NCBI RefSeq assembly: GCF_006345805.1
Contig: NC_042997.1
Location: forward strand, 162,502,001-162,566,000
DNA length: 64,000 nucleotides
Direction of reading: 5' to 3'
From: Octopus sinensis
Taxonomy: Eukaryota
Below the pieces are notes generated by a model. That model saw only the letters and a program-made list of their open reading frames with translations. It was not told the origin of the DNA and made no database searches. Positions 1 through 64,000 of the stretch are shown piece by piece. Each line of letters starts with the position of its first letter. The first letter of the stretch is position 1. Both the position numbers and the translations under genes were made by a program.

Positions 1-30
1 ATTGTTGCTAAACCCTTAATTACTTAGTAT

Positions 31-54
31 TACTATATATATATATATATATAT

Positions 55-141
<87 letters not shown>

Positions 142-158
142 TGTGTGTGTGTGTGTGT
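31..158. repeat. Compound microsatellite (TA)n(GATA)n(GT)n
   Basis: Direct reading. Confidence 0.95.
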
Positions 159-564
159 AGTCAATTCAAATAAACGAGTAAAATTAACGGAAAACAAGAG
201 GATGTGCACAAGAAATATAACTTGATACTCGGTGAAAAGAGAGAAAGGAAAAAGTCGAAAGAAGGAAAAGAAATCGCCAACTGCACGTGTATAATTACAT
301 TGTTGATGTATATGTGTGTCTGTTTATATAGGTATATACTTGTGCATATGCACACTCACATGTGCACAAATTTCTCCTTGTTACAATTTTGTTTAGCCAT
401 ATCAGTCATCTGAAAAGGCGTGAGTTTGCAGAAACTCGAGCATAATTATTATTACTAAACTTGTTAACTTAAATATTCTTTTCTGCTAGTACTGAGTACT
501 TTTTCACTCACTCGTTCTTCTATTTAAACGACCTGTGTGCATGTATGGGTTTCTGGGTGTGATT

Positions 565-586
565 TAATAATAACAATAATAATAAT

Positions 587-641
<55 letters not shown>

Positions 642-740
642 GAATTAAATATTTCAGTGTCACTTTGATGGCATGCACTGCTCTCTCACTCAATAATAAT
701 AATAATGATAATAATGATGATAATAACAATAATAATGATG

Positions 741-795
<55 letters not shown>

Positions 796-815
796 TGATC
801 ATGATCATGATGTAT
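565..815. repeat. (AAT)n/(GAT)n microsatellite
   Basis: Direct reading. Confidence 0.95.
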
Positions 816-971
816 TACATTACAATAATATATTTTAACTGCACACTACATATTTTATAAATATGACCTCAGTTCCGCTGTGTCAGTAGTAAATCGGATG
901 AAACAGACATTCACGATGAACTGATAATAGCTGAAGAAACTAGTCGTATTGTAATTTACAACGCTTAGAGG

Positions 972-1160
972 AGGCGAGCTAGTAGAATCAATTAGCCCGC
1001 CGGGCAAAATGCTTTGTTATTTCTTCCAGCTTTACATTCTGAGTTCAAATTCCGCTCAGGTTGACTTTGCTTTTCATCCCTTCGGAGTTGAAATAAATAC
1101 CATTGAGCACTGGGGGTTGATGTAATCGACTTGCCCCTCAGCCAAAATTTCAGGCCTTGT
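972..1160 (+). mobile_element. tRNA-derived SINE family A (ggcgagctggcagaa...cctttcatcctttcggggtcgataaa); other + copies at about 2650, 6978, 7833, 8865, 9155, 19820, 21575 and 22245
   Basis: Recurrent element of about 200 bp with a tRNA-like head (gttcaaattcc B-box). Confidence 0.8.
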
Positions 1161-1234
1161 TAAAGATTATTAATACGCATATACATTTATGTACAAGCGT
1201 AACCACAAACATTGTGCCTCATGTAATTTTTGTA

Positions 1235-1237
<3 letters not shown>

Positions 1238-1317
<80 letters not shown>

Positions 1318-1408
1318 TTATATATATATATATAGATATATATATATATATATATACATATGTATGTATATGCATATACATACATATATATATAATATAT
1401 ATATATTA

Positions 1409-1458
<50 letters not shown>

Positions 1459-1574
1459 GTATATATATATATATATATATGTATACATACATATATATAT
1501 ATATATTATATATATATATATGTATATAATATATATATATATATATAATATATATATATATGTATATATATATA

Positions 1575-1618
<44 letters not shown>

Positions 1619-1750
1619 ATATATATATATATATATATAAATGTATGAATATGTATGTATTATGCTATTATGCACGTGCAAATTTATGTATATAATTTAT
1701 GCATATAATAATATGTAATAATATATATATATAATATATATATATATATT
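1238..1750. repeat. Long (TA)n-rich tract (similar tracts at about 17990-18255, 24335-24960, 43517-43781, 46790-46948, 50100-50605, 50945-51187, 54361-54708)
   Basis: Direct reading; source of the spurious YIYI ORFs. Confidence 0.95.
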
Positions 1751-1768
1751 ACCATGCATGTGTATATA

Positions 1769-2114
1769 CATGGGTTGGACAAAATAATGGAAACACCTAG
1801 CATCATAGCATCATAATTTTGAAATATCTATAAAAGCGTCAAAAGCTTGTTTATTTTTATGTTTCTTGATTTATTATTAGTGTTGTTTAATATGTTTTGC
1901 TAAAATTGCTGCTTCTTTTCAGATATCATCAAAAAAAGGTAATTAAAATTCATTAAAATATCAGATCTACCGGACTTTCAAAGAGGTCAAATTGTTGGTG
2001 CTCATATGGCAGTCCATACCTCATAGAATTCAAGCTGTAATTACTGCCAAAGGCGGTTCTACTCAATATTAAAATTAAGTTGAAATGTTAAGGTGTTTCC
2101 GTTATTTTGTCCTG
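1769..2114 (+). mobile_element. Internally deleted Tc1-like element
   Basis: TIR ggacaaaataa(t/c)ggaaacacct; TA flanks; transposase N-terminus DFQRGQIVGAHMA fused to C-terminus RIQAVITAKGGSTQY*. Confidence 0.82.
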
Positions 2115-2381
2115 TATATCTGTATATAAATATACATACATGCATAATTATACCCCCCATCACGCCCCCCCCCCACATGATTATCTTAATCGAAGGATTA
2201 AGATGACCACTATTGAATATAGAACTCAAAACTTTGACTTCACTTTAAGAATTAGTTTGTGCGTGCGTGCGTGTGTGTGAGAGAGAGTGTGTGACATGTG
2301 AAATTGTAAGTATAGCAAATACAAGAAAAAAAAAAGAAAAGGAGAATATTTTAAAGTTTAAAATATAATTATTTTTCAGAG

Positions 2382-2598
2382 ATGAGTCCTCAAGAACTCA
2401 TGGAAAATGGAATGCTGATCGTTACTCACGTCGACTATCACTTGGATGAAACTTTGAGGCTTCATCACACTGACCAATATGATATTGGCCAGAATGGTCA
2501 ATTGATAGTTCGACGTGGACAACCATTTATGTTGACTATTGAATTTCATGAAGAATACAACGAGGAGAAACATAAAATAAGATTCATCTTCCAAATTG
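2382..2598 (+). CDS. TGM: Transglutaminase coding exon 1 (N-terminal beta-sandwich)
   Basis: MSPQELM...HHTDQY...LIVRRGQPF...FQIG; acceptor tttttcag just upstream; donor G|gttagt. Confidence 0.92.
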
Positions 2599-5038
2599 GT
2601 TAGTATTTCTGTGATCGTTTACTGAATTAAAATTATTTATTTATACGTTAGCAGAATCGTTAGCACACCGGGCAAAATGCTTAGCGGCATTTCGTCCGTC
2701 GTTACGATCTTTGTTCAAATTCCGCCGAGATCGATACTAGCTTTGTTCCAAATTTTGAAACTAAAATTATTTATTCATTTATCTATTAATTTACTAAACA
2801 ATAATATGGTTTTCTTTGTTTCCATAAGGTGAACACCCTCTACCATCAAAGAAGTCTGACATCAGGTTTGGCCTGACCGACAAATGGTATCCAGAAGAAT
2901 GGGGAGCAAAACTGGTGTCCAGGAGAGGCAGAATGATTACAGTCTGTGTTCACCCTGCTTGTGATTGTATTGTAGGAGTGTGGGATTTTATGATTAAAAC
3001 TACAGTAAGCGGTAAAGGAAGCTACATTTTCGACAATTTTGAGCAAATCTACATCCTCTTCAACCCTTGGGGCCAAAGTAAGTTGCTGAAAATAAATAGC
3101 AATCTAAGACTTGTGATCTATTCGAGTATTTGTTGTTCATAGATTTGTGCACGTCTGTATGAATGAAGACATGCATGCTTGACCTCTCGTGTCCAGAAGT
3201 GTACTGTGTGTGACTGTGCGTGCGCGCGTGAATGCGTGCGTGTGTGCGCGTGTATGTGTGTGTGTACGTCATCTCATTGAATTATTTAGTTGCCACTAGA
3301 TTTAACCCCTTGCATGTATGTATGTATGTATGTATGTATGTATGTATGTATGTATGTATGTATGTATGTATGTATGTATGTAGGTATAGCACATTTAACT
3401 GCTTTTTTATTTATTGACCTGGTCTAGAAGTAGAGGCTGTGCCCAAACTTTCACAGGGCCTCTGTTAAGATCTTATATGAACTGTTAACCCTGTAGGAAT
3501 GAAATTTTGTGATGGTGAGGAGTAATGTTCTGAAGCGGAAGAAATGAACGAAGGGTTTAGTGTTGTGTATGGTGGGGATAACGTGTGAAGGAGGTAACAG
3601 GGCTAACGTGCGTATAATATGCATAACGTGTGAAAGAGTTGAATGAGTCAGGACTGTTTGAGTGGAGAAAGCACGACATCACCACTTCCAAGGAGTCGAG
3701 GCCACGACAGTAGTCGTAGAAAAAGCAAAGAGCAATAGCATGTCTGTGCCGTAGCGTAGCAGTAGTAGAGGAGGAAGCGACAAGAACGGTCCAACCCGGA
3801 CGACGCTTTTGTGGGACCAGCATTTTTGCGCTGGTTGTATAAGCTTGGGGGCTTTGGGAGAGGTGGTATGGTCAAAATCAAGGGTTGTCCCAGACAGCAC
3901 ACTTTCTAGCCACGCCAGAGAGACAATTGTAAGAGTGTGAGGTGTGCGACTTTTAACCACTAAATCGAATGACCTTTCTTTGGGTGTAGCCTGGATTGTC
4001 TACGTGTATAGCAACAGCGCTATGTCAGACTTGGAAGCATTGCTCTATTGTTGGTTTATCTGAGCTTTGTAGAGGATCAATAGTTGTTGTGGGGAGCGGT
4101 ACGAAATCTCTGAAGAGGAAGGTAAAGCTTCGTAATGCGATTTTTAATATATTAAGGATGTGTGTTCATCCTTAATAAGAGAAAGGCCTCTCATTTGAAG
4201 TCATCGTGAATTTTCTAGTTGCGTGTTGATCGTGGATTGTGATGGTGTATTCTTGATACGGGTAGCGATTGTGTCTTTTTTGTAAATATGTATATTGTAC
4301 GAGATCTAATGTGCAAGTATATGTATGAATTTGCATAATTATTATTTAGATATTAGAAAGCTTCACTTCGAATGTGATAAGAGTGAAAGTGTTTGCTTTA
4401 TTATTACATTGACGGAAAGGCTTTCCAAAACTTTAATTTCAGTTTTGACTTAGGCCATGTTGCATATAAAATAGACATCTTACTTATGTATTCTTACCAA
4501 TGCCCTCCTCCTCCTCCTCCTCGTCGTCTTCCTCCTTTATCCACTTCTATCTCTTTCTCTCTCTTCTTTCTGTCAACATGTCTATATTTCAGTATAAATT
4601 GTTATTCTTTCCAGCTGATCAAGTATACATGGAAGATAAAGACCTTCTCTATGAATATGTGCTAAATGATCATGGACACATATTTCAAGGAAGCGGGTGT
4701 TCTTCCGTTTACCAGAAACCCTGGAATTATGGTCAGGTATGCTTTAAAAGTAACATGTTGCTTTCGTTTAACACTTTTCCATCGTTAAGCACACAGAAAA
4801 TAACTGAGCGTCTTCTAGCAGATCAGTTTCGGAAATACTTCTACATCAGAGACGTACCACTATTCTTTGGATAACCAGCGAACTTTGAATCGAAATTGTA
4901 ATATATATATAGCGGTAGTTTATCATTAATGGTCGTCCTCAATTATTTGCAATACATTATTTGCCGCGTAGTAAATTAAATAAAATAAAAAATATTCATG
5001 TAGAAAACTTAATTCAAGATACTTGAAACATGTACAAA

Positions 5039-5126
<88 letters not shown>

Positions 5127-5325
5127 GGAGATTCAAAACCTTTCGAAGTATCAGAACAATGGTGGTATAACATCTCTGATAAGAGCCAGTTATTCTGAAA
5201 CAGATTTATAGGGAGATTCACAGTTTCTGTTTACTGAAAAGAACAACAGTTTCCTCATTATCACAGACTTCGCAGCTAAGGCTTTCAAATAAGTAAGCAT
5301 GTTTCAGGTATATCGAACTGCACTA

Positions 5326-5368
<43 letters not shown>

Positions 5369-5666
5369 CTCCTTCTCTTACACTTTCCTGTCTGAGAAAG
5401 AACTTTTTCTTTGCCCATTCCCTTCCGGTTATTCCGAAAGGTAACTACATGTGGATTGTTGGCGATTTTTTTCCTCCATCTTTCTTTTCTCTTGGACTTT
5501 CTTCTGTCTCCTGTTTTTAAAGAAGAGCTTTGCTCGAAACGTAAAACACCCTTTCTTTCCTTCCCTGAGCGTTTTTTAATTCTTTGCATGTACCACGTCC
5601 TTGTGTTGTTTTTTTCTTGTTTTTTCTTCGTTTTTTAACTATATATATATATGCACACACATATAA

Positions 5667-5754
<88 letters not shown>

Positions 5755-7786
5755 AAGTTGCTCATTTACTATATTATTTTATTTACTTTTTCGTCTCTGA
5801 AAAGAAAAGGGAAATATTTGTAAATATTTGTATCTTTACAGTTTGACGAAGATATTTTGGATATCGCCTTATATCTGATGCGCCAGGGATTCTTGGAATA
5901 TTGCCCTCAAATGAGTAGCCCTGTGCGGGTTGCACGAGTGCTTGTTCATGTGGTAAGTAATTTTGTGTTTATCTCTTGGTCGGGAAGGAATAATAGGACT
6001 CATGACTTGTTTTCTCCGGATCTCCAAGACCGTGGGAGGAAAGTGTTAAAGGACCAATGAGTTATAGGTTATCCTCAAAACAGTGACCTGGATTAAATAT
6101 TCACAACAATAACTTGTTAAACCGTTCGGCGGGTTAAGTCATTTGGTAACTAGATAATTTAATGAGCTGGCGTGCACGCGCGCAAGCAAACATACATACA
6201 TACATACATACATTACATACATACATACATACATACATACGTACGTACATACGTACATTCGTACATACATACATACATACATACATACATACATACATAC
6301 ATACATACATACATACATACATACATACATACGTACGTACATACGTACATTCGTACATACATACATACATACATACATACATACATACTGATACGCATCT
6401 GAATATACATATATGTTTTGTTTATAATCATAATCCATGCTTAATACAAATCGTCCGAGTTGAATCATTCAACTCAAGATTATTTACACTGGTAACAAGA
6501 AAATATTATTATTACTATTGTGTAGAAAATATACATATTGATGGAATGTACATGCTCAATATTGTCCTTTCGTTCTTCCATAGAAATTTAGCTGAACAAA
6601 AAATCTAAGATAGTAATATTTATTAATCCTGTTTAAATTATTAATTCAGCTGTATTCTATTTTAAACGTTTTATTTATTTTTCTGAAGTAAATAACCCAG
6701 TGATTATGAATGCACAGATCTATTGTCAGCCACATACAATCTGACCTGTGTATACATTTCTCTAAAGCATTTAGTATTGCCAAAAACTGATTTCGCTCTT
6801 TTTTTTTAAGCCAATAGAAGAGGAGGGCAGTGTGTATGACCTCTTAAGGCCTTCACAGAAATAGCAAGACTAATGTAAACGATGGCCAGTTTGAGCCTCA
6901 GCAAGTCAATGTCTGCAGGAAAAATATGGGTGGGTGGTGAATTATCTTTGTTCTTGACAGAATATTTGCAACAGGATAAGGCGGTAAACTGGGCGGTGCG
7001 CGGAGCAAAATGCTTAGCGACATTTAGTCAGTCTTTACGTTCTGAGTTCAAATTCTGCCGAGGTAGGCTGTGCCTTTCATCCTTTGGGAATCGATAAAAT
7101 AAATACAAGTTGAACACTGGGGTCGATGTAATCGACTTATTCCCTCCCCGGAAATTGCTGGCTTTGTACCAAAATTTGAAATCAATATTTGTAACAAGGT
7201 GGTCTTCGCTACAGGCATCCATGAAACAGTTTGTGGTGTTAAACAGTGTGATGATTTAGACCTCCTACCAAAATAAGCTGCTTAAATTGCATTATGGTTT
7301 CTTGATTGATATGAAATAACGAGGCATTGCTATCCTTTCCTTAGATAATTTTCAGTATTTCTTATTAGCGAATTGAATTTTCAGCTGCCCAATCTAATTT
7401 GTTGCGCCTAATCTAGAAATTCAACTTAAATAATATCTAATTTCACAAACCTACTCGATTTTTCTATCTTTATTGTCTTTAAATTTGTGTTGCTTTGTAG
7501 ATCAATTCTCCTGAAAACACTGGAGTAATGATGAGGTTTGATTCCGATAATTGTCAAAACGGCAAAAAACCAACAGCATGGGGTGGTAGTCGAAGAATTC
7601 TTCAGCAGTTTATTGATACCAAAGAACCAGTTAAGTATGGACAGTGCTGGGTATTTTCTGGACTTCTTACTACAGGTATTCTTTTCAAAATACTCTCTGT
7701 TGTGTCGTAAAAAGAAACATTGATCAAAGGGTTTTAGTAAAGTCGTTAAAATGATGTAGTAATGCTTCGTGTGCCTCTGATTATTA

Positions 7787-7835
<49 letters not shown>

Positions 7836-10800
7836 GGCGGGGAACTGACGGAGTCATTAGCACGCCGGGCCAAATACTTAGCAGCATTTCGTCCATCTTT
7901 ATGCTCTGGGTTCAAATTACGCCGAAGTCGACTTTACCTTTCATCCTTTCGGGATGGAATAAAATAAGTACATTTTGAGTTACTGGGGATCGAATTTCGG
8001 GCCTTGTGCCTATATTAGAAAAGATTATTATCATCGTTATTATTGAAATTACCTTGACCTCTACTTCACTTGAGATCACCTGCATACCCTTTATGTCAAT
8101 AAAATCTGCCTTCAGCTAAATGTCCCAACGTTGTCTACAAAGCTTAATTACTTCAAGCTAACTTATTTTACTCTGTATTGGTTGTCCAAAGTCGAATATT
8201 CATGAAGCAACATCAGCCGTCAGTAACTATCATCTCACTGATGAATGTTATATCAATATATGAAGACTTTTGTGGAGGCGCAATAGCCCAGTGGTTAGAG
8301 CAGCGGACTCACGGTTGTAGGATTGCGGTTTCGATTCCCAGACCGGGCGCTGTGAGTGTTTATTGAGCGAAAACACCTAAAGCTCCACGAGGCTCCGGCA
8401 GGAGATGGTGGCGATCCTTGCTGTACTCTTTCGCCACAACTTTCTCTCACTCTCTTCTGTTGACCTGCTCGCTTAGCCAGCGGGGTGGCGTCATTTGAAG
8501 GCTAAAACAATGCAAGCGCATTGTGACCAACGATGTGTAGTAACATCTGATAGCCTGGTCGGTCACGGTGATCACGGTGATATGAAGACTTTTATTTATA
8601 GTAATCTCAACAATCGCATCTAAAAGAGTGCATTTTAAAAACATTTGTTTTGTTCATTCCTTTATTTATTTCCAGTTTGCCGTGCCCTGGGTATTCCTTG
8701 CAGAACTGTTACCAATTTTAACTCTAACCACGACAGTGATGATAACTTGTCTGTCAATGTTTATCTTGGAGAAGACGAGAAAGGAAACATCTTTGAACAA
8801 AAGGAAGGAAATGTTTGGTTAGTTGATGTCAATTTTAAAAGTTTATAACGGTTTTAGATTGCTAGAATCGTTAAGCATCGCACACAAGCCTTGCAGTATT
8901 TAGCTGTGTCCCTGTACGTTCTGAATTCAAATCTGTCCCGGATCGTCTTTACTTTTATTTTTTTGGATTTCATAAAATAAGCACTAGTCAAATACTGGGG
9001 TTAGTACAATCGACTGTACTCTCACCAAAATTTGTCATTTAAAAAATTATTGCTGATTATTTTATTATACTAGAAATACATTAACTGCGGAATTACAGTG
9101 TTAACCGGCTGAACACTTGGTCGTGTGTTCATCCATTATTAATACTTCAGAAGACGGCAAGCTGGCAGAATCGTTAGCAAGCTGGGCTAAATGCTTAGCG
9201 GCATTTCTTCCGAGTTCTAATTCAGTTGAGGTCAGTTTTGCCTTTCATCCTTTCGGTAAATTAAAGTATCAGTTAAGCACTGGAGTTGATGGATTCGACT
9301 AGCTTCCTATCCCAAAATGTCAGGCTTTGTACCTATAGTAAAAAGGACTGTTAATACTTCAAAATATGTCACGCACCAGGGCAACACCTTCAAATATAGT
9401 TGCGTCAGTCAACCTGGCTGCTAAACAGGTTTTTCTCCGGTTTCATGACTGCATAGTTAGCATCGAGCTACAAAATAATCGCCCTAAAAATACACAATAC
9501 AATGAAAATAATCCCAGCCATTCTAAGACAGGAAAATGGACGTAAAGCGATAGACAAATGGTTATTCCATAAGAAATCAACATTTTTTTTTTTTTGCAAA
9601 ATGAATCAATATTTTATATCTAAACAACTCATCCAGCCTAAGACGTTGTATATGGATTCATAAGGAGGAGCAAGTGAGATTGTTTGGCATCCAGAATTTT
9701 CTGAAAAGAATTAGTAATTTAAGTGGAGAAAGAGACTTAATAATTTAAAGCTTTAACCATAAGTCGAAACTAAACCGTAGAATTAGAATGTCGGAAGTTT
9801 ATCTCTTGTCTCAACAGTGAATATCTGAGTCCAATCTGTAACTTTACCAACACTACCTTGTTTGCTATTGCCACCAAACTGCAAATAGGTATTATCTAGT
9901 TCTATAACTCGCTCTACTTAGGGTTTTGGTAACAGACACATACTCCCACCCCAGCCAAAATCTACAATAACTAGCGTAGCAATACAAGCATTAAGATATA
10001 TTTTTACATTTTGAATGTTATAATAAATTTCAGCACACAACATTCACTTTGCAAGGGCATGCGGCAAGCATGCCCTGTACGGAAGCCCTGTACAGTCGAT
10101 CGTCCTTAGGAATATTCTACATTACCAATATATTCTTTATTCTATATTTCGATTAAGAAATAAATAAGTGATTAAATTCAAAATCAAAATGAATTACAAA
10201 TCATAACACCAGCAGCGATATTGAATGATTCTTGAAATTCCTTCTTGATTTATATTGAAAAAAAAAAAAATGAATAAAAAAAATGCTGAAGATTAACAAA
10301 TGATTTTTTTAATGTATTTTTCATAATAAATTTTCATCTTTCATATTTTAACTATATTTAGGAACTTCCATGTTTGGAATGATGTTTGGATGAGTCGTTC
10401 AGATCTTCCTGTGGGATACTGTGGCTGGCAGGCTGTCGATCCAACCCCTCAAGAAGCAAGCGACGGTAAAACATACTTAGCTGTTTTGTAGTGATCTCAT
10501 TTTTAAATATCATTTCTATTAGAAACAAATTGTTTTAATGTTGTGTATTCCTCTTAATTTTCCTTGAGTTAATCCAGGGAACCTTAAGTAAACAGGTACC
10601 ATATTTGGTGGCATATAAGACGCACTTTTTTCGAAAAAGGGAAATATTTGAAATAAATCTTCTCGGGTCCAATATGCGAAGTTGAGCCTCCCATAAGTTT
10701 TAATCTACTGGTTGAGCATAACTTGATATATTGATGTGTTACTCCTATTGCATTAATCCATATATTTCTTACTGTCTTTCTTTCAAGTAGTTCCTAGCAT

Positions 10801-13748
10801 GGACGGTACCTGTTCTTTTAGGAGGTAGATATATTTAGAATATATCACCTAAACATTAATAATCTCTCTGTTAATACTTATCCGATCCTGTCGCATTAGG
10901 ATCCTATGATGAATATGTACAATTATTCCAAAGCTTCAACTTCATATCGCATGCCTTTTAGGTTTAAATTATATTTAAAACAAAAGTAAAACGAATAATT
11001 TCAATAACTTTGTTCCTGTGTTAGGTATTTACTGCTGCGGACCTGCTCCTCTGAAAGCTATAAAGAATGGTGAAGTGAACCAAACTTTTGATACTAACTT
11101 TATATTTTCGGAGTTAAACGCTGATCGGGTCTACTGGAAGAAAAATCACCGTTCAGGAAAATGGGAAATTGTTCATATTGATAGAAATGCGTAAGTAAAG
11201 TTAATCATTATTTTTCATTTCGATGACATGACCAATATATTCAATATTAACTGAGTGAATTGACATTTTGAAAAAATGAATTTATTTTTCTATTAATAGA
11301 TTGGGCAAGTTCATCTATACCAAGTACCCAAATTGCAAACCCGGTCATAATCGCAGTGGTGGTTTGATGGACATTACATTTGATTACAAGCTGGTCAATG
11401 GTATGTATGGTAGAACAGTTCAAGAAATAACATATTGTAAATGGATCTAATTTGATAATATGAGTTATTGAAAGGATACAAGCTTTACTTTGAATGTGTT
11501 ATACTTAGAGTGCTGTTATTGTAATTGTGTTTACTATAGTAATATCATGTGTATATAGGGCATGTAAATCAAATATCGGCAATTAAAATTATGCGACACT
11601 CTTCAACAGTAATGCACTGCTTCTAATTTGTTACGAAATTATGAACAATTTACACGTGTAACAAATAAGATAGTATATTTTTTAGCGTTGATATGTTCAC
11701 CTTAGCCCCATGTATACAAGGCGCTAACAATTCCGTTTTTTTTTTTCTCAAGCCGTTACTGTCTTGAAGAAATTTTTTTTTTTCGCTCAAAGTTCACATC
11801 ACATTCTTGATTTGAAGCTATCGTTTTTGTACAGTTGTTCTTTATCTACAATCAACTAAGCCATATATTTACGGAATCAACATCTTCAACTCACATAGTC
11901 TAATTCAATTAGGTGCAAGAATGAACCGCCGTATGATATAATTTACCATTGAAGGATTTGCATTATATCCTTCAGAAATGAAATTTTTATCACAATCATT
12001 GGAGCATTCTGTGTATTTTAAACTGTCCAGTGCAAAAGCCGATACTGTATTACCGTTTGTATGCAAGTATATTTGTATGGGTTGCTAGAGAACTATATTT
12101 ATTAAGTTAGTGAACAATAATGTAATAATGTGAAGTTTCTCTATTGTTGCTTAATAATCTCCCCTTTTTTTAAAACATCACTTTTTCTATATTCAACTAA
12201 TAATCATTCCAATAATCATTCTAAGGTTCAGAATATGATCGTATTGATGTAATCAATGTCCACCGGAAAAAAATGATGCTTCACAGGGCCAAGAAATCTT
12301 CACACTATCAGGAGGTAGGAACACGTCAGTGTTACAAATTTCTCTTTGCTTTTCTATCTTTTCCCAAAAGTTTATTGGAAGTTTACCCTGTACATGCGCA
12401 CACTACACACTCACACACACTACACTACACTTGTTATGTCTAGCAATTACTGTTTTACTTTTTTTCTATAATGCAGCTTCAGTGTTTTCATAAATGTAAA
12501 TGAATTCAAAATTGATATGTTAGGTAGTAAATCTGCAAACTGAAGCATTTCTTTTCAATAATATAGGTTGTATTTTTCACATATACGGAATGATGAAGTA
12601 ATGATATAAAGTTCATTTAAAGCACTGTTAACAAGAATCCAATATTTCATGAAATATAATTTCCTTTCCATTAAAATATAGAATCATAAATGGAAATCTC
12701 TATGCAGTTTTCCCAGTTAATCTATAAATATGCAAAGATACTTACTTAATATAACATTATATAAATAGTGAGAGACCAATAATATTTGAGATTAATTTCT
12801 GTGGTATTGCTCTTAAACTTAGACACAAGGTTGATTTACAGCTATTACAGATGTAAATACTATTTGTAATGTGAATAAGAAATGAAGCCTCTACACCGGC
12901 AATAGCAACCATATCTTCATCAAATCACACTTTACCGCCTTTAGTTACAGAATGTGTTAGAAAATATTGTCTGTGACAACAACAACAATAATAATACTTT
13001 CTACTATACGCACAAGGCCTGAAAATTGTGGGGAGGGAACTAGTCGATTATATCAACCCCAGTACTCAATTGGTACTTAATTTATCGACCCCGAAAGGAT
13101 GAAAAGCAAAGTTGACCTCGGTGGAATTTGAACTCAGAACGTAGCGACAGACGAAATACTGCTAAGCATTTTGCCCGGCATGCTAACGATTCTGCCAGAT
13201 CGCCCCCTTAATAACACATATAATAATAATAATAATCATAATAATAATAATGGTTTCAAATTGTGGCATAAGGCCAATAATTCCGGGTATGCGGGTAAGT
13301 CGATTATATCGACCTCAGTGTTCAAATAGCACCTATTTTATTGACCTTTAAGTCGGTTAGAGGTTACATGGGGGAGATTTAGCTGCAATGTCTAGCAGAG
13401 CAAGTAACCATGTAGATAGCCATCATTGACTCCAAGAAACAGATGTAGTAGTATGGTATTGGTAGGTGAAACGTTCAACTCCTCCTGCATAGCAAACTAA
13501 TTAACATAAATCAGCATTTAATATTTCTGTGAAGAGGTTAAGGCGGCGAGCTGGCAGAATCGTTAGCACACCCGACAAAATGCTTAGCAGTATTTCCGTA
13601 CGTCTTTACATTGTGTTCAAATTACGCCGAGGTTGACTTTGCCTTTCATCCTTTCAGGGTTGATAAAATAGATGTCAGTTGTACACTGGGGTCGATATAA
13701 TCGATTATATCGACTTATTCTTTCACCCGAATGGTTCAGATTCTTGCG

Positions 13749-13782
<34 letters not shown>

Positions 13783-14689
13783 ATTGATGTGTACTTGTAG
13801 ATATGTACATACAAATATCCACACATATGCTCATGCATACTTATGTACATGCATTCAAATGATAGAAAATAAAATTAGATGTAAAGTTTTAATTTACATT
13901 ACTGTAAGTTCTAATCTAAGACGATTATATATTTCCAATTCAAACACAATACAGGATGTGGAATTCCGTATAAGTGAGAGGGAAAGTGTGATGGTTGGCC
14001 AAGATTTCAACATCACTCTCCACTGCCGCAATACTGGTCAAGATCAGCGTTACGTAAGCAGTTCAGTTTATTGCAAAATTGTCGACCACTTTGGTGAGAA
14101 GATTGGTATATGTCGTGAATTACATGTCAATAATTTCTTTGACGCCAAGAACAGTAAGTAGCTTTTTTCTAAACCTCTAGCTCTCTATCCAGCACGTGTT
14201 CTTCATCAAAATCCTTCTCGTTAACCTAATTCATAAAACTAAATTAATTCGTTCTCACTCGTTATTTGTCCACAGGTTTCCTCGTAATTCACCCAATACT
14301 TTTCATTTATTTAGCGTAACCATTCATTTAGTTATATCTCAGTTCACAAAATCAATATGTACATAAATTCAGAAACAAGGTATTGACTATAATTATACAT
14401 TTTTTTTCGTTCTTCTAATATCCAGGTAAAATGATAGTCATGAACGTTGCTCCAGAAGACTATATGCCGTTTTTGGGACGTGACAATAACTCTCGTTTGT
14501 CAATGAGAATTATGGTCTATTGCAAAGTTAAACAGACTGACCAAATGTTCGTTTTCAATGACAGTTATCAACTTGATTGGCCTTACTTGACCATTGAGGT
14601 TTGTTTTATTACCCTTTTGGCATGCTACGAGATATTTAAACGATCGTTCAAGTAACAGACGGGAATTTTATACACACACACAGACACAC

Positions 14690-14746
<57 letters not shown>

Positions 14747-14903
14747 CACTCTACGATGAACCACTTCTACCTAGCTTTGATAGGCAGCCTCAACACCAAC
14801 GGGCTTTCAGTTGCAATCCTTGCCGGAGTTTTAGTGGTAAATCAAATCGAGCACTTATAGTACCTTCCTTATTACATTACGACATTTGACGAAAATCCTT
14901 TAC

Positions 14904-14934
<31 letters not shown>

Positions 14935-16432
14935 AGCAAGGTTGTGTATGCGTGTGTGTGTATACATGTATGTATGAAGAATGATAATCTTTTCTACTCT
15001 AGGTACAAGGCCTGAAATTTCTGGGGAGGGGGCTAGTCGATTAGACCACCCCCAGTACGCAACTGGTACTTAATTTATCGACCCCGAAAGGATGAAAGGC
15101 AAAGTCGACCTCGGCGGAATTTGAACTCAGAATATAAAGACAGACGAAATACCGCTGAGCATTTCGCCCGGCATGCTAACGCTTCTGCCAGCTCGCCGCC
15201 TTATGAATAATCTTTTTTACTTTAAGCACAAGGCCCGACATTTTGCGAGAAGTGGCCAGTCGATTAGATCAACCCCAGTACACAACTTATGAGTAATGAT
15301 AATAAAGTCAAAACAAGTATTAATATTTTGCATGCATTTAAAACACACGTTTCAGGTAATTAAACAAAAGAGAATTTTTTTCTTTTTGCGGCATCATTCT
15401 TTCTAACTAATTTTGTTATGTTATTACAGGTTCCTCCGAAGATCAGAGTGAGAGATGAAGTCATGGCACGCATATCTTTTGTTAATCCTTTGGATATTCC
15501 ACTTACAAACTGTGAACTGATGTTGGAAGGAAATGGATTCGAACGCATTTATGAGATTCGTGTTAGGTAAGTTTCAGAATTTTGTCGAGAGTAAAAGTTT
15601 CTTTTTACAAATCTACCAGCTTCGGTCTGCAATTCTATCAGTTTACAACTATTTGTCAACGGGTTAATGTGAAAGCCTTTTACGTGGCTAATTGACCTGT
15701 TAGAAATAACAGTCAAATCTTCTTGTAATACCTTATTATCTTAAAAAGGAGAAATTTACATTAGATAAAGTAATCGTACACACTCCTGAAAAGAAGCGAT
15801 TATGGTTGCAATGCCTTTGATCTTAGCTGTGTTGAACGTATGCTAAATAAAACGACAACTAACATTGATTTCTAGCATAGACAGAAGCTCACACCCTTGA
15901 GGATGGTGCCATAGTCGATTATATCGAACATAGTACTTAACTGCTAACATATCGACCAGATACTGCAAAATAATTTTCATTCAAAAGAAACCTCATTTCG
16001 TAAATCATTTTTATTTTCCATTATATGCAACAGAATCAATACTAGACTAAGATAACCATCTATGAATGATACTTAATATAAAGACATCGTGAAAAGCAAA
16101 TTTATTGCGGTATTCACCCTGATGTATCTCTTATGAACATGCTGTGTTTAAAAATACAATATATATATCGGAGGTAGACGAAAATCGCCCTAGTAGAGAA
16201 TGCATCTAACATTCTCAGCTACCACTGCTAGGATGATTTTCGTCTGCCTCCGATAGATCTTGTTTTTTAAACGCAGCACGTTCATAAGAGATATTATTCC
16301 CAGATGAATACCGCACTAAATTTGCTTTTCTGATGTGTTTACATTGAGTATGATACATAGATGTCCACTTTTATTTCTTACGAAAACTGATCAATGAATA
16401 TTTATTAGATTAAAGATTTCTCCTTATATATA

Positions 16433-16467
<35 letters not shown>

Positions 16468-17102
16468 TTCAATGACATAATACATCTTTTTTTTATGCTT
16501 ATTTCAGGAATACTCCCTCCTTTTCTTTACGTATTTCAATATCTTACCCCTTTTTAAACAATTCAATTAAATTCATTCTAATTTATATATTTGGATTTTT
16601 TTCTCACTCTTTTACATATCTCAGTAACATTTTTACACATTCAATGAAATTCCTCCCTCCCTCTTTCTCTCTCTCTCTCACGCACACACACACACGCAAA
16701 CACACACACGAATACTCACGCACATAAACAAACACAAACACACAGAGAAACACACACACACATAAAAAACACACACACACGAACGAACACACATTTTAGT
16801 GAAGATTTCAATGGAATCTTTCTCTTGTTACATATTTCAGTTTAATTCCCGCTCCTCCTATTTTTCCTCAAGTATTTTGCTAGAATATTATTTATTTATC
16901 TTGTTTACATATTTATTTCAAATCTGTAATTGACGTTCCTCTTTTCTTTTCTATTAACAGTGATGTTCCGCCACATGGTAACTTTATGGAAGAGATTGTA
17001 TTCATCGGACGCAAGATTGGTGAAAAACAATTAGTTGCTACATTCTACTGCCAAGAACTATGCGATATCGTTGGTAGCTCCATGCTCCAAGTCTTCAAAT
17101 AA
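2382..17102 (+). CDS. TGM: Transglutaminase (protein-glutamine gamma-glutamyltransferase), 14 coding exons, 708 aa: 2382-2598, 2829-3077, 4615-4736, 5842-5952, 7501-7675, 8676-8817, 10362-10465, 11025-11190, 11300-11400, 12226-12314, 13955-14153, 14426-14598, 15430-15566, 16961-17102
   Basis: All introns are GT-AG with consistent phases; the spliced CDS is 2127 nt, ATG to TAA. Family motifs: [23 protein letters not shown] (Cys 7645-7647), WNFHVWND (His 10369-10371), [11 protein letters not shown] (Asp 10438-10440), GPAP, ELNAD, and C-terminal barrel motif [12 protein letters not shown]. The paralogue is not assignable by eye. Confidence 0.96.
2829..3077 (+). CDS. TGM: Transglutaminase coding exon 2
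   Basis: ataag|GT; EHPLPSK...CIVGVW...YILFNPWGQ; donor A|gtaagt. Confidence 0.93.
4615..4736 (+). CDS. TGM: Transglutaminase coding exon 3
   Basis: ttccag|; [23 protein letters not shown]...PWNYGQ; donor gtatgc. Confidence 0.95.
5842..5952 (+). CDS. TGM: Transglutaminase coding exon 4
   Basis: tttacag|; [10 protein letters not shown]...[13 protein letters not shown]; donor gtaagt. Confidence 0.93.
6192..6388. repeat. (TACA)n microsatellite
   Basis: Direct reading. Confidence 0.95.
7501..7675 (+). CDS. TGM: Transglutaminase coding exon 5 (catalytic Cys)
   Basis: tttgtag|; INSPENTGV...PTAWGGS...[15 protein letters not shown]; donor gtatt. Confidence 0.96.
8272..8579 (+). mobile_element. Full-length tRNA-derived SINE with a 14-bp TSD
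   Basis: A-box/B-box-like head (tagcccagtggttag...tttcgattccc); TSD atatgaagactttt at 8258-8271 and 8580-8593. Confidence 0.88.
8676..8817 (+). CDS. TGM: Transglutaminase coding exon 6
   Basis: ttccag|; [22 protein letters not shown]...; donor gttagt. Confidence 0.96.
10362..10465 (+). CDS. TGM: Transglutaminase coding exon 7 (catalytic His and Asp)
   Basis: tttag|; [16 protein letters not shown]...[14 protein letters not shown]; donor gtaaaa. Confidence 0.96.
11025..11190 (+). CDS. TGM: Transglutaminase coding exon 8
   Basis: gttag|; [18 protein letters not shown]...[13 protein letters not shown]; donor gtaagt. Confidence 0.95.
11300..11400 (+). CDS. TGM: Transglutaminase coding exon 9
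   Basis: taatag|; LGKFIYTK...MDITFDYK; donor gtatgt. Confidence 0.9.
12226..12314 (+). CDS. TGM: Transglutaminase coding exon 10
   Basis: ctaag|; GSEYDRIDV...HYQE (compare family GS.EER); donor gtagga; phases fit both neighbours. Confidence 0.85.
12997..13210 (-). mobile_element. SINE family A copy
   Basis: Reverse complement of the family consensus. Confidence 0.85.
13541..13720 (+). mobile_element. SINE family A copy
   Basis: aggcggcgagctggcagaatcgttagc... Confidence 0.85.
13955..14153 (+). CDS. TGM: Transglutaminase coding exon 11 (beta-barrel 1)
   Basis: tacag|; DVEFRI...[15 protein letters not shown]; donor gtaagt. Confidence 0.93.
14426..14598 (+). CDS. TGM: Transglutaminase coding exon 12 (beta-barrel 1)
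   Basis: tccag|; [16 protein letters not shown]...VKQTDQMFV...PYLTIE; donor gtttgt. Confidence 0.93.
14990..15202 (-). mobile_element. SINE family A copy, CpG-rich
   Basis: ...ctgccagctcgccgcctt; close to consensus. Confidence 0.88.
15430..15566 (+). CDS. TGM: Transglutaminase coding exon 13 (beta-barrel 2)
   Basis: tacag|; ...[20 protein letters not shown]; donor gtaagt. Confidence 0.93.
16057..16363. repeat. Imperfect foldback of about 307 bp in transglutaminase intron 13
   Basis: For example, atcggaggtagacgaaaatc / gattttcgtctgcctccgat and cttatgaacatgctg / cagcacgttcataag. Confidence 0.8.
16961..17102 (+). CDS. TGM: Transglutaminase terminal coding exon 14
   Basis: pyrimidine tract ending taacag|; DVPPHG...[20 protein letters not shown]...FK*. 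Confidence 0.92.
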
Positions 17103-17513
17103 CTGAAGAACTGAAGAAGCTACACAACAATCGACGAAAGAAATACAAGGAATGAGAAAGATGACACTTCTTTTACTCTGATTCTATTCGAATTTCAGTC
17201 GACACATATATAGAAACTATTATATTATTATTGATAGAATTTGTTATTTATTATGTTTTATTGTTGAAAATTTCATTATTATTGTCCAATGAGATAGTTT
17301 AACTCCAGCTCTCTGTATTCTTCTATTTATTTTACCGATTTCTGTCTTGCTAGGGGTAACATTTTCAAGGGTTTTAGTCGATTATATTGACATCTGTTAA
17401 CTATATTTAGTCGGGTATTTATCTTATAGATCTCTTTTCTTCAGATAGCGTAATTACCTTTAGACCTAAAGGGAAACACCTTGACGCACAGTTTCACACA
17501 GGTACATACGAAT

Positions 17514-17544
<31 letters not shown>

Positions 17545-18032
17545 TATGCACACACATTCATACATTTTTATATATATATATAAATATATATATATGCGAT
17601 GTATGTATGACATTGACAAATAAAAAAAGTCCATCTCAAAATGCATTGCTTTCTTATACATACTTTTAGAATGCTTCCAACATATTTGCCATAAAAATGT
17701 AGCATTCACACACAGACACAGACACACACACACACACACACCACACACACACACACACACATGCACACATATAAATGTGTGTGTATATATATATATTTAA
17801 TGTCAAAAGATATATGAAAGACTCTGGCTGTTACTGTCAGTTTCAAAACCATATTACAACAGTTGCTTTAAAACAGACATTAATTTTTATACCCTGAATC
17901 CTACTTATATTTCTTTAAAAACTTTTTATCAGTATATTTCGCAGATATGACTGCTATCTTATGTTTTAATTCCCAGCTTGTGAATATATATACATATATA
18001 TTCTTTACATTTTGTATGTATTTACATACCTT

Positions 18033-18090
<58 letters not shown>

Positions 18091-18175
18091 CATATATATA
18101 CATATATTCCTATTTACTTATATGAATATGTATGTGTGTGTATATATATATATATATAAATATATATATATATAC

Positions 18176-18243
<68 letters not shown>

Positions 18244-19182
18244 ATATATATATATATGCTTATCTATCCTAAGTCCAGCAACAGAGGCTTCTACATACGA
18301 GTTCGATCTGCTAGAAACATCAGTTAAAATTTCCCTCAAATCACGTCCTAACATCTTTAAAACGAGAAAACACATTGGATAATGTAGTCCAGAATGAACA
18401 CTGCCTGAGTTGGTCATGGCTGAGATGCCTTTGATCAACGGTCCGTTCGGTCAATTGATCAAAACAGTTCAGCATAACAGCAACACCATCAACAATCTGT
18501 CTGTCTATGTTGCTAACTAGATAGCTGTGCAATAAAACTTCCATTTGAGAGTCTAACATGCTTTTCACATTACATAAATATTGAATATATATTACGATAA
18601 TTTTCACATTAGATAGAGATTTCACTTATTTGTAAAGAATGAATTTGAAATTAGAACTAATGTTAGGTAAGAAATTTATCAAAATCCAAAATTGCTAGCA
18701 TACAATAGATAATTTGTTATTTGTAAGGTATTAAAAGAACTGTTTGAAGATAATTTAACGAGATAGTCTGAGATAGTCTTGCTGACCTTTACTATTTATA
18801 TATGTTTAATTACTTGCGAAATTTCATATTTTTGGTTTCAATTTTAACAGAATCGGTAGAGTATCGGAAAGATTGCCTTGTGGTGTTTAGCTATGTCTCT
18901 TTGCGTTCTGTGATCAAATCCTACTGGGTTAACATTGCTTTTCATCTTTCTGTGCTCGATAAAATAATTACCATTTAAGCACAGTATCGATATAATCTGC
19001 TAAATATTGTGGCTTTATGCCAACTCTAGAAATTAATACTAGCCTAATTTTAAATATATTCCTTATAAAGCTTCTATAGAATCACCATCAAAGACCAGTT
19101 TTAAGAATTAGCTTACCATTTTTCAGCTTCCATTCATAAGAAAACTAATGAATTCACCATGCCTAAGTGAGAGATATTAAAA

Positions 19183-19246
<64 letters not shown>

Positions 19247-19525
19247 GCATACATACATACATACATACATACATACATACATACATACATACATACATAC
19301 ATACATACATACATACATACATAGTCTACAGGTGAACTCCAGAGATTCTCAGTATAGAAGACACATAGTAGTGCTCAAATGATTCAAACTTAGATTCCGA
19401 TGTCTTTACAGGAAATCAATTCCGTGGGGTAAAGAATGGCTATAAGAGGGATCAAGTTGAGCAGACACCCAAGCTGTTATATTTAATCTATCTAACTTGT
19501 TTAACAGCATAATTCTCTCTCTCTC

Positions 19526-19568
<43 letters not shown>

Positions 19569-22419
19569 ACTCCGTGGTTTGGTAGAGTAGATAATGTGAC
19601 GACATTGAATAAAATGCCACCGAGATCCACTTTGCTTATTATCCTTCTGTGGTTTACCACCTGTCTGGTCCTTCGGTGCTTTAGTAGATCAGATCTTCTG
19701 TTTAAGAAGTTCTCCCACAGGTCAAGGAGGCACATGTAAAAGTTAATAGATGCCGTTCTTCTGATTAGAACTTTTAAAAAAATGTACTAGTAATATACTG
19801 TATGTCCGAGGTCAATTCTCGACAAGGTGCACTTTACCTTCCATCCCTTGAGAGTGAGGGTCAATAAAATAAACTCCAGTAATATACAGGATCGATTTAA
19901 TTGATTTTACGCTCTCTCAAAATTTATAGCCGTTTACTAATTTTAGAAATCAATAGTGAATCTATATATAATTAACTACTGATTTTTTTTCTAAATAAAT
20001 AGAAACATAATAGAAATGATATTAAACATTATAGGTACCTATATAAGACAGAGAACAGGATCAGTGACAAGAGACTACATTACATAGATTAATATACGTT
20101 TAGACATTGTAAACGTCAGTTAGAATATAAACAGGATCAGTGATGAGTGGCAACAAAATATATTAGCGAATATGTTATTTAGATATTATAGACAGCAATT
20201 AGTGATAGAAAATAGAAATACGATTAGTGATATAGTACTACATTACACAGATTAGTTATTAGATATTTAGACATTATAAACATCAATTAGAAGATTAAAC
20301 AGGATCATTGATAGATGAGCACATTACAGATTAGTAAATGTTATTTTGATACTATAAACAGCAATTTAGAAACACAGAAGAGAAAAAAGGCTGCCAGTGG
20401 GTCCGAGTCTCTTTTTTGTCTCTCAAGTTGATGCTTTATGATCGGAGCCGTCTTAGACTGCATTATAGGCCCCCAGGAAAAACAATGAAGTGCAGTCCCT
20501 GCTTAAATAACCATAGCATACATAGATTAGTATTGAGGTCCTTGGACCTATGGAGGCTCCGGACAAATTACCAGGGTATCCATGCTTTAAGACGGCACGA
20601 CATATAACATCTAACAACACTCGTTAAATTTTTAGCATAATAACGACAATCCAAATACATTCAAATTTCTCACATTTAAAATTGTCACGCGGTATATAAT
20701 ATAATATTACTGTCTAACTCTGGTACTGAATCAGGAATTTTAGAGTAAGGGTGCAGTATTTAATAAGTGCTTTAACATTTAATAAGTACTTTTTTAATCG
20801 ACTCTGGATAGATGAAAAGCAATGGTTTGGGCGCAGAGCATAAAGCGATGTAACTAAATGCTAGAAAACGTATTCCATCTGGCAAGATGAAAAGTTAACT
20901 CAATATCGGTGAGATTTGAACTCAGTCAAACTAGTATATAACTCGTACTTATTTTATTGATCCTGGAGGAGGAAAGTCAGGATCTAGCTCGAAGGGATTT
21001 GAACTCAGAACGTAATGATTCGTAACTAAATACAACAAGGCTTCTACCCATTCTCTATCAATTCTATAAATTCCCTGATTTGATAACAAATATTGATTTC
21101 TAACATAGGGACAAAAACGTTTTTCTTTTAATTTCTTTTTAACAGTGAAAATCTAGAAATAAGCTTCATATTGAGAACTTTAATATTTCAATTTTTATTT
21201 TTTCAATTTAATAAATATTCAACTTACATTAACTCTATTTTGATATTTGAATTAGCCAATTCCACTGAGGTCTTCTCAGCCTCTCAGCCTCTCACTCTTT
21301 TGGGGTTGATAAAAATAAAGTACCAGTTGAACACTGGGCTGATCTAATAGATTCTAACACTTCCCTATTACATCTGTTTTAGAAATCAATATTTGAAATA
21401 ATCCAGAAATATATTTTCATTAAGTCATATATATTGGTCATGTAAGTAACATCAAGCTTTGTTAGAAACTTTTTTGTGAGAAATAAACACAGACAAATTA
21501 ACTAATAAAGAAAAATAAATGAACTTATATTTTTTTAAGTTTCTTCTTTATTATTGATTTCCTTTGACGCCAATAAAGTTGCCAGAAATGGTGAACTGCC
21601 AAACTAAATGCGGTGCAGTATGTAGTTACGTCACTTTCCGTTCTGAGTTCAATTCTGGTAGATGTCGATTTTGTCTTTAATCTTTGCAGGTTCAAAAGAA
21701 TTAGTCCCAGTAATGATGTTGATACATCAACCAAATCTCTCCTGTTTATTGTGTCCTTTTAATGAGGCACAAGCTCAAAATTTCGATCAGATTCAATTAA
21801 AACTCCCCCACAATATAACTAACATTGTTTTCTGAGCGAAGAAATGCAAAACCTACCTCTGCAGGATTTGATCTCATAGCCACAGAGTAACGACAGCAGT
21901 ACAGTACCGTATTTTATTTCCTAAACCATTTTTATCTCCACTATTCTTTAATCTCTTCTTTATTATTGCCAACTTTTGAGGAAGCATCAAGTTTTAAAGT
22001 GAGCAGGGTGAAACCAAGTGGGGATCTTTTAGTGCTCATAACCCCAAGGGCTATTCGAAGAAGTGAGCCCTCACCCATTTATGCTTTGCTATGTGTTCCC
22101 ATAAGCTTCACTCCCCACTTAGCTACGCCCATAGCAATTACCTTAAGGCAGCACTTATAAAGAGTACAAAGATTCCAAAGTATTATTGGTAAATATTTTA
22201 TAATTTCCTGCAAGATGAAGTATAAAACATATTCAGCGGGCAGTATATTTTGCGAGAGCTAGATACTGTCTTTTATGCTCTGAGTTCCAATCACACTGAG
22301 GCCAGCAATACCTGCCATCCTTCTAGGGGCCGATAAAATAAAGTAACAGTCAAGTATTGCAATCGTCTTAATCGACCGTTCCCTTCCCCAAAATTGTGAG
22401 TCAATGCTAGAAACCAATA

Positions 22420-22633
22420 TTGGTTTCAAATTTTGGCACAAGACCAGCAATTTTGGAGGAGAAGCTAAGCCAATAACGTCGATCCCCCCGCCAGTGCTCA
22501 ATTGGTACTAATTTTATCGACCCCAAAAGGCAAAATCGACCTCGGCGAAATTTGATCTCACAAAGTAAAGACGGATGCAATACCGCTATGCATTTTGCGC
22601 GGCGTGCTAACGATTCTGCCAGCTCGCTGCCTT
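22420..22633 (-). mobile_element. SINE family A copy within a +/-/+ cluster (about 22245-22720)
   Basis: Reverse-complement match to the family. Confidence 0.8.
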
Positions 22634-24329
22634 ATGCTAGTAACCCAGTTGAACACTGACGTCGATGTAACCGACTTATCTCATGCCCCGAAATTGTGCC
22701 AAAATTTGAAACCAATATTGAGATGGTGAAGTACATTCCTTTACGGTCTGATTCCGACGTGGATAACATTATCATTCACCTTTTTATAGTTGTTATTGCT
22801 GTTGCTTAACCGAGGTCGCGCTTGACTGAGCAGCTCTATAACCAAAAACCGAACAAGCCATAACTATCCAACTTGTACGTCTATGATTATATGACTTAAA
22901 TGCCAACCAAGTCGGTTGGGGGTGATATATAAAAGAGGCTACTAGTTTTAACAGGTCAAACGATCACGCAGAGACTCCTTCGTTGTATCTATATCCTTGT
23001 AGATCAGTATTTCTCGATTATTTTCAACCTATGGACCCCTTTGATTCCTATTTTACTTGGATGAACCCTTCAAGCCATTCGATGTTTTAAAAAAAGATCC
23101 TATTATATTTTTATAATTCAATATTGTAAGGAATTGTATAAAAATAAACTGTTACAATATTTTGTACATTGTAGAAGTATAAATAATTTATTGCAGATAA
23201 ATCTTAACATCAAAATCTTATATGAACCCACAGGGTTTATAAAATTAGTACCAGTCATATACTGGTATCTATTCATTCGCCTATACCTCCTCTTTACAAA
23301 TGTGGTATTATTTTAATGTCAAAATTCATTAAGACAAAGGAGATGAAGTAGAGAATGGATGCTTTTATTTTGGTATATGCAATTTCATATCAAGAACGTT
23401 GCTGGCTACAGGTTTTCAAGGAGCCGATATTTAGTTCGCTGATATTTACGACGACGGACGTGACAAGTGAATTCTGAGCAACTTGAACGGAATAAGGACA
23501 AGAAAAATGTTTGCCTCTTTCACCGACAAAAAAACACCGAAAAATTATGTGCGTGTCCGTGTTCACATAACGGAACAAAAGAATAAACAGGTTGTCATCA
23601 AGTATCAAATCAGTTTATAACATATTTGTACTTATACGCGCCTGTGAAGGCGCGTGGCTTAGTGGTTAGAGCATTCGATTCACTATTGTAAGGTCGTGAG
23701 TTATTTTATTTCACGTTGCTCCAGTCCACTCAGCTGGCAAAAATGCGTTGTACCTGTATTTCAAAGGGCTGGCCTTGTCACACTCTGTGTCATGCTGAAT
23801 CACCCTGAGAACTACGTTAGGGGTACGCGTGTCTGTGAATTGCTCAGTCACTTGCACGTTAATTTCACGAGCAGGCTGTTCCGTTGATCGTATCAGCTGG
23901 GACCATCGTCCTCATAACCGACGGAGTGCTCCTACTTATATAACACATTGGAGAGAAATGCAAATATACATAGAGGAATATGTATAACAGAAAGGTAGGA
24001 AGAGTCTGGAATGTAGAAACTTCGTAATAATTATTATGCGGTAGGTACACACCAGAATAAGGTAGGAAAGAAATCTTGAGTGTCAATGAGACACAGTTTA
24101 GTAAGTAAGCCAATAGTGTCACAGGAAAAGAGCTTGGAAAATATAGAAAAGTGGTGTGCAGTCAGTCTTTACAGTCAGTCCTTCTAGATCGGTTGCATAA
24201 TTGGTGCAGATAACTACCCACGTATTGACTGCACCACAAAAATTTACTGACAGCCCATTCCATCTTCAGAAATACCCACGATTTTATATATAGGTTCTAA
24301 TTGCTAATAAGCCATCCTTTTTAATTTGG

Positions 24330-24368
<39 letters not shown>

Positions 24369-24443
24369 ACAATATAATAAATAAAATATATGCATATATA
24401 CATACATATATGTACATACTTACATCTACATGTATATATACAA

Positions 24444-24510
<67 letters not shown>

Positions 24511-24658
24511 TACAGGACACCACAAATAAACGTAGAACACAACGAGAAACGAAAAGATAAAATCAAACAAGGAAACGGACTTTTTTTTAACAACGAAAAA
24601 ACAGAGTACAGGACAAACAATACAAGTAAGTTTTTATTTATATATATATATATATAAT

Positions 24659-24777
<119 letters not shown>

Positions 24778-24830
24778 CATATATATACATATATATACAT
24801 ATACATACATACATACATAAATATAGATAT

Positions 24831-24885
<55 letters not shown>

Positions 24886-24931
24886 TGTATGTATGCATGT
24901 ATGTATACATATATATGTATACATACATACA

Positions 24932-24960
<29 letters not shown>

Positions 24961-24962
<2 letters not shown>

Positions 24963-26195
24963 GTGAGGGTCGGCTGAAAAGTTCATAGGCTGATTGAGAT
25001 ACTCTCATGGAATATGACCAAATGTGCTTTAGTTTTCAACATAGTCCTCCTTGCGCTCCACACGCTTCGTCCATCGGAGTTGCAGTGCTTGGATCCCATT
25101 GGTAAAGAAACTTCAGCTCGTTAGTCTAACAAGTCAGATATGACGTTATCATCGCTGCGATACTGCTTCCCAGCCAAGTGTTTTTTTCATGCTGGGTAAC
25201 AGATGATAGTCAGATGGGGTTAAATCAGGAGAATAGGGAGGGTGATCAATCAGTTCAAAGCCACACACACGCACAGCAGCCTGGAGCATTGTCCTGATGA
25301 AACGAACCCTTTTTGTCAGTTTTCCTTGGCATTTGGTCTTGATAGCCTTTCGTAGCTACCTCAGTAAGTTGGCATGCTATTCTCCATTAATGGTGTGGCC
25401 CTTTTCAAGATAGTTAATAAACACATTGTCTTTTGTATCCCAAAACACTGAGGCCATTACATTCCCTGAAGATGAAACGACCTTAGCTTTCTTTGGAGCA
25501 GGTGAGGAGGAGTGTTTCCACTGCAGGGATTGTCTTTTTGTCTCTGGCTCAAAGTAGTGAAGCCAACATTCATCTTGGCTTGGGAAACGTTCAATGAAAC
25601 CAGCTGGATCTATTTCAAACAATGTCAGATCTTCCCGGGATGTGATCAGCCTGGTTCACTTTTGATTTGGTGTTAGAAGTTATGACACCCACTAAGCAGA
25701 AACCTTCGTCAAGCCAATTTCATTGTGCATAATATTATCAACGCTCTCGTGAGCTATGCTATTAACATTGGCTGTTTGATTTATAGTCAGTCGCTTGTCA
25801 TCTATCACCATATGGTGAACACGATCAATGTTCTCCTTGGTGGTGACAGTTGCAGGATGTCAAAACTTTGGGTCTTCTTCAAGATTTTCCCTTTCCCTCC
25901 TAAATTCAGTTGCCCTCTTTTGCACTGTTGACAAAACTGGAGCATCCCCTAATGTAGCAAGCATGTCAGCATGAATGTCCTTTTCCTGCAGGGGTTTGAT
26001 AACATCACGATGCGAAATTTAGTCCATTTTCAAGAAAAGTTGCTAATAGTTACTTTTGAAGTCTTCTTTGAACAGTCAAATGTCAGTTTACCTGGAAAGA
26101 AACAATGCGATTATTGACAAGAAGTGTTGAAATTAATGTACGCAAGATTTCACAGCTGTAGCATCATACTTTCATAGTCAGCCTTATGAACTTTT
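24961..26195 (-). mobile_element. Decayed mariner (D34D-type) DNA transposon
   Basis: Transposase pieces DECWLHYFEPETKRQS...KVMASVFWD-like, HQDNAP, HPPYSPDLTPSDY; imperfect TIRs aaaagttcata(a)ggctga at both ends. Confidence 0.88.
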
Positions 26196-28888
26196 ATATA
26201 TATATATATAAAATGTGCTGCAATGTTGTTTATGCCAATGACGAAAGAACAATAAATGTTGCAAAAGCCCAAGAAAGGAAAGCATTCATGTAAAATGCGA
26301 GTAGCGAAAAACAAATGAAATACATGATAAGAATTCCAGAAGTGACTGCATTATGGATTGTTTGTAGGCGAAAGGCATCATGAAAACGGTTAAACGAGGA
26401 CTGCCTGCATGTGAGTCTGAAGGTGTTTAATAAGCATCGCATAAAGTTGAACATTGCTATTTTGCGATATTTTTACGAAACACATGCAAGGTTTTTCATT
26501 ACACAAAATTAAACCACGTTTAGAAAGGCAAAATTGGTCCATCTCGTCTTGCTGTGTTTTCCGGTATACTAGTCGATGTTGTGTATATCATAAACATTAA
26601 AACATCGTCACATTTCCCTCCCAAACCCTGCAGCATTTCGTACAGTATTGTAAGTCCTCCAAAGTCATCTTGGTATATAAGTTGACTTGCCTTTTTGAGC
26701 TGTAAATTTTGGTCTGAAAAAGTCGACTCCTATGCCAAAAGATACGGAATAGGTTTCCAAGTAATGAAACCATAGAGTCATTGTTAAGTGAATTAGTTGA
26801 TAATTCTTCTTACAAGGTCAACGTTATATCAAGAAAAAATAAAATAGGTAAATTGTACAAAAATACAAAGGAATGACTTTAAACAAACCTAGAAAAACAT
26901 CACGAAGTAATTTTCTAACTCAACTGAGTGATTTTATATGTATTTCAGTTATATAGAGACTAACTTAGCTTCTGAAAATTGATTTCGACTTGAGTTCAAG
27001 AATTTGGACGAGGTAATAAACAGAATGTCAAATTTGCCATTAAAACATCAAACAGGTATTTTTCGGGAAATAATATGGTTTATGACGAAGCTAAAATTAA
27101 TGAGCTGTCATGTCTATTTGCTATCCTAGGTAGAAGCCCGTTGTATGTATGTATGTATGTATGTATGTATGAATGTATGTATGTATGTATGTATGTATGT
27201 ATGTATGTATATTTACTTTTGTGTCTTTTTGCTTGTCTGTCGCCATCGTTTGACAACCATTGTTGGTTTGTTTACGTTCCCGTAACTTAATGGTTCTGCA
27301 AAAGGTATAGAATAAGTACCAGACTTAAAAATAAGTACAGGAGTCCATTTCTTCGACCTTTTAAGGCAGTGCTCCAACATGGCCACAGTGCAATGACTGA
27401 AACAAGTAAAAGATGAAAAATATAGATATCATCAGTTGCAGTTTCAGGAGTTGCAGTTTCAAATGTGCCTTCATGCAATGTGTCTGAGAGTGAATATAGG
27501 TTTTCTGCGAAAACTTCTTTGAGTAGTTGTACTGAATCCGTCACCGATGGGCATCGAGATAAACGACTTCTTGATAGTTACTAGTCGGTCATATTTCTTT
27601 TCTGATTCTATTTCGTGGTTAACAGAATACTAGACATTCGTTTCCATGCAACGTTAATAAGAAGGTAATATTTCTCTCAAAATTACTTGAGTTACCTTGA
27701 GACGAAATTTCACGTCGAACGTTACACGAAAATACTTTTTATCGCGGATTGCTTGTAAGAAAAGAAATGTGCTATCATATGGCTTATTGAGCTGTGTTTG
27801 AATAGCTGAAAGTGGAAATATAAACCACAGAAACTAGAAATATGTTCATAGAAATACGCTATAAACTAGAAATATGTCTTCCAAAGTTTTCTTCACACAA
27901 GTAAAAAGTCTTCCAAAGTTTTCTTCACACAAGTAAAAATCTAAGAAATAGTTTTGTTTTCAGGAAAATTATAAGTGTATCAGTGGAAGTAACCAGTTTT
28001 GATTAGATGAATTAAGTTCAAATTGTAATATTGTTGTAACATTTCTTGGGTGAAAAAGTATAAAACTGTTGTAGTATTTCGTAGGTTAGTAAGACTTGAA
28101 ACCTTTGTAATACTTCACGGTTGAATGAAGGTGAAACTATAGTAACGCTTCATGTGAATGAAGACCTAAGTGTCAAAATGTTTATAGATGAATTAGGGTA
28201 AACTCTCGTAATACTTCATAGGCGAATAGGGGTCGAAGTGTTGAATAAGTGAATATGGTTAAATTGTGGTAACATTTCATAGATAATGGTTCCAAATTTT
28301 AGCATAGGGCCAGCAGTTTTTGAGGCAAAGGTGAGTCGATTATATCAACCTCAACGCTTAACTGGTACTTATTTTATCAACCCCGAAAGCAAATAATACT
28401 TTACACACAAAATAGTAATGACGTCAGTGCATCCTCACCCATAGAGAAATCTCCTGCACTTCCTCTAAGTAAACGAACGGAACGTTGAACATTAATATAG
28501 ATAGTAACGGTAGAAAATTTCTTACTAAAACAATTAGAAATCTATTAAGGATTTTATGCTCAACTTTATGAATTACCCTCCCACCATATTCTCAACTTAT
28601 CTAAAGCCAAACTAGGAAGAATCAGGAAAACACATTAGATAACTTCAACCACAATAACCAGAAAAGCTTTGGATTAGCACCTTGAAATAATAATTCCACA
28701 GTTATCAGTTGATTAGTGATGGCATGTGGCTTAATGTTTAGAGTGTTGGACTCATGATCGTAAGATTATGGTTTCGTTTCCTCAGCTGGCTGATGCGTTG
28801 TGTTCTTGAGCAAAACATTTCATTTCACGTTGTTCCAGTCCACTCAGCTGGCAAAAATGAGTGGCCTTCCGTACAGGAGGTGAACATA

Positions 28889-29044
28889 CAGTTGTGGCCA
28901 AAAGTTTGGAACATTTTTTTAAAAATCAAAATTGTTACGCTCAAGTACAATTCAATTCAAATATATACAACGTCAATATTTGAGCACTTAATATAAAAAT
29001 TCTAATTTCCAGACCTATGTTCCAAACTTTTGGGCACGAGTGTG
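28889..29044. mobile_element. Tc1-like MITE
   Basis: TIRs gtggccaaaagtttggaaca / tgttccaaacttttgggcac; TA flanks. Confidence 0.65.
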
Positions 29045-29779
29045 TACTCCTCGGAAAGCGGGAAACCGACCCTATGAGTCTGTGTGATTTATACACATGT
29101 GAGAAAAACAAGAATTCACAATCATCCAGTTTTATATAATTACCTAATACTTAAAAGGATTTTCTCTAGATATCACACAATTCCTCTCTCCCAGCTGACA
29201 ACGATATACAAACAAAAATGTACTCCAGGAAACTGGTATTTTTCTCTAACGACAGTATAAGGATTTTTAAAAAAACAGCACAGTACCATTTGATGTTAGT
29301 GTGAGAGACAAAGATTTAGCAGAAATTTCAAATTTCACTGGATTTTTTGTTATCTTTTACTGGTTTCAGTCATTGAACTGCAGACATGCTGAGGCATTGT
29401 CTTGAAAGGTTTACCTGAATAAATCGATACCTGTAATTATCTTTTAAGTCTGGTACTTATTCGATCGGTGTCGTTGGTCGAACTGCTAAGTTACGAGAAC
29501 ATAAATCAACAGCGATTGTCAAGCGATTGTGATGGGACAAACATATACACAAACACACAGACACACACCTATATAAACGTATATATATATATATATATTT
29601 GTGTGTGTGTGTAACGGGCTTCCGCATAGATTCCGTCAAGCAATACATTCACGTGGGATTGGCCGACCGGTACTATAGCTCAGGACATTTGTCGAAGGTG
29701 CCACGCAACAGGATCGAACCTGAATTATGTGGCTGCAAAGCGAGTTTTTCAATCACACGCCCATGCCTGCACCTACATC

Positions 29780-30900
<1,121 letters not shown>

Positions 30901-32881
30901 ATCTGGTTTTTAACCAATATCAATTTACTCATATTATTAAATATAAACTCGATAGAACACCACAAATCCTGAAACACGGATACAAAACATTGAATTAACA
31001 CATAGAATTGATTTCTTTTTTCCAGTCCTCACATAAACAGGAATTTTCTTAAATACCATACAGCATACCAACAGCATAATCTGAAATCCAAACGGAATAC
31101 GATATTTCTTTTCTTTTTCTTTTTTTTTCCCTTTCCTCCTCAATCAATATTTCCCATCCGAACTAGTAATAACACCAGAGATATTTTCCCCAGTACTGAT
31201 ATATCCTGCACTGCACCAAATAAAATGACGTTCAATCATTCAACATATAAAACTGTTTTTTTTTCTTCTTCCAAAGAATTGTTCATTTTGTAAGTCCACA
31301 GAGGAAATAATTGAACAATATTTTCTTTTCTTTTTTTCTTTCTTCCTACCACAAGCAATAATTCATTTCTGATCTAGTAATACCACTGGATTGACCCCAA
31401 CCCCCTTTACAGTGATCTCTTACACCTTTTCCAATTAAATGTTCATACTTTCATTCACATCTGACAGTTTCTTCTCCCAGCTACCTTCTTTTCAGAAACA
31501 CACACACACACAAGCATTCGTCTTCTTTCTTTTTGACAAATCCACATATCAACTGCCACAATACCATTTCTACAGAAATACAGGTCTTAGACATATAAAG
31601 ACCGTTGCCGGTCAAAATGAATCATGCATCTGCTACATGTTTTTTTGAGAAAGATTTGTAATTGCCTATATAGGTAAGTCTCTTCTCTTCACGCTACTGA
31701 TTTTACCTTAGAGAAAAATCACCGATATAGCCTGGCATCAGTATCATCACAGGTGTTGTTATCAGAACGCAAAGAGCTGGAACGGATACTGCTAGGCATT
31801 TTGCTTAAATCTCGAACAGTTCTGCGAACCCATCGCCCATAATTGATATTTTTTAATCGAACCCAAAAAGATGAATGGTAAATCGATCTTGACGTCAATC
31901 CAACGAGTTAATAACCCTACTAAATCACAATAAACACAGATGCTCATACATATACGTCAGAACATGTACACACACAGACACAAACACACACGCACGCGCA
32001 CACATACACACACACACATACACACACACACACACACTTTAAATTTAATTTTGCGAAAAGATTATATAGATTTATATAGATTTCCCTTTATATATATTTC
32101 GCTTATATAGATTTCTCTTGCAGTGGCCTCGCCTGTAATTATTTCAACATTGTTTACAAGTAGAAGAGCAACTTGTTCTGTCCTTAAACTGCTATCCAAC
32201 TTCACACACACAACAAAATCTCTGAGTGTAATACTGGCAAAAGATCTGGACAGAGGTTCGGAAGTAGACCGAGCCGAAAGTTTGAGATCAGCACTCAATG
32301 TCTCACAGCTTTGCATTTGAGGACTTGGTCGAACCTGAGAGAATGTCAGACATAACACTAGCTTTCTGGCGATTTCAGGCAAATTCTGCCAGTCATCCCA
32401 AAGAGTACATCTACTAATGAGCTGAGTATGTGCTTTAAAGAATCCTTTATTGGGAGACGAGAGAAAAGAACTTTCATCTTCCTGCTAACATGACAGTTTC
32501 ACTCAGAGATGTTCCAACATTTTTTCTTTACTTCATTTGGGAGCTATGGTCAATGACTGGTTGATACTGAGAGTGAAGAATTCAAAATTCAATAAAAAGG
32601 AAAATAAAAGGAAAACAGAAAACAGTAAAATACAGAACAGCCAACAAGCGCAAGCATTGCTCTGGGCGCAAGCATGGCCATGTGGCTCGGAAGTTCGCTT
32701 TGGAGCTACGTTGTTTCGAGTTCAGTCTCACTGCACGATACCTTGGGCAAGTGTTTTCTATTATAGTCCTGGGCTGACCAATGCCTTGTGAGGGAATTTG
32801 GTTGATGGAAGCAGTGTGGAATTTTGTCGTCATTTCTCTCACTCTGTATCTCTCTCTCTCTGTCCCTCCCTATAGTCCAAT

Positions 32882-35800
32882 AATGAAGGGGACTAGAAAA
32901 GGTAGCCTAAAGAAAGCCTGCCCTACACCGTCTTTCCAGTTTACCGCAGCTGGCAAACTTACCCATTTGCGGTCGATTCCAACTGAAAAAGAAACTCATC
33001 ATTGGGACGTAGAACGTACGTATCCTTCTAGACCGTGACAATGTTTCAAGGCCCCAGAGAAGGAGAACCTACTACATCGACATTACTGCCTTGAGTGAAA
33101 CCAGACTGACCGAAGAAGGATCGGTGACCGAATCCAACGGATACACCTTTTTCTGAAAAGGAAAGGCATAGAACGAAGACTGCATCCACAGGATTGGACT
33201 TGCCATCAGGACAAAACTCCTCAAACAGATTCCCGATCTCCCGACTGGTGTCAATGACAATGAAAGGCTAATGAAGATTCGCCTCTCCATCAGCAACAGT
33301 CGGTTCATCACTATCATCAGTGCCTACGCTCCCACCATGATATCCACGGAGAAGAGTCTAGGAGCAGTTCTACACCGACCTGGACACTCTTCTACGCACC
33401 ACGTCTGTCACTGACAAGCTCATCCTACTAGGTGGTTTCAATGCCAGAGTTGGCAGCGACAGCAACGAATGGAGGGGAGCGATCGGGAAGCCCTGTGTAG
33501 ACAAAATGAATAGCAACGGACTTCTCCTGCTGAGCAAATGTGCAGAACATGAACTGCTCATCACAAATACAGTCTTTAGGCAGGCTGATAAATACAAGAA
33601 CACGTGGATGCACCCCCGATCCAAACATTGGCATCTCATAGATTACATCATCGCCCGTCAATGAGACAGTAGTGACGTCCTGACCACCAGGGCAATGCGC
33701 GGCACAGACCACCGCCTTGTTCCAGCCAAGCTCAACATTCGCATAGTCCCCCACCGCCACAAGCGCACCAAGCTCATCAAGCAGGCCTTCATCACAGCAA
33801 GACTCCAGTCTACTCAATACGAGCGGAACTTCTAGAACAGCCCTGATGAAAGACCCAATACAGCAGGTCTGCTTACTGGTGGACCAGAGGAAAAATGGAA
33901 CCAGTTCAAAGAAGCGGGCACTGAGACAGCCAAAGCAGTCATTGGCTCCAAGAGAAGATATCATTAAGACTAGTTTGAAGAAAACAATGAAGCCATAGAA
34001 GCCCTGCTGATTGAGAAGAGAGCTGCCTACATCAACTGGCAGAACTATCCCAGCTGTGTCTCACGACGCGATAAGTTCAAGGAATGCAAGGCCAAAGTTC
34101 AGCGTGAACTCTGCACCATGCAAGATGCTTGGTAAGATAAGAAGGCTGACGAAGTGCAGTTCTACGCCGACACAAACAACTCCAAGCAGTTGTTTGACGC
34201 CATCAAAGCCATCTACGGGTCTTCAAGTAGAGGATTGGCATCCTTACTCTCTGCTGAAGGCTCTATCATCATCAAAGACAAGAAAGGTCTTAGCGCAAGG
34301 TGGCAGGAACACTTAAGCCAGCTCCTCAACTACCTTTCCATCGTCGACCAAACAGCCCTACAGCAGATCGCCCAGAAGCCAATCCAGGAGGATCTGAACC
34401 ACCCGCCTAACGAAGGAGCACAGACAGCCATCAACAGATGACCTGCGACAAAGCACCAGGAAGGGATGAGATATCTACTGAGCTGTTCAAGTCGCTCGAA
34501 CCTACAGCCTTTAACACCTACCATGACATCCTCTTGACCATCTGGGACCAGGAAGACATACTCAAATATCTGCGAGATGCCACCATAGTCGCTCTATATA
34601 AGAACAAAGGAGCCAAGGCATACTGTAGCAACTACAGAGGGATCTTCCTAGGCAAGATCCTCGCCTGCATCCTTCTTAACAAACTCATCGCCAACAACTC
34701 CCAGAGCAACCTGCCTGAGACCCAGTGTGGTTTCCGACCTGGTTGCAGCACCATAGACATGGTGTTTGCTGTGAGACAAGTGCAGGAGAAGTGCATTGAG
34801 CAGCAGATGGACCTGTACACTGTGTTCGTTGACCTAACCAAGGCGTTTGTCACAGTCAACTGGAAAAACTTATTGATCATCCTCAGCAAGCTGGGTTGCC
34901 TACAAAAATTCACAACTCTAATCAAGTTCTTCCACAACATGAAGGGATAAGTCCTTTGTAACGGAGACTACACGAACTCCTTCAACATCTTTAATGGAAT
35001 CAGAGTTGTGTCCTTGCCCCAGTGCTCTCCAGCTTGTTCTTCACGCAGGTCCTCCTCCACGCTACGAAGAACCTTGACCTTGGCGTGTACATCATGTACC
35101 GAAGTGATGGCTCCGTATTCGACCTCCGCCGCCTGTCTGCCAAAACAAGGACCAGGGAAAAGCTCATCCTCGATCATCGTCAACTGCTTCACCGAAGCAC
35201 CCAGACTCTTTGACCTGACCATCAGCCTTGGAAAGACGGAGGTCCTGCTCCAGGCAGCCCCGAATTCAACAAAAACCTTAGCCAGCAATCACCATTGATG
35301 GATTTGAGCAGAACTGTGTCGAAAGCTTCAGGTACCTAGGCAGCACTATTTCTGCAGATGGTTCACTGGATAAAGAGATCACATCAAGGATCCAGAAAGC
35401 CAGCCAAGCATTCGGTAGACTCAGGGTTAAAATACTACTACAGAAAGGCATGCGGCTATCCACGAAACTCAAGATATACAAAGCTGTAGTTCTCTACACG
35501 CTGCTGTATGGATGTGAGACGGCACATGAAGCTGTTGGAACAGTTCCATACAAGATAACTACGCACAATCATGGGCATCTGCTGTCAGGACAAAGTATCC
35601 AATCAAGAAGTTCTAGGCAGTGCAGAGTCCACAAGCATCGAGGCACTTCTGCCCAAAGCTCAGTTACGTTGGATTGGCCACGGCATCAGAATGAGCGACC
35701 ACCGCATCTCCAGACACCTAATGTACGGTGAGCTGAAGGAAGGCACAAAGCAACAGGGAAGACCAAAGTTGAAGTATAAGGACACCCTAAAGGAAAACCT

Positions 35801-36090
35801 AAAGTGTTGTGACATCCAGCCTGGAAAATCTCGAGACCGCAGCCACAAACAGGGATTCCTGTAGGTCAATCACCAACACTGCTGCAGCTGCCTTTGAGAA
35901 GGATAGCCGGCTATGCCTCGCAGACACAAGAGACAGACATTACTGGGTCACATCCTCCTCAGTCCTTAACACAGATTATCAGTGTCCAACCTGCGGGCGC
36001 TGTGTGCTTCCGGCTGCGGAGCCACGAGCGTTCTCACTACTGACTGCTGAGACCACAGACTATGTCTTCATCGGAGATCGATGGACTACC
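32882..36090 (+). mobile_element. Decayed RTE/BovB-like LINE with many stops and frameshifts
   Basis: Fragments LIIGT*NVR, NYRGI, QCGFRPG, VDLTKAF, FRYLGS, YKAVVLYTLLYGCE, LRWIGH, C-terminal CPTC finger; RTE-type 3' end. Confidence 0.9.
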
Positions 36091-36479
36091 AAGATTTGGG
36101 CAGGGGAATGGCAAACTCAAGAGTCCGGAAAATTTATACTAGCCTCTTACAGAATAATAGAAACCATAAGTGTCTTTAAGAGCGTGCCGTCCTAGTCTCC
36201 AAAATGAAATTTCAGAATACAAACTACAATCATTCGGCATAAAACTTCAAAGCCAATATTTCCCAAAGTTTCCTGAAAAAAATTCAAGGGTTCCAAGGAA
36301 TAAGATGTCATTTAATAGGTATTTGTTCTCTTTTTTTTTTTTTGTGAGGGGAAGTGCTCATTTTCAAAATAGCAAGTAATTACAAGTTGTTTTTGTCATT
36401 TGTTCAAAAGAATTAATTTCTCTCACGAAAGCAAATGTTTCATTTAGAATTTGACGCCAAAATTTGTCCTCAAATACAG

Positions 36480-37400
36480 ATGAATTTCGCAGCTTCATCG
36501 GCGAGGTACTCCGCGCGATGGCTGAACCTGATGTGGCCTAGGAACTGGAGCTAGCTCTTGTCGATTGGACTGCTAAAGGCCTTGCCGTCCCCCAGCAAAG
36601 AGATGTCCAGCGTAATTGGGTCAATATCAGATGCAAATCTGCCCTCGGGCGGAATGAGATATCCTTAGATCAGCGTCACCTCGCCTGCCACCGTTCCGCC
36701 TTGCAGCCCCAAATCAGCGTATGGCTCAATTCGGTACCCTTCTCGTCTACCGGTATCCTTTTTTAATGATGACTGCCCTCGTATCGAAGTGACCCAGCGC
36801 TTCGTTCTCCGTGTGTGTGAGCTGCACAAATGACGTTGTGGATGGTAGTCGATGAATTCGGCCTGCATCCATTATTCTGCATCTTTAGCGTGGACTGGTT
36901 TCCTTGACACGCTGCTCTGAATAACATAATTAAAAGAGACCTCGACGCGGCTGGCTTCCCATCTCAACTGGAGCCAGTAAGTGTCGACCGCGGACCGTTA
37001 GTAGCCTGATGGAATAACCTCCTTCCTGTGCGCGCGACAGATCCCCGATCTAAGACGCGGCGTGCAGCGACACGTTCTACGGCTCTAACCTTGCTACATC
37101 GGACGCAAAGCTTAGTATCGCCGCCCGTAACGCAGAAGTGAGAAAAATAAATAAATATAGGAGGCTGACCAGCTGCTATCAGTTTCTACCGATCGCTATC
37201 GAAACCTCGAGTGTGTTTCGCACAGCCGATTTCCTCTGCAAAATCACGAGGTGGGGTGGATGCTGCAGCGAGCATTGCTGGCAATTCTCCGCGACAGCAC
37301 CATCGCGGTCGTGTCCACAGTGCGCGGCTGAACACGCCATTTGTTCCGGGGGTGTACCCGACCCCACAATCTTCTGCTGCTTAATCTCACTAGTTGCTTT
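36480..37400 (+). mobile_element. Decayed CRE-like non-LTR retrotransposon C-terminus (zinc knuckle + restriction-like endonuclease)
   Basis: Frame fragments WLNSVP, RCG..VDEFGLHPLFC, HAALNNIIKR, LEP, PDGIT, AEVRKINKY, QFLPIAIET. Confidence 0.72.
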
Positions 37401-37693
37401 TTTTTATGCTTGTTTCCTTGTAATTAAATTGTGTTTTAATTTTTATGTAGCTATCACGGATTTCAAGCCCTGAAACAAGATTTCAGAACCAAAATAAATT
37501 GAATGATTCTTCTACGCATATCAGCCTTCTTTCTATTTATTTATCTGCATAATTACATGTCAGTGCTCAACACCAATGAAAACTTTGTTTCCTCATAATG
37601 TTATACTGTTTTTAACTGCATATATTTTTTGGCACACCTACACAAGTGGGCCGAGGTAAAGGATATGGACCGCACCCCCTTTCGGTTATTTTT

Positions 37694-38334
37694 GGTGGGG
37701 TTTTCGGTAAATTTCTGTATTAACACCCGCACGATTTTCAATAAGAAAAAAAAACTCGGATTTTTTGCGTAGAATCAAGTACCCTGACCTCCAAATATGA
37801 ATTCCTGTAACCTAATATGCTACAAAACTCTTTTTGGGGTCAGAAAAACGGGGTGAGGTGGTGAAAACCTCGGAAATTTCACCCCACCCCACCTCATTGA
37901 TCTTTTCACCCGCACGAATAAAATGAGAGGTGCGGACCCCCTCACCCTTTTTTCCGAACCAAAATAAGAATTTACAGCATATCAGGTCAGGGTACTTGAT
38001 TCCGCGCCTAAAAAATCCTATTTTTTTTCCTTAGTGAAAATCGTGCGAGTGAAAAGATCAATGGGATTGGGGGTGGGGAAATTTCCGAGGCTTCCATCTC
38101 ACCCCATCACGTTTTTCGGACCCCTAAAAGAGTTTTGTAGCATATTAGGAAGTCACAGGAATTCATTCAACGAAAAAAAAAAATTTTCCGAAACAAAATA
38201 AGGGATTTACAGCATATTAGGAGGTCAGGGTACTTGATTCCACGCAAAAATCCGAAGTTTTTTTTGTTTTTTCTTTGTGAAAATCGTGCAGGTGTTAATA
38301 CAGAAATTTACTGGATTTTCTATAAAAACCCACC
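37694..38334. repeat. Foldback/MITE-like element with nested inverted repeats
   Basis: About 37694-37792 is inverted against 38220-38334, and about 37797-37918 against 38040-38167. Confidence 0.75.
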
Positions 38335-38811
38335 TTTTCGACTGCGGAGATTCTGAATCTACGAAAAAATCAGCATTTCGAAATTTCAATTTTTCAAAAA
38401 GAAAAAAAAAACACCCCTCTCTTCCTAATAAAATAGCAAACGTAAAATGTATCTAAACAGAAAACTCGACATGCTAGAAACAGCAGCCAAACAACGAGTC
38501 ACATTTTCAAAATTTTAATTTCCCCCACCCTCTTTTTGTTTTTCTTTGCCAGAGAGGGGGAAAATTAAAATTTTGAAAACGTGTTTTGGGGGTTTTCAAA
38601 ATCATCAATTTTTAAGTACGCTCCAACCGGAAAGTCCAACTAGCTAAAAACATCAGCCAGATAGTGTAGATTATGATTATATTGGAATTCGTTATGAAAA
38701 TGTTCGTTGTTGGGTGTGTTGAGAAGTTTCGAAAAATTTACACGATTTGGCTTTGTTTCCTCATAACTTGCAGAAAATTGGGTATTATTAGGATTACATT
38801 GGAATTTAATA

Positions 38812-39325
38812 TCTATATATATAAAACTGTAGTTGTGTGAGTGTCTGTCCCCTTCGATTTAGATTCCTAACTACTCCCACATTTTGCGGTGCAGTTTAAC
38901 CAAATTCGGGTATCTTATAGTCGTGATTCATATCGAGCCCGTCTGGCTATTAGCGCGCGTCTACGATGAGTCTACGATTTAAAAAATAATTTAACATCAT
39001 TTTTTATTCCATTTTAATGCATAATTTTTCGTGTGTCGATGGCGGCGGAGTTGGCGTCCATGGTCACACCTGCACCTGTTTGCTTCTCCCCCTTCTTTCC
39101 TCCCTCGTGAAGCTGTGGGGAAGGGAGTGTAAGGAAATCAACGTCGTAAAGCGTTGTCAAGGAGACCAGCGTTCTTTTAGAACAACGACTTCATGGCTTG
39201 AAGACACCAAAAATAGAAATGACTAAGAAAGCCCGAATTGGCATCTATAAGGGAAGTAACTCTCTAAAAATGCTTATATAGTTATTTCCCTTACAAACCC
39301 GAGCAACGCCGGGCGATACTGCTAG
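38812..39325 (+). mobile_element. Non-autonomous Helitron
   Basis: 5' TC(TATATATATAAAA); 3' hairpin cccgagcaacgccggg then CTAG; inserted between host A and T; no TSD. Confidence 0.85.
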
Positions 39326-40233
39326 TTGAATATAAAATTATAGGCGCGCACACATATACACTAACACACCAGAATTTCTTCAAACTTCCAAGTTTCATTT
39401 TGTAGATTTGACGGGTGTCACTATATATGTGTGCGACAACCAACTTAAAAAAAAAATTTCATTAAATTCTAATATATTGTAATCTACACCATCTGAAGCC
39501 TATGTGTAGAAAATTTCATTAAAAAAATTATCCATTTTTCTGAAAGTTATGAGGAAATAAAATCGGGGGTAGGGCACAATTGTGGAGGTATGACGTATTT
39601 TCACACACGCAAAGGAATCAGTCAAATTATTTTCCATTTTGAAAATGTTTCTAATTCGGGGTTTAAACTCCAGGATACTCGAAGACTGGTAAGCGAGACG
39701 CTGTGATATGAACTCACGCCAATAAATTCATAAGCTGATATTTTATTCACGGTTAATCAGTAAGTTTTAAAATGCAATTATATAAACCTGTATTCTCTGA
39801 TAATCCAACAAGTACAAACTGAAACTTGGAAAGAAAGAACTTTTCTGTACCCAAGACGACCGTTAAGTTTACATCAAGTTTGTTTATATTTTTAAACAAG
39901 ATCGTCGTTTTATCCCCGGAGTTGCATTTTACTGAAACTAATCAAAATAAAATTCTGAACATAATATTCATCTAAATATTTAAATATTCCAAAAGGAATA
40001 TTTAAATTGTATATTTTTTGTTTAAGCGTTATATGATTTAAATTATCTGTAATTCTATAATACGAAGCTATGACTTGAAATAAACTATATCAAAGCGCCA
40101 GTTTACGAACTATAATGGCAAGTTGCGACAGGTTGTTGATAATGTTGCTATGACTAAAATAATCAACTGAAATTTGTGATTTGTCGATTATATTCTGTAA
40201 ATATGCAATATTTGGATGTTTGCAGAAAGTGCG

Positions 40234-40279
40234 ATGGGCGAATATGGCACAGAAAACCTTCACCATCAAATCAAGATGG
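40234..40279 (+). CDS. TBC1D31: Probable TBC1D31 first coding exon (ATG at 40234, or ATG at 40276)
   Basis: Ends ...AAG ATG G|gtaatt. Phase 1 joins exon 54748 to give M(40276)AATQALKEK; an in-frame upstream ATG adds MGEYGTENLHHQIK. Assigned on splice-phase logic only. Confidence 0.45.
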
Positions 40280-42570
40280 GTAATTTAAATATTTTTTCCT
40301 TTCTCTGTTTCCGTTAATTAAGTTCTAGGTAACATTTTAAAGTAAGCCTTGACTTAATCGTTGAAATATCCTATCGGTATATTTCTAGTTATAAATGGAT
40401 CCTTTTCAACTGAATCTTAGACTATGCAATGGAAATAGAAGTATAGAATATATAATTATTTAGTGATCGCAAGGCTTCTGCTTTTATAAGAGATGTGACA
40501 TAAGTAAAATGAACTGAAGTTGTTTACTATTCAGGTTCGAAGTTGATTCACGGTCTATATATTATCTGGGATTTATATTCTGTCTTTCTTTAATATTCAT
40601 TTTTTATAAGGCCACCAGGCTTCAGATTTTATGTGACTAGAGAAAGTTGTGATCTTCATGTCTTTCCCTATACAATTTTGTGCGAGTGAAATTATGAGTT
40701 CTGTCCAGAGTCGAAACCGAGTGGAAAACACGCTTGGAAATGTTTTCTCTCAAAACATATTTCTTTCACTACAAAACATATTTCTTCAATCTCAAGTATT
40801 TTTAACATTGGTAATTTAATCCCTAATATTTTTTTTAAACAACACACTTAACCCTATTATTTCTGACGATTGAAACACTGGAAATTATCACACCCAACAT
40901 TTAACATTTATTAGTGGGTCACCCTTCAAATTATGGTATTTAGACTCAGGAGAAAATACAAACAAGCCAAAATAACAGAAGAATAAAATACCGAGCACGA
41001 ACCAAGTTTCAAATATTACATATGCAATCATTTCTCTTTAATTTTCAAATACTTATTTACAAAGATTAGTATTGTTTGATCAAGTGCATAACTGATTCCA
41101 CAGGAATCTCTACTATACTGGATTAAAGAATACTACCCTTGTTAAATATATATCTGTAGTAATTACATATTTTATTCTTAAAAATAAAAATCATTGTTAA
41201 ATATACATAACTGAAGCATTATCGTTTGTTTCTTCTGAAAATTTAATGACTTTCGTGATTGTTGTATTCTATTGCTCTGGTTTCTAAATTACTTTCGGGG
41301 TTAACGGCCATAATATGAAGGGTCACTGATTAATGATTATATGGCAATGAAATCTCATTAACAGCATTCAGAAAATAGCTATTACATAATTAAATAGCAA
41401 TTCATCAACATTTTTGTCGTATGATGCAATTCTTCGGATTCCTTCACATTCCGCGAATAATCGAAACACTGTTTTTGCCATACAGTGATAGCCAATAATT
41501 GAAGCTGTTTAACAACTCATTAGACCTATGATCAATAGCTTTTTTTTTTCAGACGAGGCTATCTCAGGCTACATAACTCAATATGTCCTTCCATTTTTGA
41601 AAAAACAGTAGGGTGTGATTTCAGAAAAATTGAGCTGCTATTTTTAACAGCTCATTGTCTGGAGGCGGTGGGTAAAGAGACACTATTGATAAGAATGACG
41701 CACAGATAGGATCCCGAAATCCAACTTTCAGTAACACAACATTACTCCTAATTCTAAAATTTCTAACTGGTACAAAACCACATGTATGTGTATATGTAGG
41801 GTGAGAGATGAGTTAATTAGATCAGCTTCGGTACTTGACTGGTACTTATTTTTCACTCCCAAAAGTATAAAAAGCAAAGTTGACTGCAGAGGAATTTGAG
41901 CTCAGAATGTAAAAGGCTGTAACTAAATGTTGTAAGGCATTTTATTGCACATCATAAAATTTTCTTGCTCTGCCTTTCAGTACAATATGTAACAGTGGTG
42001 TTGTTGTTTAACCCCAGGTCAAATCTGGTCAGAATTTTCTCAGAGAGCAGAGATATTGTATTTTGAGATTGAGTGACTACTTGGAAATACATGGCACACT
42101 ATACAAGCAGGCTTGACCATTGTCTTTTCCGAGGCATGAAACTAATAGCTGCTTGAATTTAAATTTTGTGCATCTTAAATGGTGTTATACATACACACAC
42201 ATTATCATCATCATCATCCTTTTGACATCTGCTTTTCCATCTTTGACCAGATAGTTTTTCTGCAACCAATCCTCGTCTGTTATCAGGATAGAAATATGTC
42301 TCTATGCCCTGACATGTTTGTGTGAAACACTGGAAATGAATGATACCACTTATATGGAAATGACACATTTGCAACTATTATGCAATGTGAAGACAAGGAG
42401 CCACAAACACATGCACATGCATTATACATATATACATAGGTACATACATACGGGAATACACTCACAAAGCCCAGTTATAGAAGAGAGCACTTTCCCTAGT
42501 TGCGATGCAGGAGGAAACAGAAACAGAAACCATGTTGGTGGGAAGCAAGCTTCTTAACCACAACCATGCC

Positions 42571-42610
<40 letters not shown>

Positions 42611-42758
42611 CTTTATTTTAAGCAGCAGAAAATTCAACAAAATCTGTTACTCTGAGTTTCTCGTTGCCGTTCATCAGACAGTTTTTGCTGTCTGATGAAC
42701 GGCAATGAGAAACTCAGAGTAACAGATTTTGTTGAATTTTCTGCTGCTTAAAATAAAG
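42611..42758. repeat. Near-perfect palindrome (71-bp arms, 6-nt loop), Penelope-like terminal-repeat remnant
   Basis: Arms 42611-42681 and 42688-42758 differ at one position. Confidence 0.9.
42688..42725 (+). ncRNA. Minimal type I hammerhead motif (right arm of a palindrome; mirror copy on the - strand at about 42644-42681)
   Basis: cugu CUGAUGA a cg gcaa ug a GAA ACUC a GAGU A acag; stem I cugu/acag, GNRA-capped stem II, GUA triplet, A-A at 10.1-11.1. Confidence 0.6.
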
Positions 42759-42844
42759 CATATTACTCTACTACTGGTATTTGAGTACTCTTTTTTCCAC
42801 CTTGTTTCACATTTATGTGTTTACTGCGGTATATATATATATAG

Positions 42845-43056
42845 TTAGTTATATATAGTTTCTCCTTCCGGTCTTTCAAAATGTGACCTCGTGTGTACCG
42901 TTGGCGATTTTTTTTCTTCTGTCTTCCCTTCTCCTATGTTTCTGATGAAGAGCTCCGCTCAAAACGTTAAACCCTCCTTCTTCCCTTCTTTCCTGAGAGT
43001 CCAATAATACTATATTTGTTCCACGTCCTCGCGTGGCTGTGTTTTCTTGTTTGGAT

Positions 43057-43060
<4 letters not shown>
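42845..43060 (+). mobile_element. Penelope-like terminal-repeat remnant (related copies at about 5400-5640 and 49988-50100)
   Basis: Shared gttggcgattttt...gagc-nnn-gctcgaaacgt...ccctgagcg sequence in three places, each in (TA)n. Confidence 0.55.
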
Positions 43061-43093
<33 letters not shown>

Positions 43094-43228
43094 AATATGT
43101 ATATATATGTGTATGTATATTGCACTCTCTCACCTTACTATTCTTATGCCTCATTATCACCATGGGCTCCTTGAGAGCGGTCAGCTAAAAGTTTTTTGTG
43201 CATTTTGATGTCGACATAAGTTTCCTTG

Positions 43229-43313
43229 ATTTTCCTGAAGAGAAATCTGCATAATGTACTCCTTATTCCTTCGGAATTAGGAATATGCAGCCTTCGAAAC
43301 ATATGTCGAGAAT
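43229..43313 (+). ncRNA. Type I hammerhead ribozyme, canonical core
   Basis: Stem I attttc/gagaat; CUGAAGA (43235-43241); stem II closed by G-C (GAA/UUC, then ctgcata/tatgcag); GAAA (43296-43299); palindromic stem III ACAUAUGU; GUC triplet, cut after 43307. Confidence 0.85.
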
Positions 43314-43711
43314 AAAGGATATTTGTTAACTAGTCGTGCAACTCCATTCTTTGATATACTTATAATTTTAAAATAAACATACAAATTTCCGCACGAAGAC
43401 ACGTAGTCTATGCCCTAGGGACATAGCTTCAACCGTGTTCTTTCTGATGTGAATTTGCTACCCAGGTATCGGTTATCTTTCGAATTATCCTTAATAAGAT
43501 AATTCATTCCATTACTCAAATATATATATATATATGTGTGTATGTAGATATATGTGTATGTATATATATATGTGTGTATATTTATATATATGCGTATGTA
43601 TATATATATATGTATGTGTGTGTATGTATATATATATGTGTATATATATATGTGTATATATATATATATGTGTGTGTGTTTGTATATATATATATATATA
43701 ATTATATATAT

Positions 43712-43760
<49 letters not shown>

Positions 43761-43781
43761 ATATATAATATATATATATAT

Positions 43782-46700
43782 GATTTTGATTTTGATTTTT
43801 CCAGTTTCAAACCATTTGGTTTGCTACATGATTTTACCTCACGAATGCTTTTTAGCAACTGCCATTTGGTGCATGAGAGAGTTCGATGCAGCTGCCCTCA
43901 TCTGCACCTCCTGCCGTGAAGTTGGTTCATCCGGGACACCTGACAGGAAGAGATCCAGTCCTATTTTAAAGACATCCGCATCTACACCATGCAGGTCCCT
44001 CAGGTTCTTTGGGAGGATATTGAAGAGCTGTGGGCCTCTGAAGCCCAGGCTATCACAGTATCTTGTCCTACATCTTGATGGCAAATTTGGAGTCCTTGGT
44101 ACCACGCAGTGGCGCCCGGTTCTGGCATTTGTGTGACTCTCGATGCCAAAGTTTGGGACAAGTCCTTCCAGGATCTTCCAGATATATATTATGGCATATC
44201 TTTCTCGCCTACACTCCAAGGAATAGAGTTTTAATCTCTTGAGTCTTTCCCAGTAGCTTATATGCTGCACAGAGGCTATCTTCTTCGTGTAGCTTCGTTG
44301 GATCGCCTCAAGTTCTGTGATCAACTTGACACTGGATGGTGACCATAGCTGAGAGCAATATTCAAAGTGGCTTAGGACAAGTGTCTTCCAGAGGACCATC
44401 ATGGTTTCTTGTTCTCTTGTTCTAAAGGTTCTAAGAATCCATCCGGCCAGCCGTCTACATTTCATTGCCAGTTTAGCAACATGTACATGAAAGGTCGCGT
44501 CATCACTCATGTGAATACCCAGGTCACGCACTGATTGTGCCTCTGGGATTGCAATCCCTCCGGGTCCAGTGTATTCATTGGGTATTGCATTCAGTTTTGC
44601 ATGCTGATAGCATAAAGCTTGAAACTTTTCAGCATTGAACTGCATGCTATTCTTTTCAGCCCACTTGTATATTTTGTCCAGCTCACATTGCAGGTGCTTA
44701 GTGTCTTCAGGGTTCTGTATTGCCTGTGAAACTTTTGTATCATCTGCATAACTTGTGATCGTGGCTCTCTGCGTGGCTGAGGGCATGTCTGAAAGGGCCA
44801 TTATGAACAGTAGTGGTCCCAAAACAGTGCCCTGCGGAACACCGCTCACTATTTGCGTGTTAATGGAAGTGGCCCCATTGGCTACTACCACCTGACTTCT
44901 ATTCTTCAGAAAGTCATGAAGCCATTCTCCCAATTTTCCAACTACGCCAAGATCACGCAGTTTGTGACATATCATTCCATGATCGACTTTATCAAAGGCC
45001 TTTGCAAAGTCGAGATATATCACTTCCACATTTGTGTGGTTGAGCAGTCGTTTCAACACCCAGTCATAGTGTTGTAGGAGCTGAGTTAAGCAGCTTCTTC
45101 CTGGTCGGAAACCATGTTGGGTGTCAGGCAGCAAGTCATTTTCTTCAAGGAAGGTGATTAGTTTCCTTCTGACTATTCGTTCCATAACCTTGCTGATGTG
45201 TGAGGTTAGAGAGATAGGTCTGTAGTTCTTGGCCTCCGCTCTGCTACCTCCTTTATGAATAGGGCATATTTTACCCTCCTTCAGTTTTCTTGGAAGTTTG
45301 CCAGTTGCAAGGAAGCTCTGAAAGAGAGACTGCAGTGGTCTTGCTAGGACTCTCTTACATACTTTTAGAAGGATTGCCGGGAATCCATCGGGGCCAGTAG
45401 CTGAGTTTGTTTTCATCTCATCTATAGCCTTTATTACATTGTCTTCTTTATATTGATGTAATCAATCATCGCCGCCTCTGACCCCATATCTGCAGTGGTG
45501 AAGAAGTCAGTTGGATTGCTGATTTGGAAATGCCCAAGGGGTGGGGTGAAAACACTCTTGAATTGCTCATTTAGTATTTCACTTACCCTCATTGGATTTC
45601 CTGTGAGTGTGCCATCCCTTTCAAGGAGTGGCCCTATCCTACAGTGCACCGTAGCTGTTTCTTTGGAATACCTGTAGAAAGCTCTGGGGTTAGATTTTAT
45701 GTTGTCTATAGCCCAGGCTTCTTTGTCTGCTCTTTCCTTTTCATGGGAGAGTTGCAGACCTTTTTCAATTTCCAACAGTTTCATTTTCAGGCGGGACTTT
45801 TCATTGCTTTCAATTTGTTTGTTTAGGCGATTTGAAATTTTGTATGCCGTCTCATTAGAAGTTTCCTCTCTCTGGGGATTTTGTTCTTGTGTACAGTGGC
45901 CTTTCTCTCTGGGACACATTTGTAGCATATGGCTTGCATTACAGACATGAATTGTTGAAGTTTCACGTCGATGTCTGGCGAGGAGAGACACTCAGGCCAG
46001 TTTTGTTTGAGGATCTCTTTCTCAATTTGTTTCCAGTTTGCCTTATGGAAGTTCAAGCTGGAAAGATTCTGAGGGTTTCTTGTAGGCTGCATGTCCATGC
46101 TTTCCTTTGGCCCATACATGGTCAGCTCTACCATGTTGTGATCCGAGAGTAGTGTCGGTGTCACTTTCACATTATAGATGAGATCCATATTATTTGTGAA
46201 GCAGAGATCCAGTGTGTTACCTGCCCTGGTTGGTTGGAGTATTACTTGCTCCATGTACAGGGTGTTGATGAGGTTCAGGAGGGACCTCGCTTGTCCTCGT
46301 TCACATCTTGTCATTCCTGGGAGAGAAAGGCCCTCGGGCCATCTGACATTGGGTAGATTGAAGTCTCCCATAAGAAGTACACTTATGTGTTGTTCTAATG
46401 TGATTAGAACTTCTTCTATTTTTATAAGGCAGTCTTCAAACTTGCCTACATGGCTTGGGGCATCTGGAGGGCGATATGTAGCACACACAACTACATCAAG
46501 TTGCCTTATATATACAATTAGTGTGTCACACACCGAGTTTGAGTATGACAAAAGGACCTGGGGTGTGAGGTCCTCACGGATGTACATAGCAACTCCTCCA
46601 TGACTCCTTTCTTTTCTGTCAGTCCGTAGTACAACATACTGTGGTATGTGTAATTCTGCATCTGCTATGTCCAGTTTCAGGTGCGTTTCCTTAAGTGCTA

Positions 46701-46790
46701 TGCATAAGGCTTGATTGCATGCAACAAAGTCTCTCAAGAACGGGATTTTTGTCCTGTTACTGAGTGTTTGCAGTCCTCTGATGTTCATGT
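43782..46790 (-). mobile_element. CR1-clade LINE, 5'-truncated at the start of the endonuclease, two frameshifts
   Basis: NIRGL, YRPP, GDFNLP, LDLCFTN, SDHN; YRPISLTS, QHGFRPGRSC, LDFAKAFDKV, GVPQGTVLGP, YADD; short (AAAATC)n tail; (TA)n on both flanks. Confidence 0.92.
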
Positions 46791-47316
46791 ACTTATATAT
46801 ACATATATATAAGTACATATGTGTATATACACATATATGTATATATATATGTGTATATATATATATATATAATATATATATAAATGTATATATATACATA
46901 TACATATATATATACATATATTTATGTATATATATATATATATATAAAGCTGAAGCTGTCTGTGTATGGCAGGTTTGGTGGTAGCCTTCAACTAACACTA
47001 TCTCCTCTAAGACCCTGCGGCGCAAGTTGACCAAAATTGAGAGTATGATAGATGAAGGCTTGCTCCTCCTTCCGTAGAAGAAAAAATTCAAATCAGACCA
47101 TGTTAACACCAAAAATTATTTACATGAAATTATTTTCTATGAAAATCCTTATTTTTTTACTGCTGTATCGCCATTTTTCTGTGTATTTCAACCAGAAAAA
47201 TGTTCACTTAAAGAAAATAACAAGCTACATAATGCAAAATTTTTACTTTTCAAAAATTCCAATTCTAAAGGGTTGAAACAAATCCGAACGACGGTGGGCG
47301 TTACTGCTAGTATACG

Positions 47317-47358
<42 letters not shown>

Positions 47359-47420
47359 AACCCATGCTAGCATGGAAAACGGACGTTAAACGATGGTGAT
47401 GATATATATATATATATATA

Positions 47421-47598
47421 TTATATATAGAGGGCATTATACATACATGCCAGGAGGCATTATACACACATGCCAAACGCTAAGAGGGACAATCAGTCAT
47501 TTCTACCATTTGGTAGAAATGACTGATTGTCCCTCTTAGCGTTTGGCATGTATGTATAATGCCTCCTGGCATGTATGTATAGTGCCCTCTATATATAA
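47421..47598. repeat. Near-perfect palindrome (88-bp arms, 2-nt loop)
   Basis: Centre ttctacca-tt-tggtagaa; two mismatches. Confidence 0.9.
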
Positions 47599-47717
47599 AT
47601 TAATATGTTCAATAAGAAATAATTATTTTCGAAATTTTTTCTCTTATGAGGTTTTTACGCTATCTACCTGACAATTTCTTGTTAAGTTTTCCTTATTAAG
47701 TAGTTGTCCTTAATTGC

Positions 47718-47750
<33 letters not shown>

Positions 47751-47971
47751 ATATATATACACATATATATATATATGTATATATATACATTTATATATAT
47801 GTATATATATATATATACATACATAAATATAAGAGAGTGACCACTATATGGTCGACTCTAGCACTAAAAATAGACCCGCTATGGTATTAGCCACTAAAAA
47901 TTGTTTCCAAGGAGAATTAACACAACATTTAATGTAAACGAGGCAAGTGAAAAACAACGAAAATATAGATT

Positions 47972-48048
47972 AACTCTGGACAATTGTTTCGCTATTAATG
48001 TAATATGCAATTTTACTTACACAACATCTATAGGTCATCAGCAGAATT
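47972..48048 (-). ncRNA. Type I hammerhead ribozyme motif (C-C at 10.1-11.1)
   Basis: Minus strand: aattctg CUGAUGA ccuau...auagc GAA ACAAUUGU C cagagtt; 7-bp stem I, palindromic stem III, GUC triplet. Confidence 0.72.
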
Positions 48049-48207
48049 TGTCTAAAATACAATTTATTAAATCGCACGCTAAATTCAACACAACCCTTAT
48101 TTGTAATATATATATACATATATATGTATATATATATATATACATATATATGTATATATATATATATACATATATATGTATATATATATATATAATATAT
48201 ATATATA

Positions 48208-48360
48208 CTCACGGAGTGGTTGGCGTTAGGAAGGGCATCCAGCTGTAGAAACATTGCCAAATTAGACTGGAGCCTGGTGCAGCCTTCTGGCTTCCCAGAA
48301 CCCCGGTCGAACCGTCCAACCATGCTAGCATGGAGAACGGACGTTAAACGACGATGATGT
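48208..48360 (+). mobile_element. Short retroposed element sharing the RTE 3' end (others at 47357-47403 +, 48661-49000 +, about 62532-62890 -)
   Basis: ggagtggttggcgttaggaagggcatccagctgtagaaac...ggacgttaaacgatgatg, same in type as 60674-60833. Confidence 0.85.
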
Positions 48361-48573
48361 ATGTATATATAAAATTAATTAAGGGTAGGAATTGATATTT
48401 ATCAATTAAAACCAGTGGTCTAGCATATTAAAAAGAATCCAAAGATTAAAATATTTATATATACCAATTAAGGACTGAACACGAAAAGTGGACAGTCAAC
48501 ATGCTAGATATAGACGTCAAATCGCCATTCTCCACAAAGATTATGTTCTCAAATCAAACTCAGCACATATGTA

Positions 48574-48629
<56 letters not shown>

Positions 48630-48995
48630 TATATACATATATGTATATGTATATATATACATAACAGCTCCACCTGAGCGGGATCACTGTCAGAGCAGCT
48701 GTCTGGCTTCCATGCCGGTGAGCACGTAAAAAGTACCATTTGAGAGTGATCGTTACCAGCGTTGCCTTACTGGCACATGAACAAAATATTCGAGCAAGGT
48801 CATTGCCAGTACCACTGGACTGACTTCTGTGCAGGTGGCACATAAAGAAACACATTTCGAGCGTGACCGTAGCCTTCATCTGGCTGTGTAAGCTCTGCTA
48901 GATCAGATTGGAGCCTGGCGCAGCCATCTGGTTTGCCAGTCCTCAGTCAAATCGTCCAACCCATACTAGTATAGAGAGCGGACATTGGATGATGA

Positions 48996-49050
<55 letters not shown>

Positions 49051-49055
49051 TATAT

Positions 49056-49833
49056 ATAAGGGCTTAGTAAAATAAATTACTTTGCCACATACTGAACTCA
49101 TTAGAAATAGCAGCTAAAGAAATTTCTTCAGCTATTTCTAATACTTAAAGAAGATCTCTCTCAGATAGTGTTTGCCTAAACCAACTCACAAAGGTATGGG
49201 GAAAAAAACATTAAAAAATCAAGTGCAAAGGTTATTTGAGAACGTACGTTTCTAGATTAGTCAATTCGACATTTCTTTCGTCAGCTCAGAATTCCTTGAA
49301 TCGGATTTGGGAACACTGAAAGTCGGGAGCATACCCTTTCGGCTTCTCATCACCTCTAGAATTCTGCTCGAACTAAAAGTGCTATCAAATCCGAATATGC
49401 AAGCGAAGAATTTCTGCTCTCCCCTTTCCACCAGCGTGGGTTAAAATTGACAAACACCATGTATTAACGGTGAAAACCGCAGCATTTAACAGAGAGAGAT
49501 GAATTATAATTTCAACAATTGAGGGTAAAATTAATTAATTATTAATCCATTTCACCAAGTATTCAGTATGTAAGGGACTATTTTAGGCAAATTCAAAACA
49601 TATTACATTATATATAAGGGCTTAGTAAAATAAATTACTTGCCACATACTGAACTCATTAGAAATAGCAGCTAAAGAAATTTCTTCAGCTATTCTAATAC
49701 TTAAAGAAGATCTCTCTCAGATAGTGTTTGCCTAAACCAACTCACAACCAATTCGCCTAAAATGGTCCCTTTACATACTGAATACTTGGTGAAATTGATT
49801 AATAATTAATTAATTTTACCCTCAATTGTTGAA

Positions 49834-49834
<1 letters not shown>
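49056..49834. mobile_element. Penelope-like remnant with direct and inverted terminal repeats
   Basis: Direct repeats 49056-49190 / 49614-49746; inverted repeats about 49510-49594 / 49749-49834; contains a hammerhead motif. Confidence 0.6.
49234..49292 (-). ncRNA. Degenerate type I hammerhead motif
   Basis: Minus strand: tgag CUGACGA a aga...guc gaauu gac...ucu a GAA ACGUACGU U cuca; palindromic stem III; stem II partly mismatched. Confidence 0.5.
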
Positions 49835-49870
<36 letters not shown>

Positions 49871-50112
49871 ATATATATACACACACTGTGCTTGAGGAGA
49901 CCTATAGAGTCAAGTACATCAACATCAAAAAATCAAATGGAAGTTGTAGTTGTGATACCTGTGCTGGTGGCACGTAAAAAGCACCATCCGCTCGAAACGT
50001 TAAACCCTCCTTTCTTCCTTCTTTCCTGAGCGTCCAATAAACTATATTTGCTCCACATCGCATTGTGTGTTTTTTTGTGCTTTCTTGTTTGGATTAACTA
50101 TAAATATATATA

Positions 50113-50165
<53 letters not shown>

Positions 50166-50606
50166 TATATATATATATATATGTATATAATAATTATATA
50201 TATATATATATGTATATATAGTATATATGTATATATATATATGTATATATATGTATATATGTATATATATAATATGTATATATATGTATATATGTATATA
50301 TATATATGTATATATATAATATATATATATATATGTATATGTATATTGTATATAATGTATATAGATATTATAATATGTATATATGTATATATATATTGTA
50401 TATATATGTATATATGTATATATATATATGTATATATATGATATATGTATATATATATATGTATATATATGTATATATGTATATATATATATTGTATATA
50501 TATGTATATATATATATATGTATATATATGTATAATGTATATATATTATATTGTATATATATTATATATATAGTATATATATATATATTGTAATATATAT
50601 ATATAC

Positions 50607-50941
50607 GTGAAAGCGCATGGCTCAGTGGTTAGAGCGTCGAGCTTACGATCGTGAGGTTGTGAGCTCTAATCCCGGACCGGGCTGCGTGTTGTGTTCTCGA
50701 GCAAGGCACTTTATTTCACGTTGCTCAGTTCACTCAGCTGTAGAAATGAGTTGCGACGTCACTGGTGCCAAGCTGTATCGACCTTTGTCTTTCCCTTGGA
50801 TAACACTGGTGGCGTGGAGAGGGGAGGCTGGTATGCATGGGCGACTGCTGGCCTTCCATAAAAAAACCTTGCCCAGACTTGTGTCTAGGAGGGTAACTTT
50901 CTAGGTGCAATCCCATGGTCATTCATGACTGAAGGGGGTCT
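50607..50941 (+). mobile_element. tRNA-derived SINE (related heads at about 23645-23930 and 28715-28870)
   Basis: tggctcagtggttagagcg head; gagcaaggcactttatttcacgttgctc core; inserted in (TA)n. Confidence 0.8.
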
Positions 50942-50996
50942 TTATATATATATATGTAATATATATATATGTATAATATATATGTATATATATATG

Positions 50997-51077
<81 letters not shown>

Positions 51078-51088
51078 GTATATATATG

Positions 51089-51119
<31 letters not shown>

Positions 51120-51187
51120 GTATATATAATATATGTATATATATGTGTATATATATATTATATGTATATATATATATATGTATATAT

Positions 51188-54100
51188 AGGAGATAAATAA
51201 AAATATATGCATACATACAAACATATATGTACGTACCTACATCTACATGTATATATACATGCATATAAAATAATTATACGGAAGTACAGGACATCACAAT
51301 AAGACGTAGAAACAGAAAAAGCCAAAAAACAAAAAACAAAGAAAACGGAAAACGAAAAACAAATACAGGACAGGTTACACAAGGACAAAACCCCCGTCAT
51401 CAGCTGTCGCTAGAGGAGTCAGGCATGTTTCGAAGGCATAACAGAACACCAATCCAATAGGCCTTCCTGCGAGAGAATTAAAATAAAATTTCAAGCAGCG
51501 GGGCACAATGAGTACGAACACAAACAAGACGTGACAATAAGACTGCAAAATTAAAATACATGTACAAAAACAAACACAAGAGGACGAACGAAAAAGCCTT
51601 TTTTCTGGCATAGACAAACAATAAAACTGCAAAAATAAAAATACATGTACAACAAGTACAATTAGTTACAAAACGAGAAAATAACAAGAATACTATACAG
51701 GAAATTAACCACACAAGGGGACGAACGAAGAAGCCTTTTGCTGGCAAGGACGAAAGTGTAGTAGCAGCGCGTGGAGGCAGTTTTTCAATAGTGGTAACCA
51801 CGTGTAAAGGAATTTTGTTTTATAGGCAAGGAAGAGGGAAGGAGGAGGGGGACACGCGGCGAAGAGAGAGGAGGAGGGGGAGGGAGAAAGATTGAAGAGG
51901 TTAAAGCAAAGGGAGAGAGTACCGCATCTTTAATATAATAATATAATATAAAAAAAGGGGGACCAAGAAGTGGATCGAAACGACGAATCGGAACGAACCT
52001 GATGCGGGGCGCTGTCAGACAATAAGGAGATAAATAAAAATATATGCATACATACAAACATATATGTACGTACCTACATCTACATGTATATATACATGCA
52101 TATATAAATAATTATACGGAAGTACAGGACATCACAATAAGACGTAGAAACAGAAAAAGCCAAAAAACAAAAAACAAAGAAAACGGAAAACGAAAAACAA
52201 ATACAGGACAGGTTACACAAGGACAAAACCCCCGTCATCAGCTGTCGCTAGAGGAGTCAGGCATGTTTCGAAGGCATAACAGAACACCAATCCAATAGGC
52301 CTTCCTGCGAGAGAATTAAAATAAAATTTCAAGCAGCGGGGCACAATGAGTACGAACACAAACAAGACGTGACAATAAGACTGCAAAATTAAAATACATG
52401 TACAAAAACAAACACAAGAGGACGAACGAAAAAGCCTTTTTTCTGGCATAGACAAACAATAAAACTGCAAAAATAAAAATACATGTACAAAAAGTACAAT
52501 TAGTTACAAAACGAGAAAATAACAAGAATACTATACAGGAAATTAACCACACAAGGGGACGAACGAAGAAGCCTTTTGCTGGCAAGGACGAAAGTGTAGT
52601 AGCAGCGCGTGGAGGCAGTCTTTTCAATAGTGGTAACCACGTGTAAAGGAATTTTGTTTTATAGGCAAGGAAGAGGGAAGGAGGAGGGGGACACGCGGCG
52701 AAGAGAGAGGAGGAGGGGGAGGGAGAAAGATTGAAGAGTTAAAGCAAAGGGAGAGAGTACCGCATCTTAATATAATAATATTATATAAAAAAAGGGGGAC
52801 CAAGAAGTGGATCGAAACGACGAATCGGAACGAACCTGATGCGGGGCGCTGTCAGACAATAAGGAGATAAATAAAAATATATGCATACATACAAACATAT
52901 ATGTACGTACCTACATCTACATGTATATATACATGCATATATAATAATTATACGGAAGTACAGGACATCACAATAGACGTAGAAACAGAAAAAGCCAAAA
53001 AACAAAAAACAAAGAAAACGGAAAACGAAAAACAAATACAGGACAGGTTACACAAGGACAAAACCCCCGTCATCAGCTGTCGCTAGAGGAGTCAGGCATG
53101 TTTCGAAGGCATAACAGAACACCAATCCAATAGGCCTTCCTGCGAGAGAATTAAAATAAAATTTCAAGCAGCGGGGCACAATGAGTACGAACACAAACAA
53201 GACGTGACAATAAGACTGCAAAATTAAAATACATGTACAAAAACAAACACAAGAGGACGAACGAAAAAGCCTTTTTTCTGGCATAGACAAACAATAAAAC
53301 TGCAAAAATAAAAATACATGTACAAAAAGTACAATTAGTTACAAAACGAGAAAATAACAAGAATACTATACAGGAAATTAACCACACAAGGGGACGAACG
53401 AAGAAGCCTTTTGCTGGCAAGGACGAAAGTGTAGTAGCAGCGCGTGGAGGCAGTCTTTTCAATAGTGGTAACCACGTGTAAAGGAATTTTGTTTTATAGG
53501 CAAGGAAGAGGGAAGGAGGAGGGGGACACGCGGCGAAGAGAGAGGAGGAGGGGGAGGGAGAAGATTGAAGAGGTTAAAGCAAAGGGAGAGAGTACCGCAT
53601 CTTTAATATAATAATATTAATATAAAAAAAGGGGGACCAAGAAGTGGATCGAAACGACGAATCGGAACGAACCTGATGCGGGGCGCTGTCAGACAATAAG
53701 GAGATAAATAAAAATATATGCATACATACAAACATATATGTACGTACCTACATCTACATGTATATATACATGCATATATAAATAATTATACGGAAGTACA
53801 GGACATCACAATAAGACGTAGAAACAGAAAAAGCCAAAAAACAAAAAACAAAGAAAACGGAAAACGAAAAGCAAATACAGGACAGGTTACACAAGGACAA
53901 AACCCCCGTCATCAGCTGTCGCTAGAGGAGTCAGGCATGTTTCGAAGGCATAACAGAACACCAATCCAATAGGCCTTCCTGCGAGAGAATTAAAATAAAA
54001 TTTCAAGCAGCGGGGCACAATGAGTACGAACACAAACAAGACGTGACAATAAGACTGCAAAATTAAAATACATGTACAAAAACAAACACAAGAGGACGAA

Positions 54101-54360
54101 CGAAAAAGCCTTTTTTCTGGCATAGACAAACAATAAAACTGCAAAAATAAAAATACATGTACAAAAAGTACAATTAGTTACAAAACGAGAAAATAACAAG
54201 AATACTATACAGGAAATTAACCACACAAGGGGACGAACGAAGAAGCCTTTTGCTGGCAAGGACGAAAGTGTAGTAGCAGCGCGTGGAGGCAGTCTTTTCA
54301 ATAGTGGTAACCACGTGTAAAGGAATTTTGTTTTATAGGCAAGGAAGAGGGAAGGAGGAG
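51188..54360. repeat. Tandem array, 837-bp unit, about 3.8 nearly identical copies
   Basis: Unit starts aggagataaat at 51188, 52025, 52862 and 53699; (TA)n on both sides. Confidence 0.95.
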
Positions 54361-54386
54361 GATATATATATATGTATATATATATG

Positions 54387-54417
<31 letters not shown>

Positions 54418-54458
54418 GTATATATATATGTATATATATATATATGTATATATATATG

Positions 54459-54491
<33 letters not shown>

Positions 54492-54573
54492 GTATATATA
54501 TATGTATATATATAATATATATATGTATATATGTATATATATATATGTATATATATATATATGTATATATATA

Positions 54574-54606
<33 letters not shown>

Positions 54607-54747
54607 ATATATATATGTATATATATGTATTATATATATGTATATATATGTATATATATGTATATATATCTATGCATATATATCTATGTATGCATATATA
54701 TATATATATTTGGTGGAATTAATATAGTTGATGTTTAACTTAAACAG

Positions 54748-54796
54748 CTGCTACCCAAGCTTTGAAGGAAAAATATGCAGGATGGTGTACATACAG
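54748..54796 (+). CDS. TBC1D31: TBC1D31 short upstream coding exon
   Basis: taaacag|CT GCT ACC...TAC AG|gtagtt encodes ATQALKEKYAGWCTY. Its phase-2 end joins 55984 in frame, and its L-x-x-K-x-x-G pattern resembles human DLGNKESG. Confidence 0.65.
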
Positions 54797-55253
54797 GTAG
54801 TTCTATATAGATATAGAACTATTGTCATCACCATCGTTTTTAGTTTGTTTTCCCATGTTATCATAAATTGGAGGAGTTTTCAGAAGCAGTACCCCCCCTC
54901 TCTCTCTCCCCACCTAAGTACTCTTTTAGATGCCTCTTACTATATGCAAGGACACAATGTACCTATTCTAAAATAGCTACATGCACAGTAAGATTTAAAT
55001 AGAGAGAGATTTTGAATATGGTGTTATTGAAAAGAGATTGCAAAGAAGTAGTTACATGCCTGCTTTTTATTAACTCTTTTACAGCCAGATTTCTACCTAT
55101 TTGTTTCATTTAGTATTGAAAACTATCAGGAATTTAGAGAGATGTACTAAAATATCTAACTTTTTCTTTGTTAAACTAATGTTTAACTCCTTATTGTTCC
55201 TGTTACTCTGTCAACTATATTGCTTATTTATTCATATTGTTTTGAATCATTCA

Positions 55254-55625
55254 GGCGTAGGAGTGGCTGTGTGATAAGTAGCTTGCTTACCAACCACATG
55301 GTTCCGGGTTCAGTCCCACTGCATGGTACCTTGGACAAGTGTCTTCTGCTATAGCCTCGGGCTGACCAAAGCCTTGTGAGTGGATTTGGTAGATGGAAAC
55401 TGAAAGAAGCCCATCGTACATATGTGTGTCTGTGTTTGTCCCCCCAACGTCGCTTGACAACCGATGCTGGTGTGTTTACATCCCTGTAACTTAGCGGTTC
55501 GGCAAAAGAGACCGGTAGAATAAATAGTAGGCTTACAAAGAATAAGTCCTCAGGTCGATTTACTCGACTCAAGGCAGTGCTCCAGCATGGTCACAGTCAA
55601 ATAACTGAAACAAGTAAAAGAGTAA
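55254..55625 (+). mobile_element. tRNA-derived SINE family D (partial copies at about 27220-27415 +, 29360-29720 -, 32670-32830 +, 42440-42575 -)
   Basis: ggcgtaggagtggctgtg...gttcagtccc head; tail gactgaaacaagtaaaagag. Confidence 0.82.
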
Positions 55626-55983
55626 ACGTTTGTTGCTCTGAGAGTTTGATGATGTGATTGCTTATTCTTAGAATAACATTGTAGTGTAGGCGTGAGAAGC
55701 CAGATCTGATCAGTTTGAACATAAAACAGGTAGAATATTTGGGCTGGATATGGCCAGTTTAAATGCTAAAGGGTTAAAACATATCTTAACAAAATTCTTA
55801 TATAAAACTTTAATAGAAAGTTTTAAATTAAATATGATCAAGAATTTATGTATCTTAGTAATGAACAGCCACAGTGGGGTGATATCAGAACGATTAAACT
55901 TTTTAATATTTCGTTATTATAAACTGAAGTCACTCATTTTTGCACTTCATGTCTTTATGTTTCTCTCATTTCTGATATTGCAG

Positions 55984-56142
55984 AATAATTGTTCAAGTAT
56001 GTCACAGTGTTTTAGATTGCTCAGTCACTTATCCTTCTCGGACAATCCGCTTCCTCTATGCATCCTTTGATCGTACTGGAGAACAATTTATTGCTGCTGA
56101 CCATCATGGAAATATTTTTGCTTTCAACTTAAATACAAACTG
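55984..56142 (+). CDS. TBC1D31: TBC1 domain family member 31 (WDR67), WD40-region exon
   Basis: Strong acceptor (ttctgatattgcag) and donor (TG|gtgaga). Translation IIVQVCHS...TIRFLYASFDRTGEQFIAADHHGNIFAFNLNTN matches the recalled human TBC1D31 N-terminus IIVNIIHN...LRFLNVAFDGTGDCLIAGDHQGNIYVFDLHGN. Confidence 0.88.
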
Positions 56143-56399
56143 GTGAGATATTTTTCTTTTTTCTTTTTCTCATCGTTGTCCTTCGTCTCAAATGCTAGCT
56201 GAAGCATATAAACTTTCACTCACAAAAACTTATTCACACGACCGCAAAAAAAACATCTTGTCTCAAATCTGGTCTTTCTGTCGCTTAATTCTCTAACCCA
56301 TCTTTTCCCAACTTCCACTCATAGAAACTTATGCACACAACCGCAAACCTTTTAAATCTCAAATCTTGCCTTTCTTACTGCCGCCTAAATATCGTCTTC

Positions 56400-59300
56400 T
56401 CCCAGTGCGCAGTGCGCCCGCCCTCCCGCCCCCACCACCAGTACCGGAAGTCCTTATCTCACCTTGCCCTCCTTTGCTTTTCTTCCATGAACACCTAAAG
56501 GCCTTAAACCAATACCACCCCTTCTATATATGGTGGTGACCATACGGCGCAAAAACATGTTAGTGCAGTGTAACAGGTTGAACTTAAGTTCATTGCTTTG
56601 CTTATGAATTCTGCCAAATGCGAGTTTTCTTCTTCTTTTCAGGTACATGACGGCACTGCTCCCCATCCCTGGGCCTCTCGGGTCAATACCTTCCACCCCC
56701 TCAGGGTGGGCACCCTCAACGCTGGCACACTGAAAGGTAGGTCTGGCGAGATAGTCGAGATGCTTGAACGGAGACGTGTTGATGTATGTTGTATGCAAGA
56801 AATAAGGTGGAGAGGAGGATCTGCTAGGTTCCTCACAGGCAAGGAACACAGGTACAAGATTTTCTGGGCAGGGAACACTGACGGGGTTGGTGGCGTGGGT
56901 ATACTTATCGCTGAGAAATGGATAGATAGAGTAATTGAGGTAATCAGAGTAAGTGACAGAATACTTAAGATTAGAATAGTGCTTCATAATAGATTAGCAA
57001 CCATTATATCGGCCTATGCCCCTCAGCCAGGGCTACCCGATGGACAGAAAGACAGTTTCTATGACACCCTACTGCAGACCACCTCATTGACGAACGACAG
57101 GGACCTTCTCTTTGTGGCTGGTGATTTCAATGGGCATGTTGGACGACATGCTGGGGGCTTCCATGGTGTGCATGGAGGCTACGGTTATGGTTCCCGCAAC
57201 GAGGAGGGAACCAGGCTGCTGGAGTTCTGCGATGCGAATAGTCTTATGATCTGCAACACTAACTTCAGGAAACCAACAAGCCACCTGGTCACCTACCGAT
57301 CGGGCCGGCATACTAGCCAAATCGACTACATCCTTGCCAGAAAAAGGGAAAGATGGCTGCTTATAAATGCCAAAACCTTCCCAGGCGAAGAATGCACCCC
57401 ACAACATAGACTGGTAGTTAGTGACTTTAGGATCAGGACTAAGAGGGCGACTAGAAGACGACCAACATGGAGAAGAAGGGTCTGGAAGCTTAAAGACCCT
57501 GCGAATGGACAGAGATTTAGAGATATGTTACTTGAAGCCTTTGACGAAGTGGAAGGGGGTATAGCTACACATGGGGTAGAAGACAACTGGACGTTTCTGA
57601 GGGACAACCTGCTGAAAGCCGCTGACCAGATCTGTGGCTGGTGCAAAGTCCCCTTAAGACCCAAAATAACGTGGTGGTGGAACAATATTGTTGACAGGGC
57701 TATTAGACAAAAGAAACAGGCTTGGAAGGCCTGGAAGAACGGTGGTAGCAGGGAAGTGTATCAGACTGCCAGAAGGGAAGCTAGGAGACAGGTCTATCTA
57801 GCCAGAGGGGAAGCAGATAAAAGAAAGTTTGCCAATGTCCTGCGCCGTGAGGATGAAAGACTTGAGGTATTTCGTGTTGCAAGACAGTGTGTGAGAGAGA
57901 ATCGTGATGTGGTAGGAGAGAAATGTGTTCGCATGGAGGATGGTTCACTTGCGCTAAATGAGGATGCAAAGAGAGAAGCTTGGAGACGCCACTATGAAAG
58001 GTTGCTGAATGAGGAAAATGAATGGGATAAAGAGAGTCTGCCGAATGTTGACCCAACAGAGGGACCAGCTATCCGAGTTGATAGTTCCGTGGTAGCTAAG
58101 GCAATTAGAAGCATGAAGACAGGGAAAGCCCCAGGCCCATCAGGAATTACTGCAGAGATGCTCAAAATATCTGGTAGTGTCGGCTATAGCATAGTCACCC
58201 GTATAGTTAACCAGGTGATACACGAAGGAGTCATACCCAATGACTGGTGTAGCAGCATAATAGTCAACTGCTACAAAGGTAAAGGAGATGCCCTAGATAC
58301 AAATAACTACAGGGGCATCAAGCTGTTGGATCAGGTAATGAAGGTTACGGAGAGGTTATAGCCCAGTTAATTAGAGAGAGAGTTAGCTTAGATGATATGC
58401 AGTTTGGGTTCGTGCCAGGGAAAAGTACTACTGATGCTATATTCCTGGTAAGACAGCTGCAGGAGAAATACCTAGCCAAAGGTAAGCCCTTGTACCTGGC
58501 TTTTGTTGACTTAGAGAAAGCCTTTGACAGGGTCCCCCGATCCCTTATCTGGTGGTCAATGAGGAAACTAGGGATAGATGAATGGTTAGTGAGAGCTGTG
58601 CGAGCCATGTACAGAGACGCAGCTAGTAAGGTGAGGGTTGGCAACGAGTACAGTGAAGAATTCCGGGTAGAGGTTGGGGTCCACCAAGGTTCAGTCCTCA
58701 GCCCCCTCCTATTTATCATAGTCCTCCAGGCAATAACGGAAGAATTTAAGACAGGATGCCCCTGGGAACTCCTATATGCTGATGACCTTGCTCTAATTGC
58801 TGAGTCACTATCAGAACTGGAGGAGAAGTTTCAGGTGTGGAAACAAGGATTAGAGTCGAAGGGCCTTAGAATCAACCTAGCCAAAACCAAAGTCCTAATA
58901 AGTAGGAAGGTGGACCAACCACAAACGACTTCAGGTAGATGGCCCTGCTCGATCTGTAGAAAAGGTGTAGGTAGAAACTCTATAAGGTGCACCAAGTGTA
59001 AGCTATGGACACATAAGAGGTGCAGCAATGTCAAAGGTAGGCTAACTGGGAAGATAGTTTTCGTATGTGGCAGATGCTCAGGAGAAATAAACACTGGAAA
59101 TGTGCAGAGACCAACTTCTACCACGTTCCAGGGAGACAAACTAGAAGTAGTTGATAGCTTCCGCTACCTTGGAGACCAAGTTAGTAGCGGGGGTGGGTGT
59201 GCTGAAAGTGTAACTGCTAGAGTAAGAATAGCCTGGGCAAAGTTTAGGGAGCTCTTACCCCTGCTGGTGACAAAAGGCCTCTCGCTCAGAGTAAAAGGCA

Positions 59301-60833
59301 GACTTTATGATGCATGTGTACGTACAGCCATGCTACATGGTAGTGAAACATGGGCCGTGACTGCTGAGGATATGCGTAAGCTCGCAAGAAATGAAGCCAG
59401 TATGCTCCGATGGATGTGTAATGTCAGTGTTCATAATCGTCAGAGTGTAAGTACCTTGAGAGAAAAGTTGAACCTAAGAAGCGTCAGTTGTGGTGTGCAA
59501 GAGAGATGGCTGCGCTGGTATGGTCATATGACGAGAATGGCTGAAGATAGTTGTGTGCAAAAGTGCTACACCCTAGCAGTTGAGGGAACCTGTGGAAGAG
59601 GTAGACCCAGGAAAACCTGGGACGAAGTGGTGAAGCACGACCTACGAACTTTAGGTCTCACCAAGGAAATGACTAGAGACCGAGACCTATGGAAGTATGC
59701 TGTGCGTGAGAAGACCCGGCAAGACTAGTCAGGCCATAACCCGTGGCCCCTACCTAGGACGTAGTCAGTCCACCTGTGCATACCTTCCTTCTTGTGACAC
59801 TTGTGAAGACCTGTTGAGGCAAGTGAAAATCAAACAAAATCAAAATAGATGAACATCAATGGAATTTGTATCTTTGTGGTACCAGTGCCGGTGGCACACA
59901 AGAATACCATCCGAACGTGGGCGTAGCCAGTGCCGCACCGACTGGCCTCCATGCTGTGGGCATGTAACAATCATCATCCAATCGTGGCCGATCGCCAGCC
60001 TAATATGGCTCCTGTGTCGGTGGCACATAAAAAAACACCATCCGAGCGTGGTCGTCTGCTAGCCTTGTCTGGCACCTGTGTCGGTGGCACATAAAAACAC
60101 CATCCGAGCGTGGCCGTTCGCCAGCCTCGTCTGGCACCTGTGTCGGTGGCACATAAAAACACCATCCGAGCGTGGTCGTCTGCTAGCCTTGTCTGGCACC
60201 TGTGTCGGTGGCACATAAAAACACCATCCGAGCGTGGCCGTTCGCCAGCCTCGTCTGGCACCTGTGTCGGTGGCACATAAAAAACACCATCCGAGCGTGG
60301 TCGTATGCTAGCCTTGTCTGGCACTTGTGTCGGTGGCACATAAAAACACCATCCGAGCGTGGCCGTTCGCCAGCCTCGTCTGGCACCTGTGTCGGTGGCA
60401 CATAAAAACACCATCTGAGCGTGGTCGTCTGCCAGCCTTGTCTGGCACCTGTGTCGGTGGCACATAAAAACACCATCCGAGCGTGGCCGTTCGCCAGCCT
60501 CGTCTGGCACCTGTGTCGGTGGCACATAAAAAACACCATCCGAGCGTGGTCGTCTGCCAGCCTTGTCTGGCACCTGTGTCGGTGGCACATAAAAACACCA
60601 TCCGAGAGTGGCCGTTCGCCAGCCTCGTCTGGCACCTGTGTCGGTGGCACATAAAATCACCCACTACACTCTCGGAGTGGTTGGCGTTAGGAAGGGCATC
60701 CAGCTGTAGAAACACTGCCAGATCTGACTGGCCTGGTGCAGCCTTCGGGCTCCCCAGACACCAGTTGAACCGTCCAACCCATGCTAGCATGGAGAGCGGA
60801 CGTTAAATGATGATGATGATGATGATGATGATA
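56400..60833 (+). mobile_element. Near full-length RTE-clade LINE (APE endonuclease + RT) in a TBC1D31 intron, sense orientation
   Basis: ORFs 56598-58361 (GTLNAGTL, QEIRW, GDFNGH, SQIDYIL, NYRGIKL) and 58397-59728 (QFGF, DLEKAFD, GVHQGSVLSP, YADD) are split by one 1-nt frameshift; 3' UTR tandem array; (ATG)n tail at 60806-60833. The 5' boundary is approximate. Confidence 0.95.
60013..60656 (+). repeat. 62-63 bp tandem repeat in the RTE 3' UTR, 10 full units alternating A/B
   Basis: Units start at 60013, 60077, 60139, 60201, 60263, 60326, 60388, 60450, 60512 and 60575, with a partial unit at 60637. Confidence 0.95.
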
Positions 60834-61699
60834 TGTATGTGTGTGTGTGTGCCCATCCAACCCATGCCAGCATGGAGAACAGATGTTAAAAAAATGGTGA
60901 TGGTATATATTAATGTTTTTTCATGTCAAGTTACATATAAAAACTATTAACATTAAACTAAAGAATTACACAATACTTTTGTGTAGAGTACATGTTTATT
61001 AAACTTTTGCTAAAAGAGGAGTGACATTAACTTGAGTGTCAGTCTGCTGGCCTTCATTTCATTGGTGTGTGTGTGTGTTTATAATTTATTCATTTTATGA
61101 ATTGTGACTAATTAATTTTGAAAGGGTTTTCTGTAATTGACAATTTTCCTTTTTACTATATGAATAGTAAAATTTATTCAAAACATGCACACTGTAAAAA
61201 CAGCAATATCAAAATAAAACAAAGACACTCCCTACTCTCTGTTAAATAATTTGTCAACATCCTACAGATAAGATGACAAACCACTTCATCAGTCACTTTA
61301 TCTCATGGGGTTCTTTTCTAAGCCATAATGTTTTCATCCCAATTTAATGGAATAAAATGTCAGTTGAAGGATTGAGGACTGTCAAAGTCTTTCCATCTAT
61401 TGGTGCCAAAAAAGATTCTGTCCAGTTATCTGAACAGATTCTTAACTGAACAGATTCTGATGTTCAGTTATCTTCTGCTCCTCTGCTTTGTTTAGTGCTG
61501 CTCCTGGATTTTACAGCTGGTGTGACAAGGTTAGCACTGGAGAATATATCATAACCCATGGTATCCCAGAGAATAAATACCCCTCTTCCCTTTAAAAGGA
61601 AAGTGTATCCTGTTTAGATGCCTACCATTCAAGTGTTTGAGGTGAACAGGCTCCTGTTATGATGGGAAACTGACAGCATTGCAGCACCTTTTAATATCA

Positions 61700-61922
61700 A
61701 TTTCAAATTTTGGCACAAGGTCAGTAAGTTTGTGGGTGGGGGCAAGTCAATTACATTGACTCCAGTGCTCAACTGGTACTTATTTTATCAATGCTGAAAT
61801 GATGAAAGGTAAATTTGACCTTGGCAGAATTTGAACTCAGAATGTAAGGGCAGACAAAATGCTGAAAATACGGCTAAGCATTTTACCAGGCATGCTAATG
61901 ACTCTGCCAGCTCACCACCTTA
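61700..61922 (-). mobile_element. SINE family A copy, CpG-depleted
   Basis: Family match with most CG changed to TG/CA. Confidence 0.8.
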
Positions 61923-63213
61923 AGGTACCTTTTAATATCATTCAGTGCAGTACGGTGGAATAAAGACAGCAGACACAGTCCAAACTTGTTGACAGTCTCC
62001 ACATCATCATTTATATGGCTTACCATGCATAGTCTGCAGTACAGGCCAACTTTGATACGCATAAACTCATTACCATAAAGGAAGTTGGTTAATGAAAGGT
62101 ATATTACATTGAGCTACACACCACTTCTTGGTTGCAAAACTGTTCTGAGGCAAGTGAAGCTGTGTTGGTCAAAGGATGAGTGGATTTTCATGCAAGTGGA
62201 ATTATATTTAATATTGCATTGTTTGGCTGTACCCTAGGGTATGTTGACCTCACCAAGAATCAGATAGATTGCACTGTCTCATACTCAAAGTCTTACATAA
62301 GGCTACAAAAGTCTCATGGATAAGTGCACAGCTGGAGGTGACAGAGGGAAAACGGATCAGCAATATGCAGTGGGTTGTTGAGCTAAAGTAGCTGAACTTC
62401 ACAGGAAATTTCTCTTGCTGTCTCCGGTGTTATCAAATGTAATATTGCACGAAAATTCTGCACATAAACAAATAATAGCATTGAGTTTCTTGAGATATTT
62501 TAAATGGAGATAGCACAGTATGCTGCACAGTTAAAAGTTGAATTTAGGAAGGTAGTGTTTCTACAGCTGGATGCCCTTCCTAATGCTAACCACTCCGTGA
62601 GTGTAGTGGGTGCTTTTTACATGCCACCAGCACAGGGGCCAGAGGAGGCTGGCAACGGCCACGATCGGTTGGTGCTTTTTATGTGCCACCGGCATAGAAG
62701 CCAGTCAAGGCGGTGCTGACATCGGCCATGTTCAGATGGTGCTTTTTACGTGCCACTGGCACAGGTATCACAACTACAATTTCCATTTGATTTTTATTTT
62801 GATGTTGATGTACTTGACTCAATAAGTTTCCTCAAGCACAGCAGGTCGCCCTATGATCCAAGGTAAGCACAGCAGGTCATCCTACAATCCAAGGTACTTT
62901 GAATGGGCTGGGGCTGGTGTAGGATACGCTGTGGACTCACTTTATTTGTCAGGTCTTCGCAGTCACAGCATATCTCTAGAGGTCTAGGTCTTTAGTTATT
63001 GCCTCTGTAAGGCCCAACGTTTGAAGGTCATGCTTGACCACCTCATTCCATGTCTTCCTGGGTCTACTCACTTGTCTTTCACTATTCATGCCCGCATTAT
63101 ATATCCAGTGGGGCATGCTCTTTCTAGCTATTTTTGATCAATTAACATAAGAATAAGCAAATTAGCTAGTTAGCAAATCTCTGTAAGAGATGAAAGAAGA
63201 CTATACTGAAAAG

Positions 63214-63420
63214 TAATGCTTATTGCCACTTCAACATGGCTGTCCCTCAGGAACCGATGTTACTACTGTTTTTAACCCCAGGGGAATGCCTCCTCCAGCT
63301 GGTTATTGACGCAATCAGATTGCAACGGTAACAAGCTGGAGGAAGCATTCTCCTGGGGTTAAAAACAGTAGTAACATCAGTTCCAATGGAACAAGCATGT
63401 TGAAGTAACAATAAACATTA
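63214..63420. repeat. Imperfect palindrome of about 207 bp (MITE-like)
   Basis: gatgttactactgtttttaaccccagg / cctggggttaaaaacagtagtaacatc; taatg...catta ends. Confidence 0.8.
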
Positions 63421-64000
63421 CTTAACATAAAATATTTCTGCATTTGTTTTTGTGTTATATGCAGCAAAGATAGGGGTAACACACATCTTACGCTGTGTTG
63501 CTACTGGGATGCAAGCCAGGATGTCATTGACCTCAGCTGGCTCAACTAAGCTAAGGGGTCTGATGCTGAAAGACCCCAAATTCCTTATAAACCCAGGAAC
63601 ATCACTATTGAAGTGCCCCAGAGTATCTGAGAGTTGTATCTTGAAACCTTAGTGCTACATTTTATTAGAAATTTTATTTTATGTTTTATTACTAACTATA
63701 TGAAATTTAAATATTCTTGAATGCTTTTCCATATCAGATTAAGTGTATAGAAATTAAACTATTAAAACTAAATATAGTGTTCTTGAACCCAAATTACTAA
63801 ATTGGCATGCTGCAAAGATAATTATCTTCAAATAGAATTTCACATTCCAGTATAGACATTCCATATAAGATAACTAATTATCGAATTTATATAGACAGAC
63901 CAAACTGTAATTAAACAATTGCACTTTACATTCCAATTAAAGCCATCTAAAAATATAAAGTTAGTTATATCAAAGAATTTAAGAAATGACTGTGTAAAAC

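What the first reader, a model, noticed from the sequence alone, without database searches (positions are those of the whole stretch)
43229..43313. Fully canonical hammerhead ribozyme sense to the TBC1D31 pre-mRNA
Seen: every conserved core base is present (CUGAAGA, G10.1-C11.1, GAAA, A15.1-U16.1, GUC), with a 6-bp stem I, a long extended stem II and a palindromic stem III. The predicted cut is between 43307 and 43308. Established: active intronic hammerheads occur in animal genes. Inference: it could cleave the nascent transcript, in cis or by pairing of two transcripts, and affect splicing of this long intron.
Basis: partly seen in the sequence, partly recalled or inferred. Interest (0 to 1): 0.8.

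Follow-up and report, generated by a model that had tools for sequence, protein, structure and literature searches.

The report
Lone hammerhead ribozyme motif in intron
A complete type I hammerhead ribozyme motif does sit, in the sense orientation, in the first intron of a TBC1D31-like gene. It looks like a lone leftover of the ribozyme-carrying retroelements common in invertebrate genomes, and it is probably too weakly folded to affect the gene.

Summary
Window 43229-43313 (+) has every invariant hammerhead core base. It has a 6-bp helix I, a 54-nt hairpin as helix II and a 2-bp helix III with a palindromic AUAU loop. The cut site is GUC|G at 43307/43308. It is the only such motif in the 64 kb. 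Rfam Hammerhead_1 matches it end to end (30.2 bits, E 3.4e-6) once the speed filters are relaxed, but this is below the gathering score of 34. My null models expect 0.0004-0.002 such motifs per window.

It lies 3,028 nt into a 15.7-kb GT-AG intron between two in-frame exons that match my recalled human TBC1D31 residues 1-74.

I read it as a solitary type I hammerhead of the Penelope-like-element/retrozyme kind. There is no second copy, no tandem repeat and no neighbouring Penelope-type gene. A decayed minimal hammerhead in a (TA)n-embedded repeat lies 290 nt upstream. An upstream 14-mer that is 13/14 complementary to the 3' half of the core dominates predicted folding in longer transcripts (P 0.97-0.997).

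Efficient cleavage and an effect on splicing are therefore unlikely and remain untested. No octopod sequence was reachable, so neither copy number nor conservation could be checked.

The parts
43229..43234 (+). Helix I, 5' strand (AUUUUC)
   Evidence: Pairs with 43308-43313 (6 bp, one G-U).; Rfam alignment.
43235..43241 (+). Core, 5' half: C3 U4 G5 A6 A7 G8 A9 (CUGAAGA)
43242..43295 (+). Helix II, a 54-nt extended hairpin. It has G10.1-C11.1 and a 3-bp base, a 2x2 internal loop, a 7-bp helix, and a distal 9/10-bp helix capped by UUCG
   Evidence: -17.2 kcal/mol, z = -4.5, 0 of 1000 shuffles as stable. P(mid-helix pair) 0.995 in every context tested. Rfam treats 50 nt of it as a local insertion where the consensus has 10.
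43296..43299 (+). Core, 3' half: G12 A13 A14 A15.1 (GAAA)
43299..43306 (+). Helix III: the palindrome ACAUAUGU. In cis it gives A15.1-U16.1 and C15.2-G16.2 closing an AUAU loop. Between two copies it gives 8 bp
   Evidence: The cofold of two copies forms the 8-bp intermolecular helix, -59.8 against 2 x -24.5 kcal/mol.
43307..43308 (+). Predicted cleavage site: C17 (43307) | G1.1 (43308), in GUC|G
   Evidence: Position follows from the motif. Cleavage itself was not tested.
43308..43313 (+). Helix I, 3' strand (GAGAAU)
43218..43227 (+). Extension of helix I, 5' side. It pairs with 43315-43324 (5 bp + 4 bp) beyond a 1x1 G.A mismatch that lies 6 bp from the core
   Evidence: The MFE of 43218-43324 contains it. 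The full hammerhead fold is -23.7 against an MFE of -24.5 kcal/mol.
43315..43324 (+). Extension of helix I, 3' side
43210..43223 (+). Upstream competitor ('anti-hammerhead'): UCGACAUAAGUUUC. It is 13/14 complementary to 43296-43309, which covers G12-A14, helix III, the cleavage site and the first 2 nt of helix I
   Evidence: alignment. P of the alternative pair 0.97-0.997 in 181- and 405-nt contexts; ddG 4-6 kcal/mol.
40203..40279 (+). Host gene exon 1, coding part (MQYLDVCRKCDGRIWHRKPSPSNQDG), followed by the donor GG|GTAATT
   Evidence: tblastn with my recalled human TBC1D31 residues 1-26: 58% identity, E 2e-5. Sequence.
40280..55983 (+). Intron 1 (15,704 nt, GT-AG). The hammerhead cut site lies 3,028 nt from its 5' end and 12,676 nt from its 3' end
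55984..56142 (+). Host gene exon 2 (..IIVQVCHSVLDCSVTYPSRTIRFLYASFDRTGEQFIAADHHGNIFAFNLNTN..), in frame with exon 1
   Evidence: tblastn with recalled residues 27-74, E 5e-8. Acceptor and donor.
42861..43052 (+). Context, not part of the ribozyme: copy A of a ~200-bp repeat embedded in (TA)n. It carries a decayed minimal hammerhead at 42938-42972 (GUUU-CUGAUGA-A-GAGC-UCC-GCUC-AAAA-CG-UU|AAAC, with G12 changed to A)
   Evidence: The other copies, at 5417-5632 and 49980-50090, keep GCUC-GAAAC.

Best explanation
This is a genuine type I hammerhead ribozyme sequence of the metazoan retroelement kind. That kind is carried by Penelope-like elements and their non-autonomous 'retrozyme' derivatives. 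Here it is a single dispersed copy, in the sense orientation, in intron 1 of a TBC1D31-like gene.

Shown:
- The core is intact.
- Helices I, II and III exist.
- The architecture is the published one for animal type I hammerheads in helix I (6 bp, then an internal loop) and helix III (2 bp plus a 4-nt palindromic loop).
- It departs from that architecture in helix II, which is a 54-nt hairpin instead of about 4 bp plus a loop.

Inferred:
- It descends from a retroelement insertion and is not a gene-specific invention.
- In the pre-mRNA it is mostly held in an inactive rod-like fold, by the upstream complement of its 3' core half.
- Its weak helix III and the lack of a partner copy make it a slow ribozyme or an inactive one.
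- Any cleavage therefore has little or no effect on splicing of the 15.7-kb intron.
For: - Motif anatomy and uniqueness in the window.
- Rfam Hammerhead_1 full-length match, 30.2 bits, E 3.4e-6. A control region searched the same way gave no hammerhead hit.
- Null expectations of 4e-4 to 1.7e-3 per window.
- Helix II stability, z = -4.5.
- In the 107-nt context the hammerhead fold is within 0.8 kcal/mol of the MFE.
- The published description of canonical animal hammerheads gives helix I as 6 bp and helix III as 1-2 bp with a 2-4-nt palindromic loop. It states that they act as dimers and that most copies are single and dispersed (PMC4209133; also PMC7229834).
- Cephalopod genomes carry Penelope elements, and 235 Rfam Hammerhead_1 loci were reported in the giant squid (PMC6962438).
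- A second, decayed hammerhead-bearing repeat family is present in the same window, with one copy 290 nt upstream on the same strand.
- About 43% of dispersed retrozyme copies in Xenopus lie in introns (bioRxiv 10.64898/2026.07.22.740005).
- Competitor helix and the energy gap.
- A slow hammerhead in an intron does not block splicing: PMC2995048.
Against: - The Rfam score is below the curated gathering threshold (30.2 against 34), and the match was invisible to the default filters.
- No homologous copy was found anywhere. There is none in the window or in the metagenome and viral collections. The protein-index tricks also failed. The claimed retroelement origin therefore has no direct support.
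- No Penelope-type RT/GIY-YIG gene is nearby. The neighbouring ORFs are APE-type LINEs, and the closest is on the opposite strand.
- The flanking (TA)n runs are not informative for this motif, because such runs occur about every 400 bp throughout the window.
- Helix II is atypical, and no loop-loop tertiary contact can be recognised.
- Thermodynamic folding says nothing certain about co-transcriptional folding, so real activity could be higher than I infer.
Confidence: 0.6

Rival explanations
1. Chance resemblance. The locus is one of many AT-rich imperfect hairpins in this genome, and the two internal-loop strands happen to spell CUGANGA and GAAA..UH.
For: - The Markov null extrapolates to roughly 10-150 loose-descriptor hits per 2.5-Gb genome.
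- The window is rich in palindromes, for example 42610-42760.
- One 1-mismatch descriptor hit lies inside a coding exon on the minus strand and is surely chance.
- The Rfam score is under the gathering threshold.
- No relatives were found.
Against: - The per-window expectation is only 4e-4 to 1.7e-3. That figure excludes the helix II stability (0 of 1000 shuffles), the 9 extra helix I pairs and the palindromic loop III.
- The Rfam E-value of 3.4e-6 scales to about 0.002 for the whole window across all families. It scales to about 0.02 for this one family in a 2.5-Gb genome (my arithmetic).
- All 17 sequence-only matches in the large collections lack the helices.
Confidence: 0.12
2. A domesticated intronic ribozyme, comparable to the RECK and C10orf118 hammerheads of amniotes or the CPEB3 ribozyme of mammals. 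Regulated switching between the rod fold and the hammerhead fold would cut the nascent TBC1D31 transcript and tune how much mRNA matures.
For: - Sense orientation in the first, long intron.
- The core is perfectly intact while the neighbouring repeat-borne hammerhead has decayed.
- A specific 13/14 complement is placed to act as an off-switch.
- Precedents exist for conserved intronic ribozymes (PMC6155905, PMC3088659) and for a ribozyme competing with splicing (PMC10919898).
Against: - There is no conservation evidence of any kind.
- Helix III is weak and there is no partner copy.
- The inactive fold is favoured by 4-6 kcal/mol.
- Slow intronic hammerheads do not impair splicing (PMC2995048).
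- Intact dispersed copies of young repeats are common and need no selection to explain them.
Confidence: 0.08
3. Part of a retrozyme-like unit that can release a small RNA. The decayed minimal hammerhead at 42938-42972 and this motif face the same way, with would-be cut sites 339 nt apart. That spacing is the size of animal retrozyme monomers, so double cleavage once produced (or still produces) a ~340-nt RNA that a tRNA ligase could circularise.
For: - Same strand and 339-nt spacing.
- Retrozyme monomers are 170-400 nt (PMC7229834).
- Chance expectation for a descriptor hit with at most 1 core mismatch is 0.05-0.07 per window, so about 5e-4 for one within 400 nt on the same strand (my arithmetic).
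Against: - The upstream motif has G12 changed to A, which removes the general base.
- The two motifs share no sequence outside the core, and the interval is not a repeat of anything.
- The upstream motif belongs to an independent repeat, whose other copies have no such downstream partner.
- Rfam does not recognise it.
Confidence: 0.05
4. The functional or historical unit is the hairpin, not a ribozyme. It could be a foldback/MITE-type inverted repeat, an ADAR-editable duplex or a microRNA-like precursor.
For: - Helices I and II together form a 107-nt imperfect hairpin.
- The 54-nt inner hairpin is very stable.
- There is a weak mir-202 match at 12 bits.
- A clear foldback palindrome lies 500 nt upstream.
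Against: - The mir match has E about 3, which is noise.
- The 7-nt and 12-nt asymmetric internal loops are exactly the two hammerhead core strands, and a plain inverted repeat does not explain that.
- No second copy or terminal-repeat structure was found.
Confidence: 0.05

Closest known systems
Canonical metazoan type I hammerhead ribozymes (Rfam RF00163 Hammerhead_1), as found in newt satellite 2, Schistosoma Sm-alpha and animal non-LTR retrozymes
   Same: - Type I topology and identical core.
- G10.1-C11.1 and A15.1-U16.1.
- 6-bp helix I followed by an internal loop.
- 2-bp helix III with a 4-nt palindromic loop.
- GUC cleavage triplet.
- Low-GC surroundings.
- Full-length alignment to the Rfam model (PMC4209133, PMC7229834).
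   Different: - Helix II is a 54-nt hairpin with a 2x2 internal loop after 3 bp, instead of about 4 bp plus a conserved loop.
- No recognisable loop 1-loop 2 contact.
- A single copy, not a tandem array.
- The score is 3.8 bits under the Rfam gathering threshold.
Minimal hammerheads of Penelope-like element pseudo-LTRs (Cervera and de la Pena 2014)
   Same: - Dispersed, mostly solitary copies in invertebrate genomes.
- Palindromic 15.2-16.2 and loop 3, and a larger-than-usual helix II.
- Low or dimer-dependent activity.
- A min-HHR of exactly this type, decayed, sits 290 nt upstream in a (TA)n-embedded repeat.
   Different: - The main motif has a real helix III and a 6-bp helix I.
- It has no bulged nucleotide between A9 and G10.1.
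- No RT/GIY-YIG ORF or pseudo-LTR repeat is nearby.
Conserved intronic hammerheads of amniotes (RECK, C10orf118/CTCL, DTNB; Rfam HH9/HH10)
   Same: A sense-strand type I hammerhead inside an intron of a conserved protein-coding gene. It is of the same structural class as the retroelement hammerheads from which those are thought to derive (PMC6155905, PMC3088659).
   Different: Those are defined by deep orthologous conservation and proven self-cleavage. Neither is known here.
CPEB3 intronic HDV-like ribozyme
   Same: A self-cleaving motif in a long intron, where the cleavage rate relative to transcription of the downstream exon could set the mRNA yield (PMC10919898). Here the downstream exon is 12.7 kb away.
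   Different: It is a different ribozyme class. CPEB3 is conserved and active, with a half-life of 2-3 min. Here the predicted fold disfavours the active form.

Membership tests
Hammerhead ribozyme (any type) | Invariant core: C3 U4 G5 A6 N7 G8 A9 ... G12 A13 A14 ... H17 (not G) | tested here: met
   CUGAAGA at 43235-43241, GAAA at 43296-43299, C17 at 43307.
Hammerhead ribozyme (any type) | Three helices around the core, with the G10.1-C11.1 and A15.1-U16.1 closing pairs | tested here: met
   Helix I is 6 bp (plus 9 more). Helix II starts G-C and is a z = -4.5 hairpin. Helix III is A-U and C-G plus a tetraloop.
Hammerhead ribozyme (any type) | Site-specific self-cleavage giving 2',3'-cyclic phosphate and 5'-OH ends | not testable with these tools
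   Needs in vitro transcription or end-specific RNA sequencing.
Rfam RF00163 Hammerhead_1 (type I) | Type I topology: helix I open, helices II and III closed by loops | tested here: met
Rfam RF00163 Hammerhead_1 (type I) | Covariance-model score at or above the curated gathering score (34 bits) | tested here: not met
   30.2 bits, E 3.4e-6, model 1-45/45, with a 50-nt local insertion in helix II. No hit at the default filters.
Canonical animal type I hammerhead (retrozyme/satellite type) | Helix I of 6 bp, and helix III of 1-2 bp capped by a 2-4-nt palindromic loop | tested here: met
   6 bp, and 2 bp plus AUAU. Definition from PMC4209133.
Canonical animal type I hammerhead (retrozyme/satellite type) | Helix II of about 4 bp, whose loop contacts loop 1 through conserved nucleotides | tested here: not met
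   Helix II is 54 nt: 3 bp, then a 2x2 internal loop, then about 17 more pairs. No conserved loop nucleotides are recognisable.
Animal non-LTR retrozyme | Tandem repeats of about 150-450 bp, each with a hammerhead | tested here: not met
   There is no direct repeat of 43116-43520 and no second intact hammerhead in the 64 kb. It could still be a 'monomer' derivative, which the literature describes as common.
Animal non-LTR retrozyme | [quoted passage not shown] | not testable with these tools
   No transcriptome data are reachable.
Penelope-like element (hammerhead in a pseudo-LTR) | Flanks an ORF with a telomerase-like RT and a GIY-YIG endonuclease, same orientation, with the pseudo-LTR repeated | tested here: not met
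   The neighbouring ORFs are Exo_endo_phos + RVT_1 LINEs, the nearest on the minus strand. No repeated flank was found.
Conserved intronic hammerheads (HH9/HH10-like domesticated elements) | Sense orientation within an intron of a protein-coding gene | tested here: met
   It lies between in-frame exons at 40203-40279 and 55984-56142 (+), with GT-AG junctions. The gene name comes from my recalled human sequence.
Conserved intronic hammerheads (HH9/HH10-like domesticated elements) | Conservation at the orthologous position across species | not testable with these tools
   No cephalopod genome is in the searchable collections.

The most novel reading that the evidence does not exclude
The motif is a domesticated ribozyme switch in intron 1 of octopod TBC1D31. 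The upstream 14-mer holds it in an inactive rod. Transcription speed, a helicase or A-to-I editing of that duplex frees the hammerhead fold. Cleavage 12.7 kb ahead of exon 2 would then lower the yield of mature mRNA. This would be the first conserved gene-regulatory hammerhead in a protostome.
Probability: 0.06. Interest if true: 0.7.

Novelty: new member of a known kind. Interest (0 to 1): 0.3.

Why it matters
If active, it would add a cephalopod example to the short list of self-cleaving ribozymes that sit sense-strand in introns of conserved genes. Its built-in competitor helix would make it a natural test case for how such motifs are tolerated or used.

More probably it is one more dispersed retroelement hammerhead, which matters for two practical reasons:
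- It shows that hammerheads with long helix II insertions fall just under Rfam's threshold and are lost entirely to the default speed filters. Genome counts such as the 235 loci reported in the giant squid are therefore probably underestimates.
- Together with the decayed minimal hammerhead in a (TA)n-embedded repeat, it points to hammerhead-bearing non-autonomous elements in this genome that have not been catalogued.

Tried and rejected
1. Whole-window Rfam at gathering threshold, and a 351-nt E-value search, found no hammerhead. Only the 114-nt search showed the match. The earlier misses were caused by the speed filters, so they do not count as negatives.

2. The simple pattern CTGANGA..GAAA..TH gave 18 matches against 9.7 expected and missed the real site, because helix II exceeds the gap I allowed. 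It was uninformative.

3. Homologues were sought in several ways. All of these searches came back empty, or gave only chance matches:
- Exact-product look-ups of an ORF across the motif and of the LINE ORF.
- Protein searches with the exon 2 peptide and with the translation through the motif.
- Two metagenome scans and one viral scan. The matches had no helix I.

4. I considered the flanking (TA)n/(TG)n runs as evidence of a Penelope-type insertion and rejected the idea. There are 84 such runs in the window with a median gap of 396 bp. The argument does hold for the separate upstream repeat, where all 3 copies share the same junction with (TA)n.

5. I asked whether the 7-nt ATGTCGA that recurs 95 nt upstream marks a degenerate tandem unit. 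No direct-repeat similarity exists (score below the shuffled mean). The relation is an inverted complement instead.

6. The CTGATGA..GAAAC strings at 42636-42733 are the two arms of a palindrome, with A.A at 10.1/11.1 and no proper helices. They are not a hammerhead.

7. There are no tRNA-like SINE heads nearby.

Full report
**1. What is there**

The 85 nt at 43229-43313 (+) read AUUUUC-CUGAAGA-[54 nt]-GAAA-CAUAUG-UC|GAGAAU.
- Helix I is 6 bp with one G-U.
- The core has C3-A9, G12-A14, the A15.1-U16.1 pair and C17.
- Helix II starts with G10.1-C11.1.
- The predicted scissile bond is 43307/43308.
- Helix III is the 8-nt palindrome ACAUAUGU. In cis this gives two pairs closing an AUAU loop.

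- Helix I continues beyond a 1x1 G.A mismatch for 5 + 4 further pairs (43218-43227 with 43315-43324). The MFE fold of the 107-nt segment therefore already shows helices I and II. The complete hammerhead fold is only 0.8 kcal/mol above the MFE.
- Helix II is a well-formed hairpin: a 3-bp base, a 2x2 internal loop, 7 bp, then a 9/10-bp helix with a UUCG loop. It folds at -17.2 kcal/mol against -6.7 +/- 2.3 for dinucleotide shuffles, and 0 of 1000 shuffles were as stable.

**2. Is it more than chance?**

- A structure descriptor of my own finds this site and nothing else on either strand of the 64 kb. That holds when I also allow minimal hammerheads, the U3-A8 core variant and a bulge after A9.
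- 160 Mb of first-order Markov sequence gave 1 hit with helix I >= 6 bp, which is about 4e-4 per window.
- 600 shuffles within 100-nt blocks gave 0.0017 per window.
- Extrapolated to a genome of about 2.5 Gb, the loose descriptor alone would give tens of chance hits. The extra features carry the argument: the stability of helix II, the nine further helix I pairs and the palindromic loop.
- Rfam release 15 found nothing in the whole window or in a 351-nt slice. On 114 nt, where its filters are laxer, Hammerhead_1 (RF00163) aligned to exactly 43229-43313. The match covers model positions 1-45 of 45, at 30.2 bits and E 3.4e-6. The only penalty is a 50-nt insertion in helix II.
- That score is 3.8 bits below the curated gathering score.
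- By my arithmetic it corresponds to about 0.002 expected per window over all families. It corresponds to about 0.02 per 2.5-Gb genome for this one family.
- A neighbouring 111-nt region searched the same way gave no hammerhead match.
- 17 matches to the sequence-only pattern in the metagenome and viral collections all lacked helix I.
- I conclude the motif is real, with about a 0.1 residual chance of coincidence.

**3. Gene context**

- tblastn with the human TBC1D31 N-terminus, as I recall it, hit 40203-40280 (+) for residues 1-26 (58% identity, E 2e-5). It hit 55985-56140 (+) for residues 27-74 (E 5e-8).
- The first hit starts at an ATG and ends at GG|GTAATT.
- The second hit follows a polypyrimidine tract and CAG, and ends at TG|GTGAGA.
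- Joining 40279 to 55984 keeps the reading frame (..NQDG-IIVQV..).
- The motif therefore lies in the sense orientation in a 15,704-nt first intron. It is 3,028 nt from the 5' splice site and 12,676 nt from the 3' splice site.
- The gene name rests on my memory. The protein database returned nothing for the exon peptide.
- Upstream of about 17.1 kb the window encodes a transglutaminase on the same strand.

**4. Surroundings**

- The intron is full of repeats.
- An APE + RVT_1 LINE lies at 43839-47115 on the minus strand, about 500 nt downstream. Another LINE lies at 56574-59725 (+).
- Neither is a Penelope-like element, and the nearer one is in the opposite orientation.
- The motif sits in a 405-bp unique segment between two TA/TG microsatellites. 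I first took this as a sign of Penelope-type insertion. Such runs occur 84 times in the window with a median gap of 396 bp, so it carries no weight.
- No other copy of the segment or of either half of the motif exists in the window.

**5. A second, decayed hammerhead nearby**

- Allowing one core mismatch, the descriptor finds GUUU-CUGAUGA-A-GAGC-UCC-GCUC-AAAA-CG-UU|AAAC at 42938-42972 (+).
- This has the published architecture of Penelope-element minimal hammerheads: a bulged base after A9, G10.1-C11.1, palindromic 15.2/16.2, and a 4-bp helix I (PMC4209133). The difference is that G12 is A.
- It lies in a ~200-bp repeat with three copies in the window: 42861-43052, 5417-5632 and 49980-50090 (nhmmer E 4e-58 to 6e-29).
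- The other two copies read GCUC-GAAAC, so their 3' box is intact, but they have lost the 5' box. The family ancestor most simply had a complete hammerhead.
- All three copies abut (TA)n on both sides, with the same ..GGATTAAC-TATA junction. This fits the reported (TA)n target preference of Penelope-like elements (PMC8557442).
- Chance expectation for such near-hits is 0.05-0.07 per window. Rfam does not recognise it.
- This shows that hammerhead-bearing non-autonomous repeats populate this very intron, which raises the prior that the main motif has the same kind of origin.
- The two motifs share no sequence beyond the core, and the other copies of the repeat have no downstream partner. I therefore treat them as independent insertions. 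The 339-nt spacing of their cut sites is a curiosity.

**6. How it probably behaves**

- Published work defines canonical animal type I hammerheads as helix I of 6 bp, helix II of 4 bp, and helix III of 1-2 bp with a 2-4-nt palindromic loop. It shows that the weak helix III makes most of them depend on a second copy in tandem to form a dimer with an extended helix III. It also shows that most genomic copies are solitary remnants (PMC4209133, PMC7229834, PMC3088659 Fig. S8 legend).
- Here helices I and III fit that definition and helix II does not.
- Two copies would pair through the palindrome in silico (-59.8 against 2 x -24.5 kcal/mol). However, there is no second copy in the 64 kb.
- The segment 43210-43223 (UCGACAUAAGUUUC) is 13/14 complementary to 43296-43309. 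That target covers G12-A14, helix III, the cleavage site and the start of helix I.
- In 181-nt and 405-nt contexts the alternative helix has probability 0.97-0.997, and helix I falls to 0.03-0.002.
- Enforcing the hammerhead helices costs 4-6 kcal/mol.
- Such rod-like inactive folds are typical of viroid and retrozyme RNAs. Here the fold would also explain why a sense-strand ribozyme is tolerated in an intron.
- A slow hammerhead cutting an intron left splicing efficient in vivo. Only a fast ribozyme aborted it (Dye 2006 and Fong 2009, as summarised in PMC2995048).
- I therefore expect little or no effect on TBC1D31 splicing. This step is inference, because co-transcriptional folding could differ from the thermodynamic prediction.

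**7. Comparison and novelty**

- The closest family is Rfam Hammerhead_1, the animal type I hammerheads of retrozymes and Penelope-like elements.
- It works like one and has every defining structural feature of a hammerhead. It misses the Rfam gathering score and the canonical helix II. It is not in a tandem array or next to a Penelope-type ORF.
- Cephalopods are known to carry such motifs: 235 Hammerhead_1 loci in the giant squid, which also has Penelope elements (PMC6962438).
- In Xenopus about 43% of dispersed retrozyme copies lie in introns (bioRxiv 10.64898/2026.07.22.740005).
- It is therefore a new member of a known kind, with an unusual helix II and an unusual built-in competitor.
- The conserved intronic hammerheads of amniotes (PMC6155905) and the CPEB3 ribozyme (PMC10919898) are the models for the more interesting reading. 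That reading needs conservation data I could not obtain.

**8. Limits**

- No cephalopod sequence other than this window was reachable.
- Copy number, orthology, covariation, transcription and cleavage are all untested.
- Confidence is about 0.85-0.9 that this is a true hammerhead-derived sequence.
- Confidence is about 0.6 for the full explanation: a solitary retroelement relic that is largely inactive in the pre-mRNA.

Noticed in passing
window 42861-43052, 5417-5632, 49980-50090 (all +): A ~200-bp repeat family with (TA)n on both sides and a shared ..GGATTAAC-TATA 3' junction. Copy A carries a Penelope-type minimal hammerhead with G12 changed to A (42938-42972). The other copies keep GCUC-GAAAC but have lost the 5' box. 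It is probably an uncatalogued hammerhead-bearing non-autonomous element.
   Followed up: partly
window 42610-42760: A 148-nt near-perfect palindrome (94.6% self-complementary), flanked by TTTATTTTA/TAAAATAAA. It is foldback/MITE-like. Both arms contain CTGATGA..GAAAC, but these do not form a hammerhead.
   Followed up: partly
window 43210-43223 versus 43296-43309: A 13/14 inverted complement of the 3' half of the hammerhead core sits 6 nt upstream of the extended helix I. For one position pair this is expected about 3e-5 by chance within 100 nt (my estimate). Whether it is a leftover of a rod-shaped parent RNA or a selected attenuator is unknown.
   Followed up: partly
window 2355-17099 (+): Exons of a transglutaminase gene (GQCWVF active-site exon near 7600; last exon ends about 17099), upstream of and on the same strand as the TBC1D31-like gene. 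Identified by eye from the translations; Pfam found no family in the one 69-aa exon peptide I scanned (7501-7707).
   Followed up: no
window 43839-47115 (-), 56574-59725 (+), 33172-35861 (+), 25152-26018 (-): Three APE + RT LINE copies, one of which also has a weak PHD-finger match below Pfam's cut-off, and a mariner-type transposase fragment. The 43839-45416 RT ORF is intact over 525 aa.
   Followed up: partly
window 51400-54330, flanked by (TA)125 at 50943-51188 and (AT)175 at 54362-54709: About four tandem copies of a unit of ~838 bp, enclosed by two very long TA microsatellites.
   Followed up: no
window 59975-60661: A 62-nt satellite in 11 copies (89% matches), with higher-order periods of 187 and 249 nt. 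Its unit (..GGTGGCACATAAAAACACCATCCG..) resembles the 5' part of copy B of the hammerhead-bearing repeat (49960-49990).
   Followed up: no
window 47421-47598: An 88-nt inverted repeat, 98% complementary, with a 2-nt spacer. It is a second foldback-type element in the same intron.
   Followed up: no
Rfam searches of the window: The same 85-nt hammerhead is invisible to cmscan on 64 kb and on 351 nt, but scores 30.2 bits on 114 nt. Filter settings, not the model, decide whether long-helix-II hammerheads are seen.
   Followed up: yes
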